A stretch of 64,000 nt of DNA, taken from NCBI GenBank assembly GCA_964350985.1, contig CAYGLK010000001.1, positions 91,018 through 155,017 of the forward strand. The letters run 5' to 3'. Position 1 is the stretch's first letter. Each line of letters begins with the position of its first letter. The notes under the pieces are model-generated. The model worked only from the letters and a program-made list of their open reading frames with translations, was not told the origin of the DNA and ran no database searches. Shown here one piece after another: positions 1 through 64,000 of this stretch. This stretch comes from an uncultured Candidatus Saccharibacteria bacterium (GTDB lineage: Bacteria > Patescibacteriota > Minisyncoccia > Phycocordibacterales > UBA918). The translations under genes were made by a program, and so were the position numbers.

Positions 1-325
1 TTAGGTTCTGATAGCCAGCAAAAGTTCTCGCTAGTAAAACTACTCGAGCCCTCGGCTTGTCTATCTGTGCATCTTTATCATGTCTGGTTCGTGGAGCTAA
101 GTGAGCATCAATTCCGAGAATCGGTTTAATACCTTCTTTGGTACAGGCTTTATAAAAATCTATTAGTCCGTATAGAGCACCGTTGTCTGTGAGTGCCAAC
201 GAAGTCTGACCATCAGCTTTAGCGGCGTAAGCCAGCTCTTTTGGGGTTGGTAGGGCATTTAATAGGGAATAGTGAGAATGGGTATGCAGGTGAACAAAAG
301 TGTTTTTTGGAGTAGTTTCGGACAT
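1..325 (-). CDS. dnaE: DNA polymerase III alpha subunit, N-terminal PHP-domain portion (partial; gene continues beyond window start)
   Basis: Reverse-strand translation MSETTPKNTFVHLHTHSHYSLLNALPTPKELAYAAKADGQTSLALTDNGALYGLIDFYKACTKEGIKPILGIDAHLAP matches the PHP domain start of DnaE (HxHxxYSxLDG motif). Confidence 0.7.
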   Translation of the reverse strand, partial: MSETTPKNTFVHLHTHSHYSLLNALPTPKELAYAAKADGQTSLALTDNGALYGLIDFYKACTKEGIKPILGIDAHLAPRTRHDKDAQIDKPRARVVLLARTFAGYQNL

Positions 326-448
326 GTTGAGGCTAGTATACCACTCACCGCGACCTCTCGCCAAAAGTCTTTTTGTCAGTTTGATTTATACGTTTTTCAA
401 TGCTTTAATCTCCTGGGATAAGTATCAAGCTGGAATCTAATAAGGGGA

Positions 449-868
449 ATGACCTTGGACATCTTTTCTTTCGTGGTTGATAATTATTTTGGATTTATCA
501 CCTCATGGTGGTGGGTCAGTATTTGGGTAGTTTCTTTTGTCTCATTTACTGCGATTCTACTCCGAGATTCTTACCTTAGCTTTACAAAGTGGGAAGCGGC
601 GACATTTTCTCTTATTGCCTTGGTCAGTATCGTTCCATTTCTTGAAAATATTACCCACGGCGCATCAAGGACTGAGTTTTTTAGTAGGTGGAATTACATT
701 GCTGTAGAGTCGCATGGTTACCATTCTCGCTTTAGTTCCTTCAAATTTTTTGTGTTCTGTGTCTTATTGACCACTTACTGGTTCGCCCCTATATGGCTCA
801 TCCAGATCTGGATTTCACGCATTTACTTGATCCTGAAAATTAAATGGGAGATGCGTAATTGGAAATAA
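449..868 (+). CDS. hypothetical Trp-rich membrane protein
   Basis: 139-aa ORF with several hydrophobic segments. No recognisable domain. Confidence 0.3.
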   Translation: MTLDIFSFVVDNYFGFITSWWWVSIWVVSFVSFTAILLRDSYLSFTKWEAATFSLIALVSIVPFLENITHGASRTEFFSRWNYIAVESHGYHSRFSSFKFFVFCVLLTTYWFAPIWLIQIWISRIYLILKIKWEMRNWK

Positions 869-932
869 AAGCCCTGCATTGAAGCCAGCCTTCATGTGGG
901 GTTTCTTTGTAGTAATTTGTTATACTTGGCCA

Positions 933-1298
933 ATGGAAAAAATAAGATCATACGCCTTTGATTTTGACGGGGTTATTGCTAAATATGATGGCTTCAAGGG
1001 AGTAGGTCATTTTGGTGAGCCAAACGAATCTGTTGTTGCAGCTATTCGACAGTTAAGTCAGGCTGGACACAAGATAATTCTGCATTCTACTCGAGGTGAA
1101 GAAGCTTTACGAAAGTATTGTTTGGAAAATGATATTCCTATTGATTACTTTAATCATAATCCCGACCTAGAAGGTGAAAATCCAGGAAAGCCGATAGCTT
1201 TTGTATATGTAGACGATCGGGCTATTTGCTATCGTGGTCAAACGACTAAAGAGTTGGTGAAAGAAATCACTGAGTTCAAAGCTTATTGGCAAAAATAA
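933..1298 (+). CDS. HAD-superfamily hydrolase (small)
   Basis: Motif I FDFDGVI near the N-terminus. Start chosen at the internal Met MEKIRSYAFDFDGVIA. Confidence 0.55.
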   Translation: MEKIRSYAFDFDGVIAKYDGFKGVGHFGEPNESVVAAIRQLSQAGHKIILHSTRGEEALRKYCLENDIPIDYFNHNPDLEGENPGKPIAFVYVDDRAICYRGQTTKELVKEITEFKAYWQK

Positions 1299-1338
1299 GG
1301 TCTAACTTTTTCCTTTCGGATGTAGTTAAAAACAATGG

Positions 1339-1692
1339 ATGCACCCGCCTAAGGAGAGCGTTGTGAAAGAAGACATCATTAAAGCTGATGGTATTCGTTT
1401 TTCTGTTTCAGACGACGGCAAAGAAGTTGGTCGAGCCTATCTTTATCCCTTAAAAAATGATCTACATTCACGTCCTTTCGGACTACTTGAAGATGTTTAC
1501 GTGGATGAGAAATATAGAGGCAAGGGGGTAGCAAGTCAGCTTTTGGAAGCCGTAACGCAAAAGGCCAAGGCTTTGAATTGCTATAAGCTGATAGCTACAA
1601 GTCGCAATGACGGCACTCGACAAGCAGTCCATGACTGGTACTTGAGATTAGGTTTTGCGGATTATGGAACCGAGTTTCGAATCAATTTCTAA
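1339..1692 (+). CDS. GNAT family N-acetyltransferase
   Basis: Acetyl-CoA binding motif A, VDEKYRGKGVASQLLEAV, followed by the typical C-terminal Y-containing segment. Confidence 0.6.
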   Translation: MHPPKESVVKEDIIKADGIRFSVSDDGKEVGRAYLYPLKNDLHSRPFGLLEDVYVDEKYRGKGVASQLLEAVTQKAKALNCYKLIATSRNDGTRQAVHDWYLRLGFADYGTEFRINF

Positions 1693-1750
1693 GCACATGA
1701 GCGCCAGGCAACTGGTGCTCCTTTGGTATTAAGTCACTACTTATTTTTTA

Positions 1751-2392
1751 ATGTATACTCACTTTGTGAAAAAAGCCGAATACACTATTGGTATCGATGA
1801 AGCAGGTCGGGGTCCTTTGGCTGGGCCGGTGGCTGTCGGCGTTGCTTTGGTGAAGAGTAATTTTTCCTGGACTAAGGAACTACCTGGAGTTAATGATAGT
1901 AAAAAATTATCAGCGTCTAAGCGAGATGATATTTTTCTTAAAGCCAAGCAGTTAAAAAAGAAAGGTTTGCTTGATTATCAAGTAGTACTAATGTCAGCTC
2001 AAATTATTGATCGTATTGGAATTGTGCCAGCCATTACTAAAGCGATGCATCAGGGTTTGAAAAAAATAATGCAACGCTCTGGTCTAAAAGAATATCAGGT
2101 GTTTGTAAAGCTAGATGGGGGGCTAAGGGCACCGGCTACATATATAAGTCAAGAAACTATTATAAAAGGAGATGCTAAAGAGAAAGTTATCGGACTGGCG
2201 TCAATTATGGCCAAGGTAACTCGGGATCAATACATGGAGAAGTTGGCTGTGAAGAAAGAGTTTGTTGTCTATGATTTTGCAAAACATAAAGGTTACGGCA
2301 CCAAGATCCATAGGGAATCCATTGCCGGAAATGGGCTTTCTTTGGAACATAGGGTTAGTTTCTGCCGGAATATAAAGCTTAAGGCTAATTAG
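1751..2392 (+). CDS. rnhB: ribonuclease HII
   Basis: IGIDEAGRGPLAGPV active-site motif at the N-terminus. Length 213 aa. Confidence 0.85.
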   Translation: MYTHFVKKAEYTIGIDEAGRGPLAGPVAVGVALVKSNFSWTKELPGVNDSKKLSASKRDDIFLKAKQLKKKGLLDYQVVLMSAQIIDRIGIVPAITKAMHQGLKKIMQRSGLKEYQVFVKLDGGLRAPATYISQETIIKGDAKEKVIGLASIMAKVTRDQYMEKLAVKKEFVVYDFAKHKGYGTKIHRESIAGNGLSLEHRVSFCRNIKLKAN

Positions 2393-2518
2393 TTCAGTTT
2401 GTTGCCTGAACTAGCTTAAATTAGCTGATTGTGTAGTATTTACATATAAGTGAGTCTTTTGACTCCAGGGGGACTAAATAGTTGCTTTTTTACAAGGATT
2501 TGTTATAGTTTCGCCACT

Positions 2519-2800
2519 ATGGTAATTCGAATGCGGCACACGCGGTCTCACACCGCTAATAGACGTTCTCATCATGCTTTAACAGCGCCTAATATGGCTG
2601 TGTGTAAGAATTGTGAAGGACACTATCGTCAACATCACATGTGTTTAAATTGTGGTTTTTATAAAGGTAGAGTTGTAACTGACCTACTAACGAAAAAGAA
2701 AGAACGAGAAGAACGAATCTCTAAGAAGAAAGAAGCGATTGGTGGGCAAGCAGCTGGTGATGAATCTCCAGTAGCTGAAGTAGAATCAAAGACAAAATAA
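2519..2800 (+). CDS. rpmF: 50S ribosomal protein L32 with a Lys/Glu-rich C-terminal extension
   Basis: MVIRMRHTRSHTANRRSHHALTAP...CKNCEGHYRQHHMCLNCGFYKGRVV matches the L32 zinc-ribbon core. Start is at an internal Met of the ORF-track ORF. A ~35-aa KKKEREERISKKKE tail follows. Confidence 0.75.
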   Translation: MVIRMRHTRSHTANRRSHHALTAPNMAVCKNCEGHYRQHHMCLNCGFYKGRVVTDLLTKKKEREERISKKKEAIGGQAAGDESPVAEVESKTK

Positions 2801-2918
2801 ATATCGATCTAGAAAAGTCACCTGCATGGGGGCTTTTCTTTTTGTGGATTCATGACCTTTGTATCCGAAAGGGCATGGTACACTATTTTCAGGACAGATA
2901 AGTTTTAGTACATTTTTT

Positions 2919-3821
2919 ATGGCAAATAGGCACCTTTCGCGCAGTATAGTTCTTCAAGCACTCTTTGAGTGGGATTTAAATGCAATTGATAAAAAGGAAG
3001 TTATAAATATTTTAGATAGAAATATCGAAGAGTTTGCTCAAAACAAGACGGACCGACCTTTTATGGAGAAGCTCTTAAATGGGATTCTTGGAAAGCAAAC
3101 AGAACTAGATTTAGTAATTACTAAAGCTGCACCTGAGTGGCCTATTGATCGTATCTCTCCAGTTGATCGAAATATTTTAAGACTAGGATTGTTTGAACTC
3201 CTTTTCTCTGAGCGTTCTGAAGTGCCAGCTAAAGTGGCGATAAATGAAGCGATTGAATTAGCTAAGCAATTTGGGGGTGATAACAGTAGTCGTTTTGTAA
3301 ACGGTGTACTCGGCGCTGTCTATAAAGAGATCGGTGAGCCAGGAAAAGCTGAGACAAGCAAGCAGCGTAAAAAAGACGTTCCGTTTGATCAGATGCCAAT
3401 TGAAAGACTTGCCGGTGCTGTGGTCTATGCTGAATCAGGTGGGCAGATGTACTTTGCTTTGGTCCACGATATCTTTGGTCACTGGACTCTGTCTAAGAGT
3501 AAGGTAGCTGAAAACGAGACTGTTGAACAAGGAGCTGTACGAGCTCTTAAGGAAGAGATTGGTTTGCCAGTAGAGATTGAAGCTGAATTAGGTAATAATG
3601 AATATATCGCCACTCAGCCAGAAAAAGGAAAGGTACGAAAGCAAGTACACTATTTCTTAGCTAAAGCCCCGTATCAAGACATTGCTTTGGCAAAGAAAGG
3701 CGGCTTAGATGACGCTCGATGGTTTAGAGTTTCTGATATTTTGAACCTTAATTTCTATGAGGATATTCTACCGATTGTAACCAAGGCTATTACCATGTTG
3801 GTTGGCAGAAGCGGCAAATAG
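2919..3821 (+). CDS. nusB: transcription antitermination factor NusB fused to a C-terminal Nudix hydrolase domain
   Basis: N-terminal ~148 aa (MANRHLSRSIVLQALFEWDL ... FVNGVLGAVYKE) is a complete NusB. The C-terminal ~140 aa carries a Nudix box, ETVEQGAVRALKEEIGL. Start is at an internal Met of the ORF. Confidence 0.75.
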   Translation: MANRHLSRSIVLQALFEWDLNAIDKKEVINILDRNIEEFAQNKTDRPFMEKLLNGILGKQTELDLVITKAAPEWPIDRISPVDRNILRLGLFELLFSERSEVPAKVAINEAIELAKQFGGDNSSRFVNGVLGAVYKEIGEPGKAETSKQRKKDVPFDQMPIERLAGAVVYAESGGQMYFALVHDIFGHWTLSKSKVAENETVEQGAVRALKEEIGLPVEIEAELGNNEYIATQPEKGKVRKQVHYFLAKAPYQDIALAKKGGLDDARWFRVSDILNLNFYEDILPIVTKAITMLVGRSGK

Positions 3822-3853
3822 TGATAATCTCACCAAATAACCCCCAATTATCT

Positions 3854-4570
3854 ATGTCAGAAAGAAATCTTGAAGCGGATTTGTTGTCACTCCAGACCTT
3901 GGTTGGAGTTACTTTTAGTAACCCGAAGATCTTACTTTCAGCGGTAACACACCGATCTTATTTAAATGAACACCGCGAGGCTGACTGGGAGCATAACGAA
4001 AGATTGGAATTCTTGGGAGATGCGGTTTTAGAACTAGCAGTGACGACATTTTTGTTCGATAAATATCCTGATAAGCCAGAAGGAGAGCTAACAGCTATTA
4101 GAGCAGCTTTGGTAAACACAAACTCTCTGGCAGCAGCCTCAGAGCTTCTAGGTATCAATCAGTATCTCTTAATGTCTAAGGGTGAATCAAAAGATGAAGG
4201 GCGAGCACGACAGTATATCTTGGCAAATGTATTTGAGTCTTGTATTGGAGCTATCTATATTGACCAAGGTTACGAAGCTGCAAAGAAGTTTATTGCTGAC
4301 AGACTTTTTGGTAACACAGAAGAGATTGTTGCAAACAAAACCTGGCAAGACGCTAAGAGTCGCTTCCAAGAACTTTCACAAGACAGAGCTTCAATCACTC
4401 CAACATATGAGACCTTATCTCAAGATGGTCCCGACCATGACCGAGTCTTTACAGTAGGAGTATTTTTACGACATGAAAAAGTAGCGGAAGGAAAAGGTCG
4501 TTCGAAACAAGAAGCTGAACAAGAAGCAGCTAAAGCTGGTATCAAAGCTAAAGAGTGGGATCAGGAATAA
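3854..4570 (+). CDS. rnc: ribonuclease III
   Basis: RNase III signature ERLEFLGDAVLEL. C-terminal dsRBD-like region with an AEGKGRSKQEAEQEAA motif. Confidence 0.85.
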   Translation: MSERNLEADLLSLQTLVGVTFSNPKILLSAVTHRSYLNEHREADWEHNERLEFLGDAVLELAVTTFLFDKYPDKPEGELTAIRAALVNTNSLAAASELLGINQYLLMSKGESKDEGRARQYILANVFESCIGAIYIDQGYEAAKKFIADRLFGNTEEIVANKTWQDAKSRFQELSQDRASITPTYETLSQDGPDHDRVFTVGVFLRHEKVAEGKGRSKQEAEQEAAKAGIKAKEWDQE

Positions 4571-4591
4571 TTAAATATATTAAAAGTAAAA

Positions 4592-4618
4592 ATCCCCTTA
4601 AGGGGATTTTTACTTTTT
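4592..4618 (+). terminator. rho-independent terminator after rnc
   Basis: Hairpin AAATCCCCTTAAGGGGATTT followed by a T-tract. Confidence 0.6.
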
Positions 4619-4665
4619 AACCCACTACTTCAAGCTTTTGAGGCAAGTCTGCGTGTTATAATTTT

Positions 4666-5436
4666 TTGATGAATCTCAGCCGTTTAAACAAAACTACTAC
4701 TGGACTTACTTTGATTGAAATCTTGGTAGTGGTTGCGATTGTCGGTATTTTAGCTGCTGTTATTGCGGTAAATGCGATTGAGTCAGGAAAGCTGTCTCGA
4801 GATGCTAAAAGGCAAGCTGATCTTAGATCACTGCAAAGTGCTATTGAGTTGTATAAAAATAAAGAAGGAAGGTATCCTTATGGTTGCAATGCCCCTGAAG
4901 GATCATGGAGTGACGTATGGTCAGGGCAAATAACTAGCGTCGACTACAGATGTACAAATGGAAGTACACAGTATATTAACGGTTTGGCTCCTAAGTACAT
5001 TCCAACACTACCTCAAGATCAAAGGCTAAATGGAAATAATTCTGGTTATGTATACCGTACGAATGCCGCAGGAACTGTTTATAAATTGATGGCAATGAGA
5101 ACCGTGGAGGCAGATTCAGTAGATTATAATCATGAATTTAAGAGCTGTGACATTAGGCCGGATGTTGCTGGAAAATTACAAAATCTTGGGGCTTCGGGTG
5201 TGGATACTTCTGGATGGTGTGCCACAGCAACTGAAGCAGCTCTCGATCCAGCAGGACAAGTGTCAACATATAATCCTATACCAGGGTGTCGAATGAATAG
5301 TGGAATCAATGTAGCGGATAATGGTAATGGACGCTTTGAAATATCTTACGGTGTTTGGGGAGGTTTTGCTGAGGAGATGACTGGTCCACATAGAGCTGCC
5401 GAAGTAAGAGAGACTGCGAGAGTTATTTGTAAATAA
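4666..5436 (+). CDS. type IV pilin / prepilin-type N-terminal cleavage-methylation domain protein
   Basis: N-terminal TGLTLIEILVVVAIVGILAA is a class III signal peptide with the G/LTLIE motif. Cys pairs in the C-terminal globular part. Confidence 0.7.
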   Translation: MMNLSRLNKTTTGLTLIEILVVVAIVGILAAVIAVNAIESGKLSRDAKRQADLRSLQSAIELYKNKEGRYPYGCNAPEGSWSDVWSGQITSVDYRCTNGSTQYINGLAPKYIPTLPQDQRLNGNNSGYVYRTNAAGTVYKLMAMRTVEADSVDYNHEFKSCDIRPDVAGKLQNLGASGVDTSGWCATATEAALDPAGQVSTYNPIPGCRMNSGINVADNGNGRFEISYGVWGGFAEEMTGPHRAAEVRETARVICK

Positions 5437-5441
5437 ACAAT

Positions 5442-5978
5442 ATGAAAATTTTAAATAAAAAACTAAACGGCTTTACCTTGATTGAGATCATGGTAGTGAT
5501 CGGGATCATTGGTATCCTCTCCGCTGTACTTTTTGCTAACTTTAGTGAAGCGCGAATGCAAGCTCGTGATAAAGCACGTATGACAACTTTGAAAGAAATG
5601 CAATTAGCGATTGAATTTTATAAGGCGCAAAATGGCAGTTACCCAGTTGCGGGATGTGGAGCGGTCGGAGATGCTTTCTCTGGACCTGGTCCACGTGTCG
5701 GCTTGCTTACTTCATGTCCCCTTTATATTGAAGGATTAGTTCCGGATTTTATTTCCGTATTACCTAATGATCCTGTCTTTGAACAGGAAGCTGGAAGAGG
5801 ATATTACTATGCGTCTAATGAAACGAGTTATAAATTAATGTCGCTAGATAGTGTAGAAGTTTTAACTGTGTCACTAGGTGATGAGTTTGCTCGCTGTCCT
5901 AGTGCAACCGGTGCTTGTTCTGGCGGAATCCCAACAAACACCTACGCGGTCTATAGTTCTGGAGCAGAAGCTTGGTAA
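5442..5978 (+). CDS. type IV pilin / pseudopilin (paralog of the upstream gene)
   Basis: NGFTLIEIMVVIGIIGILSA prepilin motif. Shares the QARD...AIE.YK..G.YP core with the preceding pilin. Confidence 0.7.
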   Translation: MKILNKKLNGFTLIEIMVVIGIIGILSAVLFANFSEARMQARDKARMTTLKEMQLAIEFYKAQNGSYPVAGCGAVGDAFSGPGPRVGLLTSCPLYIEGLVPDFISVLPNDPVFEQEAGRGYYYASNETSYKLMSLDSVEVLTVSLGDEFARCPSATGACSGGIPTNTYAVYSSGAEAW

Positions 5979-5994
5979 AATAATTTAAATTTAA

Positions 5995-8259
5995 ATGTAT
6001 CTCAAAGACTTAACAATTTCTGGATTTAAATCTTTCGCTAAGAAAGGGGAGTTAGAGTTCTCGGCTCCGATCACGGCTATTGTGGGTCCTAATGGTTCTG
6101 GAAAAAGTAATGTAGCTGAGTCTTTCAGGTTTGTGCTTGGTGAGCAGTCAGTTAAGTCGATGCGTGGTAAACGGGGAGAGGATTTAATTTGGGGCGGGTC
6201 TACACAAGTCTCTAGAGGTAATCGCGCCCATGTTACTGTCACGCTCGACAATAGTAAAAGAGTTTTTCCGCTCGATTTCTCTGAGATTAAGATTGAAAGA
6301 GTAGTAAACCGCGATGGGCAAAACGAATATATTTTAAATGGGTCGGTGGTGCGACTAAAAGACATCCAAGAACTATTAGCTTCAGCTAATATTGGATCAA
6401 CCGGACATCATATTATTTCGCAAGGTGAAGCTGATCGTATTTTGACAGCCAATCCAAAAGAAAGACGAGAGATGATTGAGGATGCTCTTGGTCTCAAGAT
6501 CTATCAATACAAACGACAAGAAGCAGAAAAGAAATTAACTAAGACTGTTGAGAACGTAGCTCAAGTAGAGTCTCTTAGACGTGAGTCAGCCCCGCACTTA
6601 AAGTATCTTGAAAAACAGGTACAGAAGATCGAGAAATCATTAGAACTGCAAGAAAAATTAAAGGGAGTTTATGCAGAGTATTTGAGACGTGAAGATATTT
6701 ATATTAGTAGTCATCATGACAGGCTAGAAGGAGAACTAAGAGAACCAAGAGAGGTATTAAAGAAAACAATTGATGACCTTAGTGAAGCTAAGAAAAAACT
6801 ACAAGAATCAGAATCAGGTAATGATTCAAAGGAGCTTATTCATGCTGAAGAAGAACTTCAAAAAGCGACCCATAGTCGACAGTCAGTCGAACGGGAATAT
6901 AGTAAGTGTGAAGGACAGATTGCTTTGCTAGAACGACGCTTGTCTGATTATGAAAAGCGAAGCAAAACTGAGACTGGTAAAGCGATTGCCTACGAAGATA
7001 TTTCTAGTTTGATCAAAGATATTGAACAGCAAGTTAGTAAAGCAGTACAAAAAGAAGAGGTTTCTTTTTTACAAAGAGCACTAACTGATATTGTCCATAA
7101 ACTAAAAGTCTTTATTGAGCGCTCAACAGTTGTGACTGATACTGGAGTAGAGTTTGATAAGGAAGAATTAGGAAGACTACAAAAAGAGATTGAGCAATTA
7201 AGCAAACAACTAGAAAAAGCCAAGCAAGACGAAGTAGGTGCTCGAAAAGGCTATGACGAGATGGAACAAAAGCGTCTACAAGAAGCCACAGATGGTCGTG
7301 AAGCCGAGCGGGCGGTGTTTAGGCTAGTAAGTGAGCAACGTGAGCTAGAAACTAAAATTGAACGCCTGGAGCGCGAGCTAGCGATACTTGATCGTGACCG
7401 TAATGAGTTCAAACAAGAGCTACAAGAAGCTGTAGCTTTGCTTGGTAGAGCAGCAGCTCAATACTATGACCAAGTAGTAAAGGATGAATCTGGAAAAGAA
7501 TTAACTGAGACAGATATTGTGAACGAGAGTCGTGATATTCAAAGAACTCGACGTCATGAATTGGAAAAATTAAAGATCCGTTTGGAAGAGCTTGGTATTG
7601 GTGCAACGGAAGATATTATAAAAGAATACAATGACGCTAAAGACCGTGACGCATTCTTAGCTCGAGAGATTACTGATCTGGAAAGCTCAATTGAGAAACT
7701 ACGTGAATTGATCGAAGAACTACAAGGAAAACTTGAAGAGCAATTTGTTGAAGGAATCAAAAAAATCTCAAGTGAATTTAATCGCTTCTTCACTTTGATG
7801 TTTGGTGGTGGAGAGGCAGAGTTGGTGACTGTGACTACTAAGTCTCGCGCAGTGACAGAAGATGATCTGATGGAAGAAGGGGATGATGAAGAAAAGAAAA
7901 AAGAAGATGGTATTGAACTAGTGGCTAAGTTGCCAAACAAGCGCGTTAAGGGACTAGAGATGCTTTCTGGAGGAGAGAGAGCTCTGACTTCGATTGCACT
8001 TATTTTTGCAATGTCACAAGTAAACCCTCCGCCATTTATTATCTTGGACGAGACTGATGCTGCTTTGGACGAAGCTAACAGCCGTCGCTATGGAGACATG
8101 ATTGAAGAATTGGCTAAGAAGTCTCAATTAATTTTAATTACTCACAATCGGGAGACTATGAGTCGCGCAGGTATTCTATACGGGGTAACAATGGGGAGTG
8201 ACGGAATTTCTAAATTACTTTCAGTAAAGTTTGATGAGGCGGTGGCGGTGGCTAAATAA
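5995..8259 (+). CDS. smc: chromosome segregation protein SMC, short (754 aa) hinge-less form
   Basis: Canonical SMC N-terminus MYLKDLTISGFKSFA...IVGPNGSGKSN and QGEADRILTANPKERREMIEDALGL. C-terminal signature LSGGERALTSIAL plus Walker B FIILDETDAALD. The middle ~450 aa is continuous predicted coiled coil with no Gly-rich hinge. Position after rnc matches the rnc-smc order seen in Firmicutes. Confidence 0.8.
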   Translation: MYLKDLTISGFKSFAKKGELEFSAPITAIVGPNGSGKSNVAESFRFVLGEQSVKSMRGKRGEDLIWGGSTQVSRGNRAHVTVTLDNSKRVFPLDFSEIKIERVVNRDGQNEYILNGSVVRLKDIQELLASANIGSTGHHIISQGEADRILTANPKERREMIEDALGLKIYQYKRQEAEKKLTKTVENVAQVESLRRESAPHLKYLEKQVQKIEKSLELQEKLKGVYAEYLRREDIYISSHHDRLEGELREPREVLKKTIDDLSEAKKKLQESESGNDSKELIHAEEELQKATHSRQSVEREYSKCEGQIALLERRLSDYEKRSKTETGKAIAYEDISSLIKDIEQQVSKAVQKEEVSFLQRALTDIVHKLKVFIERSTVVTDTGVEFDKEELGRLQKEIEQLSKQLEKAKQDEVGARKGYDEMEQKRLQEATDGREAERAVFRLVSEQRELETKIERLERELAILDRDRNEFKQELQEAVALLGRAAAQYYDQVVKDESGKELTETDIVNESRDIQRTRRHELEKLKIRLEELGIGATEDIIKEYNDAKDRDAFLAREITDLESSIEKLRELIEELQGKLEEQFVEGIKKISSEFNRFFTLMFGGGEAELVTVTTKSRAVTEDDLMEEGDDEEKKKEDGIELVAKLPNKRVKGLEMLSGGERALTSIALIFAMSQVNPPPFIILDETDAALDEANSRRYGDMIEELAKKSQLILITHNRETMSRAGILYGVTMGSDGISKLLSVKFDEAVAVAK

Positions 8260-8261
8260 TT

Positions 8262-8420
8262 ATGAGTAATAATCAAACACAAACCGTTGAGCAGATTATG
8301 GAGGACACTCAACACCTCCTTCATTTACTTGCTGAAGAGCAGTTAGTAATTAGAGAAATGGTTGAAACAAGATATCGTGAACTACATGATAAAGACATTT
8401 CAGAACCTTCTGACAATTAA
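8262..8420 (+). CDS. small hypothetical protein (52 aa)
   Basis: ATG-initiated ORF MSNNQTQTVEQIMEDTQHLLHLLAEEQLVIREMVETRYRELHDKDISEPSDN filling the smc-downstream gap. Too short for the ORF track; speculative. Confidence 0.25.
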   Translation: MSNNQTQTVEQIMEDTQHLLHLLAEEQLVIREMVETRYRELHDKDISEPSDN

Positions 8421-8426
8421 AATGTT

Positions 8427-9701
8427 ATGGATTTTGAAAAATTAGGTACAAAAAAAGATGATAGATTTGATAAACCTGAAGCAGAACAGGAGACAGAAAC
8501 ATTTTTGTTTGAAATAGAACAAGATCTCCAAAATTTATCTACTAATAGTGCTGAGATTAGTAGTCTTCTTGAAAAATTACCATCAGATGATGATGGGGTT
8601 ATAGAGATAAAAGAAAGTTTAATTAACATACAGCATCGTATTAGCAGCGTCTTACAGCGGGCCATGTTATTACTTTCTCTTTCAGCTGCTTCTAGTTCGG
8701 CTTATGCGCAAGAAGGGTCATCAGCTGCTCCAGAAAATTCCCGTCCACATGTTGAGCTTGAGTATGACAACCCACAAAGATTGGCGTCAAAGAAGGTTAG
8801 AACATACAAATCTTTTATTGATAAGGAGATAAAAAAATACGAAGAATTAGCAATACCGTTCAAATCTAGGGATGGGGATTATATTGATAACTTAGAAATT
8901 GCACTTGATTCAGAACAAGAACTTAGTGAAGAACAGACAAGTATTGTACAAAGCGCAAGGGCAGCCTGGTATGTTGAACTATTACGTATTGAACGCAAAA
9001 GTATCAGAAAACATGCTAGACAAACACAGCAAGCTTATGAGGAAGCTGATACTGCACGCCAATGGCTTGCCGACCTCATACATTCAGAAGAGTATGAAAA
9101 GCGAGCTCTTGCTGAAGGTTTAAGCGAAGAAGAAATACAAGAAAGGCGTAAACGCAGTAAGCAAGATAGCACCCAATTCTTTGAGAGCTTAGCCAGCGGA
9201 GATAGTTATGGAAAGTATATTTTAAAAGGTAGTTTAGTACACCCTGAAGCATTGCGTGATCAGATTAAACTTTCTCGACAAAAGTTTTTTAATGGATTCG
9301 GTAGGGTAAATAAAATATCAGAAATTCAGGTTCATGAAATGGAACACCGCGTTACTCGTGCTAATGAAGGACTTAGTCAGCGAGCGAAAGACTTATACAC
9401 AGAAGCATTTATTACTAGACCTTATCATGATAAAGAATATGCAAACTATCTCGCGACACTTACTGAATTAGACGCTCGAAAAAAATCTTTTGAGTATCAA
9501 TTTGAAAAATTAACAAATTGGCGTTGTGGTATGCCATTTACTTCGGAACACAAAGAGCAAGCAATAAGACTGTACTATGAAGGAAAGTTCAGTAGTGATG
9601 TCGGAGAGTTTTTTAATGTTATTAAACTTGATTATTTTGAACGAATAATGAATGAACTAGCCGATATAAGTGAGTTGGATGAGAGTGAAAATATTGTTTA
9701 G
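8427..9701 (+). CDS. hypothetical protein; possibly a secreted protein starting at internal Met (8664)
   Basis: 424-aa ORF. Acidic coiled N-terminal 79 aa is followed by an internal signal-peptide-like segment, MLLLSLSAASSSAYAQE. No recognisable domain. Confidence 0.5.
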   Translation: MDFEKLGTKKDDRFDKPEAEQETETFLFEIEQDLQNLSTNSAEISSLLEKLPSDDDGVIEIKESLINIQHRISSVLQRAMLLLSLSAASSSAYAQEGSSAAPENSRPHVELEYDNPQRLASKKVRTYKSFIDKEIKKYEELAIPFKSRDGDYIDNLEIALDSEQELSEEQTSIVQSARAAWYVELLRIERKSIRKHARQTQQAYEEADTARQWLADLIHSEEYEKRALAEGLSEEEIQERRKRSKQDSTQFFESLASGDSYGKYILKGSLVHPEALRDQIKLSRQKFFNGFGRVNKISEIQVHEMEHRVTRANEGLSQRAKDLYTEAFITRPYHDKEYANYLATLTELDARKKSFEYQFEKLTNWRCGMPFTSEHKEQAIRLYYEGKFSSDVGEFFNVIKLDYFERIMNELADISELDESENIV

Positions 9702-9705
9702 CTAA

Positions 9706-9775
9706 TTTTGTTCCAGTGATTTTCTCAAAGAGGGAAAATCACTGGAACAAAATACCGATTTGCAGAAAATCGGTA
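9706..9775 (+). terminator. tandem hairpins (19-bp perfect inverted repeat plus a second hairpin and U-run)
   Basis: TTTTGTTCCAGTGATTTTC-TCAAAGAGG-GAAAATCACTGGAACAAAA, then TACCGATTTGCAGAAAATCGGTA, then TTTCT. Member of the GTTCC...GGAAC hairpin family. Confidence 0.55.
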
Positions 9776-9796
9776 TTTCTGCTATTCTTTAAATAT

Positions 9797-10066
9797 ATGA
9801 ACACAATTAAACTACAGAATCGTGGCACTTTAACTTTACCTAAAAAAATTCGTGAAGTTTTAGGTTTAGCTGATGGCTCAATCCTGCAAGTGTCTTCTGA
9901 CAAAAATAGAATTATTTTGGAAAAAATTACGACAGTTTCCTCAGATGATTCAGAACTACTGGGAGATATTAAACAGTCTTTGGCTGATATTAAGAAAGGT
10001 GATTTTATTGAGTTTAGCTCAATAAATGAATTTAAAAAGAAAGCTAAAGCTTATGGTGAAAATTAG
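9797..10066 (+). CDS. AbrB/MazE-family (SpoVT-AbrB swapped-hairpin) antitoxin
   Basis: MNTIKLQNRGTLTLPKKIREVLGLADGSILQVSSDKNRIILEKI matches the SpoVT_AbrB domain. Stop overlaps the toxin start by 14 nt. The ORF-track start at 9716 is a read-through of the upstream hairpin. Confidence 0.7.
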   Translation: MNTIKLQNRGTLTLPKKIREVLGLADGSILQVSSDKNRIILEKITTVSSDDSELLGDIKQSLADIKKGDFIEFSSINEFKKKAKAYGEN

Positions 10067-10301
10067 GATATCTAAGACAGCTTTAAAACAATATCAAAAT
10101 CTTTCTCCTGAACTAAAGAAAAAAACTGATAAGCAATTTGCCTATCTTTTGTCAGACCATAAACATCCTTCACTGAAAGCAAAAAAGTATCGTACAGAAG
10201 ATGATCTCTGGCAGGCGCGTATTGATCGTAATTGGCGTTTTTATTTCTTCGTTGTGTCACCAAACTATTTGATTGTTTCTATCATAGCTCATCCAAAGTA
10301 A
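10053..10301 (+). CDS. RelE/ParE-superfamily toxin
   Basis: MVKIRISKTALKQYQNL...DLWQARIDRNWRFYFFVVSPNYLIVSIIAHPK matches the RelE/ParE C-terminal pattern (R-x-RiiY ... ghR/HPK). Translationally coupled to the upstream antitoxin. Confidence 0.7.
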   Translation: MVKIRISKTALKQYQNLSPELKKKTDKQFAYLLSDHKHPSLKAKKYRTEDDLWQARIDRNWRFYFFVVSPNYLIVSIIAHPK

Positions 10302-10348
10302 AATGAACAAATGCCAATAGGGCATATTGTGAATTTTGTTCCGAGTTT

Positions 10349-10389
10349 GGCCCTTTCCTAGGCCAAACTCCTGGAACCGGAACTCCAAT
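10349..10389 (+). repeat. hairpin of the GTTCC...GGAAC family downstream of the TA module
   Basis: GTTCCGAGTTTGGCC-ctttccta-GGCCAAACTCctGGAAC, preceded by the same AATTTTGTTCC lead-in as the hairpin at 9706. Confidence 0.5.
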
Positions 10390-10654
10390 GCTAAGTCAGA
10401 ACAATATTTATTTAGGTAAAGTTGCTATTCTGATACTAAAGTGTAAAATCGTTTTTAACTGTCTCCATACCTGTAGAGGTAGGCGGGTGCCAACGTCCGC
10501 TATAACGCTTCAAACAGTTCCCATGTCTGGAAAGATCGAGCGGCACTTTTCAGAATGTTGGTTTGGTTTCAGCCAGGTATCAGAGCTGGCTTGTCCGCTC
10601 CCGAACCGAAGGCGTCAGATGCTTGTACCCTTGTATCTGCCGCCTTTTTTAATA

Positions 10655-10690
10655 TAAAAAAACCGCATGCCTAGGCATGCGGTTTTTGTT
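10655..10690. terminator. bidirectional terminator between the TA region and rnr
   Basis: AAAAACCGCATGCCTAGGCATGCGGTTTTTGTTTT. Confidence 0.65.
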
Positions 10691-10705
10691 TTTCTGCTTG
10701 TTTTA

Positions 10706-12649
10706 TTATTTCGTGATCAACTCAAAATCCAATTGCCTTGCTTCTTTGTCAGCATTGATCAGCTTCACAGTCACAGGATCACCAAGTTGGTAAATCTTGC
10801 CTGTCTTTTGGCCTTTGATTCGATACTTACTAGCTTCGTGTTCGAAGTAATCACTCTTGATTGAAGCTAGACGTACCATACCGTCAGCTAAACAAGTAGA
10901 CTCTTGAACGTAAAGACCCCAGTCAGTTACTCCAGTAATTACACCAGTGAAAGTTTCTCCAACTTTGTTCATTAAGTATTCTACTTGCTTGAACTTAATT
11001 GAGTCTCGTTCAGCTGTCACAGCTTCCATTTCACGTTGTGAAGACTTCACTGCCATTTGTTCATACTTAGCTACTTCTTTAGGTCCAATGAATTCTCCGT
11101 CTAAGTGCTTCCTGAGCATTCGGTGAGCCATCAAGTCTGGGTAGCGACGAATAGGGGAAGTGAAGTGAGTGTAGAACTTGAAGGCTAGTCCAAAGTGACC
11201 AATGTTCTTAGTTGAGTAGACGGCTTTAGCCATAGTTCGGATACTGGCGGTCTTAATGAGGTCAGCCTCAGGTTTGCCTTCAACTTGCTTTAGGAGGTTA
11301 TTGATAGCTGTTGCTTTAACAATACCTTTATGAGTTTCAAACTCGTAACCAATCGCCTTTAGGAAAGTCGCTAGTTCTTCTACTTTGTCTGGATTAGGGA
11401 CATCGTGAATTCTGTAAATAAAAGCCAAATCTTTATTCTTGTCTTTCGACATATCATAAATGTAGGTAGCAACCTCACGGTTAGCCAAAAGCATAAAGTC
11501 TTCGATCATGAGCATCGTCTCAACTCTTTCTTTTTTGTAGGCTCGGATTGGTGCTCCTCGCTCATCGAGTTCAAACTTTACTTCCGCTGATTCAAAAGCA
11601 ATCGCTCCTGAGGCAAAGCGCTTCTTTCGAAGTTTGCGTCCAAGTGTCATCAGGGTATTTAAATCTTCGAGGTGAGGACCTGACTGCTTGTCTAATACTT
11701 CTTGAGCTTCTTCATAACTGAAACGTTTGTCTGAGTGAATGACAGTTTGTCCATACCAAGCGTTAGCGATATCAGAGTCTGGAGTCAGTTCAAAAATAGC
11801 TGAGAAAGCTAAACGATCTTCGTTTGGCCGAAGTGAACATAAGTCGTTACTAAGGATTTCTGGAAGCATCGGAATTACTCGGTCTACTAAGTAAACAGAA
11901 GTAGCTCTGTCTTTTGCTTCGATATCAATGCCATCATTGTCTCGTACATAATGAGATACGTCAGCAATATGGATTCCAATCTCAAAGTTACCAGAAGGCA
12001 ATTTTCGACAAGACAAAGCATCGTCAAAGTCTTTTGCGTCCGCTGGGTCGATAGTCATTGTCATTACGTCGCGCATGTCACGACGTTTAGGGTCTTTTAG
12101 AGCGTCCGCAAAAATCTGTTCTTTGGTATTAAATAATTCTTGAGCGGCTTTTTGAACTGACTCTGGAAAGTCTTTTGAGAAACCACCGCTACGAATAATA
12201 GCTTGCATTTCAGTTTCGTGATCACCAGCGTGCCCGAGAGTTTCAGTGATCTTGGCAGTTGGATCAAGTAGTGGTTGAGTCCAAGAAGTGACTTCAACTA
12301 CCACTTTCATCCCTAGGTCATTTTTAGAAGCTGTGGGAACTAGAGGTCTGATATGGATTCTTCCGTTGTCTGGAAGGAAAAAGAGAACTGGCTTACCATC
12401 GACTTTCTTTTCTTTAATAATACCGATTAATTCACGGTAGGCAGCCTTCACTACACGAACCACTTCACCTTCCTGGCGTTTACCAGGAACTTTATTCTTT
12501 AGTTTAAGCTCTACAATGTCACCATCGAGCGCGAAGCCTAAGGCTTCGCGCTCGATCACAATATCTTCTTCTAGGTCAGGATGATTAACAAAACCTGTCC
12601 CTTTCCCTCGAACCATAATGATTCCTTCGTATGTATTAGCGTTATTCAT
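10706..12649 (-). CDS. rnr: ribonuclease R / RNase II-family 3'-5' exoribonuclease
   Basis: RNB-domain motif TIDPADAKDFDDALS. N-terminal cold-shock-like region and C-terminal S1 region (KGQKTGKIYQLGDPVTVKLINADKEARQLDFELI). Confidence 0.85.
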   Translation of the reverse strand: MNNANTYEGIIMVRGKGTGFVNHPDLEEDIVIEREALGFALDGDIVELKLKNKVPGKRQEGEVVRVVKAAYRELIGIIKEKKVDGKPVLFFLPDNGRIHIRPLVPTASKNDLGMKVVVEVTSWTQPLLDPTAKITETLGHAGDHETEMQAIIRSGGFSKDFPESVQKAAQELFNTKEQIFADALKDPKRRDMRDVMTMTIDPADAKDFDDALSCRKLPSGNFEIGIHIADVSHYVRDNDGIDIEAKDRATSVYLVDRVIPMLPEILSNDLCSLRPNEDRLAFSAIFELTPDSDIANAWYGQTVIHSDKRFSYEEAQEVLDKQSGPHLEDLNTLMTLGRKLRKKRFASGAIAFESAEVKFELDERGAPIRAYKKERVETMLMIEDFMLLANREVATYIYDMSKDKNKDLAFIYRIHDVPNPDKVEELATFLKAIGYEFETHKGIVKATAINNLLKQVEGKPEADLIKTASIRTMAKAVYSTKNIGHFGLAFKFYTHFTSPIRRYPDLMAHRMLRKHLDGEFIGPKEVAKYEQMAVKSSQREMEAVTAERDSIKFKQVEYLMNKVGETFTGVITGVTDWGLYVQESTCLADGMVRLASIKSDYFEHEASKYRIKGQKTGKIYQLGDPVTVKLINADKEARQLDFELITK

Positions 12650-12687
12650 TGGTGGCAGTATAGCATTAGGACCTTAATTTACCAGTG

Positions 12688-12812
12688 GGGGACCTACACA
12701 AACGACACATTTCTTCGTTGTCCGGCGTAAAATATTCCTCACCGTACAATCGGTACGACTCGTCTTATTTTACTAGGACGTCTCGAACTGTATTCGCTTG
12801 TGTTGGTCTCCT
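12688..12812 (+). repeat. stem-closed conserved element L1 (contains a GTAC-core module) in the rnr/rpsP divergent region
   Basis: 5' GGGGACCTACACAAACG pairs with 3' CGCTTGTGTTGGTCTCC. Interior shares ~60 nt near-identity with 40455-40573. Confidence 0.5.
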
Positions 12813-12887
12813 AAGACACTTTCACTTTGAGTTTGGCGGTTCTACCTATTGACCAAATTTATTCTATCTGCTACTCTAGCGCCACTT

Positions 12888-13376
12888 ATGTTAATGATGC
12901 GTTTACAACGAATTGGTCGCAAAAACGACCCCTCTTACCGTTTGGTTGTCGTAGACAAGCGAACTGGTCCTAAGAGTAACAAGCACATAGATCACTTGGG
13001 TTCTTATAATCCTAAGCAAGGTCAGGTGCAGATTGATGCTGTTAAGGCAAAAGATTGGTTGAGTAAAGGAGTACAAGCTTCTGACACAGTTCACAATCTT
13101 TTAATTACTCACAAGGTTATTGAAGGTAAGAAGCGAAACGCTCTACCACGAAAGACACCTATTATTGATGAAGCTAAAGTAAAGGCAGAAGCTGAGGCAA
13201 AAGAAAAAGCTGAAGCAGACGCAAAAGCTGCTGCAGAAGCAGCTGAGGCGGCAAAGAACGCTCCAGTAGAAGAAACTCCAGCCGCTGAGGAAACTCCAGC
13301 TGAAGAGCCAAAAGCTGAAGAAGCTCCAGAAGAGACACCTGCTGAAGAGCCAAAGAAAGAAGAAGCAGCTGCTTAA
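12888..13376 (+). CDS. rpsP: 30S ribosomal protein S16 with Ala/Glu/Pro/Lys-rich C-terminal tail
   Basis: MLMMRLQRIGRKNDPSYRLVVVDKR...SYNP matches the S16 core. A ~70-aa low-complexity tail (KAEAEAKEKAEADAKAAAEAAEAAK...ETPAEEPK) follows. Confidence 0.8.
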   Translation: MLMMRLQRIGRKNDPSYRLVVVDKRTGPKSNKHIDHLGSYNPKQGQVQIDAVKAKDWLSKGVQASDTVHNLLITHKVIEGKKRNALPRKTPIIDEAKVKAEAEAKEKAEADAKAAAEAAEAAKNAPVEETPAAEETPAEEPKAEEAPEETPAEEPKKEEAAA

Positions 13377-13407
13377 GTATACAAAAGCTAAATACTAGCT
13401 TGCACCA

Positions 13408-13436
13408 AATCGGGATTTACTCCCGTTTTTTTGTTG
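13408..13436 (+). terminator. terminator after rpsP
   Basis: CGGGATTTACTCCCG followed by TTTTTTT. Confidence 0.5.
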
Positions 13437-13518
13437 ACGGTACTAATCTATTCTCGTATTATTATAAAAGCAGCACCACAAACGGAGCGTGCTTACCAGA
13501 ATACTAAAATATTGATGT

Positions 13519-13872
13519 ATGGATACCCACGAAGATAAGCAATTTCTTGAGACTTTAGTAAAATCATTGGTTGATCACCCTGAAGCTGTCAAAATTAATC
13601 GGACAGTAGATGAGATGGGAGTTTTGTTGATGTTAGATGTACACGCTGAAGATATGGGGAAGATTATCGGCCGTTCAGGTAATACAGCCAAAGCGATAAG
13701 AACTTTACTTCGAGTAGTAGGAATGAAGCATGACGCTCGAGTAAATCTAAAGATCAATGAACCAGAAGGAGGACGAGGAATGAATAGTGAAATGAGTGAA
13801 GCGATGCGAGAGGATAATTTGGCTACTGAGCCTAAATCACTCGACCAGGCCATAGAAGACCTAAAGATTTAA
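13519..13872 (+). CDS. KH-domain RNA-binding protein (YlqC/UPF0109-like)
   Basis: LVKSLVDHPEAVKINRTVDEMGVLLMLDVHAEDMGKIIGRSGNTAKAIRTLL matches a KH domain. Its position between rpsP and trmD is conserved. Confidence 0.75.
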   Translation: MDTHEDKQFLETLVKSLVDHPEAVKINRTVDEMGVLLMLDVHAEDMGKIIGRSGNTAKAIRTLLRVVGMKHDARVNLKINEPEGGRGMNSEMSEAMREDNLATEPKSLDQAIEDLKI

Positions 13873-13894
13873 TACTGGAAAATTTCTTTGTTGG

Positions 13895-13965
13895 ACTACA
13901 AAATTTTTCGGTCAAAGTACTATTCGTACATTTCTCTCAAAATTTTTTGTCCGCCTCGAAATTTT
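13895..13965 (+). repeat. GTAC-core conserved intergenic element, copy C1
   Basis: CAAAATTTTTCggtCAaaGTACtattcGTACattTCtCTCAAAATTTTTTGtCCGCCTCGAAAT; see findings. Confidence 0.6.
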
Positions 13966-13999
13966 CACAGTCTAAATCTTTAGGTTTGTAAGAGTATAC

Positions 14000-14035
14000 A
14001 AAAGCCCCGGCGCTACGCGCCGGGGCTTTTGTATG
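14000..14035 (+). terminator. hairpin between the KH-protein gene and trmD
   Basis: AAAGCCCCGGCGCTACGCGCCGGGGCTTTTGT. Confidence 0.55.
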
Positions 14036-14049
14036 CTAGGATTTTATCA

Positions 14050-14730
14050 ATGCATTTTCATATCATCTCAATCTTTCCAGAATTGTGTCAAACCTACCTA
14101 GAGGCAGGTGTTCTTGGACGGGCGCAAAAAACAGACAAAGGGCAGGGGGCAAAGATACGCGGTAAAAAGATGTCGGTTTCATATTACAATCCTCGTGACT
14201 ACTCTAGCGATGCTCGAAAGCGAATCGATGATCGTCCATACGGTGGTGGTCCAGGTATGGTGATGCAAGCATTGCCAATAGTCCAGGCTTGGGCTGCAGC
14301 AGTAGGAAGGAAGCGTGACCAGAAAAAGGTTAAGACTTTAATCATGTCTCCACGCGGTACGACCTTCACTCAAGCTAAGGCTAAAGAATACGCCAAGAAG
14401 TATGATCATCTGGTTTTAATAAGTGGACGCTATGAAGGGATTGATGATAGAGCGAGGCAAATACTCAACGCTGAAGAAATATCAGTGGGTGATTATGTCC
14501 TGACAGGCGGAGAGTTACCAGCTCTGACTATCATTGACGCAACTGCCAGACAAATCCATGGAGTACTCGGTACCTTTGAATCTTTGGAGGACGAACGTGA
14601 TACAAATGGGGAAGCTTACACTCGCCCCGAAGTTTTTAAATATAAAGGGAAGACTCACTCAGTCCCCAAGGTTTTAGTTGAAGGCAATCATAAAGAGATA
14701 GATAAGTGGCGTTCGGGCAAGGGGAAGTAG
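14050..14730 (+). CDS. trmD: tRNA (guanine37-N1)-methyltransferase
   Basis: MHFHIISIFPEL...DDRPYGGGPGMVM...GRYEGIDDR matches TrmD motifs. The ORF-track TTG at 14029 is a likely read-through; Met at 14050 preferred. Confidence 0.85.
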   Translation: MHFHIISIFPELCQTYLEAGVLGRAQKTDKGQGAKIRGKKMSVSYYNPRDYSSDARKRIDDRPYGGGPGMVMQALPIVQAWAAAVGRKRDQKKVKTLIMSPRGTTFTQAKAKEYAKKYDHLVLISGRYEGIDDRARQILNAEEISVGDYVLTGGELPALTIIDATARQIHGVLGTFESLEDERDTNGEAYTRPEVFKYKGKTHSVPKVLVEGNHKEIDKWRSGKGK

Positions 14731-14802
14731 CGTTTATTTTGACGATTTGAGTAATTTATAATATAAAGCACTGGTGCAATAAGGCACTACAGGGAGTTGT
14801 CC

Positions 14803-15165
14803 ATGCAAGTTTACTTGTCGCGACGCGTCAGTTCATTTTATTCTGACGTGACCCATATTCCGATTTCGACACTCTTGCGGTGTCTCAGGAACGGGCGGTA
14901 TGTCTTGGCGGAAAAGACAGACTCCGGTCCTGCGGAGATGATTGTCATCATTTGGGACTGCAAGATTCGGCTGCCAATTGTGCTCATCTTGATTGATGAC
15001 CAAAAGGGCAAGTGGAAGGTAACCAGGCTTTTTAAGCTTTTGCCTGGAAAGAAAACCCTTGGTCGTCGCAGAGTACCGGTATCACCTTACTGGGCTGGTC
15101 ACGCAAAGGTGATGAGTAACCGGTCTGCCAAACGCAGAGATCAACGGCCCTGCAGACGGGCCTAA
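14803..15165 (+). CDS. hypothetical Arg-rich small protein with HTH-like N-terminus (paralog 1)
   Basis: Strong RBS AGGGAG 6 nt before ATG. GC-rich. Shares the RY(V/I)(L/V)...I(I/L)(I/M)WDC...P(I/V)(V/I)(L/I)(I/V)L core with the next ORF. Confidence 0.5.
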   Translation: MQVYLSRRVSSFYSDVTHIPISTLLRCLRNGRYVLAEKTDSGPAEMIVIIWDCKIRLPIVLILIDDQKGKWKVTRLFKLLPGKKTLGRRRVPVSPYWAGHAKVMSNRSAKRRDQRPCRRA

Positions 15166-15241
15166 GTTCTTTTTGGTCTAAGTCCAGGTAAATGCGTAGC
15201 GTTTGCCTGGACAAGGGCCTCTAACTAATGGGGGAGCTGAG

Positions 15242-15586
15242 ATGAAAGCTAAATTGAAGCCAGGTCACGCCATTGAACAACTGAGAGCCAGGACTTCTCT
15301 TAGAGCTAAAACAGTAAGAAGGTGGCTTAAGGAAGATCGCTACATTGTGCTTCCCGGTACACGAAGATCTGTGGCAAATATTGGGATACTGATGTGGGAC
15401 TGTTTTGGACACCAACCAGTCATAATAGTTCTTTTGAAATCCATGGATACATATGTGGTTAAGACAGTCATGGTTCCAAGCAAAGGTAGGCGCTGGAACG
15501 GACGTCTGGTGGAAACTGATTGGAATATCAAACAAGTCAAACAACTTTGTACACTAGAATCAGCTGAAAAAACAAGGAAGAGTTGA
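15242..15586 (+). CDS. hypothetical Arg-rich small protein with HTH-like N-terminus (paralog 2)
   Basis: RBS GGGGGAG 5 nt before ATG. LRAKTVRRWLKE is a resolvase/transposase-type HTH-like segment. Paralogous to the preceding ORF. Confidence 0.5.
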   Translation: MKAKLKPGHAIEQLRARTSLRAKTVRRWLKEDRYIVLPGTRRSVANIGILMWDCFGHQPVIIVLLKSMDTYVVKTVMVPSKGRRWNGRLVETDWNIKQVKQLCTLESAEKTRKS

Positions 15587-15587
15587 A

Positions 15588-15640
15588 ACCCCTGAGTAAA
15601 GCAAACGCGTGCGTTTGCTTTACTCAGGGGTTTTTCTTGC
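15588..15640 (+). terminator. strong rho-independent terminator
   Basis: CCCCTGAGTAAAGCAAACGC-GTG-CGTTTGCTTTACTCAGGGG (20-bp stem) followed by TTTTT. Confidence 0.75.
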
Positions 15641-15833
15641 TTAATTCTCCAGATTTGTTATAATCCCGCCACATACGTAAAGAGGTCTCGGGTGAGTTAT
15701 GGTTGGGAGATGATTTCGTGTCGCACACAAGCAATTGATGTCGATATTAATAAAATAAAACAAACGGGTTGATAAAGCGCACGTAGCGCGTTTTGCTGTT
15801 CGTTTGTTAGGGGTAATAATCATTTAGTGTTTT

Positions 15834-18800
15834 ATGGATACAACACATAAGGATCGTACAATCTCAGTTGGTAATTTACCTCAAAAGCGGTTTGAGGTTA
15901 GTCCACAGCCGAGAATTCCATTACCAGATTTGATCGAACCACAACACGAGTCATATCGTTGGTTCATCGAAACAGCTCTTAAAGAAATCTTTACCGAGTT
16001 TTCACCTATCAGTGACTACTCAGAAAAGAAATTTGAATTAAAGTTTAAGAAGTATGAACTTGGTTCACCTAAATGTACTCCAGAGCAAGCTAAAGAAAAT
16101 AAACTAACTTACGAAGCTCCACTACGAGCGCACGTGATTTTGAAGAACAAAACTTTTGAATCTGACAAGGATCAAGAGATTTTCATGACGGACCTACCAG
16201 TAATGACTGAGCAAGGAACTTTCATCATCAATGGTGTAGAAAGAGTTATTGTGCCTCAGCTAGCACGTTCTTACGGTATCTTCTTTACTCAAGCTGAATC
16301 AAAAGGAAAAACACTTTTTGGTGCCAAGATTATTCCAGCTCGTGGCGCTTGGGTAGAAATCGAATCTGAAGCAGACGGAGTTATCTATGTAAAGATCGAC
16401 CGAAAGAAGAAATTCCCAATCTCTTCTCTTTTGCGCGTTCTTGGTGTTGATAAGGAAAAGGACATGATTGAGCTTGTGAAAGGTGTACCTCGAGGAGAGG
16501 AATACCTAAAGGCGACAATCGCTAAGGACCCAGCTCTAACTAAAGACGAGTCTTATATTGAAATCTACAAGCGTCTACGTGACGGGGACTTAGCTACTGT
16601 TGATAACGCTCGAGACTTTGTTAATTCTATTTTTGCTCCAGAACGCTACGACCTTTCTGAAATCGGACGACACCACTTCAACGAACGATTTGGCCGACCA
16701 ATCGACAAAAAAGCTACTGACGAACGAACTATCTCAATTGAAGATATGCGTTTGATCATGACTCACATCATCACTCAAAACCACGAACCAGGTGCTTTGG
16801 CTGACGATATCGACCACCTAGGATTCCGACGAGTACGATACTTTGGTGAAATGCTCCAACAACGAGTGCGTGTTGGTATGACTCGAATGAAGCGAAATAT
16901 TCAAGACAGAATGTCTACTATCGAAGCGGAAACTTCTTTGCCGATGCAGATCATCAACCCACGTCCGCTACAAGCTGCGATTAAAGAATTTTTCAGTACT
17001 AACCAGCTTTCTCAATTCTCACAACAACAAAACATCCTAGCTGAGATTGAACACTTGCGTACTTTGTCTGCTTTAGGTCCTGGTGGACTTACTCGAGAAC
17101 GAGCTAGTTTTGAAGTACGTGACATTCACCCAAGTCACTATGGTCGTCTTTGCCCAATCCACACACCAGAAGGTCCAAACATTGGTTTGATCTTGCGTCT
17201 TTCAATGTACTCAAGAGTAAACCGTTTCGGTATCATCGAAACTCCTTACGCTAAAGTAGAAAAGGGAGTTGTTACTGACGAGATCGTTTACTTCAATGCT
17301 CATGAAGAAGAAAAGTTCAACATTGCCCATGCGGCGATTGAACTTGATTCACACGGAAAGATTAAGTCTGACTTTGTCGAAGCTCGAAAGAAAGGTGACC
17401 CAAGAATGATTGCCCGAAAAGATGTTGAATACATCGATATTGCAACTAACCAACCTTTCTCAGTAGCGACTTCAATGATTCCTTTTTTGAATCACGACGA
17501 CGCCAACCGTACTCTGATGGGTTCAAACATGCAGAAGCAGGCGACTCCTTGTCTAGTACAAGAGGCGCCGTTGGTTGCGACTGGAGTAGAAGGAATGGTA
17601 GCTCGAGATACAAGTCGAGTGATCTTTGCTAGTGAAGCTGGAGAAGTGGTGGAGTGTGACGCTCGTCATGTTGTAGTTAAGGATAAAGACGGAAAGAAGA
17701 AAGACTATCCTTTAACAACTTTTCAACGAACAAACGACTTCTCTGCTTTCTATCACCGTCCCGCTGTAACTGTTGGAAAGAAGGTTAAGCGAGGAGACTT
17801 GCTAGCTGATACATCATCAACTGACAATGGTCAGATTGCGGTAGGGCAAAATGCTCTAGTAGCTTTTATGAGTTGGAATGGTGCTAACTACGAGGATGCG
17901 ATTGTTATTTCAGAAAGACTCGTAAAGCAAAGTAAATTCTCAACCGTACACTTAGACGAACTTGATGTTTCTGTTCGAGATACAAAGTTAGGTCCAGAAG
18001 TAACTTCTTCTGACATTCCTAATGTGTCTGAACTTAAACTACGAAACCTAGATGAAAACGGAATTATCCGCATCGGAGCTGAAGTACGACCAGGAGATAT
18101 TTTGGTTGGAAAGGTAACTCCAAAGGGAGAAACTCAACTAACTCCAGAAGAAAGACTACTACGTTCTATCTTTGGTGAGAAAGCTAAGGATGTTAAAGAT
18201 ACTTCTCTTCGACTCGAAGCAGGAAAGCGTGGTCGAGTAATTGGAGTAAAAATCTTCTCACGAGAAAACGGTGACCAACTAGAAAGTGGTGTTATCAAGC
18301 GAATCCACATTACTGTGGCGCAAGTTCGTAATGTTTCTGTTGGAGATAAGTTGGCTGGACGTCACGGAAACAAGGGAGTTATTTCTCGAATTCTTCCTGA
18401 AGAAGACATGCCATACACAGAAGACGGACAACCAATCGACCTACTTCTAACACCGCTTGGAGTACCTTCACGTATGAACCTTGGTCAGATTCTTGAGCTG
18501 CACTTAGGAATGGCTGCTAATACTCTTGGCTACCAAGCTATCGTACCGCCATTTGCTGGAGCATCAGAAACTCATGTTAAGGCTGAACTTAAAGCAGCTG
18601 GTCTACCAGAAGATGGAAAGATTCAACTACGTGATGGTTTGACTGGAGTCGAGTTTGCACAAAAGACAGCTGTTGGATACATGTATATCCTTAAGCTGCA
18701 CCACATGGTGGAAGACAAGATCCACATGCGATCAATTGGGCCGTACTCTCTTATTACTCAGCAGCCACTTGGAGGAAAGGCGCAGGTTGGAGGACAGCGA

Positions 18801-19052
18801 TTTGGAGAGATGGAAGTGTGGGCGCTACTTGGATATGGAGCGGCCTATACTTTGCGGGAAATGTTGACTATCAAGTCAGACGATATCGTGGGACGATCGG
18901 CTGCTTTTGACTCGATTGTTCGAGGTGAAAAGATCAGTCATCCACATACACCAGCTGCCTTTAACGTACTTATGAACCAGCTTCGAGGATTATCTCTTGA
19001 CGTCAAATTGACGAGAGCGGAGAAACCAAAGCGTGATTATGAATCTGCATAA
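15834..19052 (+). CDS. rpoB: DNA-directed RNA polymerase subunit beta
   Basis: 1072 aa. Conserved RpoB blocks, e.g. NMQRQAVP-like GSNMQKQATP and GDKLAGRHGNKGV. Confidence 0.95.
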   Translation: MDTTHKDRTISVGNLPQKRFEVSPQPRIPLPDLIEPQHESYRWFIETALKEIFTEFSPISDYSEKKFELKFKKYELGSPKCTPEQAKENKLTYEAPLRAHVILKNKTFESDKDQEIFMTDLPVMTEQGTFIINGVERVIVPQLARSYGIFFTQAESKGKTLFGAKIIPARGAWVEIESEADGVIYVKIDRKKKFPISSLLRVLGVDKEKDMIELVKGVPRGEEYLKATIAKDPALTKDESYIEIYKRLRDGDLATVDNARDFVNSIFAPERYDLSEIGRHHFNERFGRPIDKKATDERTISIEDMRLIMTHIITQNHEPGALADDIDHLGFRRVRYFGEMLQQRVRVGMTRMKRNIQDRMSTIEAETSLPMQIINPRPLQAAIKEFFSTNQLSQFSQQQNILAEIEHLRTLSALGPGGLTRERASFEVRDIHPSHYGRLCPIHTPEGPNIGLILRLSMYSRVNRFGIIETPYAKVEKGVVTDEIVYFNAHEEEKFNIAHAAIELDSHGKIKSDFVEARKKGDPRMIARKDVEYIDIATNQPFSVATSMIPFLNHDDANRTLMGSNMQKQATPCLVQEAPLVATGVEGMVARDTSRVIFASEAGEVVECDARHVVVKDKDGKKKDYPLTTFQRTNDFSAFYHRPAVTVGKKVKRGDLLADTSSTDNGQIAVGQNALVAFMSWNGANYEDAIVISERLVKQSKFSTVHLDELDVSVRDTKLGPEVTSSDIPNVSELKLRNLDENGIIRIGAEVRPGDILVGKVTPKGETQLTPEERLLRSIFGEKAKDVKDTSLRLEAGKRGRVIGVKIFSRENGDQLESGVIKRIHITVAQVRNVSVGDKLAGRHGNKGVISRILPEEDMPYTEDGQPIDLLLTPLGVPSRMNLGQILELHLGMAANTLGYQAIVPPFAGASETHVKAELKAAGLPEDGKIQLRDGLTGVEFAQKTAVGYMYILKLHHMVEDKIHMRSIGPYSLITQQPLGGKAQVGGQRFGEMEVWALLGYGAAYTLREMLTIKSDDIVGRSAAFDSIVRGEKISHPHTPAAFNVLMNQLRGLSLDVKLTRAEKPKRDYESA

Positions 19053-19062
19053 ATAATTATCT

Positions 19063-22000
19063 ATGTCTAAAACACAACAATTCACAAAGCACACTCCGGC
19101 TCTCGCTGACATTAATGAAATTAGTTTAAAGCTAGCTTCACCTGAAACTATTCTTGAATGGTCACATGGAGAGATCACTAAGCCTGAAACAATCAACTAC
19201 CGAACACAACGTCCTGAAAAGCACGGTCTTTTCGACGAAAGAATCTTTGGACCAGTAGAAGACTACGAATGTTCTTGTAAGAAGTATCGTGGTATTCGTT
19301 ACAAAGGTATCGTTTGTGAGAAGTGTGGAGTAGAAGTTACTCGCGCTATCGTAAGACGAGAAAGAATGGGTCACATTGATCTTTGTATTCCAGTGTCACA
19401 CATTTGGTTCTTACGTGGAGTACCAAGTCGAATTGCTATGATCCTAGGGATCACAGCTTCTGCTGTGGAGAAGGTAATTTACTTTGCTGGATACATCGTT
19501 ACAAAAGTAAGTGAAGAAGACCGAACTCGTCTACTTAGAGAACTTGATACTGAATTTAAGACAAAATTCAAAGCGCTACAGAACGAAGATGCTAAAGAAG
19601 CTTTGAAGACTCGAATGGAAGGAATGAAAAAGGAGATTGACAGTATTGCTCCTGGAGTTGTACTAGATGAAGCAAATTTCCACCGTTACTCAATCAAATA
19701 CAGTACGCTTTTTGAAGCGAAGATTGGAGCAGAAGCGATTTTTGAATTATTTAAAGCTGTAAAGATTGATGAGTTAATCAAGCGTCTTGAAACTGAACGT
19801 GAGACAGCTGGAGCAATGGAACGAGCAAAGCTTGATAAGCGTTTGTCTTTGATCCGAGGTATGTCTAACTCAGGCGTTCGTCCTGAATGGATGTTCCTAA
19901 CTCGAATTCCAGTTATCCCGCCAGCGATTCGTCCAATGGTAGCTCTTGAAGGTGGACGACATGCGTCTTCAGACCTAAACGACCTTTACCGACGTGTGAT
20001 CAACCGAAACAATCGTTTGAAGAAATTGATTGATATTCAAGCACCTGACGTTATTCTTCGAAACGAAAAGCGTATCTTGCAAGAAGCCGTCGATGCTTTG
20101 ATCGATAACTCAATTCGTCATGGTGGTGGAGCTTACTCAGCAATGAGTCAAGCACAACGCCGACCTTTGAAGTCTCTTTCTGATTACCTTAAGAGTAAGC
20201 AAGGTTACTTCCGACAAAACCTACTTGGTAAGCGTGTGGACTACTCTGGACGTTCTGTGATCGTTATTGGTCCTGAACTTGCTCTAGATCAATGTGGTCT
20301 ACCAAAGCACATGGCTCTGGAACTTTTCCGACCGTTTGTGATTGCTGAACTTCTAAAACAAGAACTTGCATACAACATTCGTGGAGCGGGAAGGTTGATT
20401 GAAGACGGAGTACCAGAAGTATGGGCAATTTTGGAAAATGTAATTAAGCCAAAACACGTTCTACTAAACCGTGCGCCGACACTTCACCGTCAAGGTATCC
20501 AAGCTTTCCGTCCAGTATTGATTGAAGGAAATGCTATCCAAGTTCACCCTCTTGTTTGTCGAGCGTTTAACGCTGACTTCGACGGTGACCAGATGGCGGT
20601 ACACGTACCATTGTCTGATGAAGCACAAATGGAAGCTCGAGAAATTATCTCTGCAAACAAAAACATCCTAAAGCCTGGATCTGCTGAGCCGGTTGTATCT
20701 GAAAAGCTACTTGATATGGCTTTGGGTGCATACTGGATGACTAAAGCAATGCCAGGCGCAAAGGGAGAAGGAAAGTTCTTCTCTTCACCAAACGATGCTA
20801 TTAACGCTTACGACTATGGAGTGATTGACTTCCGAGCGATGGTGAAAGTACTAGCGACAGACACTGATAAGTACAAGCAATACGAAGGAAAAATATTTGA
20901 AACTACTGTTGGGCGTTTGATCTTCAACAGTGTGCTTCCTTCAGACCATCCATTTATCAATGACGTGATTGTGCAGCGAACTATTTTTGCTGTAGTGATC
21001 GATATTATTGATGCACGTGGACCTGAAGCTGTACCAGCGATTGTCGACAAGCTTAAGAAACTAGGACTCAAGTATGCAACTCTATCTGGAGTAACTTGGG
21101 GAATTGATGAAGTAAGTGTGCCAAAACAAAAGCCAGCAATCCTTGAAAAGGCTCGTGTAGAAGAACGTGGTATTTTCGAAGCTTATGACGAAGGTTTGAT
21201 CTCACGAGACGAACGTCGTCGTATGATCGTGGAAGTTTGGCACCGAGCTAAGACTGAAATCGAACGAGTACTACCTGAAACTCTAGACGAAAACGGATCT
21301 GCCTATGAAATGTGGAAGTCAGGAGCTCGAGGGTCTCTAGGACAGATCGCTCAGATGGCCGGTATGAAGGGACTGATTGTAAACACTCGAGGTGAGACAG
21401 TTGAGTTCCCAATTCTTTCTTCAATGAAAGAAGGTATGTCACCGATTGAATACTTTACGACTACTCACGGTTCTCGTAAGGGTCTGGCCGATACAGCCCT
21501 TCAAACAGCTAAAGCTGGTTACCTTACTCGTCGTCTCTTCGTAGTAGCGCAAGACGCTATTGTGACTGAAGCTGATTGTAAGACTAAGCTTGGAATCAAG
21601 ATTGGTAGAATTTCAGCTTCTGGGATTGAAATTGCTTTCTCAAAGGCAATTAAGGGTCGAGTTTTGACTGAGGATGCAACTGATAGTAAGGGTCGAGTAA
21701 TCTTCCCGAAAGGACACTTGCTCACTCGTCTAGACGCTATATCTGTAGAAGAATCAACTTGTGAAAATGTTGGTGTACGATCACCGATGACTTGTAAGAC
21801 ACTTCGAGGAGTTTGTCAGCAATGTTATGGTGTTGACCTTTCAAGTAACAAGCTAGTTGATATCGGAGAAGCGGTAGGAACTGTTGCTGCTCAAGCGATT
21901 GGAGAGCCAGGAACACAGCTGACAATGAACACTAAGCACGCCGGAGGAACTGCGTCAGCTGGAGGAGACGTAACTTCAGGTCTTCCTCGAGTAGAAGAAG

Positions 22001-22725
22001 TATTTGAAAAGCGACAACCAAAGATTCCTGCAGTTGTTTCTAAGTGTGAAGGTCAAGTAGTTGATATTCGAACTGAAGGACGTGAGAAGATTGTGGTGGT
22101 AGCACCAGACATGACAGCAAAGGGCGCACCAAAGAAGAAGGATAACATCGAATACGAAATTCATTATCGTCGTGTAGTAACTGTCTCAAAGGGAGATAAA
22201 GTTATTGCTGGACAAATGATCACTGACGGATCAGCTCTCTTGCCTGAACTATTTAAGTTTGGTGGTCAAGAAGTAACTCAAGACTACATCATTGCTGAAG
22301 TAAACAAGATTTACGAACTACAAGGTGTAACTATTGCTCGAAAGCACATTGAACTTATTGTTAAGCAAATGATGTCTCGAGTGAAGATTACAGCGTCAGG
22401 TGAAAGTCCGTTTACAGTTGGTGAAGTTGTTGAAGAATGGATCTTTGTTGAAGCAAACATGAAGCTTAAAGAAGAAGGTAAAGAAGTAGCTAAGGCAGAT
22501 AAATTGATCTTGGGTATTACTGAGACTTCATTATCTCGAAAGAGTTTCTTGTCAGCTGCTTCATTCCAAAACACAACTCGTGTCTTGATCAATGCTGCTG
22601 TAAAGGGAAGTCACGATAATCTAGCTGGACTTATGGAGAACGTGATCATTGGTAAATTGATTCCTGCTGGATCTGGATTTAAGGGCAGCAAGAAGTTCGA
22701 TATGATCGAAAACATGCCTAAGTAG
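19063..22725 (+). CDS. rpoC: DNA-directed RNA polymerase subunit beta'
   Basis: 1220 aa. Zinc-binding CSCKKYRGIRYKGIVCEKCGV and catalytic NADFDGDQMAVH motifs. Confidence 0.95.
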   Translation: MSKTQQFTKHTPALADINEISLKLASPETILEWSHGEITKPETINYRTQRPEKHGLFDERIFGPVEDYECSCKKYRGIRYKGIVCEKCGVEVTRAIVRRERMGHIDLCIPVSHIWFLRGVPSRIAMILGITASAVEKVIYFAGYIVTKVSEEDRTRLLRELDTEFKTKFKALQNEDAKEALKTRMEGMKKEIDSIAPGVVLDEANFHRYSIKYSTLFEAKIGAEAIFELFKAVKIDELIKRLETERETAGAMERAKLDKRLSLIRGMSNSGVRPEWMFLTRIPVIPPAIRPMVALEGGRHASSDLNDLYRRVINRNNRLKKLIDIQAPDVILRNEKRILQEAVDALIDNSIRHGGGAYSAMSQAQRRPLKSLSDYLKSKQGYFRQNLLGKRVDYSGRSVIVIGPELALDQCGLPKHMALELFRPFVIAELLKQELAYNIRGAGRLIEDGVPEVWAILENVIKPKHVLLNRAPTLHRQGIQAFRPVLIEGNAIQVHPLVCRAFNADFDGDQMAVHVPLSDEAQMEAREIISANKNILKPGSAEPVVSEKLLDMALGAYWMTKAMPGAKGEGKFFSSPNDAINAYDYGVIDFRAMVKVLATDTDKYKQYEGKIFETTVGRLIFNSVLPSDHPFINDVIVQRTIFAVVIDIIDARGPEAVPAIVDKLKKLGLKYATLSGVTWGIDEVSVPKQKPAILEKARVEERGIFEAYDEGLISRDERRRMIVEVWHRAKTEIERVLPETLDENGSAYEMWKSGARGSLGQIAQMAGMKGLIVNTRGETVEFPILSSMKEGMSPIEYFTTTHGSRKGLADTALQTAKAGYLTRRLFVVAQDAIVTEADCKTKLGIKIGRISASGIEIAFSKAIKGRVLTEDATDSKGRVIFPKGHLLTRLDAISVEESTCENVGVRSPMTCKTLRGVCQQCYGVDLSSNKLVDIGEAVGTVAAQAIGEPGTQLTMNTKHAGGTASAGGDVTSGLPRVEEVFEKRQPKIPAVVSKCEGQVVDIRTEGREKIVVVAPDMTAKGAPKKKDNIEYEIHYRRVVTVSKGDKVIAGQMITDGSALLPELFKFGGQEVTQDYIIAEVNKIYELQGVTIARKHIELIVKQMMSRVKITASGESPFTVGEVVEEWIFVEANMKLKEEGKEVAKADKLILGITETSLSRKSFLSAASFQNTTRVLINAAVKGSHDNLAGLMENVIIGKLIPAGSGFKGSKKFDMIENMPK

Positions 22726-22744
22726 ATCCTACTTAAAGCATTAA

Positions 22745-22780
22745 AAAACAGGACGGCCTTCGGTCGTCCTGTTTTTTAAT
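22745..22780 (+). terminator. terminator after rpoC
   Basis: CAGGACGGCCTTCGGTCGTCCTG followed by TTTTTT. Confidence 0.7.
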
Positions 22781-22830
22781 AAAAATAAGTGACCATTGAC
22801 ACATTTAAAATCTAATGTAGCATTAAAATA

Positions 22831-24846
22831 ATGAACAGCTATATATTTAATAGCATATACATGTACGCCTTTAAGGTGCTTATAGTAGCAATCTTGCTAA
22901 TCTGCCTACCACTTGTTGTCTTGGCTCATTCTGAGGCTGTAGCGGGGCATTTTGACACTAATAAGGCTGTCCAGGATTTGGTTGTAAAGATTCAATCTAT
23001 TTCAGGAGAGGTAAGCGATTATGTTAATGAAGTAAGCACAATTAAGAAGCTGAAAAGTAGAAACGAACTCCTGACTGATCTAGCTGTTGTTAACCCGGCG
23101 GCATTCTTTGGTGCTATTTTCACTGACAAAGAAAGGGAAAAAATTCCTAAATTATTCACAGATAAGATTGAAGTAAATGTTACTCAGACTGGAAAAATAA
23201 GAGCCTTTCAAGTTGACGATTTTTCACGCCCAGAAAACTCCCAGACAGATTATTACCTTGAAGTTGATGGTAAAGAGTTCAGCCTTTATTCAGTCGTACC
23301 TTTGAGTCAGTTTGATCCAGGTTCTACCGTTACTGTAAGTGGTATCGGTTTAGATAATATCTTAGTTGCTAAAAATGTAACTGCTGCAGATACTTCTGTT
23401 AATACAGAATCAATTGGCGAACAAAAGACAGCAGTACTGTTGGTTGATTTTGAAGATTCTGTGGCGCAAAGACCTTTTAATATTAAGGAAGCCCAAGATA
23501 TTATCTTTGATAGTCAGTTTCAGAAGTTTTACCAAGAACAATCTTACGGAAAAATTAGTTTTGTTGGGGATGTTTTTGGCTGGTTTACTATACCGCGATC
23601 TATCAACAGGCTTAACTCTGCTTGTGGAGCTGTAACTATAAGTGAGATTGAGAATATTATTGTACAAAATAGTATTAACTTAGAAAAGTACGATCGCTTG
23701 GTTATCATGCCTAGCCATCCAAGTATCACAGGAGGCTGCTCTTCAGTGGGTAAGTACAACCAAGTTTTTAATGGAAAGAATTATTATATTTCAGTTTCTT
23801 GGATCGGAAATATAATTCAATATAACGAGCCTTCACAGTGGGGTAGCCAGCCGTTTTTGTGGACTAATTTAGATTATCTCTTAGCTCATGAACTAGGCCA
23901 TGCAATAGGACTCCCTCATGCCAATGGTTTAGATTGTCACAATGAAATTATTTACGGAAACAATTGCCAAGATATTGAGTATGGAAATGCTTTCGATACG
24001 ATGGGCAACATTAGTTACGGGCTTCATTTTAATGCTGTCTATAAAGATAAACTAGGTTGGCTTTCAAAGGAAAATTTAAAAACAATTTCCGCTAGTACAA
24101 AAGAAATTAAACTGAGTCCGCTAGAAACTGGAAAAGAAAATGCTGCTATAAAAATAATACTTGGAGATAAAAATACTCGAATTAAAAATAGTGTGTATTA
24201 TCTTGAGTATAGAAACCCAATTGGTTTTGATGCAAATTTAGGAAGAAAAGATTTGTTTCAGAATACTAGAGGAGTGTTTGTAAATAAAAATCCACTGTTT
24301 TCTACGGAGTCAAAGTTACTAGATATGACTCCGTCTGACTCTACTTCTTGGTACGCAGGCATCAAAAATACTACTCTTAATCCTGGCAAGGTTTTCATAG
24401 ATCCAGGTATGGGTATCTCTATTAAGGTCTTAGGAAGCTCAAATTTATCGGTCAGTAGAGAAAGTTCTCCGTCTGTAGCTGTTATTTATTCTGAGCCAGA
24501 GTGCCAAAATTTTGCTCCTAAGATTAATAATGCTTTTGCTTTACTCCACACATCAGCAGGTGCTACTGGTTACGTCAGTCTTCAGTATGAAAATGCTGAT
24601 TACTTTGGTTGTGGCGCTACGGACTTTGTGACGGAAATATCTTTACCAGAAGGTTGGTCCATAGCGCAAATGTATCCAGATTCAGGGAGTCAAAGGCTCG
24701 TACCTGAGCAACCTGCTTATAGTGACGTTTACTTCTACATTCCTTTTAATACCACTCCCGGCGCTTACTTTATTGAAACAAGAGTAAGAAATACTAGTAG
24801 CGGTCTAGTGAGTTCATATCCAACGAATATCTTTGTCTCAAACTAG
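22831..24846 (+). CDS. secreted zinc metalloprotease, metzincin-type
   Basis: N-terminal signal peptide (KVLIVAILLICLPLVVLAHS). HELGHAIGLPH exactly fits the metzincin HExxHxxGxxH motif. Confidence 0.65.
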   Translation: MNSYIFNSIYMYAFKVLIVAILLICLPLVVLAHSEAVAGHFDTNKAVQDLVVKIQSISGEVSDYVNEVSTIKKLKSRNELLTDLAVVNPAAFFGAIFTDKEREKIPKLFTDKIEVNVTQTGKIRAFQVDDFSRPENSQTDYYLEVDGKEFSLYSVVPLSQFDPGSTVTVSGIGLDNILVAKNVTAADTSVNTESIGEQKTAVLLVDFEDSVAQRPFNIKEAQDIIFDSQFQKFYQEQSYGKISFVGDVFGWFTIPRSINRLNSACGAVTISEIENIIVQNSINLEKYDRLVIMPSHPSITGGCSSVGKYNQVFNGKNYYISVSWIGNIIQYNEPSQWGSQPFLWTNLDYLLAHELGHAIGLPHANGLDCHNEIIYGNNCQDIEYGNAFDTMGNISYGLHFNAVYKDKLGWLSKENLKTISASTKEIKLSPLETGKENAAIKIILGDKNTRIKNSVYYLEYRNPIGFDANLGRKDLFQNTRGVFVNKNPLFSTESKLLDMTPSDSTSWYAGIKNTTLNPGKVFIDPGMGISIKVLGSSNLSVSRESSPSVAVIYSEPECQNFAPKINNAFALLHTSAGATGYVSLQYENADYFGCGATDFVTEISLPEGWSIAQMYPDSGSQRLVPEQPAYSDVYFYIPFNTTPGAYFIETRVRNTSSGLVSSYPTNIFVSN

Positions 24847-24879
24847 TTAAAAGAAGTTGCTTATTAATACTTTATTATA

Positions 24880-24919
24880 AAACTAGTTTATCTATCATCA
24901 GGGATAGATAAACTAGTTT
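24880..24919. promoter_or_regulatory. palindromic operator site a (TTATCTATC-N6-GATAGATAA family)
   Basis: AAACTAGTTTATCTATC-ATCAGG-GATAGATAAACTAGTTT, 17-bp perfect arms. Lies just 3' of the TrpR-like regulator gene. Confidence 0.6.
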
Positions 24920-24929
24920 TATTATTTTC

Positions 24930-25397
24930 TTACTTGTCCTTATTTAAAAGAATGTTGTCTGCGATACTAAAAAGTAAAAAGTGCATTGGATAACGACTTT
25001 TCAAATCAGTGAAACTTAGTGGAGACACGCGATTTCTGGAACCGCTAGATTTTTTGGACTTAGGCTTCTTTTGTTTATCTTTGACATCTCTATATGAAGG
25101 TAACTCTTTACTGATCCATTGTCTGATATTGCGAAAAGTATTAGGACTGATCTGTAATATCTCATTAACTTCATAATAAGTTGCACCAGTTAGTATCAAA
25201 CGTGCAATTACTATTCGTCTTCCAACCGCAAGACGTTCTTTTTCAGTCAAGACTTGTTGAATAAAAGAATTTACTGCAGCCTCACCTTTAAATTGACCGG
25301 CAGCAGCGGAGAGTGCGTCATTTATTAATTTATCCTCCTTAATTTGTCTCAGATTCATAAATAAAAATTTAATTAGTAACTCTCTATCTATCATCAA
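24930..25397 (-). CDS. TrpR/YerC/YecD-family DNA-binding regulator with basic C-terminal extension
   Basis: LTEKERLAVGRRIVIARLILTGATYYEVNEILQISPNTFRNIRQWI fits the YerC/YecD TrpR-like HTH. Start is ambiguous: TTG 25397, ATG 25394 or Met at 25358. The start overlaps operator site b. Confidence 0.6.
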   Translation of the reverse strand: MMIDRELLIKFLFMNLRQIKEDKLINDALSAAAGQFKGEAAVNSFIQQVLTEKERLAVGRRIVIARLILTGATYYEVNEILQISPNTFRNIRQWISKELPSYRDVKDKQKKPKSKKSSGSRNRVSPLSFTDLKSRYPMHFLLFSIADNILLNKDK

Positions 25398-25492
25398 TGA
25401 TAGATAGAGACCACACTATAAATACTATCATCAGTGATAGATAAAGAGAATCACATTGGTTTAATTTATCTATCCTCAATGATAGATAAATT
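25382..25492. promoter_or_regulatory. three tandem palindromic operator sites (b, c, d) over the regulator promoter/start
   Basis: b 25382-25409 CTCTATCTATC-ATCAAT-GATAGATAGAG; c 25421-25446 imperfect aCTATC-ATCAGT-GATAGATAA; d 25463-25492 AATTTATCTATC-CTCAAT-GATAGATAAATT. Confidence 0.6.
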
Positions 25493-25502
25493 TGATGCAG
25501 AA

Positions 25503-25958
25503 TCAATAACATATGTTTTTAAAAGACAAAACCCGGCAAGCGCAGGGCTTGTCAGGTTCTAAAGTTTGGTAAGTTGGTAGTAGATTTATCAGCCAAGTCT
25601 CTACAGTCGGTGTCCGAACTGCTTCAAATTTCTTCAGGCGCGGATTAGGAGTGTGATTGGTCCGAGAACAATGAACAAAAAAGCACCGCATACATATCCA
25701 AATTTGAACTGAAAAGTGGCGGAACTTTTGATGCGGAAGATCAATTTCCTCTTGTACCAAATCGAAATTGTACAAATGATAGAGCGAACCAGCCAAAAAA
25801 ACAGCAAACCATTGAGCAGAAAAGGGAGGAGGTAGGTCACGATTTTCTCCAAAGTGAGGGTAGGCGGGGTGGAACTTGTTTACAAGAACAATACAATACT
25901 TAGAATACAAGTCAATACTTTGGGCATAGTCTTTGTTTTCGCGTATAATGGCTGGCAT
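25503..25958 (-). CDS. hypothetical protein (151 aa)
   Basis: ORF divergent from dnaG; His/Cys-containing; no domain recognised by eye. Confidence 0.4.
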   Translation of the reverse strand: MPAIIRENKDYAQSIDLYSKYCIVLVNKFHPAYPHFGENRDLPPPFSAQWFAVFLAGSLYHLYNFDLVQEEIDLPHQKFRHFSVQIWICMRCFFVHCSRTNHTPNPRLKKFEAVRTPTVETWLINLLPTYQTLEPDKPCACRVLSFKNICY

Positions 25959-25963
25959 AAGAT

Positions 25964-27727
25964 ATGTCAGATCCGGTGCAACAAATTAAAGATCGGCTAA
26001 ACATCGTTGATGTTGTTTCAGCTTATGTAGAACTCCATAAGGCAGGCAGACACTTCAAAGGAAAGTCTCCGTTTACCAGCGAGAAGACTCCTTCTTTTTA
26101 TGTTTCTCCAGATCGTGGAATGTACTACTGTTTTTCTACTAGCCAAGGCGGAGACATGTTCACTTTTGTGGAAGCGATGGAGGGAGTTGATTTTAAAGGC
26201 GCTTTAAAAATATTGGCAGAGAAAGCTAATGTTGAGTTAGTACCAGTGTCGCCGCAAAAGAAAAGTGAACGCGATCGTCTGTATGTTGTTATGGAAGAGG
26301 CAACCAACTTTTATGTTACGCGACTTCAGAATGCTAAAGCAGCCAAAAAGTATTTGGAAGAAAGAGGTGTTAATGAAGCTAGTCTAGAGTCTTGGCGGAT
26401 TGGTTTTGCTCCTGGTCCGCCTGACGATGGTTGGAGGGAAGTGAAAGACCATCTCTTAATGAAGGGCTATACCGAAGCAGAATTATTTAAAGCCGGTTTA
26501 GTAAAAGAAAGTGGAAAAGGGAAAGATGCCTACGATGTATTTCGTAACCGGATAATGTTTCCACTCTTTGATCAAGGTGGGCGAGTAGTAGGCTTTTCTG
26601 GAAGAACACTTGAGTCAGGTCCTGAAATACCAAAATACGTAAACTCACCCGAAACTGAACTCTATAAAAAATCAGAACTACTCTATGGCTATGACCGAGC
26701 CAGAAAGGGAATTAGAAACCTCAACTTTTCACTGATTGTAGAGGGGCAGTTTGATGTCGTTATGAGCCATCAGTCGGGCTACACAAACACAGTAGCTGTT
26801 TCTGGGACTGCTTTAACGCCACTTCACGTGCAATTACTTGAACGACTATCTACAAAGGTTGTTTTGGCCCTGGATTCAGACAAGGCTGGTGTGGCTGCCG
26901 TAAAGAGAGCGGCTGACCTAATGCTTAGACGTGGTTTGGACGTTAAGGTGGCTGCTTTGCCCAAGGGGCAAGATCCAGCTGATATCGTACTTAAAGACAT
27001 CAAAGAATATAAACAAGCGATTGGAAAATCACTACATGTAATCGAGTTCTTACTTCAACACCTCAAAGAAAGAAACTTAGATGAACGCACCTTTAAGCTT
27101 CAGGCTAGAGAAGAGATTTTGCCGTACATAAATCTTTTACCAAATCATATTGATCAAGATCACTTTGAAGCTAAGCTGGCCGAAGCTTTGAACACTACCA
27201 AAGAGGCGGTTCATTATGAGGTTGAAAGATTGAATGAAAATAAAGAAAGAGCTTCAAATACCAAAGAAGTTACAAATAAACCAGTCGTAAAAAAGCCAGC
27301 AGTTGAACAACTACCACAACAAAGAATGACAGCACTCCTAGCTTACGTTGTCTCCGCTTACACTCTTTTTGATTCAGATATTTCTAGTAAGCTAAAAGCG
27401 TTGATAGAAGCTATTACTAGTAAAACTATAGAGGAGCTAGATAGTACTATAAGCCCAGGAACAAAAGCTGAAGTACTTTTTAGAGCAGAGTCATTTTTAG
27501 ATAAAAACCCTCGTAAAGTTTTTGATGACGAATTTATTCACTCCCTAAACGAATTGCGAGCTCAGACAATTAAAAACGAGATTAACCGAGCCAGGAAGCA
27601 GTTAGAAGAGGCGGAGAGTATGGGTCAAGAGGATAAGATTACAGAAGCAATTCAGTTAGTTTCCTTATTACGGCAAAAATTACAAGAAAACCCTTATACT
27701 GTTGAACTACTTGAAGAAAAGCAGTAA
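25964..27727 (+). CDS. dnaG: DNA primase with degenerate zinc-ribbon
   Basis: N-terminal zinc-binding-domain-like [13 protein letters not shown]...[22 protein letters not shown] motif [16 protein letters not shown]. Classic dnaG-rpoD operon arrangement. Confidence 0.85.
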
Positions 27728-27762
27728 CAGTACTGGACAATTTCCATTTTTTCTGTATAGTA

Positions 27763-29136
27763 GTGGACACTATGGCTACCAAAAAGGCCACAACAAAAAA
27801 AGTTAAAAAAGCGGCCAAAACCGTTACAAAAAAAATCAAAAAGGCTCCGGCCTCAAAAACAAAAGCAAAGAAGGTTGTAAAGAAGGCAGCTACGAAGAAG
27901 ACAAAAAAAGTAGTTAAAAAAGCGGCTAAAGCCGCTGTTAAAAGTGTCAAAAAAGTAACTACAAAGAAACTAGTCTCAAAAGCAAAGAAGGTTGTAAAGA
28001 AGGTTGTAGCTCCAAAAGCTAAAAAACCAGCTAAACCAGTCAAGAAAGTGCCGCTAACCAAGAGTGAGAAGATTCTTGAAATGAAAGCAGCTGAGTTAAT
28101 GCGCTCTGGTCGTGACCGAGGTTATGTTACTTATGACGAACTACTGAGAGCTTTTCCAGAAATCGAAAAAGACATCGCTTTTCTTGATGTGCTCTATGAT
28201 CGGTTTTCAATCGCTGGGGTTGATGTGCTACAAAGCGGTGGAATGTTGGGTGAGGATACCAGTGCTGAGATTATTGCTCAGAAAAATGCTTTTAAGCGAA
28301 GCGATAGTAGTTACGACTCTATTCAAATGTATCTGCGAGAGATCGGACAATATCCACTTTTGAATGCTCAAGAAGAACGAACATTAGCAAAAAGAATTGT
28401 TGATGGAGATGATGAGGCTAGAAACTTACTGGCGCGGGCAAACCTACGTTTGGTAGTTTCAATTGCTAAGAAGTATGTTGGACGTTCTCCTGACCTAACT
28501 TTACTTGATCTTATTCAGGAAGGAAACCTTGGTTTGTTTAAGGCGGTAGATAAGTTTGACTTCACTAAAGGTTTTAAGTTTTCTACTTATGCTACTTGGT
28601 GGATCAGACAAGCGATTACTCGAGCATTAGCAGACCAGTCTAGAACTATTCGTATCCCGGTTCATATGGTTGAGACTATGGCTAAGTATAAGCAGGTCTC
28701 AAGGAGATTATCTCAAGACTTGGGTCGTGACCCGATGCCTGAGGAGATCGCTACTGAAATGGGTGTTGAAGTAGAGAAGGTTTACCAGATTGAAAAAATC
28801 AGTCAGGATACTATTTCACTTGAACTGCCAGTAGGTGACGACGACGACCGCTCAAGACTTTCAGACTTTATTTCTGACGATAAAATCGTATCTCCAGACC
28901 AAGAAGTGGCTCACAGTATTTTGACAGACCAAATTACTGAGATTCTAGATACTTTATCTGAAAAAGAAAGAAAGATTTTGGAAATGCGTCATGGATTACT
29001 AGATGGTACTTACCATACACTTGAAGAGGTAGGAAAAGAGTTTGGTGTCACTCGTGAACGTATTAGACAAATTGAAGCTAAAGCATTAGAGAAGATCAGA
29101 CAACACGAAAAAGCACGAAGACTTAAGTCTTACTAA
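27763..29136 (+). CDS. rpoD: RNA polymerase sigma-70 factor with histone H1-like Lys/Ala-rich N-terminal domain
   Basis: Regions 2-4: [73 protein letters not shown]. The first ~100 aa are KKA/KKV repeats. Confidence 0.9.
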
Positions 29137-29146
29137 ACTAAATAAA

Positions 29147-29183
29147 AACAGCGCGGCCTACGGCCGCGCTGTTTTTATTTGAG
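29147..29183. terminator. bidirectional terminator
   Basis: AAAAACAGCGCGGCCTACGGCCGCGCTGTTTTTATTT. Confidence 0.7.
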
Positions 29184-29186
29184 TTA

Positions 29187-30542
29187 CTAACTACTGTGAG
29201 GAATGACAATCTCTTCTAGTTCATTGTAGTGACTAGTTCCAGAGTGCTTATTGAACCATGGTTCAAAGGCTACTAGGGCAATAGTGGCAATAGTGAGGCC
29301 AACAACCATCGTCGGTACTCCAAGCTTCATCCAACTTATGAAGCTGATTGGGTTGTCAGTTTTCTCTGATTTAGCTACTACAATCACCCCAACAGTAGAA
29401 CCGATTGGCGAACCATTTCCTCCGAAACCAACTCCAAACACTAGCGCCCACCATAGCAGGTCAATTGGTACTCCTTGAGTCCCAAGGTAACCAATGATTG
29501 GAATCATAGCAACTGTGAATGGAATATTATCAATCATGGCTGACAAGACAGCACTAGTCCAAAGTAAGATAATAGCTGTTAGGAGTAGATTACTTTCAGC
29601 TCCAGAGATTAGGAGACCAGCCGCTTCTTTAAGTACACCAGAAAATTCTAGACCACCAACAATCACAAACAAAGATCCAAAGAAAAGTAGAACTGAGAGC
29701 TCACACTTCTCAATAATATGTTGCGGGTCATTATGAGGAGCAACTATGATTAGGGCCAAAGCGGCACCAATTAAAGCAACCATTGAAGCTTCTAAGTGGA
29801 TCAGTGAGTGCGTAAAGAACATGGCTACAACTAAAACCATAATCCAAAGTAATCGCTTCAAAGTCTTTGGATCCTTAATTGCATCTTTTTCGTTCATCAA
29901 CATTAGTTTGTCGATATTTTGCGGCTGGGCTTTTAGATCTTTTCGGAAAATAAGTCTAAATACACCCAAAGTTACAACCCAGGTTACTAAGACAACTGGT
30001 AGTGAGTGAAGTAAGAAATCATTAAAGGTTAGTCCAGCAAAAGAACCAATCATGATGTTTGGAGGGTCTCCAATTAGAGTTGCAGTACCACCAATGTTTG
30101 AGAGTAGGGCCTCAGCCATCAAGATTGGAATTGGGTTGATCTTGAGCATGTCAGCAATAATGATCGTAATTGGTACAATCAAAATGATAGTGGTTACGTT
30201 ATCAAGAATCATCGACAAGAAAGCTGTAATACCAGAAAGAGCTACCATCAAGAGCCAAGGATTACCCTTAGTCTTTTTAGCGGTCCAGATACCTAGATAC
30301 TGGAAAACACCAGTTTTCTCGAGCATCCCGACAATGATCATCATTCCAAAAAGAAGACCAAGGGTATTGAAGTCAACAGACTCAAGGGCTTTTTCAGGAC
30401 TGTAAAAGTCAAAATAAATACCAGCGACAACCATTGTTAAAGCTCCAAAAAGAGCAATAACTGTCCGGTGAATCTTTTCAGTTAAAATGAAGAAGAAAGT
30501 GACCCCAAAAATAAGCAGCGAAATAATTTCAATTGTTTCCAT
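29187..30542 (-). CDS. ArsB/NhaD-superfamily anion permease (citrate-transporter-like)
   Basis: 451 aa, ~12 TM segments, internal duplicated halves. LIGDPPNIMIG-type motif. Confidence 0.7.
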   Translation of the reverse strand: METIEIISLLIFGVTFFFILTEKIHRTVIALFGALTMVVAGIYFDFYSPEKALESVDFNTLGLLFGMMIIVGMLEKTGVFQYLGIWTAKKTKGNPWLLMVALSGITAFLSMILDNVTTIILIVPITIIIADMLKINPIPILMAEALLSNIGGTATLIGDPPNIMIGSFAGLTFNDFLLHSLPVVLVTWVVTLGVFRLIFRKDLKAQPQNIDKLMLMNEKDAIKDPKTLKRLLWIMVLVVAMFFTHSLIHLEASMVALIGAALALIIVAPHNDPQHIIEKCELSVLLFFGSLFVIVGGLEFSGVLKEAAGLLISGAESNLLLTAIILLWTSAVLSAMIDNIPFTVAMIPIIGYLGTQGVPIDLLWWALVFGVGFGGNGSPIGSTVGVIVVAKSEKTDNPISFISWMKLGVPTMVVGLTIATIALVAFEPWFNKHSGTSHYNELEEIVIPHSS

Positions 30543-30620
30543 ATAAATTTAATAATCAGATAATTTAAAATAAAAAATAATAGGCGCTTTATTTTAAAGG
30601 CGCCTTTATTTTGTTTAGGT

Positions 30621-31079
30621 TTACTCGTTGTCTGCGATGTTTAGTACGTTGGCAATAATGTGTTTTAGTCCCCGTCTTGAGATCATTCCAACCGGACGAC
30701 CGTCTTCGTCAATAACAGGAATATGAGTACGGTGATTAGCAATTGCTATTGAGGCAACTGACATTAGACTTGAAGTAGTCTCAACTGGCGTTAGGGCTGT
30801 AGACATAAATTTCTTTACTGGAGTGTCTTTTGCATCAGTAACAGCCTCAGTAAACATCTCGTCACCAGCAAAGTGCGCAGCAATACTATCTCCGTCAAGG
30901 TATTCTGGAACAATAGCATCCAGTATATCTGACATATTAATTTCACCTACTAATACACCACCTCCGTCAACTACTAATAATGAATTCGTCTTTTCTTGAA
31001 CCATTAAACGAACTGTCTCTTCAAAAGTAGCTTCCTGACTAATGGTGACGGCTGTTTTGGTAATATCTTGAATTTCCAT
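30621..31079 (-). CDS. CBS-domain pair protein
   Basis: Two CBS repeats (LLVVDGGGVLVGEINMSDIL and IPVIDEDGRPVGMISRRGL). Confidence 0.7.
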   Translation of the reverse strand: MEIQDITKTAVTISQEATFEETVRLMVQEKTNSLLVVDGGGVLVGEINMSDILDAIVPEYLDGDSIAAHFAGDEMFTEAVTDAKDTPVKKFMSTALTPVETTSSLMSVASIAIANHRTHIPVIDEDGRPVGMISRRGLKHIIANVLNIADNE

Positions 31080-31223
31080 TGCTCGCTATCATACACCTAT
31101 GATTTTAAAATGTATAGACCTTTGGAGTGATAAAGGTGCATAGTAAAATACTCAATAAAATATCTGGTTGGACTAGGACCATTCGCTCTAGCTAGGGTGC
31201 TATAATGCCTACAAGACGAACTT

Positions 31224-34220
31224 ATGACTGATTCTACTAATTTTAAAGCTGCCTTAGCAACACTAAATAAAGCCCAAAAAGAGGCTGTTTTGACTATAGA
31301 AGGGCCGGTCATGGTGATTGCTGGTCCTGGTACTGGAAAGACTCAGATTTTGACTCTCAGAATCGCTAACATCCTCATGGAAACAGATACTGCCCCTGGT
31401 AGTATCTTGGCCCTGACTTTTACAGAGTCTGGTGCCAAGGCTATGCGTGAGCGACTACGTCAGTATATAGGCGCTACTGCTTACCAGGTACCTATTTTTA
31501 CTTTTCATGGTTTTGCGCAAAAGTTGATTTCAGATTATCCAGATGCTTATGAAAGAGTTGTTGGTGGTCGACCAATCAATGACTTAGAAAAAATCACCAA
31601 TATAGAAAATATTATTAATGGTGGGGAAGTAAAGCTCCTTAGACCTTTTGGTAATCCAACTTATTATGTAACTCATATCCTAAGAATTATTGGGCAGTTA
31701 AAACAAGAATACGTAACCCCAGACAACTTCCTAAAGATTATTGAAAGACAAGATCAAGAGCTTTTGGGAATCGAAAAAATTCACCAAAAAGGAGCTCATA
31801 AGGGAAAGGTGAGAGGAGAGTATACTAATAAAGAAAAAAGTATAGCCAAAAATAGAGAGCTGCTTTTTATCTACCGCCAGTATGAGGCTTTACTCGGTGA
31901 GCAAAATTTTTATGATTTTGAAGACATGATTGTTGAGACTATTAATGCTCTTTCAAATAATGAAGGGATGTTAAGGGATCTACAGGAAAATTATCAATAC
32001 ATCTTAGCTGACGAACATCAGGACGTTAATGGTTCTCAAAATAAAATTTTAGAATTATTGTCTTCTTTCCATGAGTCACCAAACATTTTTGTGGTAGGTG
32101 ATGAGAAGCAGGCTATCTATCGCTTTCAAGGAGCGTCTCTAGAAAACTTTTTATATTTTACCGAGCACTATCCAAACACAAAAGTTATTAGTCTTGAAGA
32201 AAATTATCGATCTGGACAACCTATTCTTGATGCAGCACATAGCTTGATGAGAGTTGAGTCAGGACCACTAAAAGAATTACGACTAGAACTCAAGGCTTCA
32301 CTGGTCCCTAAGGCAGAATTAACTAGACACTCTTTTTCTCACCAGGCAGTGGAAGACTTGTGGCTAACTAATGAAGTCAAGAAAAAAATAGACACAGGAG
32401 TATCAGCTAGCGAGATAGCTGTTATTGTTAGAACCAATCGTGAGGTTGAACAGGTAACTACTCTTTTACGTAAGCAAGGCATTGCGGTAATGGCTTCAGC
32501 TGATGGTGATATCTTACAACATCCAATTACTCACGCCGTACAGACTCTGATCCGGGCTGTTGTTACCACTCAAGATCAAACAGCACTCTTTACCGTTTTA
32601 CATGGTGCTTACTGGGGTATTAGTGCTGACGATCTATTTAAAGTTTTGTCAGCTCAGTCTTATGACCATAACCTGTGGCAAATTATTTCTGATCAAAAAT
32701 ATTTGTTGGAGATTGGTGTAGTAGATACTTCTGTGTTTGAAAATATTGTTAGGGTGATCACAGAGGCGAGACAACTAGAAGTTCATGAAGCTCCACATCG
32801 GGTATTAGAATATCTCTTACAAGAGAGTGGATTAATAAAACACCTAGTGAAGTACGATTCGTTTGAAGGTACCAGGGTTGTTCGTAGACTTTATGACGAG
32901 ATTGAATCTTTGGTCTCACGAGAAGGGATAAATACCCTGAAAGCAATCGCTACAGCTTTTGAGTTACGTATCTCATATAATTTACCTCTAAATGCTCCTT
33001 ATATTGTCACTAGTAGTGAATCAGTTCAGGTAATGACAGCCCATAAATCAAAAGGACTCGAATTTGAAGTGGTATTTGTTCCGCATCTAAACGACAATAG
33101 TTGGGGTGGTTCAGGTAAAAAGAAATACTTTGATATTCCTCTAACTAGGCGGCAGATTGAAGAGGAGGATGATTTTATTGAAGACGAGAGAAGATTGTTT
33201 TATGTGGCTATTACTAGAGCAAAAAGTACACTATTTCTCTCTTCTTCAAAAATGAATATTGAAGGCCGTGAATTAACTGAAGCAAGACTCGTTTCTGATA
33301 TTGAACCAGATTTGATTAAAGAAGTTTCCACCAAAGAAATCGAAGATAATTTTGACCCTCTGGCAAATTTAGCCAGAATGGAATCTATGAGTAAGGTAGA
33401 TAACCAACTCTTACTTAAAATTTTAACTGATCGTGGCTTCTCTGCTACTTCATTGAATAATTACTTACGTAGCCCGTGGGATTATTTTTACCGAAATATT
33501 TTACGCATACCTGAAACCCAAGCACCACATATGCAGTTTGGTACTGCTATTCACAACACTTTGGAATATATGACCAAATTCCGAACCCAAAATGGAAAAT
33601 TACCAAAAATATCCGTCTACAAGAAAAAATTAGAACAAGAACTTAGTCGACTACCTCTTAATATCGAAGAATTTTCACGTTTACTAAAAAAAGGCCTAGA
33701 GTCACTAGTGGTCTACACTGAGCATCTAGAAGCTACTTTATCTAAAAGTGCAAAAGAAGAAATGAAAATAAGAGTAGTGCTGGAGACTGGTATTACTGAA
33801 CTACCTGAATTAGTACTTACAGGTAAATTAGATAGGATTGATCTTGATGACAATGGTCAGGCTATAAGAGTGGTTGATTATAAAACAGGGAAGCCAAAGT
33901 CGAGGAATTTCATTGAAGGTAATACTAAAGATGCTGATGGTGGTTACAAAAGACAGTTGGTTTTTTATGCTCTACTTTTATCACTTCATGATGATGAAAG
34001 GTATGTTTGTAGTGAAGGGACGTTGTCTTTTGTAGAGCCTGACGCAAAGGGTCAGATCAAAGAAGAGAGTTTTGCTATTACACAGCGAGAGATAGAGGCA
34101 CTTAAAACAGAGATAATTTCATCAGTGAAAGAAATTATTACCGGGGAATTTCTAAAGTCAGACTGCGATCCTAAAACTTCTGATTATTGTGACTTGGTAG
34201 AGCAATTTAAAAATAAATAG
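31224..34220 (+). CDS. UvrD/AddA-like SF1 helicase fused to C-terminal RecB-family PD-(D/E)xK nuclease
   Basis: Walker A AGPGTGKTQ and motif II LADEHQDVN. C-terminal nuclease motifs GKLDRIDLDDNG...VVDYKTGKP plus three C-terminal Cys (CSEG, DCDP, DYCDL). Confidence 0.8.
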   Translation: MTDSTNFKAALATLNKAQKEAVLTIEGPVMVIAGPGTGKTQILTLRIANILMETDTAPGSILALTFTESGAKAMRERLRQYIGATAYQVPIFTFHGFAQKLISDYPDAYERVVGGRPINDLEKITNIENIINGGEVKLLRPFGNPTYYVTHILRIIGQLKQEYVTPDNFLKIIERQDQELLGIEKIHQKGAHKGKVRGEYTNKEKSIAKNRELLFIYRQYEALLGEQNFYDFEDMIVETINALSNNEGMLRDLQENYQYILADEHQDVNGSQNKILELLSSFHESPNIFVVGDEKQAIYRFQGASLENFLYFTEHYPNTKVISLEENYRSGQPILDAAHSLMRVESGPLKELRLELKASLVPKAELTRHSFSHQAVEDLWLTNEVKKKIDTGVSASEIAVIVRTNREVEQVTTLLRKQGIAVMASADGDILQHPITHAVQTLIRAVVTTQDQTALFTVLHGAYWGISADDLFKVLSAQSYDHNLWQIISDQKYLLEIGVVDTSVFENIVRVITEARQLEVHEAPHRVLEYLLQESGLIKHLVKYDSFEGTRVVRRLYDEIESLVSREGINTLKAIATAFELRISYNLPLNAPYIVTSSESVQVMTAHKSKGLEFEVVFVPHLNDNSWGGSGKKKYFDIPLTRRQIEEEDDFIEDERRLFYVAITRAKSTLFLSSSKMNIEGRELTEARLVSDIEPDLIKEVSTKEIEDNFDPLANLARMESMSKVDNQLLLKILTDRGFSATSLNNYLRSPWDYFYRNILRIPETQAPHMQFGTAIHNTLEYMTKFRTQNGKLPKISVYKKKLEQELSRLPLNIEEFSRLLKKGLESLVVYTEHLEATLSKSAKEEMKIRVVLETGITELPELVLTGKLDRIDLDDNGQAIRVVDYKTGKPKSRNFIEGNTKDADGGYKRQLVFYALLLSLHDDERYVCSEGTLSFVEPDAKGQIKEESFAITQREIEALKTEIISSVKEIITGEFLKSDCDPKTSDYCDLVEQFKNK

Positions 34221-34221
34221 A

Positions 34222-34258
34222 AAAAGACTCGGATCACTAGTGATCCGAGTCTTTTTCT
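34222..34258. terminator. bidirectional terminator
   Basis: GACTCGGATCACTAGTGATCCGAGTC flanked by A/T runs. Confidence 0.65.
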
Positions 34259-34266
34259 TTTAGTAA

Positions 34267-34998
34267 TTATTCTGTTTCTCTACCTTCAAGTTGACCAATC
34301 AAGTTATCAACAATTTGTTTGACTACAGCATATGGTTGTGCACCTTCAATTGGAGCCTGTTGGTTACCGATTAAGACAAAAGAATGTGGTGTTCCTTGGA
34401 TTCCTGCTGCTACGGCTTCGTTGTAACTAGCTGTTACCCTGTCTTTCATTTGACCACTGTTTAGACAAGCGTTAAATTCAGCCTCATTCGCTCCCGCACT
34501 AACAGCATATTCAGGCAGTCTAGTAATATTTGTTGGTTCGTTTATATCTCTTTCATTGAAAACTAGGTCACTAAAAGCCCAGAAAGCGTCGTTGCCAGCA
34601 ATTTCACCTACACAAAGAGCTGCTTCTGAGATACGAGGGGCATTTGGGTGTAGTTGTGCGATTGGGAATTGACGGTAAACCCAGGCAACTTTTCCACTTA
34701 CTCCGTATTCGTCCATAACTTGATTCATCGTGTCATGGTAACGCTTACAGAAAGGGCAGTCATAGTCAGAGTATTCAACAATTAAAATTGGGGCATTTGG
34801 ATTTCCTCTAATAAAGTCAGTTTCATCAACTGGTCTGATTTCCGCCTTCTCTACAACTTGTGGTTGGGCATTGTCTGCTGTTACATTGAGAGCTGGAGCC
34901 TTATTTCCAGTAAAATAAATCGCAGCAGCGATTAGTGCAAAACCTAATATAATTGATATTGGTATTGCCAAAGATGATTTTGAAGATTGTGGTTCCAT
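34267..34998 (-). CDS. membrane-anchored DsbA-like thiol:disulfide oxidoreductase
   Basis: N-terminal TM anchor. Thioredoxin-fold active site YSDYDCPFCKRYH. Confidence 0.75.
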   Translation of the reverse strand: MEPQSSKSSLAIPISIILGFALIAAAIYFTGNKAPALNVTADNAQPQVVEKAEIRPVDETDFIRGNPNAPILIVEYSDYDCPFCKRYHDTMNQVMDEYGVSGKVAWVYRQFPIAQLHPNAPRISEAALCVGEIAGNDAFWAFSDLVFNERDINEPTNITRLPEYAVSAGANEAEFNACLNSGQMKDRVTASYNEAVAAGIQGTPHSFVLIGNQQAPIEGAQPYAVVKQIVDNLIGQLEGRETE

Positions 34999-35063
34999 AA
35001 TATGATTTATTGTTATGTAGACATTATATCATGTTGTTTAAATGAGGTGGTATAATATTATCC

Positions 35064-35873
35064 ATGGATATTACTGGAGCACTTATTTTAGGTTTAGTAC
35101 AAGGAATAGCTGAATTTTTACCAATTTCTTCTAGCGGGCACTTGGTAATTGTCCGTGATTTTTTGACTCTAGACACTACCAATGCGCTGGCTTTTGACGC
35201 TTTGTTACATCTTTCGACAACAGCGGCAGTTACTATTTATTTCTGGTCAGATATCTGGGCTATGATTCAGACTGCTATTAGAAAGCTTGGGCGACTTCCG
35301 GTAAATGAAAAAGATTTAGTACTTCTCTACGCCTTATTTTTTGGAACAATTCCAGCAGTCATTTTTGGTCTACTCCTAGAGCCATTGATGGAAAAATATT
35401 TATACTCACCATTAATAGTCGCTGGTATCCTGGCGGTGGCAGCACTTTTCTTTATGTATGCTGAGTGGAGATACTACGTTAACCCACCACGAGGTGTGCT
35501 TACTGTCCGTCGGGGTGTATTAGTCGGCTTCTTTCAGGTAATCGCTCTCTTACCTGGTTTCTCTCGCTCAGGAGCTACTTTAGCAGGAGGAATGCTCCTT
35601 GGACTAACTCGTTTAGAGGCAGCTAGGTTTTCATTCTTGCTGGCGATTCCTATAACGGCTGGGTTGGGTATAAAAAAGCTACTTGAGTTAATAGTAACTG
35701 GAGGATCAGTATCCTGGGTCTTAATATTGGTTGGTACAACGGTAAGTTTTGTTAGTGCCCTGATTGTTATCCATTTCTTCTTAGCTTTTATAAGAAAGTA
35801 CACTCTGTGGCCTTTTATCTGGTATACCTTAGTCTTGGCAGCTGTTGTTGCTTACGTAGCGCTTTACGTATAG
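35064..35873 (+). CDS. uppP: undecaprenyl-diphosphate phosphatase
   Basis: GLVQGIAEFLPISSSGHL signature and PGFSRSGAT motif. Confidence 0.85.
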   Translation: MDITGALILGLVQGIAEFLPISSSGHLVIVRDFLTLDTTNALAFDALLHLSTTAAVTIYFWSDIWAMIQTAIRKLGRLPVNEKDLVLLYALFFGTIPAVIFGLLLEPLMEKYLYSPLIVAGILAVAALFFMYAEWRYYVNPPRGVLTVRRGVLVGFFQVIALLPGFSRSGATLAGGMLLGLTRLEAARFSFLLAIPITAGLGIKKLLELIVTGGSVSWVLILVGTTVSFVSALIVIHFFLAFIRKYTLWPFIWYTLVLAAVVAYVALYV

Positions 35874-35880
35874 TAAAGAC

Positions 35881-36456
35881 TTAAAAAAGAAGAGAGTGAG
35901 TCATCGATGATTCTTCTTTTACAATCCAATCAGAAGTATCAAGGGGAATTTCTTTTTTTCTAAAACCATCCTTAAATTTTAAATGACCATTCTTAAGAGC
36001 ATAATCAAAGATTTTTTTGGTCACTTTTACATCCTGTTCACAATATTTTTTTATTTCATCTATTTTACCTTCACGCCACCAACGTATCGCTTGGAGTCCG
36101 TTTGCGGTTTTCTTGGCGCCAACAGTGGCTTCTGCCACGCTATCTAGCCTTAACCTTCGTCCTAAAGACTTTTTAATTTCTGCCATTAAGTCAATACTTT
36201 TAATTGCAGTTAGGTCTCCTGGGTAATACTTGTTTAGTAAAGGAATATCAAAGTGATCGGTGTTATAACCAACCAAAGCATCAGCTTTTTCTAAAAGTGG
36301 CCATACAGTTTGAAGTTCACTAACTTCAACTGTTGTGTATTTGTCTGTTTCACTATCATAAAATGTACCGACAGAAATATCTAAAGCAGCCGGATTATTG
36401 CCGACGTCCTGAAGAAGGTTTTGAGTTTCAAGGTCAAAAATAACGTAACGCATCAA
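35881..36456 (-). CDS. DEDDy-type 3'-5' exonuclease
   Basis: Exo I VIFDLETQ, Exo II YNTDHFDIPLL, Exo III KYCEQDVKVT. Confidence 0.6.
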   Translation of the reverse strand: MMRYVIFDLETQNLLQDVGNNPAALDISVGTFYDSETDKYTTVEVSELQTVWPLLEKADALVGYNTDHFDIPLLNKYYPGDLTAIKSIDLMAEIKKSLGRRLRLDSVAEATVGAKKTANGLQAIRWWREGKIDEIKKYCEQDVKVTKKIFDYALKNGHLKFKDGFRKKEIPLDTSDWIVKEESSMTHSLLF

Positions 36457-36458
36457 AC

Positions 36459-37721
36459 TTATTTTAGGATTAATTTAATTATATTTTCAAGAGTGTCTTT
36501 TGTTTCAGTTTCTGAAACCAGGTTTTTTAGAGTGAAAACTTGGCTAGCGACTTCCTCTTCGCCAACAATGACAACAAAACTACTACCTTGACTGACTGCT
36601 CCGGCAATCTTCTTGCCAATCTTTTTGTTACTAATATCAGTAGTGACACTAAGGCCTGCTTCGCGTATTAGCTTGGCTAGTTTTTGACTCTCTAGGTTTT
36701 GCTCAGTGTCAGTAGGAATTACAGTGACAAATGCCCCTGTCTTAGTTACAGATTCTGGTAGAAGATCATGTGTTTCTAGAAAATCTCGCATAGTCACGTC
36801 ACCCATACCAAAACCAATTCCTGGGATAGCGTCATCACTAAACATGGCAGTTAAGTTGTCGTAGCGACCACCCCCTAACATCGAGCGATTATTGTCAGGA
36901 TGTTTATCAACTATTTCAAAAATCGTACCGGTGTAGTAGTTGAAACCACGAGCTATGGATCGGTCAATTTTTACATTGTGTATTCCTAGCGCAGCTAGCG
37001 CTTTAGTAACCTGGTTTTCGCCACTAGTATTCTCTACTAATTCTGTGACTTTTGGTATTAATTCGTCATTATTTAGAATAAAAGATAATGTTTCTCGGTA
37101 TTGTTCTTTTGAAATTTTCTTCTTGAGGTCGTTAAGTTTACTGAGTTGGTTGATTTTTTCATTATCAGTAATACCAATTTGGTTGTAGAGCTCTGCCATT
37201 TCGCGACGGTCATTTATTAGAATTTCAAACATTTCTGGAGTAGCACCAAAATCAATAAATAGTTGGTACGCCAAGACTATCAGTTCAACATCTGAAGAAA
37301 TATGGTCTGAGCCAAATAAATCACAGTTCAGCTGCCAGTGTTCTCGTAAACGTCCGCGCTGAGGACGTTCATAACGATAGAGACTAGGTATAGAGTACCA
37401 GCGTAAAGGGAAGTTTAGTTCACGTCGTTTGCCAGCCACCATACGAGCTACGGTCGGAGTCATCTCTGGACGAAGAGTAACTTCTCTATCTCCACGATCA
37501 GTAAAAGTATAGGTCTGTTCATTAACTATTTCTTCACTTTCAGAACCTTTTGCTTTGTATAAGGCAGCTGGTTCAAGGATTGAAGCATCGTAGCGCTCAT
37601 AGCCAAAAGACTCAGCTGTTTTTGACCAAGTATCAAAAATATATCTTTGAACCGCCATCTCTTTAGGGTAGAAATCCCTTACTCCTTTATATGATTCAGT
37701 AGACTGGTGTTCTTTTTTCAT
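36459..37721 (-). CDS. hisS: histidine--tRNA ligase
   Basis: GVRDFYPKEM and RYERPQRGRLREHWQ class II motifs. Confidence 0.9.
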   Translation of the reverse strand: MKKEHQSTESYKGVRDFYPKEMAVQRYIFDTWSKTAESFGYERYDASILEPAALYKAKGSESEEIVNEQTYTFTDRGDREVTLRPEMTPTVARMVAGKRRELNFPLRWYSIPSLYRYERPQRGRLREHWQLNCDLFGSDHISSDVELIVLAYQLFIDFGATPEMFEILINDRREMAELYNQIGITDNEKINQLSKLNDLKKKISKEQYRETLSFILNNDELIPKVTELVENTSGENQVTKALAALGIHNVKIDRSIARGFNYYTGTIFEIVDKHPDNNRSMLGGGRYDNLTAMFSDDAIPGIGFGMGDVTMRDFLETHDLLPESVTKTGAFVTVIPTDTEQNLESQKLAKLIREAGLSVTTDISNKKIGKKIAGAVSQGSSFVVIVGEEEVASQVFTLKNLVSETETKDTLENIIKLILK

Positions 37722-37766
37722 AAAGTGATTGTATTTTAGTAGGCGGGGTAATGCAAGTAAGGGTGA

Positions 37767-38351
37767 TTATTCAATATCTACACCACGCAATGATTGCAGT
37801 CTTTCATCCATTGCTTTTTGAATAGTAGATTGTAGTTCACGAGGATCAGGTAAGCCCACGGAGACAAAGTTGCTTTCAGCTGCACTGGCAGTTTGAGCTC
37901 TAAGTGTTCCATAGTTCAGAAAAGTAGGAATAATACCTTTGATAGTTACTTTTATATCTTGCAGACGTTCCAGTCTAAAACTACTAACTTTACGGTTAAA
38001 GAAGTGCACTTGATCAACTGTAATAATCCTTCTGTCAGTAATAATCCAAAGATCAAGAAAGTAATGAGTCCAGATCATAAAAGCAGATAAGCTGATCATT
38101 AAAGTCCAAAACAAAGCTGCAAAAATAAAAATTGCTTCGTAGTCTAGGATTAAGCTGGTAATGGCGCTAGTGTTAGGGATTAGGAAAAGAAAGCTAAAAA
38201 TTAATATTGGAATGAAAATTAAAAAGATAGTAGCCGCTAGTTCAGTTACAATAATAAACCAATGTTTTCTGACAACTTTTAATACCGCTTCTGACTCCTC
38301 TAATTCTATCTTCTCAAATAACATAAATTTATATATAAAGAGTAGTAACAC
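37767..38351 (-). CDS. membrane protein with bacterial PH (YdbT-like) domain
   Basis: Two N-terminal TM helices followed by a soluble domain resembling bPH_2. Confidence 0.45.
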   Translation of the reverse strand: MLLLFIYKFMLFEKIELEESEAVLKVVRKHWFIIVTELAATIFLIFIPILIFSFLFLIPNTSAITSLILDYEAIFIFAALFWTLMISLSAFMIWTHYFLDLWIITDRRIITVDQVHFFNRKVSSFRLERLQDIKVTIKGIIPTFLNYGTLRAQTASAAESNFVSVGLPDPRELQSTIQKAMDERLQSLRGVDIE

Positions 38352-38544
38352 CTAAAGCTATCAGTAAAGGAATGTTTGTTGCTAAATAGAGGATAAGAGT
38401 AATGCTGGAAACCTTGGTGTCAGGACTGTATGAGTTCCAGTGGTAATACATTATTAAAGAAAAGATAACAAAAATAAACGCAGACAAGTAAAAAACTAGC
38501 ATAGCTACTGTTTGCAGAGAAATAGTTAGTACTATCTGTTCCAT
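38329..38544 (-). CDS. small membrane protein (71 aa)
   Basis: Two predicted TM helices. 3' end overlaps the downstream gene start by 23 nt. Confidence 0.35.
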   Translation of the reverse strand: MEQIVLTISLQTVAMLVFYLSAFIFVIFSLIMYYHWNSYSPDTKVSSITLILYLATNIPLLIALGVTTLYI

Positions 38545-38550
38545 ATCAGT

Positions 38551-39333
38551 TTATTGTAGCACTAGTTTAGAGAAGCGATCTAGGCCGTATTGGTCTTTTT
38601 GGGTACTACAATCAAATTTTTCTTTAGCTAAATCTGCAATATCATCAGTTTGTTCTGGCTCATGTTCAATCCAGAGTTGGCCACCAGGGTTTAAAAAGTC
38701 TCCCGCTTCTTTAACAATTCGTTTGATTAACTCTAACCCATGATCACCGCCATAAAGTGCTAGCTTGGGTTCGTGGTTTTTCACAGAACTTTCTGTTCGA
38801 TCGAGCATGGGATCTATGTATGGTGGATTACTAACAATAAAATCGTATGTTGCTAATTTGTCCGAAAAAGCAAGATCAAATAAATCTCCTGATAAAATCC
38901 TGGTTCTATCCAGATCAATCTCATTTAATTGAGCGTTCTTGGTAATAGTTGGTAAGTGGGCCATGTCGACTTCAATAAAATCCACCTGACTTTCTGGGAT
39001 TGCCTTAGCAATGGCAATCCCAATACAACCGCTACCAGCACAAAGGTCGAGTATTTTTATTGGTTTATCGTCAGACCTATTTAGGGATTTAATTTCTTCT
39101 ATGACTTTTTCAACCCAAAACTCCGTTTCTGTTCTTGGAATAAGTGGTCTAGAAGTTAGTGAAATTTTAGTGTTAAGAAAAGGAACGAAGCCGATGATAA
39201 AAGCCAAAGGAGTACCGTCTTTAAGTTTTTCGACGTCCTCAAGGAAAGCGTCAGTTTTTTCTCCTTGATATTTTTCTTGGAGTAGCCAATTAATCTCTTG
39301 TTCAATATTCATATCTTCTAAATAATTTAGCAC
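38551..39333 (-). CDS. prmC: release factor glutamine N5-methyltransferase
   Basis: LDLCAGSGCIG SAM-binding motif and the VSNPPY catalytic motif. Confidence 0.8.
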   Translation of the reverse strand: MLNYLEDMNIEQEINWLLQEKYQGEKTDAFLEDVEKLKDGTPLAFIIGFVPFLNTKISLTSRPLIPRTETEFWVEKVIEEIKSLNRSDDKPIKILDLCAGSGCIGIAIAKAIPESQVDFIEVDMAHLPTITKNAQLNEIDLDRTRILSGDLFDLAFSDKLATYDFIVSNPPYIDPMLDRTESSVKNHEPKLALYGGDHGLELIKRIVKEAGDFLNPGGQLWIEHEPEQTDDIADLAKEKFDCSTQKDQYGLDRFSKLVLQ

Positions 39334-39421
39334 AAAATATCACAAGAATCTTTTATTTAGTTATTAGTTGCCAACACTATGGTCTGTGGTTCAAATATTA
39401 TTTTGCTACACTTATTATATT

Positions 39422-40450
39422 ATGAAAAAGAATACAAAACTTTACGAAACAGTAGCGGCGATGATGGCTTCAGGGAAAGGAATTTTAGCAGCGGATGAAA
39501 GTGATTCTACAGCTGGCAAGCGGTTAGAGATGGTTCATCTGCCAAACGAACCAGAAAACAGGCAGGACTTTAGAGAGATTTTATTTACTGCTCCAGGGAT
39601 CGAAGAATATCTTTCAGGTGTCATTATGTATGATTCTTCAATCAAGAATTTTACTGACGATGGAACTCCATTCCCAGATGTTTTGATTTCAAAGGGAATT
39701 GTCCCTGGGATTAAAGTAGATATGGGAACTGTAGACCTGCAAGGTTTTAAAGGGGAAGTAGTTACTCAAGGGCTCGATAACTTAGCAGAGCGATTTGCTG
39801 AGTACTATGACCTTGGCGCACGTTTTGCAAAATGGAGAGCAGTTATCACTATCGATGAAGAAGAGTCGCCAACTGACGCTTCTATCACCATGAACTGTAT
39901 GATGTTGGCGCGTTATGCCCAGATTGCTCAAGAGGCGGGTATTGTGCCTATGGTAGAGCCAGAAGTAATCTTTGCCGGTGATCATACTCTAGCAAGAGCA
40001 GAAATGGTAACCACGAGAACACTGCAAATTCTTTTTCACACTCTACAGACTTACAAAGTAGATCTAGAAGGTCTGATCTTGAAGTCTTCCATGGTCTTAG
40101 CTGGAGACATGTGTCCAGATCAATCAACTCCAGAACAAGTTGCTAACGCTACACTGCGAACCTTCCACCTATCTGTGCCACATGAAGTGGGAGGAATCGT
40201 TTTCCTTTCTGGTGGTCAGACTGCAAAGCGAGCTACTGAAAACCTAAACACAATGGCAAAGCTTGGTGAACAACCGTGGCCAATTACTTTCTCGTTCTCA
40301 AGAGCGATTGAAGAACCAGTTCTACTTGCTTGGCAAGGTAAGCCTGAAAATGTCAATGAAGCTAAGAAGACTTTGCTTCACGCTTGTAAGATGAATAGTC
40401 TGGCTACTCAGGGGAAGTATGATGCAGCAGCTGATACTGTCCTTAAGTAG
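39422..40450 (+). CDS. fba: fructose-bisphosphate aldolase, class I
   Basis: GILAADES signature and lysine-Schiff-base region. Start at the internal Met MKKNTKLYE. Confidence 0.85.
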   Translation: MKKNTKLYETVAAMMASGKGILAADESDSTAGKRLEMVHLPNEPENRQDFREILFTAPGIEEYLSGVIMYDSSIKNFTDDGTPFPDVLISKGIVPGIKVDMGTVDLQGFKGEVVTQGLDNLAERFAEYYDLGARFAKWRAVITIDEEESPTDASITMNCMMLARYAQIAQEAGIVPMVEPEVIFAGDHTLARAEMVTTRTLQILFHTLQTYKVDLEGLILKSSMVLAGDMCPDQSTPEQVANATLRTFHLSVPHEVGGIVFLSGGQTAKRATENLNTMAKLGEQPWPITFSFSRAIEEPVLLAWQGKPENVNEAKKTLLHACKMNSLATQGKYDAAADTVLK

Positions 40451-40454
40451 GGTA

Positions 40455-40573
40455 AACCTACACAAACGGCACACTTCTTTGTTGTCCTGCGTAAAATATT
40501 ACTCACCGTACATTTAAGTATGGCTCGTAACATTTGACTTGGACGCCTTGAATTGCACTCGTTTGAGCAGGTC
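40455..40573 (+). repeat. stem-closed conserved element L2 (paralog of L1) directly after fba
   Basis: 5' ACCTACACAAACG pairs with 3' CGTTTGAGCAGGT. Interior CACAYTTCTTYGTTGTCCKGCGTAAAATATTMCTCACCGTACA is shared with L1. Confidence 0.5.
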
Positions 40574-40596
40574 CAATAAAGAAAAAATAGAAAACA

Positions 40597-40625
40597 GAAA
40601 TAACAAAAAAGTCCCCGTAAGGGGA
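40597..40625. terminator. bidirectional terminator
   Basis: AAAAAAGTCCCCGTAAGGGGACTTTTT. Confidence 0.65.
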
Positions 40626-40691
40626 CTTTTTGGAGATGACTCGGCTATTTATTACGAGTTATGACCTTTTTCTTAGTTTTAGAACTCGAGT

Positions 40692-40805
40692 TCCAGCGAT
40701 TTTCTCAAGGAGAGAAAAAATCGGGAACAAAGTAAAAAGATCCACCCAACCTTAATTCGCAGTAAACTGACGAAGTAAGGTTGGGTGGAATCAGGGTGTT
40801 TTTTC
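40692..40805 (+). repeat. degenerate copy of the GTTCC...GGAAC hairpin plus an adjacent 13-bp-stem hairpin with T-run
   Basis: GTTCCAGCGATTTTCTCAAGGAGAGAAAAAATCGGGAAC is homologous to 9710-9748. Then CCACCCAACCTTA...TAAGGTTGGGTGG followed by GGGTGTTTTTT. Confidence 0.5.
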
Positions 40806-40887
40806 TAGCAGCTGAAACGGCTCCGCCGCTACTTATATTTTGTCCATTCAAACTCACTGCAAACAGATGAGTTATTCTGGACGAACT

Positions 40888-40915
40888 AGTAAACAAAAAG
40901 CCCCTAAGGGGCTAA
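40888..40915 (-). terminator. terminator downstream of rpmG
   Basis: Minus-strand GCCCCTTAGGGGC followed by TTTTTGTTT. Confidence 0.6.
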
Positions 40916-40918
40916 TGT

Positions 40919-41098
40919 TTACTTTTTCTGTTTGTAGACAGTGTGTGTCTTAGAAATTGGATTAAATTTCTTAGTTTCGTACTTCTTGCTAGGGTCTTTT
41001 TTGACCTTGTTGTTAAAACGAGTGTAGTAAGTATGACCTTTTCCAACACCTTTCTTATCTCCAACAGAGACCAATTTGACTAGTAAATCTTGTGACAT
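40919..41098 (-). CDS. rpmG: 50S ribosomal protein L33
   Basis: KKYETKKFNPISKTHTVYKQKK matches the L33 C-terminus (ELKKFDPV..H.VYKE). Start at an internal Met of the ORF-track ORF. Confidence 0.7.
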   Translation of the reverse strand: MSQDLLVKLVSVGDKKGVGKGHTYYTRFNNKVKKDPSKKYETKKFNPISKTHTVYKQKK

Positions 41099-41202
41099 AG
41101 TGGCTCCGATTCTAGCAAATAAAGCAGTTTTAGTCAATTAGTTTACTATTGGTTTAAAACACTATGATATAATTTCAACATTACTTAGTTAGTAGCTATT
41201 TT

Positions 41203-43113
41203 ATGAACCTCACCCTAAAACACCCCCTAACTGCCAAACTAGGACTATCTCTCTTCCTACTCTACCTACTCTTCTCTAGAAGTGCTGTAAAACAAGCAGA
41301 AGCTGCTCCAGTAGCTACAGACTGTAGTCTACCTCTAGATACAGAAGACGGAGAGTACTTCTTATCTGGTAATGTAGTCGGAAACTGTGTTATTACTGCT
41401 AACAACGTTACTATTGATGGACTTGATCTCTATGAGATTAATGGGGATGTTTTAGCTACAAATGCATCTACTACTCAAGATTCTTTTGACATTGTTTTGC
41501 AGAATGTTCTTGTTACTGGTGATGTAAATTCAGTTGGAGCTACTAGCCTTCTGCTTAGTCGTGGTGGAGACATTGATATTACAAACTCTGAAGTACAAGG
41601 TGATATATTAGCAATGGGAGGAACAACAAGTTATTACGGCTTTGTTAATTATTCTGATGGTGGTGTAGTTACTATTACAGATTCTGAAGTAGCTAATATA
41701 AATACAAGTGGAGGGACTAATTTAAATTCCGGTTACGGTTATTATGGTGGAAGGGGAGGAAATGTCACGATTACTGATTCTGATGCAGGTAATATAACTG
41801 CAAATGGTATTGCGAGTTATTTCGGCACCCGTGGAGGAGCAATAGATGTTTCAGATTCAACAGTAGGAGACATTGAGAACGTTGGAGGTGATGGTGATGT
41901 TTCAGGTTATTACGGTGGAAAGGGAGGAGACGTCACTATTACTAATTCTGTCAGCGGGACTATTCTTAATAGAGGCGGAGACGGTGTTACCGCGGGAGAC
42001 GGTGGAGACATAACGATTACTGATGAATCATTTACTGGAGACATCAATGGTTTTGGTGGCGATAGTCTAGGTGTTGCAGATAGTTTTGGAGCTGGTGGAA
42101 GTGGAGGTGCTCTTGTAATCACTGACTCAGAAGCAGGAAATATAAACATCTCTGGAGGTTATATAGATAACGGGTATGGTCATGGTGGAGACGCTACAAT
42201 TACTCGTTCTACAGTTGGAACTGTAACTTCAAATGGAGGGGACGCTTATGATGGAGGAGGAAATGGTGGAGATATGATAATCACTGACTCTACAGTCGGC
42301 ACTGTAAGTTCTCTGGGTGGAGATGGTTATGGATCTGATGGTAATCCAGGAGTTTTAACTCTCACAGACAACGTTCCAACTATCACTGCTCCTGACACCA
42401 CCATCGCTTTTTCTGACACTTTCAGTCCACTAAGTGGAGTAACTGCCACTGACCTCAAAGACGGTAACCTCATCGCTAGTACAACCGCTTCAGGCACAGT
42501 CGCTGTAGCCGCCGGAATATATCCTATAGAATACGAAGTAACAGACTTAGGTACCTCTTTCTTATTTAACTCTGTCGCTACCAGTACTGGTCCAAACACC
42601 ACCACTCTAACCAGACTAGTCACCAGAGAGGCACAAGTATCTTCAGGCGGAGGTGGTGGAGGAAGTAGTACCTCAATTAAGCGTCGAGTGGATGTATTAA
42701 CCAGAGAAGGTGAGGTAGAAAGAGCAGAAGATATTAAAGAAGCACACCCAAGATTCTTTGATAATGTTACCGTCACTCCAACTTTAACTAGCTTCATTAA
42801 TCAAAACCGAGCAATCTTTATCACTGCTCTTGACTTAGGTATAGAACTACCTGAGTTCATCCTGACAATTATCGGCACCAAGCCAGCTTTTTCTCTACCG
42901 ACTCGCGATCTAGATCTAGATATGGAAGGACTAGATGTTGCACAACTCCAAAACTACTTGATCAACAAGGGTTACTCTATCCCAGCTGGATCAACTGGTT
43001 ACTTTGGTACTCAAACCCAATCAGCTTTAGCTCGCTTTCAAGCTGACCACAACATCACACCAGCAGCGGGGTATTATGGACCGAAGACGAGAGCATATCT
43101 CCAAGTTAACTAA
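41203..43113 (+). CDS. secreted Gly-rich repeat surface protein with C-terminal peptidoglycan-binding (PG_binding_1) domain
   Basis: Signal peptide. Then ~9 repeats of ~27-30 aa with core GG(D/N)(V/I)TITDS..G(N/D)I. An Ig/HYR-like segment (PTITAPDTTIAFSDT...YPIEYEVTDLG). A Gly6 linker. C-terminal LDVAQLQNYLINKGY...GYFGTQTQSALARFQADHNITPAAGYYGPKT. Confidence 0.7.
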   Translation: MNLTLKHPLTAKLGLSLFLLYLLFSRSAVKQAEAAPVATDCSLPLDTEDGEYFLSGNVVGNCVITANNVTIDGLDLYEINGDVLATNASTTQDSFDIVLQNVLVTGDVNSVGATSLLLSRGGDIDITNSEVQGDILAMGGTTSYYGFVNYSDGGVVTITDSEVANINTSGGTNLNSGYGYYGGRGGNVTITDSDAGNITANGIASYFGTRGGAIDVSDSTVGDIENVGGDGDVSGYYGGKGGDVTITNSVSGTILNRGGDGVTAGDGGDITITDESFTGDINGFGGDSLGVADSFGAGGSGGALVITDSEAGNINISGGYIDNGYGHGGDATITRSTVGTVTSNGGDAYDGGGNGGDMIITDSTVGTVSSLGGDGYGSDGNPGVLTLTDNVPTITAPDTTIAFSDTFSPLSGVTATDLKDGNLIASTTASGTVAVAAGIYPIEYEVTDLGTSFLFNSVATSTGPNTTTLTRLVTREAQVSSGGGGGGSSTSIKRRVDVLTREGEVERAEDIKEAHPRFFDNVTVTPTLTSFINQNRAIFITALDLGIELPEFILTIIGTKPAFSLPTRDLDLDMEGLDVAQLQNYLINKGYSIPAGSTGYFGTQTQSALARFQADHNITPAAGYYGPKTRAYLQVN

Positions 43114-43184
43114 AATCCTAGGGAGACAAAGCCTTTGAGTCGACTCAAAGGTTTTATCTTAAATTATCACTTAAACACAAAGAG

Positions 43185-43210
43185 TTTATCTATCATTGAG
43201 GATAGATAAA
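43185..43210. promoter_or_regulatory. palindromic operator site e, same family as the sites at 24880-25492
   Basis: TTTATCTATC-ATTGAG-GATAGATAAA, ~170 bp upstream of the glycosyltransferase gene. Confidence 0.55.
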
Positions 43211-43379
43211 ATTAAATTTACATAGGACTTTCCTATGTCTTTAATTAGCTTCAGAAATTATTTTTTGACTCCAAGTATTCAACAATATTTTCTAATATTC
43301 TGGACTCGAATATTCGGCTGCGTGTTATCATAAATGTGAGCTGTTTTTTTAAATTTTAATATTTTCAGCTTGGTAAATA

Positions 43380-44603
43380 ATGAAAGTACTAACATTTGGT
43401 TGGGACTTTCCGCCATCTAAAAATGGCGGTTTAGGTGTAGCGTGTTTTGGTCTAACACGAGAGCTGATCCACGAAGGTGTGGAAGTTATTTTTGTATTGC
43501 CAAAAAAACAAGAGACTATTGGGAATACTAGATTTGTCTTTGCTGACTTGGCTAAGAATGTTTCAGTCAGAGAAGTAGATTCATTGCTACAGCCATACAA
43601 TGCTGCCGCTAGTGAAGTTCAGTATATCGAGTCATATGATAGTAATGGAAATCCGATTATTAAATCAAGAACAATTCTAGATGAAGTACATCGTTTTGCT
43701 CACCAGGCCTCATTGATCGCCAAGCAAGAAAATTTTGATATCATTCACGCCCATGATTGGACTTCCTTCTTAGCTGGAGTTGCTGCAAAAAGATCAAGTG
43801 GTAAACCGTTGATTTTGCATGTTCACGCCACATCTTTTGATCAGGCTGCTGGTGAAAACGTTGATCCAAGTATTTTTAAAATAGAATGTGAGAGTTTTGC
43901 AGAAGCAGATAGAATTGTAACTGTTAGTCAATTTACAAAAAATATTTTAATAAATAAACACGGAGTCAGTTCAGAAAAAATAGAAGTTGTGCATAATGGT
44001 TGTGATACAAATGAACCCGTGCGTTACGAACCAACCTTGTCGGCTCTTAAAGCACAAAATAAAAAAATCGTTCTTTATCATGGACGAATTACTATTCAAA
44101 AAGGGGTGGACTATTTTATTAAAGCGGCTAGAAGAGTAGTAGATATGGATCCAGATGTTATTTTTGTTATTTCCGGTTGGGGTGATATGACAAATCAGAT
44201 TATCAATCAAGTAGGGGAATCAGGTCTCTCTCAACATGTTATTTTTGCCGGCTCATTATGGGAAGAAGAAAGAGATCAGATGTATCAAAGTGTAGATTTA
44301 TTAGTCATGCCTTCAGTATCTGAGCCGTTTGGCCTGGTGCCACTTGAGGCCTTGCAGCACGGAACAGCTTCACTGATATCTAAGCAGTCTGGAGTGGCAG
44401 AAGTTTTAAGTCATGTTCTTAAGGTGGATTTCTGGGACGTTGATCAAATGGCTAACCAGATTTTGTCTGCTTTACGTTACCCGGTACTGCGGTCTCAGAT
44501 TGTTAAAGAGGGCAAGAGGGAGTTATTGAAAATGTCTTGGAAAGAGGCTGCAAACAAGATCTACACGCTTTATAAAAATTTGATAAACTACTTAACAACC
44601 TAG
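43380..44603 (+). CDS. glycogen synthase-like glycosyltransferase (archaeal-type GT5/GT4)
   Basis: N-terminal KNGGLGVA corresponds to the K-x-GGL motif of starch/glycogen synthases. C-terminal GT1-type Rossmann half (VMPSVSEPFGLVPLEAL). Confidence 0.75.
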   Translation: MKVLTFGWDFPPSKNGGLGVACFGLTRELIHEGVEVIFVLPKKQETIGNTRFVFADLAKNVSVREVDSLLQPYNAAASEVQYIESYDSNGNPIIKSRTILDEVHRFAHQASLIAKQENFDIIHAHDWTSFLAGVAAKRSSGKPLILHVHATSFDQAAGENVDPSIFKIECESFAEADRIVTVSQFTKNILINKHGVSSEKIEVVHNGCDTNEPVRYEPTLSALKAQNKKIVLYHGRITIQKGVDYFIKAARRVVDMDPDVIFVISGWGDMTNQIINQVGESGLSQHVIFAGSLWEEERDQMYQSVDLLVMPSVSEPFGLVPLEALQHGTASLISKQSGVAEVLSHVLKVDFWDVDQMANQILSALRYPVLRSQIVKEGKRELLKMSWKEAANKIYTLYKNLINYLTT

Positions 44604-44609
44604 TATCTC

Positions 44610-45998
44610 ATGTTAAGTATCTGTCCTTATTTCCACGTTCATCAACCTTACCGGATAAAAAAATATCGGGTTTTTGATATTGGAAATGATAATGAGTACT
44701 TTAATGATGGTTCAGAAACAGATCTCAATAACCGCCGGATTATTGAGAAGGTAGCCAATAAATCTTATCGACCAACAAACAAAATCCTACAAGAACTTTT
44801 AGATAATCATCCGGAGTTTCGTTTTGCTTTATCGTTTTCAGGAACAGTCTTAGATCAGTTTGAAGCTTACGCACCCGACGTACTGGAGTCATTTCAAAAA
44901 CTAGTTGCTAGTGGACGGGTAGAGATACTAGCCGACACTTACCATCACTCTTTAGCTTTCTTTTATTCTGTTCCGGAATTTGAGCGGCAAGTACTAAAGC
45001 ACCGTAAGAGAATAGAAGACCTCTTTGGAGTTACTCCAAAAGTGTTTAGAAATACTGAGCTTTCGTACAGGAATGATTTGGCAAAATGGTGTGAAGATAA
45101 TGGTTACATAGGCATCATGGCTGAGGGTTGGGAAAAATACCTTGGCTGGCGAAGTCCAAATTTTTTGTACCAACCACCTGGTTGCAAGAAAATAAAAGTC
45201 TTACTCAAGAACTATAAACTCTCAGACGATGTTGCTTTTCGTTTTAGTAACCAAGGCTGGGAAAGTTGGCCGCTTTCAGTTGAAACCTATACAGAGTGGA
45301 TTCATTCACACCATGGCTCAGCTGAAACTATCAATCTTTTCATGGACTATGAGACCTTTGGTGAACATCAATGGGAGGATACTGGTATCTTTAATTTTTT
45401 AAAGACGCTACCACACTTACTAACAACTAGAAGTGACACCTCTTTTAAAACACCAACCGAAACAATTCAACACTATGACTCAGTTGGAGAAATTGATGTT
45501 CCAGATATCTTGACTTGGGCTGACACAGATCGTGACCTGACAGCTTGGACTGGAAATGATATTCAACGAGACGCTATTAAGTCTATTTATTCAATTGAAC
45601 CTCAAGTTCTAAAAACTAGAAAGAAAGATTTGATTGAAAACTGGCGGAAACTTCAAACTTCTGATCACTTCTATTACATGTGTACTAAGTGGTCTAATGA
45701 CGGAGATGTGCACGCATATTTTAGTCCGTACCAATCCCCATATGACGCATATATCGCTTTCATGAATGCCCTAAGTGATTTACAATTAAGAGTAAGTCAC
45801 GCATTACTAGCAAAAGAAGAGCGTGCCAAAGAGCGAGCCTTAAAGAAAGAAAAAACAGTTGAATTTTCTACCCCAATACCTCCAGAAAAATCAATTGTTA
45901 TCAGTCCAAATATTTCATTCTGGCAAAAGCTCAAAGGAAAAATCAGTCAAAGTTTAAGTTGGATAAGTTCTTTAGTAGAAAAAGTAAAGCCAAAGTAA
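44610..45998 (+). CDS. glycoside hydrolase family 57 (alpha-amylase/branching-enzyme-like)
   Basis: CPYFHVHQPYR N-terminal GH57 motif; TYHHS and WTGND...E-containing blocks. Confidence 0.8.
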   Translation: MLSICPYFHVHQPYRIKKYRVFDIGNDNEYFNDGSETDLNNRRIIEKVANKSYRPTNKILQELLDNHPEFRFALSFSGTVLDQFEAYAPDVLESFQKLVASGRVEILADTYHHSLAFFYSVPEFERQVLKHRKRIEDLFGVTPKVFRNTELSYRNDLAKWCEDNGYIGIMAEGWEKYLGWRSPNFLYQPPGCKKIKVLLKNYKLSDDVAFRFSNQGWESWPLSVETYTEWIHSHHGSAETINLFMDYETFGEHQWEDTGIFNFLKTLPHLLTTRSDTSFKTPTETIQHYDSVGEIDVPDILTWADTDRDLTAWTGNDIQRDAIKSIYSIEPQVLKTRKKDLIENWRKLQTSDHFYYMCTKWSNDGDVHAYFSPYQSPYDAYIAFMNALSDLQLRVSHALLAKEERAKERALKKEKTVEFSTPIPPEKSIVISPNISFWQKLKGKISQSLSWISSLVEKVKPK

Positions 45999-46017
45999 AT
46001 AAATAGTTCATTATAAT

Positions 46018-46353
46018 ATGCCAAAAAAAGTTTCAGTGACCAAAAAAGCTGTGACCAAAAAAGCTGTCAAGAAAGATACTGCAAAGCGGTCTTTGGTTTA
46101 CGCAAGTAACAAGACATCTTTTTGGGTTAACGATGGCCGGATATTAAATAATTTAAAAGCATTAGAGGATGCTTTTAGTTCAATGAATGCTGAAACTTTT
46201 AAACACCATGTTACTAAAGAAAAAAACGACTTTGCTAACTGGGTAGATGCTGTCTTGGGAGATAGTGTTTGTGCTAACTCATTATTTAAAGCAAAAACAC
46301 CTAAGACCGCAAAAACAGCAGTCACCAAATGTCTAAAAAATTATTCACTGTAG
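46018..46353 (+). CDS. hypothetical Lys-rich small protein within the glycogen cluster
   Basis: 111-aa ORF between the GH57 and GH15 genes in the same orientation. Confidence 0.4.
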   Translation: MPKKVSVTKKAVTKKAVKKDTAKRSLVYASNKTSFWVNDGRILNNLKALEDAFSSMNAETFKHHVTKEKNDFANWVDAVLGDSVCANSLFKAKTPKTAKTAVTKCLKNYSL

Positions 46354-46354
46354 T

Positions 46355-48322
46355 ATGTCCAGATCTGTCACAATCGGAAATGGAAAGATGCTCGTTGGGT
46401 TAGATAATAAGGGTCAGTTAAGAGACCTTTACTATCCTCACGTTGGTGAATCTAACCACGTTAGTGGAGCTAGTGGAAATTTTGTGCACCGGGTTGGTGT
46501 TTTTGTCGACGGTGTTTTGTCTTGGCTAGATAGTGATGAGTGGGAAGTGAATATTGGAGCCAATGATAAAGCGGCTGTTGGTACAATGACGGCTATAAAT
46601 AAAAATAAGCAAGTTACTTTAGTATCAAAAGATACTGTCCACAATGAGCAAGATGTTTTTTTGAGAAATTTTACAGTTACCAATGACAGTACCGAGACTA
46701 GAGAGATTAAAGTTTTTTTATCGCAGCAATTTAGAATATCTGAATCTAGACGAGGTGACACAGCTTTTTATGACCCAAGAGTGAAGGCAATTATTCACTA
46801 CAAGGGTAACACTACTTTTCTAGTTAACGCTTTTATCAACAACAACCAATTTACGGAATACAATATTGGTCTTTTTGGAATTGAAGGAAAAGAAGGAACC
46901 TACATGGATGCTGTTGACGGTATATTAGAAAAAAACCCAATTGAACACGGTTCAGTTGATTCGGTTGTTGGTCTTTCAGCTCATTTAAATGGGGGAGAAA
47001 GCGCTGATATTTTTTATTGGATTGTTGTTGCTAATACAATCCCGGAAGTCCACACTCTTGATGAGTATGTTATTAAAGAAACCCCTGAAAGGTTAATTGA
47101 TTCGACTGAAGCCTACTGGGAAGCTTGGCTCGAAAAAGAAGAAAGAGATTTAACCATCTTACCCAAAGCTTTGCGTACTCTGTTTGATAGATCTCTTATT
47201 ATTATGAGAGTGCATGCTGATGAAGAAGGGGGGATAATTGCTTCAAGTGATACCGATATGCTCCACCACGGACGTGATACTTATAGCTACGTTTGGCCGC
47301 GTGATGGTGCTGTTATAGCTGAAGCTCTGGATGTCTCTGGTTATCGTGACGCTGCCAGAAGGTTCTTTACCTTTATGACCAGGTGTATCGAACCAGGAGG
47401 TTATTTGATGCACAAATACCGAACAGACGGTGTGCTTGGAAGTTCTTGGCATCCTTGGATGCAAAACGGTAAGCCGCATTTGCCGATTCAAGAAGATGAA
47501 ACAGCAGCGATAGTTTTTTCTTTGTGGAAATACTACGAACGCAACCGAGACCTGGAGTTTATTGAATCACTTTATAATCCATTTATTGAACCTGCAGCTA
47601 AGTTCATGTCGGAGTATGTTGAATCACTAACTGGCTTACCTCAGGCTTCGTATGATCTCTGGGAGGAAAAATACGGTACATCAACCTATACAACTGCTTC
47701 AGTCTACGCTGCTCTATCAGCCGCTTCTCGTTTTGCGATGATTTTAGGTAAAGAAGATGATTCACGTACTTATCAAGCTATAGCAGAAAGAATGAAGTCA
47801 GCTATTAGTTCAGTTTTGTTTGATGACTCGCTCGGAATGTTTGTTAAACATGTGACACATGAAGAAGACGGAGAGCTTACTTTTGATCGTACTATTGATA
47901 TAAGTAGTTTTTATGGAGTCATTTTGTATGAAGTGTTTGATATTGATGATCCAAAAATTATTAAAGCTGCTAAGAGCATATCTCAAACACTACAAGTACA
48001 TGCCAGTAGTATGGGCTATGTTCGTTATCAAAATGATGCCTACTATCGAATGCAAGATGCCGATAGTCCAAACCCTTGGGTGATAACCACACTATGGATG
48101 GCACATTACCAAATTAAAAAAGCCGTTAAACTAACGGACTTAAAAGAGCCATTAAAGTTGCTTGAATGGACTTGTTCACATGCTTCTCCTGGAGGTGTAT
48201 TAGCAGAACAGATGCACCCAAATACTAGAGAGCACTTATCAACCTCACCACTAATCTGGAGTCATGCGGAGTATGTCTTAGTCGTCGATGCTTATTTGAA
48301 CAAAGTTAAAGAGCTTTCTTAA
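46355..48322 (+). CDS. glycoside hydrolase family 15 glucoamylase/glucodextranase-type enzyme
   Basis: N-terminal beta-sandwich plus (alpha/alpha)6 catalytic domain with YSYVWPRDGA and LWEEKYG motifs. Confidence 0.85.
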   Translation: MSRSVTIGNGKMLVGLDNKGQLRDLYYPHVGESNHVSGASGNFVHRVGVFVDGVLSWLDSDEWEVNIGANDKAAVGTMTAINKNKQVTLVSKDTVHNEQDVFLRNFTVTNDSTETREIKVFLSQQFRISESRRGDTAFYDPRVKAIIHYKGNTTFLVNAFINNNQFTEYNIGLFGIEGKEGTYMDAVDGILEKNPIEHGSVDSVVGLSAHLNGGESADIFYWIVVANTIPEVHTLDEYVIKETPERLIDSTEAYWEAWLEKEERDLTILPKALRTLFDRSLIIMRVHADEEGGIIASSDTDMLHHGRDTYSYVWPRDGAVIAEALDVSGYRDAARRFFTFMTRCIEPGGYLMHKYRTDGVLGSSWHPWMQNGKPHLPIQEDETAAIVFSLWKYYERNRDLEFIESLYNPFIEPAAKFMSEYVESLTGLPQASYDLWEEKYGTSTYTTASVYAALSAASRFAMILGKEDDSRTYQAIAERMKSAISSVLFDDSLGMFVKHVTHEEDGELTFDRTIDISSFYGVILYEVFDIDDPKIIKAAKSISQTLQVHASSMGYVRYQNDAYYRMQDADSPNPWVITTLWMAHYQIKKAVKLTDLKEPLKLLEWTCSHASPGGVLAEQMHPNTREHLSTSPLIWSHAEYVLVVDAYLNKVKELS

Positions 48323-48323
48323 A

Positions 48324-49127
48324 CTAGAATAGTTTTTTCCACTCAGATTTAGTTGGGTTATAGGTACCGATCTTTTCTCGGTGAATATTAAAAGCCAGCC
48401 CAGTAGTATTTAAGCTACGAGCAATAAACTCTGCTAAGGTACGCATGTATGTGCCACTAGAGCAGATACATTTAATACTGGCCACCTGATAGCTGACTGA
48501 GACTTCTCCAGCCGTTAAAAAGTCTTGCCATGACTGTAGTACTTCTGGTCGTCTAAAATCATTTCCTAGAGCCTTACGAGGATCAGTAACTTTTGGAAGA
48601 AGGGTTATCTTATGAATTGCTTCATCGTACACCTCAACGCGAGTCTTGGTTTCAAGAGAGGTAAGTTCAAGTTTATAAATAGTAGATTCCCTTGTTGGTA
48701 TTTCTATTTCGTCCAATCTACCTTCCATAGTCCAAGTATGAAGTGGTTTACCTTGAACGGTCTTGGCCGAAAAAATAGGGTAGGGCATTTCTATCTCACC
48801 AACAAAATCTTCTAGAGCTTTTATTAAAGAACTTTGGTCAATAGAAGTCGGTTTATCTGTCTTTACAATACCAAGCACGTCACCACTATCAGAAGCGGTG
48901 TCAAAAAGAATATCGACAAAGTATTCTTTGTCTAAGTCATGATACTCGGCTTGTTTTTTGCACTCCTCCCCAATCAGTATCAAAAGTTTACCTGAGGCCA
49001 TTGGATCAAGTCTGCCGGCATAGGCTAAAGCTACTCCGGACATTTCCGGATTATTTGCGCGCCAATTTTCAGCTACTTCAAGGGGGGTTTGACCAATTTT
49101 TTTATCAAGTAGAACGTAGGGAGGCAT
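48324..49127 (-). CDS. truB: tRNA pseudouridine synthase B-like
   Basis: PPYVLLDKKIGQTP and AYAGRLDPMASGKLLILIGE correspond to the TruB HxGTLDPxAxGxL catalytic-Asp motif. Start at an internal Met of the ORF. Confidence 0.7.
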   Translation of the reverse strand: MPPYVLLDKKIGQTPLEVAENWRANNPEMSGVALAYAGRLDPMASGKLLILIGEECKKQAEYHDLDKEYFVDILFDTASDSGDVLGIVKTDKPTSIDQSSLIKALEDFVGEIEMPYPIFSAKTVQGKPLHTWTMEGRLDEIEIPTRESTIYKLELTSLETKTRVEVYDEAIHKITLLPKVTDPRKALGNDFRRPEVLQSWQDFLTAGEVSVSYQVASIKCICSSGTYMRTLAEFIARSLNTTGLAFNIHREKIGTYNPTKSEWKKLF

Positions 49128-49131
49128 AACT

Positions 49132-50088
49132 TTATTCGTCACTTTCGTCTTCAATTTCAAATTGAATTATCTCTTCAATAATATCTTCTAGAGTAACAAC
49201 ACCTAAAAAGATTCCACTTTTACTCATGACAATACCCATGTGTTTTTTTCGCTTTAGCATTTTTCCAAGCACTAAGTCTAGTTTTTCTTCCGGTCTGATT
49301 TTAAGGAAGCTTTCTTCAAAGGCGTCTTCAGTTTGGTGAAGAGCAGTGTTTGGTTCTTCGGAGATTAATTCTTTACTATAAAGAATACCAACAATATTGT
49401 CCGGGTTTCCACTATAGATAGGATATCGAGAAAAAGAAGCATCAACTACATGCTCAATGAAATCTTCATTAATGCGTTGATTTTTTTCATAACAAACAAC
49501 CTTGTCTTTAGGAGTCATAATTTCACGCACAGTTGTGTGCGAAAACTTTAAGGCGCCGTGGACAATACGTCCTTCGTCTTCATCAACATCACTATGTTCA
49601 GACTGCTCTAGTTCAGAAACAATATGCATTATCTCTTTACGTGAATGCAGAGAAGGCATTTCTTTTCCGAGCATTTTATCGATCAGATAAGCAATCGGAT
49701 AGGCAACAGGAGCTAGCAATACCATAATTATTTTCATTAAAGGTGCTAGCCGACTACCAAACCATAATGCATGTCTTGAAATAATCGCTTGAGGAAGAAT
49801 CTCACCAAAGATAAAAATTAGTGAAGTTGCTACTATTCCCGCAATCACACCGCTCACAATTGATCCAAGATAAACTGAAAGAGCTGTATTAACTCCAACG
49901 TTACCAAGAAGCAATGTGGTCAAGAGCCAGTTACCGTGTTTCCTGATGGGGTAGATGGCTTTGGCTTCTTTGTTGCCAAGCTTAGCTTTTCTCTCAAGAA
50001 CATGTAGGTTCAGAGAAAAATAACCCAGCGTTAGACCAGAGAAGAGGGCAGAGAAAGAAATGAGGATAAATGAAATTAAATACTCCAC
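49132..50088 (-). CDS. CNNM/CorC/HlyC-family transporter (DUF21 + CBS pair + CorC_HlyC)
   Basis: Four N-terminal TM helices, then CBS pairs, then an acidic C-terminal transporter-associated domain. Confidence 0.75.
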   Translation of the reverse strand: MEYLISFILISFSALFSGLTLGYFSLNLHVLERKAKLGNKEAKAIYPIRKHGNWLLTTLLLGNVGVNTALSVYLGSIVSGVIAGIVATSLIFIFGEILPQAIISRHALWFGSRLAPLMKIIMVLLAPVAYPIAYLIDKMLGKEMPSLHSRKEIMHIVSELEQSEHSDVDEDEGRIVHGALKFSHTTVREIMTPKDKVVCYEKNQRINEDFIEHVVDASFSRYPIYSGNPDNIVGILYSKELISEEPNTALHQTEDAFEESFLKIRPEEKLDLVLGKMLKRKKHMGIVMSKSGIFLGVVTLEDIIEEIIQFEIEDESDE

Positions 50089-50203
50089 AAAGTTAATTTA
50101 TATAGGACTTCCACCAAAGTAAGTGTTTGCCATTAAGAGTAGGACAAATAAAGCTAAAGCAAGTACAACATACTTCATATAGCCTCATTATAGCAGACTG
50201 AAA

Positions 50204-51541
50204 CTAAGCCGGGACAAATGTCAGAGCTTTTCCTTGTTTGTCACTTCGTCCAGTTCTACCAATACGGTGAACATAGTCTTCGTAAGTTCCAGGAAGGTCG
50301 TAGTTAATTACGTGTGAGACATCATTAACGTGAATACCTCGAGCCGCAACGTCTGTAGCTACTAGGACTTTCACTCGACCGTCTTTGAAGTTATTCAAAG
50401 CTCGTTGTCGTTGGATGTGTGATTTATTTCCGTGGATAGCGTCAGCTTTAATTCCAGCATGAACTAATTCTAGGCTTAGTTTTTCTACACTGTGCTTCAT
50501 AGCACCAAAGATAATTACTCGAGTGAATTCATCTTCTTTAAGTAGTTCAACTAGTTTTGTAAATTTAGAACTGTGTTCGTAACGAACCACGTCTTGGGTA
50601 ATACTGTTTGTAATATCAGTCTTTCGAACAGAAACAGTAATCGGCTTACGTAAGAATTCGTGCACTAAGCCTTCAACGCTCTTTGACATTGTCGCAGAGA
50701 AGAAAAGAGTCTCACGATCTTCAGGAACGTCTTTCAAGATCTTCTTCATATCGTGAATGAATCCCATGTCTAGCATACGGTCAGCTTCATCGAAGATAAC
50801 AGTAGTGATTCCACCTGGCTTTATATGTCCACGATCCATAAGATCTTGAACTCGCCCAGGTGTACCAATAATAAATTGATTCTTTCGTCTAAGACCACTG
50901 ATTTGTGGGCGAATATTCATTCCACCAACACAAACAGTAGAATAGATATTCATTCGAGGTGTTAGTTTACGAAGTTCTTGTTCAACTTGGATAGCTAGTT
51001 CACGTGTTGGAGTCAAGATTAAAGTTTGACGTCCGCGATCTTTAAGAGTCTTTTGAATCACAGGGATCAAAAAAGCAGCTGTTTTTCCAGTACCTGTTTG
51101 CGCTAGGCCAACAACGTCATGACCGTCTAAGATGTAAGGAATAACCTGATCTTGAATAGCACTAGGAACAACTAGTCCACTGGCAGCAATAGCATCAGCT
51201 AGATACTTATCTAGACCAAAATCATTAAAAGTATGCTTTGCAACATATGGTGCTTCAGTTACTGGCTTTACTGGATTTAAGTTAATGAATTTTGAAACAT
51301 CGAAAGTACTCATTACTCGGCCTCCTCGTCCACCACGAGAACCTCCTCGGCTACCGCCGAAACTTCGTCCACCACTAAAACGACGTCCACCACCTGATGA
51401 TGAACCTCCTCCAGATCGACTGCTTCCAGATCGAAAGCCTGAACTGGGTCGGCGGCTACCGCTTGAACTTGAATTACTACTAAAAGGGCGACGGGTACGT
51501 CCCGCCATGGGTCGACTAGGTCGACCAGATGTATTTGGCAT
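50204..51541 (-). CDS. DEAD-box ATP-dependent RNA helicase with N-terminal Arg/Gly/Ser-rich tail
   Basis: Q-motif, AQTGTGKT, PTRELA, DEAD (IFDEADRMLDMGF), SAT, HRIGRTGR. The first ~75 aa are RGG/SR low complexity. Confidence 0.85.
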   Translation of the reverse strand: MPNTSGRPSRPMAGRTRRPFSSNSSSSGSRRPSSGFRSGSSRSGGGSSSGGGRRFSGGRSFGGSRGGSRGGRGGRVMSTFDVSKFINLNPVKPVTEAPYVAKHTFNDFGLDKYLADAIAASGLVVPSAIQDQVIPYILDGHDVVGLAQTGTGKTAAFLIPVIQKTLKDRGRQTLILTPTRELAIQVEQELRKLTPRMNIYSTVCVGGMNIRPQISGLRRKNQFIIGTPGRVQDLMDRGHIKPGGITTVIFDEADRMLDMGFIHDMKKILKDVPEDRETLFFSATMSKSVEGLVHEFLRKPITVSVRKTDITNSITQDVVRYEHSSKFTKLVELLKEDEFTRVIIFGAMKHSVEKLSLELVHAGIKADAIHGNKSHIQRQRALNNFKDGRVKVLVATDVAARGIHVNDVSHVINYDLPGTYEDYVHRIGRTGRSDKQGKALTFVPA

Positions 51542-51750
51542 TTTTTATTTAATTTAGGGGAATTTAAAAATTCCGGGCTGTGCAGAATATAATCAAATGG
51601 TCACGTGAGCCCAAACACAAGGGAGGGGAAGTGACGGCTATTTGTGACTCAAGAGCCCTACACGAGAATCTTAAGGTGACAAGAGAGTAACACTAATACT
51701 AAAAATAGTCAAATATTCTGTAATTGATAGCTTTATCAGAGCTTTATAAA

Positions 51751-51820
51751 TAAAAAACCTCACCTGGAGGTTCAGATGGGGCTTGGTCCGGACGCACCTA
51801 CGGTGCGTCCGGTTAGGTAA
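51751..51820 (-). terminator. 70-nt terminator module, copy 1 (identical to 52491-52560)
   Basis: Minus-strand CCGGACGCACCGTAGGTGCGTCCGG, then ACCTCCAGGTGAGGT, then TTTTTTATTTAT. Confidence 0.6.
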
Positions 51821-51852
51821 TTTTCTTCCGCTGGTTGCGACGCTGAGGTTGC

Positions 51853-52407
51853 CTACAGTCTGACTGCCAAACACGCGCCAAGGCAATGGACTGTCTTTCG
51901 GAACGTCTCACCATACCTCCCGTCTATCTTTGGATAGATTTCCGGGAACCAAGTCCTTTTCATCCCGTGCGGTTGAGAACCCTCAAGCCTAACAAGAGAT
52001 CCAAGACAGATCAGTCTTTCCGGGGTGTTGCCCTGAGCTTTCATGGTCTTTATGTAGGCATCACACTCCGCAATGTCGGCCGGACGAAGTCCTTTTTCTT
52101 TCATCTTTTGGATGGTGTCGTACGGCTGAGCATCGTAGTTAAATCCGACAAGATGCATGGTCAGCTCTTGATCGACCGTTTTTTCAGGCACGACGTAAAC
52201 GTTGTTGCTGTTTACTGAATTGACAACCATTGCCGGTTGGGCTGGGACAAAAACCGTTACAGCAGATGAGATGGTGTCCTCGCCGCAACAAACCTGGTAG
52301 ACTTTTAGCGAGATGTTGTACAGTACCAGGAGGCCAAAAAGTGAAAGGACGATTCCGGACCAGATCTTTTGAAGAATTGTCATGACAATTGCCTTGTCTC
52401 TACTCAA
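51853..52407 (-). CDS. hypothetical membrane-anchored protein (184 aa)
   Basis: N-terminal TM helix. GC-richer than surroundings. Followed by the repeated terminator module. The antisense plus-strand ORF 51886-52218 was rejected. Confidence 0.4.
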   Translation of the reverse strand: MSRDKAIVMTILQKIWSGIVLSLFGLLVLYNISLKVYQVCCGEDTISSAVTVFVPAQPAMVVNSVNSNNVYVVPEKTVDQELTMHLVGFNYDAQPYDTIQKMKEKGLRPADIAECDAYIKTMKAQGNTPERLICLGSLVRLEGSQPHGMKRTWFPEIYPKIDGRYGETFRKTVHCLGACLAVRL

Positions 52408-52490
52408 CGGAATGCTGAGCTCTTTCTGTTTTATAACAAATATAACGAAAAAGTCAATATTTCGTTAGGTACACACATAATATTTAAATA

Positions 52491-52560
52491 TAAATAAAAA
52501 ACCTCACCTGGAGGTTCAGATGGGGCTTGGTCCGGACGCACCTACGGTGCGTCCGGTTAA
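52491..52560 (-). terminator. 70-nt terminator module, copy 2
   Basis: Identical over ~70 nt to 51751-51820. Confidence 0.6.
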
Positions 52561-52958
52561 CGGCCTATGGTCTTTTTCTTGTTCGGCCATTTGACCATCA
52601 CCCACAGTATCCGTAACACGGAAAGGATAAAAAGCAGGCCAAAAAACGATATGTTAAACGCTAGAGTAAGACCAAAGAAAACACCAAGGTCTTTATCCTT
52701 TACTGCCCATAAGAAGGGAACCAAGACTCCGCCAAATGTTGTGACGATAGATAGTCTTAACCCCTCACGACAGAGTGTGCTACCTGTCTCGTGTAGTGTC
52801 GGGGCTACAAAGGCGAAGACTATTGCAGCAATGACCAGTCCGAAGATGGCGCTGGCTACAGCTCCGTTTGAAAACAGAGCTGTATAGGTAGAGTGACGAG
52901 CGTCATACAGCAGGCCAAGCATGACGCCTAGGCTGGCGCAGAACAGAAGTTTTTTCAT
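52557..52958 (-). CDS. hypothetical polytopic membrane protein (133 aa)
   Basis: Four predicted TM helices. Confidence 0.4.
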   Translation of the reverse strand: MKKLLFCASLGVMLGLLYDARHSTYTALFSNGAVASAIFGLVIAAIVFAFVAPTLHETGSTLCREGLRLSIVTTFGGVLVPFLWAVKDKDLGVFFGLTLAFNISFFGLLFILSVLRILWVMVKWPNKKKTIGR

Positions 52959-53127
52959 GGAACTTTGCTCCCATGATAGGAAGGGGGGTGAGCAGTACTG
53001 ATTATAATAATCTCATAAAATTACTATTGATGATACTAAGCCAGCTGTTTATATAACCTATTGCTCGGTTTGATTGTTATTTATCGCTATTTTGTGTTAA
53101 TATACGCGCGCAAAAACGTTTGTCATT

Positions 53128-53904
53128 TTGTTTCTAATGCTTTCATTCATCAATACAGCTTACGCGGCCGGAGACGGTATTAAGGTTGCTCTTAAGCCAT
53201 ATGTTGTTGGTGAACTTTGGGGTATTCCAATTACGGCCACTCTTATTACTACTTGGTTGACGATGGCTCTTTTGATCGTTGCTGCTTACTATTTTACTCG
53301 TAAACCACAGCTGATCCCTAAAAAAGTACAAAGTATGGCCGAATTGGTAGTGGGTGGCGTTTATGATTATATGGCTGATGTGCTAGAAAGTCGTAAACTA
53401 GCACTACAATACTTTCCAATCGTGATGACAATCTTTATCTTTGTCTTAGCTTTAAACTGGATCGGACTACTTCCAGGAGTAACTTCAATTGGTTTTAATC
53501 ACGATGGTCACTTTACTCCACTCCTATATCCGGCGGCGACTGACTTAAATATCACGGTCGCTTTTGCGATTGTAGCTTTCTTAACTATAGAGATCGCTGG
53601 TGTGGTAGCTTTAGGACTGTGGAAGTATGGTGGGAAGTTTATTAACTTCTCTTCACCGCTAGCTTTTATTATTGGTATTATTGAACTAATAAGTGAATTA
53701 GCTCGTCTAATCTCATTCTCATTTCGTCTCTTCGGTAATATTTTTGCCGGTAAGACGCTACTGGTAGTGATAATTTTCTTCGTACCTTATATAGTGCCAG
53801 TCCCGCTGTATGGGTTTGAAGTCTTTGTTGGGTTTATTCAGGCATTCATTTTTGCTATCCTAACCTTGTTCTTTATTAAAATTGCCATTGCAGAACCGCA
53901 TTAG
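53128..53904 (+). CDS. atpB: F0F1 ATP synthase subunit a
   Basis: RLFGNIFAG motif with the conserved Arg. Confidence 0.85.
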   Translation: MFLMLSFINTAYAAGDGIKVALKPYVVGELWGIPITATLITTWLTMALLIVAAYYFTRKPQLIPKKVQSMAELVVGGVYDYMADVLESRKLALQYFPIVMTIFIFVLALNWIGLLPGVTSIGFNHDGHFTPLLYPAATDLNITVAFAIVAFLTIEIAGVVALGLWKYGGKFINFSSPLAFIIGIIELISELARLISFSFRLFGNIFAGKTLLVVIIFFVPYIVPVPLYGFEVFVGFIQAFIFAILTLFFIKIAIAEPH

Positions 53905-54036
53905 TTGATAATCACGAGTCCCGTAAATAATTGGGCGTGACTCGTACTTGTCCATTAATCTTTAAAGCAATTGCTTTTAAGTAGTCTTTTCTTCCCAGAA
54001 ATTTAGACTCAGATGGCACATTATTATTTAAAATAA

Positions 54037-54312
<276 letters not shown>

Positions 54313-54345
54313 TTCTTCCAATATCACTTCGTCTGCTTTGTCGTA

Positions 54346-54415
54346 GTGCAGAAAAATTTACTCAACGTACTACTAAGTACGTATCGCAAATTTTTCTTTC
54401 TACTTCGCGCATACT
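54346..54415 (+). repeat. GTAC-core conserved intergenic element, copy C2 (between atpE and atpF)
   Basis: CAGAAAAATTTActCAacGTACtactaaGTACgtaTCgCAAATTTTTCtttctacttCGCGCATA. Confidence 0.6.
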
Positions 54416-54476
54416 CGTAATATTGAAAGAATTAGAAAAAGATTATTACCACTTTAGTCACTAAAATCTAATCACT

Positions 54477-54926
54477 ATGGAAGATATCATTAACGCATTT
54501 GGAATCGATGCCAGACTCATAATCATCCAAATTGTAAACTTCGCTATTTTGATGGCGGTGTTGGGATATTTCCTATACAAACCGATTCTCAAAATGTTGC
54601 AGGATCGCGAAGATAAGATTAAGCAAGGAATTGCAGACGCTGAACAAGCGGCTGTAGCTCTAAGTCAGGCTGAAGCTGGTAAAAAAGAAATTCTTACTGC
54701 AGCACACTCTGCTGCCGAAGAAGTAGCTCAAAGAGCAAAAGGAAGCGCTGAAGAGGCTGCAGCCGACATTGTTAGAGGTGCTGAAGATAAGGCGACTCAA
54801 GTTTTGAAGACAGCAGCTGAAAAAGCGGAACAACTTCGAACGCAAATTCAAAAAGAAGCTGAAGCTGAAATCGCTAAAACAGCGATCCTGGCTGCAGAAA
54901 AAATTCTTCGTGAAAAAACTTCTTAA
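54477..54926 (+). CDS. atpF: F0F1 ATP synthase subunit b
   Basis: N-terminal TM helix followed by a long Ala/Glu/Lys-rich helix. Confidence 0.8.
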   Translation: MEDIINAFGIDARLIIIQIVNFAILMAVLGYFLYKPILKMLQDREDKIKQGIADAEQAAVALSQAEAGKKEILTAAHSAAEEVAQRAKGSAEEAAADIVRGAEDKATQVLKTAAEKAEQLRTQIQKEAEAEIAKTAILAAEKILREKTS

Positions 54927-54929
54927 ATT

Positions 54930-55319
54930 ATGAAGGACACTTATATTAAAGCTTCATTAGAATTACTTAAAGCTGGGGAACCAGTAGAAGTAGTTCTAAA
55001 AAATATGCAGCAAGTAATGGCAAAGAAAGGCCATAGCTCTTTGTATGGCAGTGTCCTTCAGGGTCTTGTTACTCAAATAGAGTCTCAAGATGAGCTAGCG
55101 CAACCTATGGTTATCGTTGCTAACGCAAAAGATGTAGATGCAGAAAGAGTTAAATCACTACTAAAAGAAATTGGCAGTGAAGCAGAGAATTATTCAACAA
55201 CGGTAGATGAAACTGTTGTTGGCGGAATGATTGTCTCGCACAATTACAAAATGATCGACGAGAGCTATAAAACCAAACTTAAAAACCTTTATCAATCAAT
55301 TGTCTCAAAGACCAACTAA
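54930..55319 (+). CDS. atpH: F0F1 ATP synthase subunit delta (short, 129 aa)
   Basis: C-terminal TVDETVVGGMIVSHNYKMIDESYKTKL matches the OSCP/delta C-terminus. Position in operon. Confidence 0.7.
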   Translation: MKDTYIKASLELLKAGEPVEVVLKNMQQVMAKKGHSSLYGSVLQGLVTQIESQDELAQPMVIVANAKDVDAERVKSLLKEIGSEAENYSTTVDETVVGGMIVSHNYKMIDESYKTKLKNLYQSIVSKTN

Positions 55320-55335
55320 TCACTAAATTTTTACT

Positions 55336-56904
55336 ATGAACCCAACCATCATCGAAAGAATCAAGAAAGAAATTCAAGGACTGGAAACAAATAGTCAACC
55401 ACAAGAAATTGGTAAGGTTACCAACGTGGGTGACGGTGTAGCTGAAATCGACGGACTCCTAAGTGCGCAAATGATGGAGATGGTAGTTTTCGCTACTCAT
55501 GATGGACTTTCACTGAAAGATACTCTAGATCAAACAACAGTACTTTATGGTTTGGTACTTAACCTTGAAGAGGAGAGTGTAAAAGTGGTGATCTTGGGAG
55601 ACAGTGGTTTGGTTAAGGAGGGGATGACTGTTTTCCGAACTGGAAAGCTACTCTCAGTTCCAGTTGGTGAAGCGATTGTTGGTCGAGTAGTAAATGCTCT
55701 TGGTGAGATTATCGACGGTAAAGGTCCGATTGAAACTAAGCGTGATATGCCTGTAGAACGAGTGGCTTACGGTGTAATGGATCGTTCAAGTGTAAACGAA
55801 CCAATTCACACTGGTATCAAGGCTATCGACTCAATGATTCCTATCGGACGTGGTCAGCGAGAATTAATTATTGGTGATCGTGGTACTGGGAAGACTACAA
55901 TTGCGATTGATACTATTATCAATCAGAAGTACGAACCAAAAGAAAAGCGCCCAATTTGTATCTACGTTGCTATTGGTCAGAAGCGTTCTAAGACTGCCAA
56001 CATCATGGCTCAATTAGAAGCAGCTGGAGCAATGGAATACACAACTATTATTGCTACTTCAGCTTCTGAAGCTTCACCGATGCTTTTCCTGGCACCGTTT
56101 ACTGGAATGGCTATCGGAGAATATTTTATGGAACAAGGAAAGGATGTCTTGGTAATCCTAGACGACCTTTCTAAGCACGCTGTTGCGTATCGACAAATGT
56201 CGCTTCTGCTCCGACGTCCACCAGGACGTGAAGCGTATCCTGGAGATATTTTCTATCTACACTCACGACTTCTAGAGCGGTCAGCAAAACTTTCAAAAGA
56301 ACTTGGTAGTGGATCGATCACCGCTTTGCCTATCATTGAAACTCAAGAAGGAGATGTGTCTGCTTATATTCCAACCAACGTAATTTCTATTACTGACGGA
56401 CAGATCTTCCTTGAAGGTGAGTTGTTCAACAAAGGAATTCGTCCAGCTCTAAACGTAGGTATTTCAGTATCACGTGTAGGGTCTTCAGCGCAAACTAAAG
56501 CGATGAAAGCAGTGTCTGGAAAGATTCGTCTTGAGCTAGCTCAGTTCCGAGAACTGGAAGCTTTTATGCAATTTGCTTCAGATCTAGATGAAGATACTAA
56601 ACAGAGAATCGACAGCGGCCGAAAGTATGTGGAGTTGTTGAAACAAAAACAAAACAATCCAATGCCTTTCTACAAGCAAGTAGTATCTATCTATGGTGCT
56701 AACAACGGTTTGCTCGATGGTGCTAAGGCTGAGGATGTCCAAAAAATAGAAAAGGCTTACCATGACTTTATTGAACGAGATCGAAAAGAAATCTTGACTT
56801 CAATTGAAACAGAGCGCGCTCTAAGTGACGAACTGCAAGCAGATCTAAAGAAATCAATTTCTGATTTTAAAGAAGCTAATTCTGATTTTTATTCAAAAGC
56901 ATAA
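55336..56904 (+). CDS. atpA: F0F1 ATP synthase subunit alpha
   Basis: GDRGTGKT P-loop. Confidence 0.95.
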
Positions 56905-56942
56905 ATAGCCCACGAGGCATTATTAGCTTTCATTCAAATTAA

Positions 56943-57848
56943 ATGGCACTCAAACAAATCAAAAACAAAATAATTTCTACCAAAAAAACTGGCAAAGTGA
57001 CTAAGGCCATGGAGTCGGTTTCAGCGGTGAAGATGCGTAAGAGTCAGGCTCGAGCTTTTGAAAGCCGACCTTATATCAGAGCCGCAATGCGTATTTTGTC
57101 TCGTTTGTCTGACACTCGCGACGTAGAGCAGCATGAATTTTCTAAGGTTAGAACTTCAACTAAAAAGTTGGTTGTAATTGTCACTAGTGACAAAGGTCTG
57201 GCTGGAAGCGTTAACAGTGCTGTTTTACGGAAGGTGGAACTAATGAAAAAAGACGGTGAGATTTTTGATGTTGTTACTATTGGACGCAAAGCCTTTGAGT
57301 TTGCTGAGCGTGAGAAGTTGGTCATCAAAGCTCACTACCTAAATGTTAGTGACGGAGTGACTTTATCTGATGTTTACGAGATGTCAGATGTAGTAATGAA
57401 AGCTTTTGCAGCTGACCTGACTTACGGAATCGTTGAAGTTGTTTACCAAAACTTTATTTCTACATTTGAACAAAACCCAACTAAGCGGCAAATCTTGCCG
57501 CTAGATCCAAAAGAAGTAAAAGAAATAATGCTAGACATCCGTCCAAAGACTGGAAAGTTTAGCGACGAAATAGTGGTTGAAGGGGCGACTTTGCAATATG
57601 AAATCGAACCAAGTGCTAGTGCTGTTTTGGACGTCTTGATTCCACAACTAGTACAGATCTTGATCTTCCACGCTCTACTTGAAAGTAAGGCGTCAGAACA
57701 CTCTTCAAGAATGGTGGCGATGAAGAACGCAACTGATAAATCTAAAGAAGTAGCCAAAGCTCTGACTTTGGTTTACAACAAAGCCAGACAAGCCGCTATT
57801 ACAGCTGAGGTAGCTGAGATAACCGGAGGTATGGAAGCTATGAAATAA
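56943..57848 (+). CDS. atpG: F0F1 ATP synthase subunit gamma
   Basis: N-terminal IKNKIISTKKTGKVTKAMESVSAVKMRK and C-terminal helix motifs. Confidence 0.9.
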   Translation: MALKQIKNKIISTKKTGKVTKAMESVSAVKMRKSQARAFESRPYIRAAMRILSRLSDTRDVEQHEFSKVRTSTKKLVVIVTSDKGLAGSVNSAVLRKVELMKKDGEIFDVVTIGRKAFEFAEREKLVIKAHYLNVSDGVTLSDVYEMSDVVMKAFAADLTYGIVEVVYQNFISTFEQNPTKRQILPLDPKEVKEIMLDIRPKTGKFSDEIVVEGATLQYEIEPSASAVLDVLIPQLVQILIFHALLESKASEHSSRMVAMKNATDKSKEVAKALTLVYNKARQAAITAEVAEITGGMEAMK

Positions 57849-57967
57849 ACTTGCGATACGACTCCATATGCTTTGTCGCTAAAATATTTTAGCCTAGGGC
57901 CTCTGGAGCCGTCTCACAAGTTTATGAGATACATTTGAAAGATTATTAAGCCAAACACAATTATTAA

Positions 57968-59347
<1,380 letters not shown>

Positions 59348-59372
59348 GTAAATAGCTAATCTGTTTTGTTGC

Positions 59373-59442
59373 TACGAAAAAATTTTCTTTCACTGTACAT
59401 TTAAGTACACCTCAATAAAATTTTTTCTAGCGCCGCGCATCT
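59373..59442 (+). repeat. GTAC-core conserved intergenic element, copy C3 (between atpD and atpC)
   Basis: CGAAAAAATTTTCtttCActGTACatttaaGTACaccTCaataAAATTTTTTCtaGCGCCGCGCAT. Confidence 0.6.
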
Positions 59443-59490
59443 TAACCATTTATTTAACTCTCTTGAGGAGACGATTAAATTTATAAATAT

Positions 59491-59742
59491 ATGGCAACAC
59501 AAAAACTACTAAAACTAAACATCTCAAAAGTTGACGGCTCTCTCTTCGATGAAGAGGTGATTTCAGTTACAGTGCCTGGTACAGAAGGAGAGATGACTTT
59601 GTTAGCAGAACACGCTCCAATCGTCTCCGTGCTTCGTCCAGGGGTTATTACTGCACGCAAAGCGGATGGTACAACAGCAGAATTTCCAGTTGAAGTTGGT
59701 ACTCTCGAAGTCAGTCACAACACAGTGACGATCCTACTTTAA
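59491..59742 (+). CDS. atpC: F0F1 ATP synthase subunit epsilon (N-terminal beta-sandwich only, 83 aa)
   Basis: LNISKVDGSLFDEEVISVTVPGTEGEMTLLAEHAPIVSVLRPGVI; lacks the C-terminal helical hairpin. Confidence 0.85.
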   Translation: MATQKLLKLNISKVDGSLFDEEVISVTVPGTEGEMTLLAEHAPIVSVLRPGVITARKADGTTAEFPVEVGTLEVSHNTVTILL

Positions 59743-59774
59743 AACTATTTATATAAAAATGGGTTGTGTTAAGG

Positions 59775-59810
59775 CCCGCCACTATGATGGTGGCGGGCCT
59801 TGGTTTTTTG
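59775..59810 (+). terminator. terminator after atpC
   Basis: AGGCCCGCCAC-TATGATG-GTGGCGGGCCT followed by TGGTTTTTT. Confidence 0.7.
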
Positions 59811-59825
59811 CGCTTAAGCTGTCCT

Positions 59826-60212
59826 TCAGTAATACTTCAGGAAGTCAGTCAATGCAGCATGAACCTCCCTGATCATCACTAGACCGTAAAGGGTTGCCTT
59901 GTAACGTGTATCCAGATCGCCGACGATCCTAACCTCGTCTTTGATGGCTTCCCAAATCACACTTCCGAAGCTCCCCTCAACTCCGCCGTCAAGGAAGAAG
60001 GAGTGATCGACGTTTGGTTGCTCGATGATTTTCGCCAGAGATTCAACTACGTGAACCAAAGTGGTCCTGTATTGAATCCGAGCGTAGTGATCAGGGACCA
60101 CGCTGTAGATTCTCACTCGGTGGCGGTCACGACAGAGAGAGACGAGAGGTCGGTCCAATTCGTGACCTATGACCACAAAGGTGTAAGGGGGTTTTTTGGG
60201 AGGTGTCGACAT
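59826..60212 (-). CDS. hypothetical protein (128 aa) on the GC-rich island
   Basis: ATG with an AGGAA-type RBS. GC-rich relative to neighbours. No domain recognised. Confidence 0.45.
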   Translation of the reverse strand: MSTPPKKPPYTFVVIGHELDRPLVSLCRDRHRVRIYSVVPDHYARIQYRTTLVHVVESLAKIIEQPNVDHSFFLDGGVEGSFGSVIWEAIKDEVRIVGDLDTRYKATLYGLVMIREVHAALTDFLKYY

Positions 60213-60334
60213 GAGCTAGGTTCCTGTCTGGGAGATAGATCGAAAGGTCTGAAAATCCATTTTATTTATAACACACTAACGATATTAGGTAAATATAATA
60301 TATATCACCAAATAATTTTGCTCTGGTTATTTTT

Positions 60335-60405
60335 TATTAAGTATTCATTTGTTTGACTAAAGTGTTTACAGCCAAAAAATCCTCAATATGAAGATAGGGG
60401 AGATG
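60335..60405 (-). pseudogene. duplicated fragment of the ung 3' region
   Basis: TGTTTACAGCCAAAAAATCCTCaATAtgAAGATAGGGGAGA is ~90% identical to 61057-61097 inside genuine ung, and the similarity extends leftwards. Confidence 0.6.
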
Positions 60406-60552
60406 ACCTTGCTCGCAGAACACGCTCCAATCGTCTCTGTGCTTCGTCCAAGGGTTATTACTGCACGCAAAGCGGATGGTACAACAGCAGAATTTCCAGT
60501 TGAAGTTGGTACTCTCGAAGTTAGTCACAATACTGTTACTATCTTACTTTAA
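60398..60552 (+). pseudogene. duplicated 3' fragment of atpC (codons ~33-83)
   Basis: GAGATGACCTTGCTCGCAGAACACGCTCCAATCGTCTCTGTGCTTCGTCCAAGGGTTATTACTGCACGCAAAGCGGATGG...TTACTTTAA is ~93% identical to 59590-59742. Confidence 0.7.
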
Positions 60553-60638
60553 GAATATTTGCATAATAAAAAGAAAGAACCGCCGCACCGAATGGGGAAG
60601 TCGGGACGGATGTCCTTTCTTCCGCCTGGTGTGGCGGT

Positions 60639-60887
60639 TCAGCTTGCTTTTTTTGGCAATTCGCCGCGAAAAATGAATCTGTGGGCATCGCTGCCAGTAA
60701 GAACAATGGTGCCGCCGTCGCATTTCGTTACCTTGACCGCCGACGTTTTTCCAATAAAGCTTGCATCTTGGATGCATGCATCGACACTAGACCTAGGCAT
60801 AGAAAGCACTGCGAGCAACAGACTGGCGCTGGCAAGCACTATTGCCAGCAAAACACTCTTGATGAACAATGGAAATAATGGGAACAT
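60639..60887 (-). CDS. small secreted/membrane-anchored protein (82 aa) on the GC-rich island
   Basis: Strong RBS GAGGAG 6 nt before ATG. Signal-peptide-like MFPLFPLFIKSVLLAIVLASASLLLAVLS. The antisense plus-strand ORF was rejected. Confidence 0.4.
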   Translation of the reverse strand: MFPLFPLFIKSVLLAIVLASASLLLAVLSMPRSSVDACIQDASFIGKTSAVKVTKCDGGTIVLTGSDAHRFIFRGELPKKAS

Positions 60888-61010
60888 GGGACACTCCTCG
60901 TTTGTCAGCGTTTGGGTTGAGCTTTTATATAATACAATGTTAGTATCACATGTCAAGTCAGTGAAGATTTTCTAGTCAATTTGAGGTAAAGTACGCAATA
61001 ATTTTTTATT

Positions 61011-61673
61011 TTACCAAACAATTTCATTTTCACCTTGACCCTTTAAATAATCATTAGTTTTACTAAAATGTTTACAGCCAAAAAATCCTCTATAAGAAGA
61101 TAGGGGAGAGGGATGTGGCGCAGTTAAGATTAAGTGCTTACTGTTATCAATCAATTTTTTCTTTGCTTCAGCAGGCTTTCCCCAGAGTAAGAAAACAACG
61201 TGATCTTTTTCTTCGGAAATTTTCTGAATGATTGCATCAGTAAATCTCTCCCAGCCTAAGCCTTGATGTGATCCGGGAGCATCTTCTTTTACTGTTAAAG
61301 TGGTGTTAAGTAAAAGGATTCCTTGTTCAGCCCAATGTTTTAGATCGCCAGACTCTGGCATCACTTTTCCTACATCAGAAGTAACTTCTTTATAAATATT
61401 TCGCAGTGATGGTGGAAGAAGAATTCCTTCAGGTACTGAAAAACTTAAGCCGACGGCTTGTCCGGCACCATGATAAGGATCTTGACCCAGTATAACTACT
61501 TTAGTTTCTCTTAGAGGGCAAAGTGAGAAAGCTCTGAAGACGTTGTCTTTGTTGGGGAAGACCTTTTCAGTCTGGTACTTTTCTTCAATGACTCGCTCGA
61601 GGTTTTTGACATAAGTAAGTTCAAGCTCTTCTTTTAAAGCATTCTGCCAGTCTTGAGGTAGTTCCTGAAACAT
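61011..61673 (-). CDS. ung: uracil-DNA glycosylase, family 1
   Basis: VVILGQDPYHGAGQA motif and the HPSPLS C-terminal motif. Confidence 0.9.
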   Translation of the reverse strand: MFQELPQDWQNALKEELELTYVKNLERVIEEKYQTEKVFPNKDNVFRAFSLCPLRETKVVILGQDPYHGAGQAVGLSFSVPEGILLPPSLRNIYKEVTSDVGKVMPESGDLKHWAEQGILLLNTTLTVKEDAPGSHQGLGWERFTDAIIQKISEEKDHVVFLLWGKPAEAKKKLIDNSKHLILTAPHPSPLSSYRGFFGCKHFSKTNDYLKGQGENEIVW

Positions 61674-61721
61674 ATCTATACCTTACTATGCTTAGGTCTT
61701 TCTGTTAAGAACACCAGTCTT

Positions 61722-61985
61722 TTGCTCCGTGGGCTTATGCTAATATTTAAATATATGCTTGAATCACATACCCGTAGCGTAGTTAAAGGAATGACTTGGA
61801 GAATCATTGCTTCTGGCACCACTATGGCAATTGTCTATGTTTTGACGGGTAATTTAGAATTAGTTGCTAGTGTTGGAGCAATTGATGTTGCTTTGAAGAT
61901 TTTCTTTTATTACTTACACGAAAGAAGTTGGGGTAAGGTTGGCTGGGGAATTTTACCAAATAGATTATCTAGACTAAAGCGCTAA
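61722..61985 (+). CDS. small membrane protein (DUF2061-like)
   Basis: 87 aa; two TM helices. Confidence 0.4.
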   Translation: MLRGLMLIFKYMLESHTRSVVKGMTWRIIASGTTMAIVYVLTGNLELVASVGAIDVALKIFFYYLHERSWGKVGWGILPNRLSRLKR

Positions 61986-62854
61986 GCAAGCTTTTGACAC
62001 GAAGGACAAAAATGCGTACCGCGACCAGCGACGCGCATTTTTTTGATTTCAGTCTTACACCTAGGGCAAGGAGTTTTTTGTTTTCCGAATACCTTCAAGT
62101 AGTTAGTATAGTTTCCTTTGCTTCCGTCTGTATCTTTAAAGTGCTGGAAAGTAGTGCCACCAACGCTAATGGATTTATTCATCACGTCACCACTAGCTTT
62201 TCCAATACTTCTGGCTTCTTTTACGGTAATGGTGTTAGCTTTTCTTTCGGGGTGTACCTTAGCTTTAAATAACGCTTCATCGACATAAATGTTACCCAAA
62301 CCAGCAATGAAAGTCTGATCTAAAAGTACGGCCTTGATACTACGGTTCTTTTTTTGTAGTCCTAGGTAAAAAGACTTTTGATCAAAATCAGGATGAATTG
62401 GTTCTGGTCCAAAACGACTTCGTGCTTGGGCTACCCTAGCTTTGTTAGCGATTTCGATATAACCAAACTTACGCATGTCATTAAAGAAAAGAGCTGACCC
62501 GTTTTCCAAGTAAAAAGCTATCCTGGTGTGTTTGTTCGGTAAGTTTTTAGTATCTGCTTCAGATAAAGAGTGTCCACCGCCACTGACTGACTTTTTTCTA
62601 TCAACAAAAAAGAACTGCCCAGTCATTTTCAGGTGTGCAAGGAGATATAAGTCTGGTTCAGCTTTAAAGCTAAAAATCATCAGCTTACCAACTCGATCAA
62701 TACTGGAAAAAGTTTTATTTTTGAGTATCTCACTAAAAGTATAGTTTCCACGAGCAGTTTTTGGATTAAAAACCTCTATTTTCTTGATTTTTTTATTTTT
62801 AATCTTATGCAAAAGCTGTAGACGAACAGTTTCTACTTCTGGGAGTTCTGGCAT
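61982..62854 (-). CDS. mutM: formamidopyrimidine-DNA glycosylase
   Basis: N-terminal MPELPEVETV and C-terminal zinc finger CPRCKTEIKKMRVAGRGTHFCPSCQ. Confidence 0.9.
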   Translation of the reverse strand: MPELPEVETVRLQLLHKIKNKKIKKIEVFNPKTARGNYTFSEILKNKTFSSIDRVGKLMIFSFKAEPDLYLLAHLKMTGQFFFVDRKKSVSGGGHSLSEADTKNLPNKHTRIAFYLENGSALFFNDMRKFGYIEIANKARVAQARSRFGPEPIHPDFDQKSFYLGLQKKNRSIKAVLLDQTFIAGLGNIYVDEALFKAKVHPERKANTITVKEARSIGKASGDVMNKSISVGGTTFQHFKDTDGSKGNYTNYLKVFGKQKTPCPRCKTEIKKMRVAGRGTHFCPSCQKLA

Positions 62855-62940
62855 GGTTTTATTGTATGACCTTAAGACTAAAATGCCAAATTACGTTTAA
62901 CTCTAGCCAAAAAGGGATTATTTGCCTATAGTAGGCACAT

Positions 62941-63156
62941 ATGGCCCATCCATTTACCAAAATATTTGATTTAGCTTTGAAAAAAAGTTCAAGCGAAGAG
63001 AACTTTGTCTTAATCGAAGCTGAGAAAATTATTAAAAAAGGCTACTCAGCCACAGAGATTCATACTGTGCTTACCAAACTGCAAAAATCACTCATAGACC
63101 AAACTGAAGCTGAAATTGTCTCTGAAGCAGCTGAAGAGGTGAGTCGGTACTTGTAA
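62941..63156 (+). CDS. hypothetical small acidic protein
   Basis: 71-aa ORF only. Confidence 0.3.
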   Translation: MAHPFTKIFDLALKKSSSEENFVLIEAEKIIKKGYSATEIHTVLTKLQKSLIDQTEAEIVSEAAEEVSRYL

Positions 63157-63204
63157 TACAAACGATCAAGGCCGACTGGGGTTACCAATCGGCCTATCTT
63201 TCAG

Positions 63205-63561
63205 TCACGTTCTCGTTACCGTAAAGGCTCTCTTGTACAGAGCTGTATTTTTTTCAATGCTTGCTGAACAAAGAATACCAGCTAGCCTAGGTAACTTTTC
63301 CTTGAATAATTCCGGCAACCGGGTCGCAGCAGAAGAACCTGCGACAGAAATTATGTAGCAGTCGCCAATGTCTTGGTATCCGTTGACACCAAATAAATCT
63401 CGAACATCTTCCGCTGAAATTCGACGGCGAATGCAACCGCTGTCTCTAAAATTGGAGTTCCTGAAAGCCAAGACTATTTTGTCAAACTTGCCTTCACTTA
63501 ACGCTTCTGGTGTTATCAGTACCAGAACTGTTTCAGGAACACCTAAGACGTTAGCAATCAT
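63205..63561 (-). CDS. hypothetical protein (118 aa)
   Basis: ORF only; weak resemblance to a Rossmann-like nucleotide-binding fold. Confidence 0.35.
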   Translation of the reverse strand: MIANVLGVPETVLVLITPEALSEGKFDKIVLAFRNSNFRDSGCIRRRISAEDVRDLFGVNGYQDIGDCYIISVAGSSAATRLPELFKEKLPRLAGILCSASIEKNTALYKRAFTVTRT

Positions 63562-63860
63562 AGAGCACCCCGTGGTTTAGATTGAAAGTACTTTTGGCAC
63601 AAATTTTGTGCCGAAGGAACTGCTTTACCTAAATATTACACATTTAGGTAAGGGTGACAATTTATATATGTGTAGAGACGCAGTGTCAGGTTTACCTGGT
63701 GATCTTAAAAGCTGCCCAGATGCCCAAAATAGCTCCAAGTGAGCTAAAAATGATCGATGAGAAAGAGAAGTAGGCAGCACCCCAGAGCAGTGGAATATAC
63801 CCACCAATAATGCCCCCAACAGAAAGTAGTAACCACATTATTTTTTTACTCTCCATAGGG

Positions 63861-64000
63861 TTAAAAGTTAAGATAGGTGATCGTTAGTTGAAGAACGGTC
63901 GCAAATGAAACCCAAGCTAAGTAGGGAATATTTACATAGGTTACCCAAGGAACGTACTGATAGATAGCGTAAAGCGCCCAGACCAAGGTACCTAATACTA
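63861..64000 (-). CDS. TspO/MBR-like membrane protein, C-terminal part (partial at window end)
   Basis: ...YVPWVTYVNIPYLAWVSFATVLQLTITYLNF resembles the TspO C-terminus (YLxWVSFA..LN..IW.LN). Confidence 0.4.
   Translation of the reverse strand, partial: VLGTLVWALYAIYQYVPWVTYVNIPYLAWVSFATVLQLTITYLNF

Follow-up and report, generated by a model that had tools for sequence, protein, structure and literature searches.

A TrpR-like regulator of 142 aa was found to be encoded between copies of a palindrome which are very probably its own operators, as both the position of the copies and their pairing with the protein suggest, one group of copies preceding its start codon and another lying just behind its stop codon. 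The same bracket, built from a palindrome whose sequence changes from lineage to lineage, was recovered in most of the loci of the protein family that could be examined, and such family-wide bracketing of a regulator gene by its own sites is an unusual arrangement. The kind of regulator is already known, namely an autoregulated HTH repressor; the bracket is a real feature, and a more general one than the original prediction, made from the window alone (the whole 64-kb stretch of DNA analysed here), could see. Two corrections of that prediction are needed, as the regulator is not an ortholog of YerC/HisR and the link to glycogen metabolism is not conserved; both the label YerC and a glycogen regulon are best abandoned or kept as hypotheses.

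Transcription control is almost unknown in Patescibacteria (CPR); the regulator comes from an ultra-small bacterium of this kind (CPR/Paceibacteria), and Patescibacteria have few regulators and cannot be cultured alone. No description of a TrpR-like regulator of CPR/Patescibacteria or of gene-bracketing operators was found in the searchable literature, and the regulator family is previously undescribed. With 927 clusters, operators that are readable from each genome and a visible specificity-determining residue, this family offers an experimental system for CPR.

Palindromic sites in the window

Five palindromes of the form TATCTATC-N6-GATAGATA were located in the window, where none is expected by chance, and they are the same five sites that had been predicted. 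The pattern TTATCTATC-N6-GATAGATAA, with up to two mismatches, was matched at 24888, 25384, 25466 and 43186 (0.00 matches expected from 100 shuffles), and a search for the 22-bp core with up to three mismatches added the middle 5' site, one arm of which is degenerate, with no further match in the 64 kb. The matches are therefore non-random, with four to five observed against 0 to 0.35 expected. The sites at 43186–43209 and 25466–25489 are exact reverse complements of each other. Outside the five sites, the window contains five isolated half-sites TATCTATC, where chance predicts about 1.9 matches over its full length. The coordinates of all features are collected in Table 1.

Table 1. Regulator gene and putative operators, in coordinates of the window.
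Feature	Position	Strand	Description
3' operator (putative)	24877..24922		core 24889-24910 within a 46-bp perfect palindrome
Regulator gene, 142 aa	24930..25358	-	TrpR-like HTH core, basic linker and C-terminal helices
O1, proximal 5' operator (putative)	25385..25406		TATCTATCAT-CA-ATGATAGATA; perfect palindrome reaches 25381-25410
O2, middle 5' operator (putative)	25422..25443		ATACTATCATCAGTGATAGATA; degenerate arm, 3 mismatches to core
O3, distal 5' operator (putative)	25467..25488		TATCTATCCTCAATGATAGATA; palindrome reaches 25463-25492
Orphan operator copy (putative)	43187..43208		O3 sequence, reverse orientation

The longest open reading frame of the regulator starts at a TTG (25397), but the N-termini of orthologs and the database entry favour the ATG at 25358, which is most likely the start codon. 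With this start, all three 5' sites lie before the start codon, the nearest one ending 27 bp upstream; they had been predicted to extend across both the promoter and the start codon, and the start-codon part of that description does not hold. O1 is centred about 37 bp before the ATG and has arms of 14 bp (as read in locus L001, the sequence of which is identical to the window). A TATAGT lies 9 nt upstream of O1, and O3 is overlapped by a sigma-70-like TTGATT-16-TATCAT on the minus strand.

Behind the gene, a perfect palindrome of 40 bp had been described; it was found to be longer, reaching 46 bp, with 20-bp arms and a 6-nt loop. It starts 8 bp past the stop codon of the regulator when the extended palindrome is counted, or 20 bp past it for the core, and occupies the gap between the regulator gene and a peptidase gene that converges on it. 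Transcripts of either strand are predicted to fold here into a hairpin of 20 bp with a U-rich tract behind it (−24.4 kcal/mol, z −6.8), which makes the 3' site of the window terminator-like. The centres of O1 and of the 3' site are 496 bp apart, with candidate operators on both sides of the regulator gene.

Rfam and tRNA scans gave no match in the window or in the region 25400–26000, which leaves the palindromes and the 470-bp gap between the regulator and dnaG without a known-RNA explanation. The open reading frame at 25503–25958 (151 aa) was considered as well but is probably no real gene, since homologs were missing even from close relatives and no Pfam family passed the threshold.

The regulator and its protein family

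By profile comparison and domain layout, the regulator is a new subfamily of the TrpR superfamily with a novel C-terminal module. The TrpR-like core (residues 1–97) is followed by a basic linker rich in Lys and Arg (approximately residues 98–115) and by two helices (116–141). The basic C-terminal extension that had been pointed out in the original prediction is real and conserved across the family: its motif reads SF..L...YPMHFLLF in the regulator of the window (116–141) and P.SF..L...YP.HFLLFNL in 125 aligned family members. The window protein scored 27 bits against Trp_repressor (PF01371), a borderline result given the 27-bit gathering cut-off of Pfam, and PF01371 is present as precomputed annotation on all five close homologs. 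The family profile was aligned by hhalign to E. coli TrpR with a probability of 96.5% (E value 7.9e-10), pairing SPNTFRN (71–77) of the regulator with GIATITR (78–84) of TrpR. The PDB matches of the same profile were YerC-like (3kor, 3frw and 3g1c, with E values from 5e-6 to 2e-4), and the best PDB matches in Foldseek were also these YerC/HisR structures. AlphaFold2, run with an 89-sequence alignment, returned a monomeric model with a pLDDT of 88 (83–90 for helices 116–141), which predicts an all-helical TrpR fold whose helices D and E make up the HTH. A catalytic domain is absent from both the Pfam results and the AlphaFold2 model, and HTH_23, a transposase-type HTH of Pfam, was matched weakly.

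Membership in YerC/YecD (TIGR02531) was rejected, with 15 bits against a cut-off of 42.2 bits, and so was the E. coli-type TrpR equivalog (TIGR01321), with 14 bits against 67.25 bits. The TrpR/YerC label originally given was thus borne out by the profile comparison for the TrpR fold and failed for YerC/YecD. It had also been stated that YerC/YecD proteins have no characterised regulon, which is incorrect: YerC is HisR, the histidine repressor, with the 20-bp operator cacTTTA-N6-TAAAgtg and a described regulon (PMC9413887). HisR sites are found at genes of his biosynthesis and transport, and in about half of the genomes a site precedes hisR itself (PMC9413887). Like HisR (TIGR02531; 3kor, 3frw, 3g1c), the regulator is associated with a TrpR-family palindrome with an N6 centre. 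It differs from HisR, which has fewer than 100 aa and no C-terminal extension, in its length of 142 aa, in its half-site (TATCTATC-N6-GATAGATA), in site neighbours that are not his genes and in the presence of a putative 3' operator, none having been described for HisR.

The resemblance to E. coli TrpR (PF01371, TIGR01321) covers the LT..E...G.R and HTH motifs, with T74 and R48 as the equivalents of T81 and R54. R48 is invariant in the family; the equivalent of TrpR R84, which together with R54 sandwiches the amino-acid co-repressor, is N77, an Asn, and the Trp pocket may therefore not be conserved. E. coli TrpR autoregulates through an operator at its own promoter; proteins of the TrpR superfamily bind palindromes of about 20 bp as intertwined homodimers. 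The regulator differs from TrpR in an additional basic linker of 45 aa and the conserved helix at its C-terminus, in its operator sequence and in a second, putative operator past its own stop codon, and the few labelled members of its family are Patescibacteria.

A word-indexed protein search returned five close proteins, whereas a profile search of 1.8 billion representatives gave 927 clusters (50% identity) at E ≤ 1e-3, and 206 at E ≤ 1e-10. Scanning of metagenomes gave at least 335 regulator loci, of which 80 were kept; after dereplication, 60 loci had enough flanking sequence for comparison of the two sides of the gene. The family is known mainly from metagenomes, and its few taxonomically labelled members are Patescibacteria, the labelled genomes with an ortholog being Paceibacteria/Paceibacterota together with one MAG labelled Saccharibacteria.

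Conservation of the bracket and its pairing with the protein

The 200 bp upstream of each regulator gene were compared with the 145 bp around and past its stop codon. In 54 of the 60 dereplicated loci, an exact word of at least 12 bp was common to both flanks (at least 14 bp in 47 of 60; median 19.5 bp). When the downstream sequence was shuffled, the median was 8 and only 0.3% reached 12, and a control comparison of the upstream flank with the gene interior never gave a shared word above 11. Relative to the start codon, the median position of the site centres is −29, and relative to the stop codon it is +25; extra copies of the palindrome are rare within ±4 kb of the regulator loci. Of 51 loci, 32 have a convergent gene downstream; the bracket was present with convergent (27 loci) as well as with co-directional (16 loci) downstream genes. 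Close relatives preserve the synteny rpoC-regulator-dnaG, and across the family the neighbourhoods vary widely (rpoC/dnaG, ychF, secA-like, pepA-like and rarA-like genes). The presence of the bracket regardless of the orientation and synteny of the neighbours marks it as a property of the regulator gene itself and, judged by this recurrence, it is an intrinsic and portable feature of that gene across the family.

The comparison of relatives also confirmed that the putative operators are conserved, in the form of a lineage-specific palindrome at both positions in these 54 loci: the orthologs hold the layout while the palindrome sequence changes. Locus L002 carries TACCTATC-N6-GATAGGTA upstream and three copies downstream, and in L003 TATGTATCATTAATGATACATA is found 24 bp before the start codon and again directly past the stop codon, there within a 56-bp palindrome. 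Further lineages have ACTATCATATATGATAGT, ACTACGATATATCGTAGT and ACTTCCATATATGGAAGT, and L050 has five tandem copies in the convergent gap between the regulator and rpoC. The N6 spacer is fixed within a genome and varies between genomes (TTCAGA in AMR_MDS_0110, CTTAAG in CAYZRD01, and ATCAAT-like in the window and in JTS-AC481). Beyond about 26 bp, the sequence is unrelated between copies of the palindrome, which excludes a MITE-like element.

The arms of the 3' copies are longer than those of the 5' copies (median 13 against 11, Wilcoxon p = 0.016). Many palindromes exceed a footprint of TrpR size, with copy-specific arms of up to 28 bp, mostly at the 3' site, a hint of selection or of a mutational process acting on hairpins, beyond protein contacts alone. 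In several loci, A and T tracts flank the 3' palindrome, or the palindrome extends into the last codons. Family-wide, no enrichment of T tracts was found past the 3' sites. In L003, L004, L069, L079, L096 and L109, a separate GC-rich canonical terminator follows further on, indicating that the 3' palindrome is not the terminator in these loci. The palindrome mismatches available for telling RNA hairpins from DNA sites, by the asymmetry of G·U against A·C, numbered only 13.

The register of the putative operators is kept across lineages, as xxTATC-N6-GATAxx or xxTATG-N6-CATAxx. The half-sites TATC and GATA are 10 bp apart, matching the 20-bp operators of TrpR and HisR, that of TrpR being a palindrome of about 20 bp (PMC9413887). 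Residue 73 occupies the first position of the recognition helix and is paired by hhalign with Ala80 of TrpR, a residue that contacts DNA (PMC9413887). This residue was found to track the fourth base of the half-site (C or G): with N73, ATC-N6-GAT was present in 25 loci against 1, and with D73, ATG-N6-CAT was present in 11 loci against 0 for ATC-N6-GAT. The covariation is significant by Fisher's test (p = 1.4e-8, a value without phylogenetic correction) and involves several separate UPGMA clusters. Taken with the constant co-location of gene and sites, it provides strong, if indirect, support for the palindromes being read by the regulator, and these observations indicate that the regulator binds the palindromes and autoregulates.

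Proposed mechanism, rival readings and other targets

It is likely that the regulator acts as a dimeric autorepressor of TrpR fold, binding its own 5' and 3' operators, with the 3' copy contributing cooperatively by way of a loop; binding, repression, the oligomeric state and looping are what we infer from the conserved sites, the predicted fold and the covariation. The HTH would recognise a palindrome of 22–26 bp, tT-TATCTATC-N6-GATAGATA-Aa, and would most likely repress its own gene through the three operators in the promoter and leader region. In 38–57% of the sites, −10-like hexamers (TATCAT/TATGAT) occur at fixed offsets inside the operator core, so that binding would occlude promoter elements or block early elongation, an autorepression of the classical type known from TrpR; a search for an external −10 box at a constant spacing ahead of the 5' sites found none, and enrichment of such hexamers was confined to the operator. 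Most likely, the copy just past the stop codon would be occupied as well. Dimers on the 5' and 3' sites, approximately 500 bp apart, might then be bridged by the conserved C-terminal helix, a candidate for this role, and the resulting gene loop would sharpen autorepression in the manner of OL-OR of lambda CI or O1-O2 of lac. Cooperative binding at both ends is favoured by the lack of T tracts family-wide and by the separate terminators past the 3' sites, and a DNA loop joining the two ends of the gene, as raised in the original prediction, is plausible. Whether bound by protein or folded as a hairpin, the 3' copy would in addition set a boundary to the transcription unit, a role as roadblock or insulator being a compatible second function. 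A more specific version, in which the YPxHFLLF helix closes the loop around the gene, the whole behaves as a minimal, self-insulating portable cassette, and specificity is reset from lineage to lineage by a simple code (at half-site position 4, C for N73 and G for D73), is put forward tentatively. Should the loop exist, it would amount to a compact natural solution for tight and insulated autoregulation. Orthogonal pairs of operator and protein could also be used as parts.

Operators that lie hundreds of bp apart and flank, or lie within, the regulated unit are familiar from lambda CI (OR/OL), LacI (O1/O2/O3) and GalR (OE/OI); in lambda, the gene of the repressor itself is situated between both operator clusters, and in looping repressors a separate oligomerisation element bridges the DNA-bound dimers. 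The arrangement described here resembles these systems in its near-identical putative operators, placed hundreds of bp apart around a unit. It differs from them in that the folds are unrelated, in the position of the second, putative operator, which directly follows the stop codon of the monocistronic regulator gene, and in the conservation of the layout across a whole family; a bridging element is present only as a candidate (helices 116–141).

A reading of the palindromes mainly as hairpins or roadblocks that insulate the transcription unit, whether as mRNA stem-loops, terminators or blocks to read-through, and with no looping, is possible though doubtful; the protein would then bind the 5' copies only, or both copies independently. 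The bidirectional, terminator-like hairpin at the 3' site of the window would suit it, as would the longer 3' arms, the A/T-tract flanks or overlapped last codons of several 3' palindromes and the frequency of convergent downstream genes such as rpoC. Against it stand the lack of T-tract enrichment across the family, the separate GC-rich terminators and a bracket that is found equally with co-directional downstream genes. It also leaves unexplained why the 3' copy should be the operator of the same gene and why this operator covaries with the HTH. That the protein organises or segregates the chromosome, like ParB, Noc, MatP or KorA, with the linker and C-terminal helix serving for bridging or membrane attachment, is very improbable. 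The small number of sites per genome in mixed 5' and 3' intergenic positions, the five tandem copies of L050 and the conservation of a basic linker and a hydrophobic helix are in line with such a function, but no homology to ParB, Noc or MatP was found, the fold is that of TrpR, most non-self sites lie upstream of gene starts (see below), and the stereotyped position at −29 suits promoter control. Tus/TerB and RTP of B. subtilis also have few chromosomal sites, one of which overlaps their own promoter and autoregulates, and the regulator is like them in having few sites, some of them at its own gene; Ter sites are, however, asymmetric and polar where those found here are palindromic. The folds have nothing in common, and no sign of a terminus location was seen.

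An origin of the palindromes as a mobile or selfish repeat (REP/MITE-like, or cassette ends), or as operators of a different regulator, is hardly credible. Identical flanking palindromes are formally terminal inverted repeats, the synteny of the cassette varies widely, HTH_23 is matched weakly, and the core CTATCA..TGATAG presumably resembles tetO. Nevertheless, a dispersed repeat of REP/MITE type was rejected on the few exact copies per genome (about 4–8), their unrelated flanks and the lack of a catalytic domain; in addition, the rpoC-regulator-dnaG synteny is maintained in close relatives, and the covariation ties the sites to the HTH of the regulator. The full model of the original prediction, in which the autorepressor also controls glycogen synthesis and degradation through the orphan site at 43187, is unlikely. 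This site, probably a bona fide binding site, repeats O3 perfectly and is placed in the intergenic region ahead of a GT4/GT5 glycogen-synthase-like (glgA-like) gene, GH57, a small ORF and GH15; its distance to the cluster, predicted as about 170 bp, was measured as 172 bp before the glgA-like ATG. A palindrome upstream of fba in another lineage hints in the same direction. The site is, however, located 73 bp past the stop codon of a gene for a 636-aa PG_binding-domain protein, directly after the terminator of that gene, which in relatives is missing between fba and glgA. It is also about 120 bp upstream of the conserved promoter element of glgA, TGTTATCAT; in an alignment of four genomes, the sole conserved promoter-like block of the upstream region is TGTTAT(C/T)AT, some 55 bp before the glgA ATG. 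The GlgA orthologs of the window are named Patescibacteria, Paceibacterota or Kaiserbacteria; the closest ones, at 79–85% identity, lack an operator-like palindrome in the 600 bp upstream, and no glgA, GH57 or GH15 was found at any of the motif-bearing loci of three related genomes, where the neighbours are heterogeneous. Thus, of the predicted autoregulated repressor of glycogen genes, the autoregulation gained from the conserved cognate bracket and the covariation, while control of the glycogen genes, with one site and no counterpart upstream of glgA in close relatives, is weakly supported.

The dimeric autorepressor with its own 5' and 3' operators remains the preferred reading, and its sites outside the regulator gene were followed in a genome-wide motif scan covering relatives. 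Of the 63 matches obtained, most were single chance matches in unrelated phyla. Related genomes contained only about 4–8 exact palindromes each, in mixed 5' and 3' intergenic positions, and not the many generic copies that a common genomic repeat would give. In three genomes that share the motif and have an ortholog of the regulator, 13 non-self sites adjoin unrelated genes. Eight of the 13 are within 45–280 bp upstream of gene starts, some of them just past −10-like boxes, with a GT2 glycosyltransferase, a small membrane protein with RNase J, an ABC ATPase, UvrB, PNPase, RelB-YafQ and FtsH among the neighbours of the non-self sites; other sites are found at the 3' ends of Hsp20, NUDIX, DoxX and YchF genes. 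A counter-hint, in favour of the glycogen link, comes from fba, a gene syntenic with the glycogen cluster: in L152, fba is preceded at 136 bp by a 34-bp palindrome (TGCAGCTACATATCATGTATGATATGTAGCTGCA) with a match to the L148 regulator's operator, and L154 has a similar candidate palindrome. On these matches, a carbohydrate link of the regulator is possible but unproven, and the regulon outside the self-sites looks small and lineage-variable.

Operator copies at the regulator loci of relatives

Additional copies of the operator, the palindrome with an N6 centre that brackets the TrpR-like regulator gene, were found at the regulator loci of several relatives. In Paceibacteria JTS-AC481 (L050 466-704), the regulator and rpoC are convergent, and the space from the regulator's stop codon to the 3' end of rpoC is filled by five operators in tandem. 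Downstream of the ortholog in L002 (2940-3050), a second copy of the promoter-proximal operator is accompanied by the gene's initial codons (…GATAGGTACAAATATGGAGGACTGG), and one more operator copy follows this duplicated segment. This arrangement in L002 suggests that operator copies arise via local segmental duplication.

Two loci from different family clusters (L135 and L113) carry an additional operator ~1.5 kb upstream of the regulator and ~20 bp before an Asp/Asn/Lys-tRNA-synthetase-like gene, which is encoded on the regulator's strand immediately before it. These loci therefore read operator, synthetase, operator, regulator, operator.

Operator-type sites near the aldolase gene and glycogen cluster

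Operator-type palindromes were also found upstream of the fructose-bisphosphate aldolase gene in L152 and L154 (see table), where this gene adjoins the glycogen cluster; the L152 palindrome matches the operator of the L148 regulator, which comes from a sister sample. In the window, the gene with a PG_binding_1 domain lies between the two, and the orphan operator, the copy upstream of the glycogen cluster, is located immediately behind its terminator. This gene is a lineage-specific insertion: it is absent from L149-L154, where rpmG or small ORFs occupy the corresponding position.

Coordinates and lengths of the features (window positions unless a related locus is named)
Feature	Location	Strand	Length	Remarks
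Operator-type palindrome	L152 7303-7336			136 bp upstream of fructose-bisphosphate aldolase gene
Operator-type palindrome	L154 about 8345			about 80 bp upstream of fructose-bisphosphate aldolase gene
PG_binding_1 gene	41203-43113		636 aa	C-terminal domain; between fba and glycogen cluster
ORF	25503-25958		151 aa	within 470-bp regulator-dnaG gap; called as gene by Logan
Hairpin then UUUUGUCUUUU	25532-25556	minus		-16.3 kcal/mol, z -2.7
P0060			689 aa	several separate HTH matches to family profile
P0089			3832 aa	several separate HTH matches to family profile
P0150			1812 aa	several separate HTH matches to family profile

The regulator-dnaG gap and the wider window

Conservation of the gap between the regulator and dnaG is limited to ~44 bp adjoining dnaG. 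The ORF called within it has no homolog, close relatives included, and no Pfam family above threshold. The hairpin lies immediately upstream of operator O3 and has the appearance of a terminator that insulates the promoter of the regulator; a similar GC-rich hairpin occurs in L002, placed after a TTGACC-17-TATAAT promoter.

The window (GC content of 40%) contains rpoB-rpoC and dnaG-rpoD. It lacks tRNA genes, and none of its sequence reaches the gathering score of an Rfam family. It holds 14 matches to TATCTATC versus 1.9 expected, with five lone half-sites (14697, 32114, 52746, 56684 and 63959) outside the five full sites.

Long proteins with repeated HTH units

Three very long proteins, P0060, P0089 and P0150, are tandem arrays of TrpR-like HTH units, in which the HTH portion of the family profile matches at 6-17 separate places.

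Follow-up and report, generated by a model that had tools for sequence, protein, structure and literature searches.

Homology-facilitated illegitimate recombination, in its textbook form, replaces or deletes recipient DNA. It has been described in natural transformation (de Vries & Wackernagel 2002; Prudhomme et al. 2002, summarised in PMC6382021), and illegitimate joints of 3-10 bp are its hallmark (PMC6382021). We analyzed a 64-kb stretch of DNA (the window) from an uncultured Patescibacterium and found, between atpC and ung, a structure that resembles the outcome of such recombination: a possible homologous anchor on one side, a microhomology joint on the other (GAGA, whose 4 nt fall within the 3-10-bp range), and heterologous DNA between them. 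On the putative anchor side, a 70-nt identical run flanked by diverged sequence and hints from codon usage would be compatible with a mosaic of donor and recipient. Unlike in the textbook case, recipient and donor versions would both have been kept here as a tandem pair, and the process is a proposed one in an uncultured bacterium.

Merodiploid duplications of Streptococcus pneumoniae are many kilobases long and reportedly form when long repeats already in the chromosome pair in an alternative way; they are said to be unstable, with direct repeats that can recombine. Such merodiploids are generated by transformation (Johnston et al. 2013, PMC3784515), and their likeness to our locus would be that recombination with incoming DNA yields a tandem duplication; here, however, the unit measures ~0.8 kb, its joint rests on a 4-nt microhomology and the copies appear to be different alleles. 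RecA-independent duplication by slippage or template switching also gives head-to-tail units with a single joint at a few shared bases, but its duplicates are identical at formation, whereas in our locus the spacers are unrelated and the gene ends differ mostly synonymously. Chromosomal hotspots, or flexible slots between conserved core genes, exchange their content by homologous recombination in the flanks. The position beside atpC similarly holds different accessory genes, with breakpoints in the flanking core genes, but on a single-gene scale, in a reduced genome of ~0.5 Mb and with two alleles apparently stacked in one chromosome. Another comparison involves integron gene cassettes, which likewise line up in tandem as compact units of one gene, with a structured element at the end of each. 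In contrast to these, no integrase was found at our locus, the hairpins showed no attC-like form on visual inspection, each gene has its own predicted promoter, and pieces of atpC and ung make up the unit boundaries.

Organization of the duplicated atpC/ung junction

Two head-to-tail units, 59590-60403 and 60400-61109, were directly adjacent in the same order and orientation. Each consisted of an atpC 3' end, a hairpin terminator, one small minus-strand gene and an ung 3' end. The features (atpC' and ung' designate the truncated copies) are:

59491-59742, plus strand: intact atpC, ATP synthase epsilon, 83 aa (Pfam PF02823, E 7e-21)
59768-59804, no strand: hairpin between atpC and p128, 17 bp, GC-rich, with a T-run (terminator scan)
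59826-60212, minus strand: p128, a 128-aa ORF
60213-60304, minus strand: AT-rich region upstream of p128
60305-60403, minus strand: ung', the last 33 codons and stop of a uracil-DNA glycosylase gene, in frame
60400-60403, no strand: ung'/atpC' joint, GAGA in both parental sequences
60400-60569, plus strand: atpC' (repeat copy 2), the last 50 codons and stop, then 17 nt of downstream sequence
60577-60640, no strand: long GC-rich hairpin between atpC' and p82, flanked by an A-run and a T-run
60639-60887, minus strand: p82, an 82-aa ORF
60929-60956, minus strand: predicted p82 promoter, near-consensus sigma-70 type (TTGACA, 16 nt, TATTAT; 11/12 matches)
61011-61673, minus strand: intact ung, family-1 UDG, 220 aa (Pfam PF03167, E 9e-19)

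The repeat offsets were 810 and 706 nt. Only one new joint, ung'|atpC', was present; its GAGA, common to both parental sequences, is a 4-nt microhomology read directly, and when the comparison was widened to 60396-60403, 7 of 8 bases matched. Adjacency, orientation and the single joint are those of a microhomology-joined tandem duplication, but the units are not copies throughout: the spacers (562 vs 458 nt) had no similarity at the DNA or protein level, and we therefore qualify the duplication as two-allele.

The product of atpC contains the beta-sandwich domain only, and the 3' part of the gene (59590-59742) is repeat copy 1. The atpC repeat as a whole pairs 60396-60569 with 59586-59759 (90% identity across 174 nt); its coding part, 60400-60552 against 59590-59742, agreed with the original prediction of a copy with ~93% identity that includes the stop codon (142/153). 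A 70-nt stretch of atpC' (60452-60521) is identical to copy 1, and its 54-aa ORF matched PF02823. The predicted ung copy was also real, although its second range had been placed a few bases off: the core repeat pairs 60337-60403 with 61043-61109 (60/67, 90% identical). Homology extends to 60305, running in frame up to the stop codon, and the full ung' pairs with the 3' part of ung at 61011-61109 (75/99 identical). The atpC and ung copies are the two longest diverged direct repeats of the window and lie exactly where a model of tandem units predicts them; chance is therefore not credible as their origin. With collinear units and a single GAGA joint, the convergent atpC/ung junction has been duplicated in tandem, as proposed from the outset. 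All three ORFs predicted here (128, 82 and 63 aa) exist; as a gene, however, the chimeric 63-aa ORF (60337-60528, minus strand), which starts with GTG, found no support; no record of it, or of the 54-aa atpC' ORF, exists elsewhere. An Rfam scan of 51000-62000 returned nothing meaningful.

The genome is metagenome-derived, and a contig of this shape might be stitched together from two co-occurring strains with either p128 or p82 between atpC and ung. Diverged haplotypes of the locus occur in related populations, and Logan contigs of ERR3534985 break exactly at k=31 repeat edges (window positions 60492 and 52530), as they would in a strain mixture as well. The independent Logan contigs end at the repeat edges and none crosses the joint; the p82 gene was also called in an independent Logan assembly, and atpC, p128 and the 54-aa atpC' ORF were not on record in the assembly index. 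We nevertheless consider such an artefact quite improbable. The joint shares 4 nt (7/8 when widened) with the parental sequences, which is far under any assembler's overlap, and so it must exist in reads. Owing to its in-frame stop, ung' cannot belong to another strain's working ung, and a chimera of strains would swap alleles rather than make a head-to-head joint of two gene interiors.

Differences between the copies and the proposed history

We counted 9 synonymous and 2 non-synonymous changes between the atpC copies (dN/dS 0.07) and 4 and 2, respectively, between the ung core copies (dN/dS 0.10), and the substitution tests rest on these small numbers, 17 changes in total. Strict neutrality was rejected (p = 1e-5), as was a model with one copy constrained and the other freely decaying (p = 0.008 for atpC, p = 0.002 combined). 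Both clearly deleterious changes sit in the fragments: an Arg codon became a stop in ung' (AGA to TGA at 60383-60385) and a conserved glycine became Arg in atpC'. Three outgroups kept the ancestral base at both sites, including the A at the ung' nonsense site; polarising the synonymous differences failed, the outgroups being too diverged.

Both ung and ung' belong to family-1 UDG, a family marked by a UDG domain and a conserved C-terminal HPSPLS...GF.GC.HF motif. In the fragment, SPLSSY*GFFGCKHFSQTNEYL is retained in frame, interrupted by a single nonsense codon. Its tail, LIKNNQSKIIW, is typical of the C-termini of homologues; 8 of the last 11 residues differ from the resident ung, with frame, length and the family-typical pattern kept. 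To judge from these features, ung' is a relic of a diverged ung allele, and it occupies the position where the real ung sits in a related metagenomic contig (L085).

The differences are unevenly spread (p = 0.002 under uniformity for the 70-nt identical run), as expected for a crossover or a conversion tract. To the right of this run, copy 2 carries the commoner genome codon at 6/6 synonymous differences, and to the left, copy 1 does so at 2/3; this switch is a weak hint of reciprocal exchange. If the functional copies keep converting the fragments, this could give the latter the appearance of being under purifying selection.

Because the differences are mostly synonymous and both clearly damaging changes are in the fragments, the pattern favours recombination of two diverged alleles over duplication in place followed by decay. 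The latter would require that atpC3'-p128-ung3' was duplicated by replication slippage or template switching at GAGA, that the copies drifted, and that the second p128 was later replaced by p82. Head-to-tail units with a 4-nt microhomology joint are classic for RecA-independent tandem duplication, and the nonsense and Gly-to-Arg changes in the fragments also agree with this scenario. However, it is rather unlikely: at least two further events are needed, spacer 2 has no trace of p128 or of its promoter, the synonymous excess is unlikely under free decay of one copy (p = 0.002-0.008), and the ung' tail resembles a functional allele, not a decayed copy. In addition, replacement of the inner spacer would itself require a donor with p82 between atpC and ung (allele B below).

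We lean, with modest assurance, towards the view that the convergent atpC/ung junction underwent a genuine two-allele tandem duplication through recombination of two diverged versions. These versions would have existed in related strains: allele A, with atpC, p128 and ung, an arrangement still present in a relative, and allele B, with atpC, p82 and ung. One illegitimate end-join at GAGA, together with homologous pairing in a shared gene end, would have joined them into atpC, p128, ung'|atpC', p82, ung. In one possible route, the cell would have taken up DNA of a related strain, which then underwent homology-facilitated illegitimate recombination. The com DNA-uptake core genes are reported to be conserved across CPR phyla, and comEC-dependent natural transformation was shown in Saccharibacteria only (PMC10633639); among the ten ORFs that we scanned with Pfam, none was a com gene. 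In the other, an atpC3'-spacer-ung3' segment would have circularised and entered by Campbell-type integration or unequal crossover, perhaps with the exchange inside the 70-nt run identical in both atpC copies. Both full-length core genes would have remained intact, each small gene would have retained its own promoter and terminator, and two truncated relics would have been left in the middle, where decay appears to have begun. Either unit could later be lost through the direct repeats, and the structure may therefore represent a transitional stage in the swap of the small gene at this slot. A full-length atpC, p82, ung arrangement was present in no database searched, and donor and recipient units could not be assigned because the closest sampled relatives are distant (ung homologues at most 67% identical).

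The small genes and the variable position beside atpC

Both small genes are GC-rich and preceded by Shine-Dalgarno-like motifs, as had been claimed: p128 has a GC of 0.50 and GC3 of 0.57 with AGGA ~10 nt ahead of the ATG, and p82 has a GC of 0.48 and GC3 of 0.51 with GAGGAG 7 nt ahead of the ATG. By comparison, the GC of the window is 0.40, and 40 of its 41 large ORFs have a GC3 of 0.24-0.40; the lone exception is a 184-aa ORF. Such a motif was present in 1 of the 41 large ORFs, counted at longest-ORF starts, which may miss some true starts, consistent with the view that strong sites are atypical for this genome.

The hairpin between atpC and p128 (-32.7 kcal/mol, z -3.8), which has a counterpart at the equivalent place in L085, is by its placement a predicted bidirectional terminator. 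The hairpin between atpC' and p82 (-49.8 kcal/mol, z -5.8) overlaps the p82 stop codon and is similarly placed as a predicted bidirectional terminator for both. In the alignment with L085, a motif TTTATAACACA(C/A)TAA upstream of p128 (60265-60279) was conserved and is likely an extended -10 element on the minus strand. The hydrophobic N-terminus of p82 is probably a signal peptide or membrane anchor, and this protein, which contains two cysteines, is apparently secreted or membrane-anchored.

Only one true homologue of p128 was identified by full phmmer among 1.84 billion representatives, namely P0128 (E 4e-16, 37% identity; 38% over 97 aa by BLASTP); two other matches were low-complexity false matches. 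By sequence similarity and shared genomic position, the p128 family comprises two known clusters. In a search of 5.8 billion clustered proteins, p128 and p82 returned themselves only, scans of viral contigs with both were empty, and neither matched Pfam, PHROGs, PADLOC or NCBIfam, p82 being an ORFan in all of these sets. AlphaFold2 modelling gave a pLDDT of 44 from a single sequence and 55 from a two-sequence alignment, and Foldseek found no PDB match at E <= 0.001.

The contig L085 carries atpD-atpC, P0128 and ung in single copy, and unit 1 is collinear with it end to end, including the terminator position and the promoter motif. Given this p128-like gene between atpC and ung in a relative, p128 is evidently an inherited neighbour of atpC and unit 1 the inherited arrangement. 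The original prediction had described a GC-rich insertion of two recent cargo genes; p128, which occupies the same place in L085 (38% protein identity), is not part of such an insertion; the second unit alone has been added. This addition amounts to one ung 3' end, the 82-aa ORFan and the fragment atpC'. An empty site was also sought in related genomes and not found: ung was within 6 kb of atpC in none of 80 AtpD-based GTDB loci (0/80), and among 80 ung-based metagenome loci the order fpg-DUF2061-ung occurred in 3 only, with atpC nearby in none. The informative relatives came from exact-protein look-ups.

Two of these contigs, L169 and L170, were 100% identical over 6.2 kb, after which identity fell to 47-94%. 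The proteins encoded in their slots share 58% identity and bear no relation to p128; with an hhalign probability of 0.2%, we rejected remote homology of these 128-aa slot ORFs to it. In related populations, the atpC-proximal region exists in diverged, coexisting haplotypes, whose breakpoints fall within flanking core genes. Since related strains have different small GC3-rich genes with Shine-Dalgarno-like motifs at the same position, this site behaves like a variable slot. In Patescibacteria, whose genomes are very small, gene gain and exchange are poorly documented. One recombination event can still be read at this locus from its joint, its relic gene ends and the differences between alleles, and the locus and the related contigs jointly suggest a small hypervariable gene slot next to the ATP-synthase operon. 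We tentatively suggest, as a doubtful but possible generalization, that the position downstream of atpC, and perhaps other operon ends (e.g. upstream of atpB), may be an exchangeable slot for small GC3-rich ORFans with their own Shine-Dalgarno-like motifs, swapped by recombination in core-gene 3' ends and shared terminator modules; on this view, the stacked alleles would represent a trapped swap intermediate and a route to gene gain in an extremely reduced genome. If confirmed by read-level data, the locus would provide a concrete natural case of gene gain through recombination of diverged strains in Patescibacteria, and p128 and p82 could then be considered for strain-specific functions. As an example of recombination-driven gene gain, the locus is neat but unremarkable, and it represents no new type of system.

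A hotspot of site-specific integration had also been considered at this locus. The variable slot agrees with a hotspot, but the site-specific part found no support: no integrase, tRNA or att-like site was found, and the repeats are gene fragments of 99 and 153 nt. A dedicated attachment site between atpC and ung at which mobile cassettes of one gene each insert, as integron-like units or as a small integrative element, could explain two self-contained genes of atypical composition and the filling of the same slot by different genes in relatives, and a second locus, with identical 71-nt modules behind two other GC-rich genes, is also in its favour. We regard it as highly improbable, however. 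There is no tRNA in the 64-kb window; ORFs of at least 150 aa within ~5 kb are ATP-synthase genes, ung and fpg only, and the smaller neighbour examined codes for a DUF2061 protein. In addition, the repeats are long coding fragments of neighbour genes, not short att cores; each small gene, in contrast to integron cassettes, has its own predicted promoter; p128 keeps its synteny in a relative; and neither PADLOC nor PHROGs gave a match. We did not adopt an integron reading of the 71-nt repeat itself: on visual inspection, it folds into two separate hairpins, not into a single attC-like imperfect palindrome.

Tandem architecture of the atpC/ung junction

In this small Patescibacteria (CPR) genome, of the Paceibacteria/Kaiserbacteria type, the duplicated junction occupies the 3' end of the ATP-synthase operon, whose AtpD is 84–89% identical to that of the best GTDB representatives. 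Genes at this locus are as follows:

59491-59742, plus strand: atpC (Pfam PF02823)
59826-60212, minus strand: p128, a 128-aa protein
60639-60887, minus strand: p82, an 82-aa protein
61011-61673, minus strand, convergent with atpC: ung (PF03167)
Beyond ung: a DUF2061 gene, then fpg

Repeat searches and pairwise alignments identified an atpC 3' repeat (60396-60569 versus 59586-59759) and a ung 3' repeat (60337-60403 versus 61043-61109), each with 90% identity. In its coding part, the truncated atpC copy (atpC') is identical to atpC at 142 of 153 positions. Codon-by-codon reading showed that ung homology stays in frame up to a stop codon at 60305-60307; the truncated ung copy (ung') thus corresponds to the terminal 33 codons and stop of a ung gene. 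The fragments meet at 60400-60403, where GAGA is present in both parental sequences; in the surroundings of this joint (60396-60403), 7 of 8 bases match. Thus, there are two head-to-tail units, 59590-60403 (unit 1, with p128) and 60400-61109 (unit 2, with p82), which confirms the original prediction of a junction duplicated in tandem. Both share one layout: an atpC 3' end, a strong hairpin terminator (-32.7 and -49.8 kcal/mol; z-scores -3.8 and -5.8), a small minus-strand gene with its own upstream region, and a ung 3' end. A sequence ahead of p82 matches a sigma-70 promoter at 11 of 12 positions. No similarity was found between the two spacers or between p128 and p82.

The duplication is probably not an assembly artefact. 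The overlap at the joint is 4–8 nt, and no assembler is known to join sequences on so short an overlap; in addition, ung' has an internal stop, which rules it out as a functional ung from another strain. In Logan, an independent assembly collection, a contig from run ERR3534985 matches the final part of the window (60492-64000; 3,509 aligned bases) at 100% identity. Its end coincides exactly with the point at which the atpC repeat would make a 31-mer graph branch, showing that both repeat versions were present in that sample. No independent contigs across the joint of ung' and atpC' were found.

Composition and relatives of p128 and p82

Both genes are GC-rich (GC3 0.57 for p128 and 0.51 for p82, compared with 0.24–0.40 in 40 of 41 large ORFs) and preceded by a Shine-Dalgarno-like motif, which occurs upstream of only 1 of the 41 large ORFs when these are taken from their longest-ORF starts, so that some true starts may have been missed. 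Their features are thus atypical here, as had been proposed. This contrast points to SD-independent initiation in core genes; the accessory genes would be of foreign origin or differ in how they are expressed.

Neither protein matched Pfam, PHROGs, PADLOC or NCBIfam. Predicted structures were of too low confidence to be informative (pLDDT 44 and 55), and Foldseek gave no match. For p82, whose N-terminus is hydrophobic and which contains two cysteines, searches of protein collections and viral contigs detected no relatives; it was called as a gene by the gene caller of the Logan assembly, and its sole recorded source is Logan, not NCBI. For p128, whose gene is found with those of ung and AtpD on one NCBI contig, exactly one true relative was present among 1.84 billion representatives: P0128 (132 aa; phmmer E 4e-16, 37% identity; BLASTP 38% over 97 aa). 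A related contig, L085, encodes it in single copy within the arrangement atpD, atpC, P0128 (opposite strand) and ung; neither gene fragments nor p82 occur at that locus. Unit 1 aligns with L085 through atpC, the terminator, p128, a conserved promoter-like motif and the ung tail, and ung' occupies the position of the working ung in L085. This shared position indicates that p128 is an inherited neighbour of atpC. Both genes had been put forward as recently acquired cargo; for p128 this does not hold, and what the window has in addition to the L085 arrangement is atpC', p82 and one ung 3' end.

Divergence between copies and origin of the duplication

Comparison of atpC' with atpC revealed 9 synonymous and 2 non-synonymous changes (dN/dS 0.07), and that of the ung core 4 and 2, respectively (dN/dS 0.10). 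Simple copying of one unit followed by decay predicts fragment changes at all codon positions, which were not seen: neutral evolution of both copies was rejected (p = 1e-5), as was one constrained plus one freely decaying copy (p = 0.008 for atpC, p = 0.002 combined). Of the last 11 residues of the ung' tail, 8 are different in the resident tail; the frame, the length and the pattern seen in many UNG homologues are all kept. The mostly synonymous differences and the family-like tail place most of the divergence before the event, and the fragments probably derive from another allele of the locus that was functional. Two plainly harmful changes, a stop in place of Arg in ung' and Arg in place of Gly in atpC', both occur in fragments, with the ancestral base retained at both sites in three outgroups; they fit a brief period of relaxed constraint after truncation.

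Differences are unevenly spread, with a 70-nt run identical between the atpC copies (p = 0.002) that could be a homologous crossover or conversion tract. Codon choice weakly suggests that the native parts are intact atpC left of this run and atpC' right of it, a pattern expected from reciprocal exchange via a circular intermediate. Most simply, allele A (atpC, p128, ung) and allele B (atpC, p82, ung) would have undergone a single unequal recombination that left one illegitimate joint at GAGA, either through such an exchange or through homology-facilitated illegitimate recombination of linear DNA. Illegitimate joints at 3–10 bp beside a homologous anchor are documented in transformable bacteria (PMC6382021). 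For CPR, com genes are reported to be conserved across the group, and comEC-dependent transformation was shown in Saccharibacteria (PMC10633639); because of this literature, a DNA-uptake route at atpC/ung appears plausible but is unproven. Nothing supports the site-specific integration that had also been suggested: the window has no tRNA, the neighbours examined code for ATP-synthase subunits, Ung, a DUF2061 protein and Fpg, and long gene fragments rather than short core sites bound the units. The locus is best read as a small two-allele tandem duplication by illegitimate and homologous recombination at a variable slot, an already known type of event that has left unusually legible marks in this unusual organism.

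Variability beside atpC and other features

The atpC-proximal position varies among related contigs. L082, from a relative with an AtpD of the same 90% cluster, has a 98-aa membrane ORF after atpC, then an oppositely oriented fpg, and no ung or DUF2061 gene there. It also has a hicB/hicA toxin-antitoxin pair inserted between atpD and atpC (3002-3434). In L167 and L168 the order is ung, ApbE, then atpC on the opposite strand, and in L169 and L170 a 128-aa ORF unrelated to p128 faces atpC (proteins 58% identical, GC3 0.49–0.59, GGAG upstream). The latter two contigs are 100% identical over 6.2 kb and 47–94% identical beyond a breakpoint, which looks like a recombination breakpoint between diverged haplotypes. 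Natural populations thus contain diverged, recombining haplotypes of the atpC region, providing the raw material that the proposed event needs. The diverged stretch (about 6200-8670; contigs from sister samples) contains a 164-aa ORF, ApbE, the 128-aa ORF and atpC, and the interval between ApbE and the 128-aa ORF is ~170 nt longer in L170 than in L169.

A second locus of similar style (51745-52958) lies at the opposite end of the operon, between a DEAD-box helicase and atpB:

51853-52407, minus strand: 184-aa ORF, GC-rich (GC3 0.55), no Pfam match
52557-52958, minus strand: 133-aa membrane-like protein, GC-rich (GC3 0.50), no Pfam match

A 71-nt module, 100% identical, is present at the 3' end of both ORFs (51745-51815 and 52489-52559); judged by eye, it comprises a GC hairpin and a terminator hairpin, and one Logan contig ends at precisely this repeat (52530). 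Also by eye, the 133-aa ORF has a Shine-Dalgarno-like motif, making it, with p128 and p82, one of three such small GC3-rich accessory ORFs. Operon ends in this clade might be exchangeable slots for small ORFan genes.

AtpC is only 83 aa in this clade (59491-59742 in the window; also L085, L167 and L169). Bacterial epsilon subunits typically have a C-terminal helical (inhibitory) domain, for which the Pfam beta-sandwich match at residues 7-82 leaves no room.

Another GC-rich patch (14797-15586, up to 0.53), between trmD and rpoB, contains two adjacent plus-strand ORFs of 122 aa (no Pfam match) and 127 aa, which have a common W-D-C motif and hydrophobic stretch and look like diverged paralogues. 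A palindromic motif, TTTATCTATC-N-GATAGATAAA, occurs at three intergenic sites (24871-24923, 25462-25506 and 43174-43210; inverted-repeat families I1 and I2) and could be a common terminator or protein-binding site. Finally, a 57-nt direct repeat (91% identical) was detected at 12692-12748 and 40456-40512, 27.8 kb apart, each copy near the end of a large ORF.
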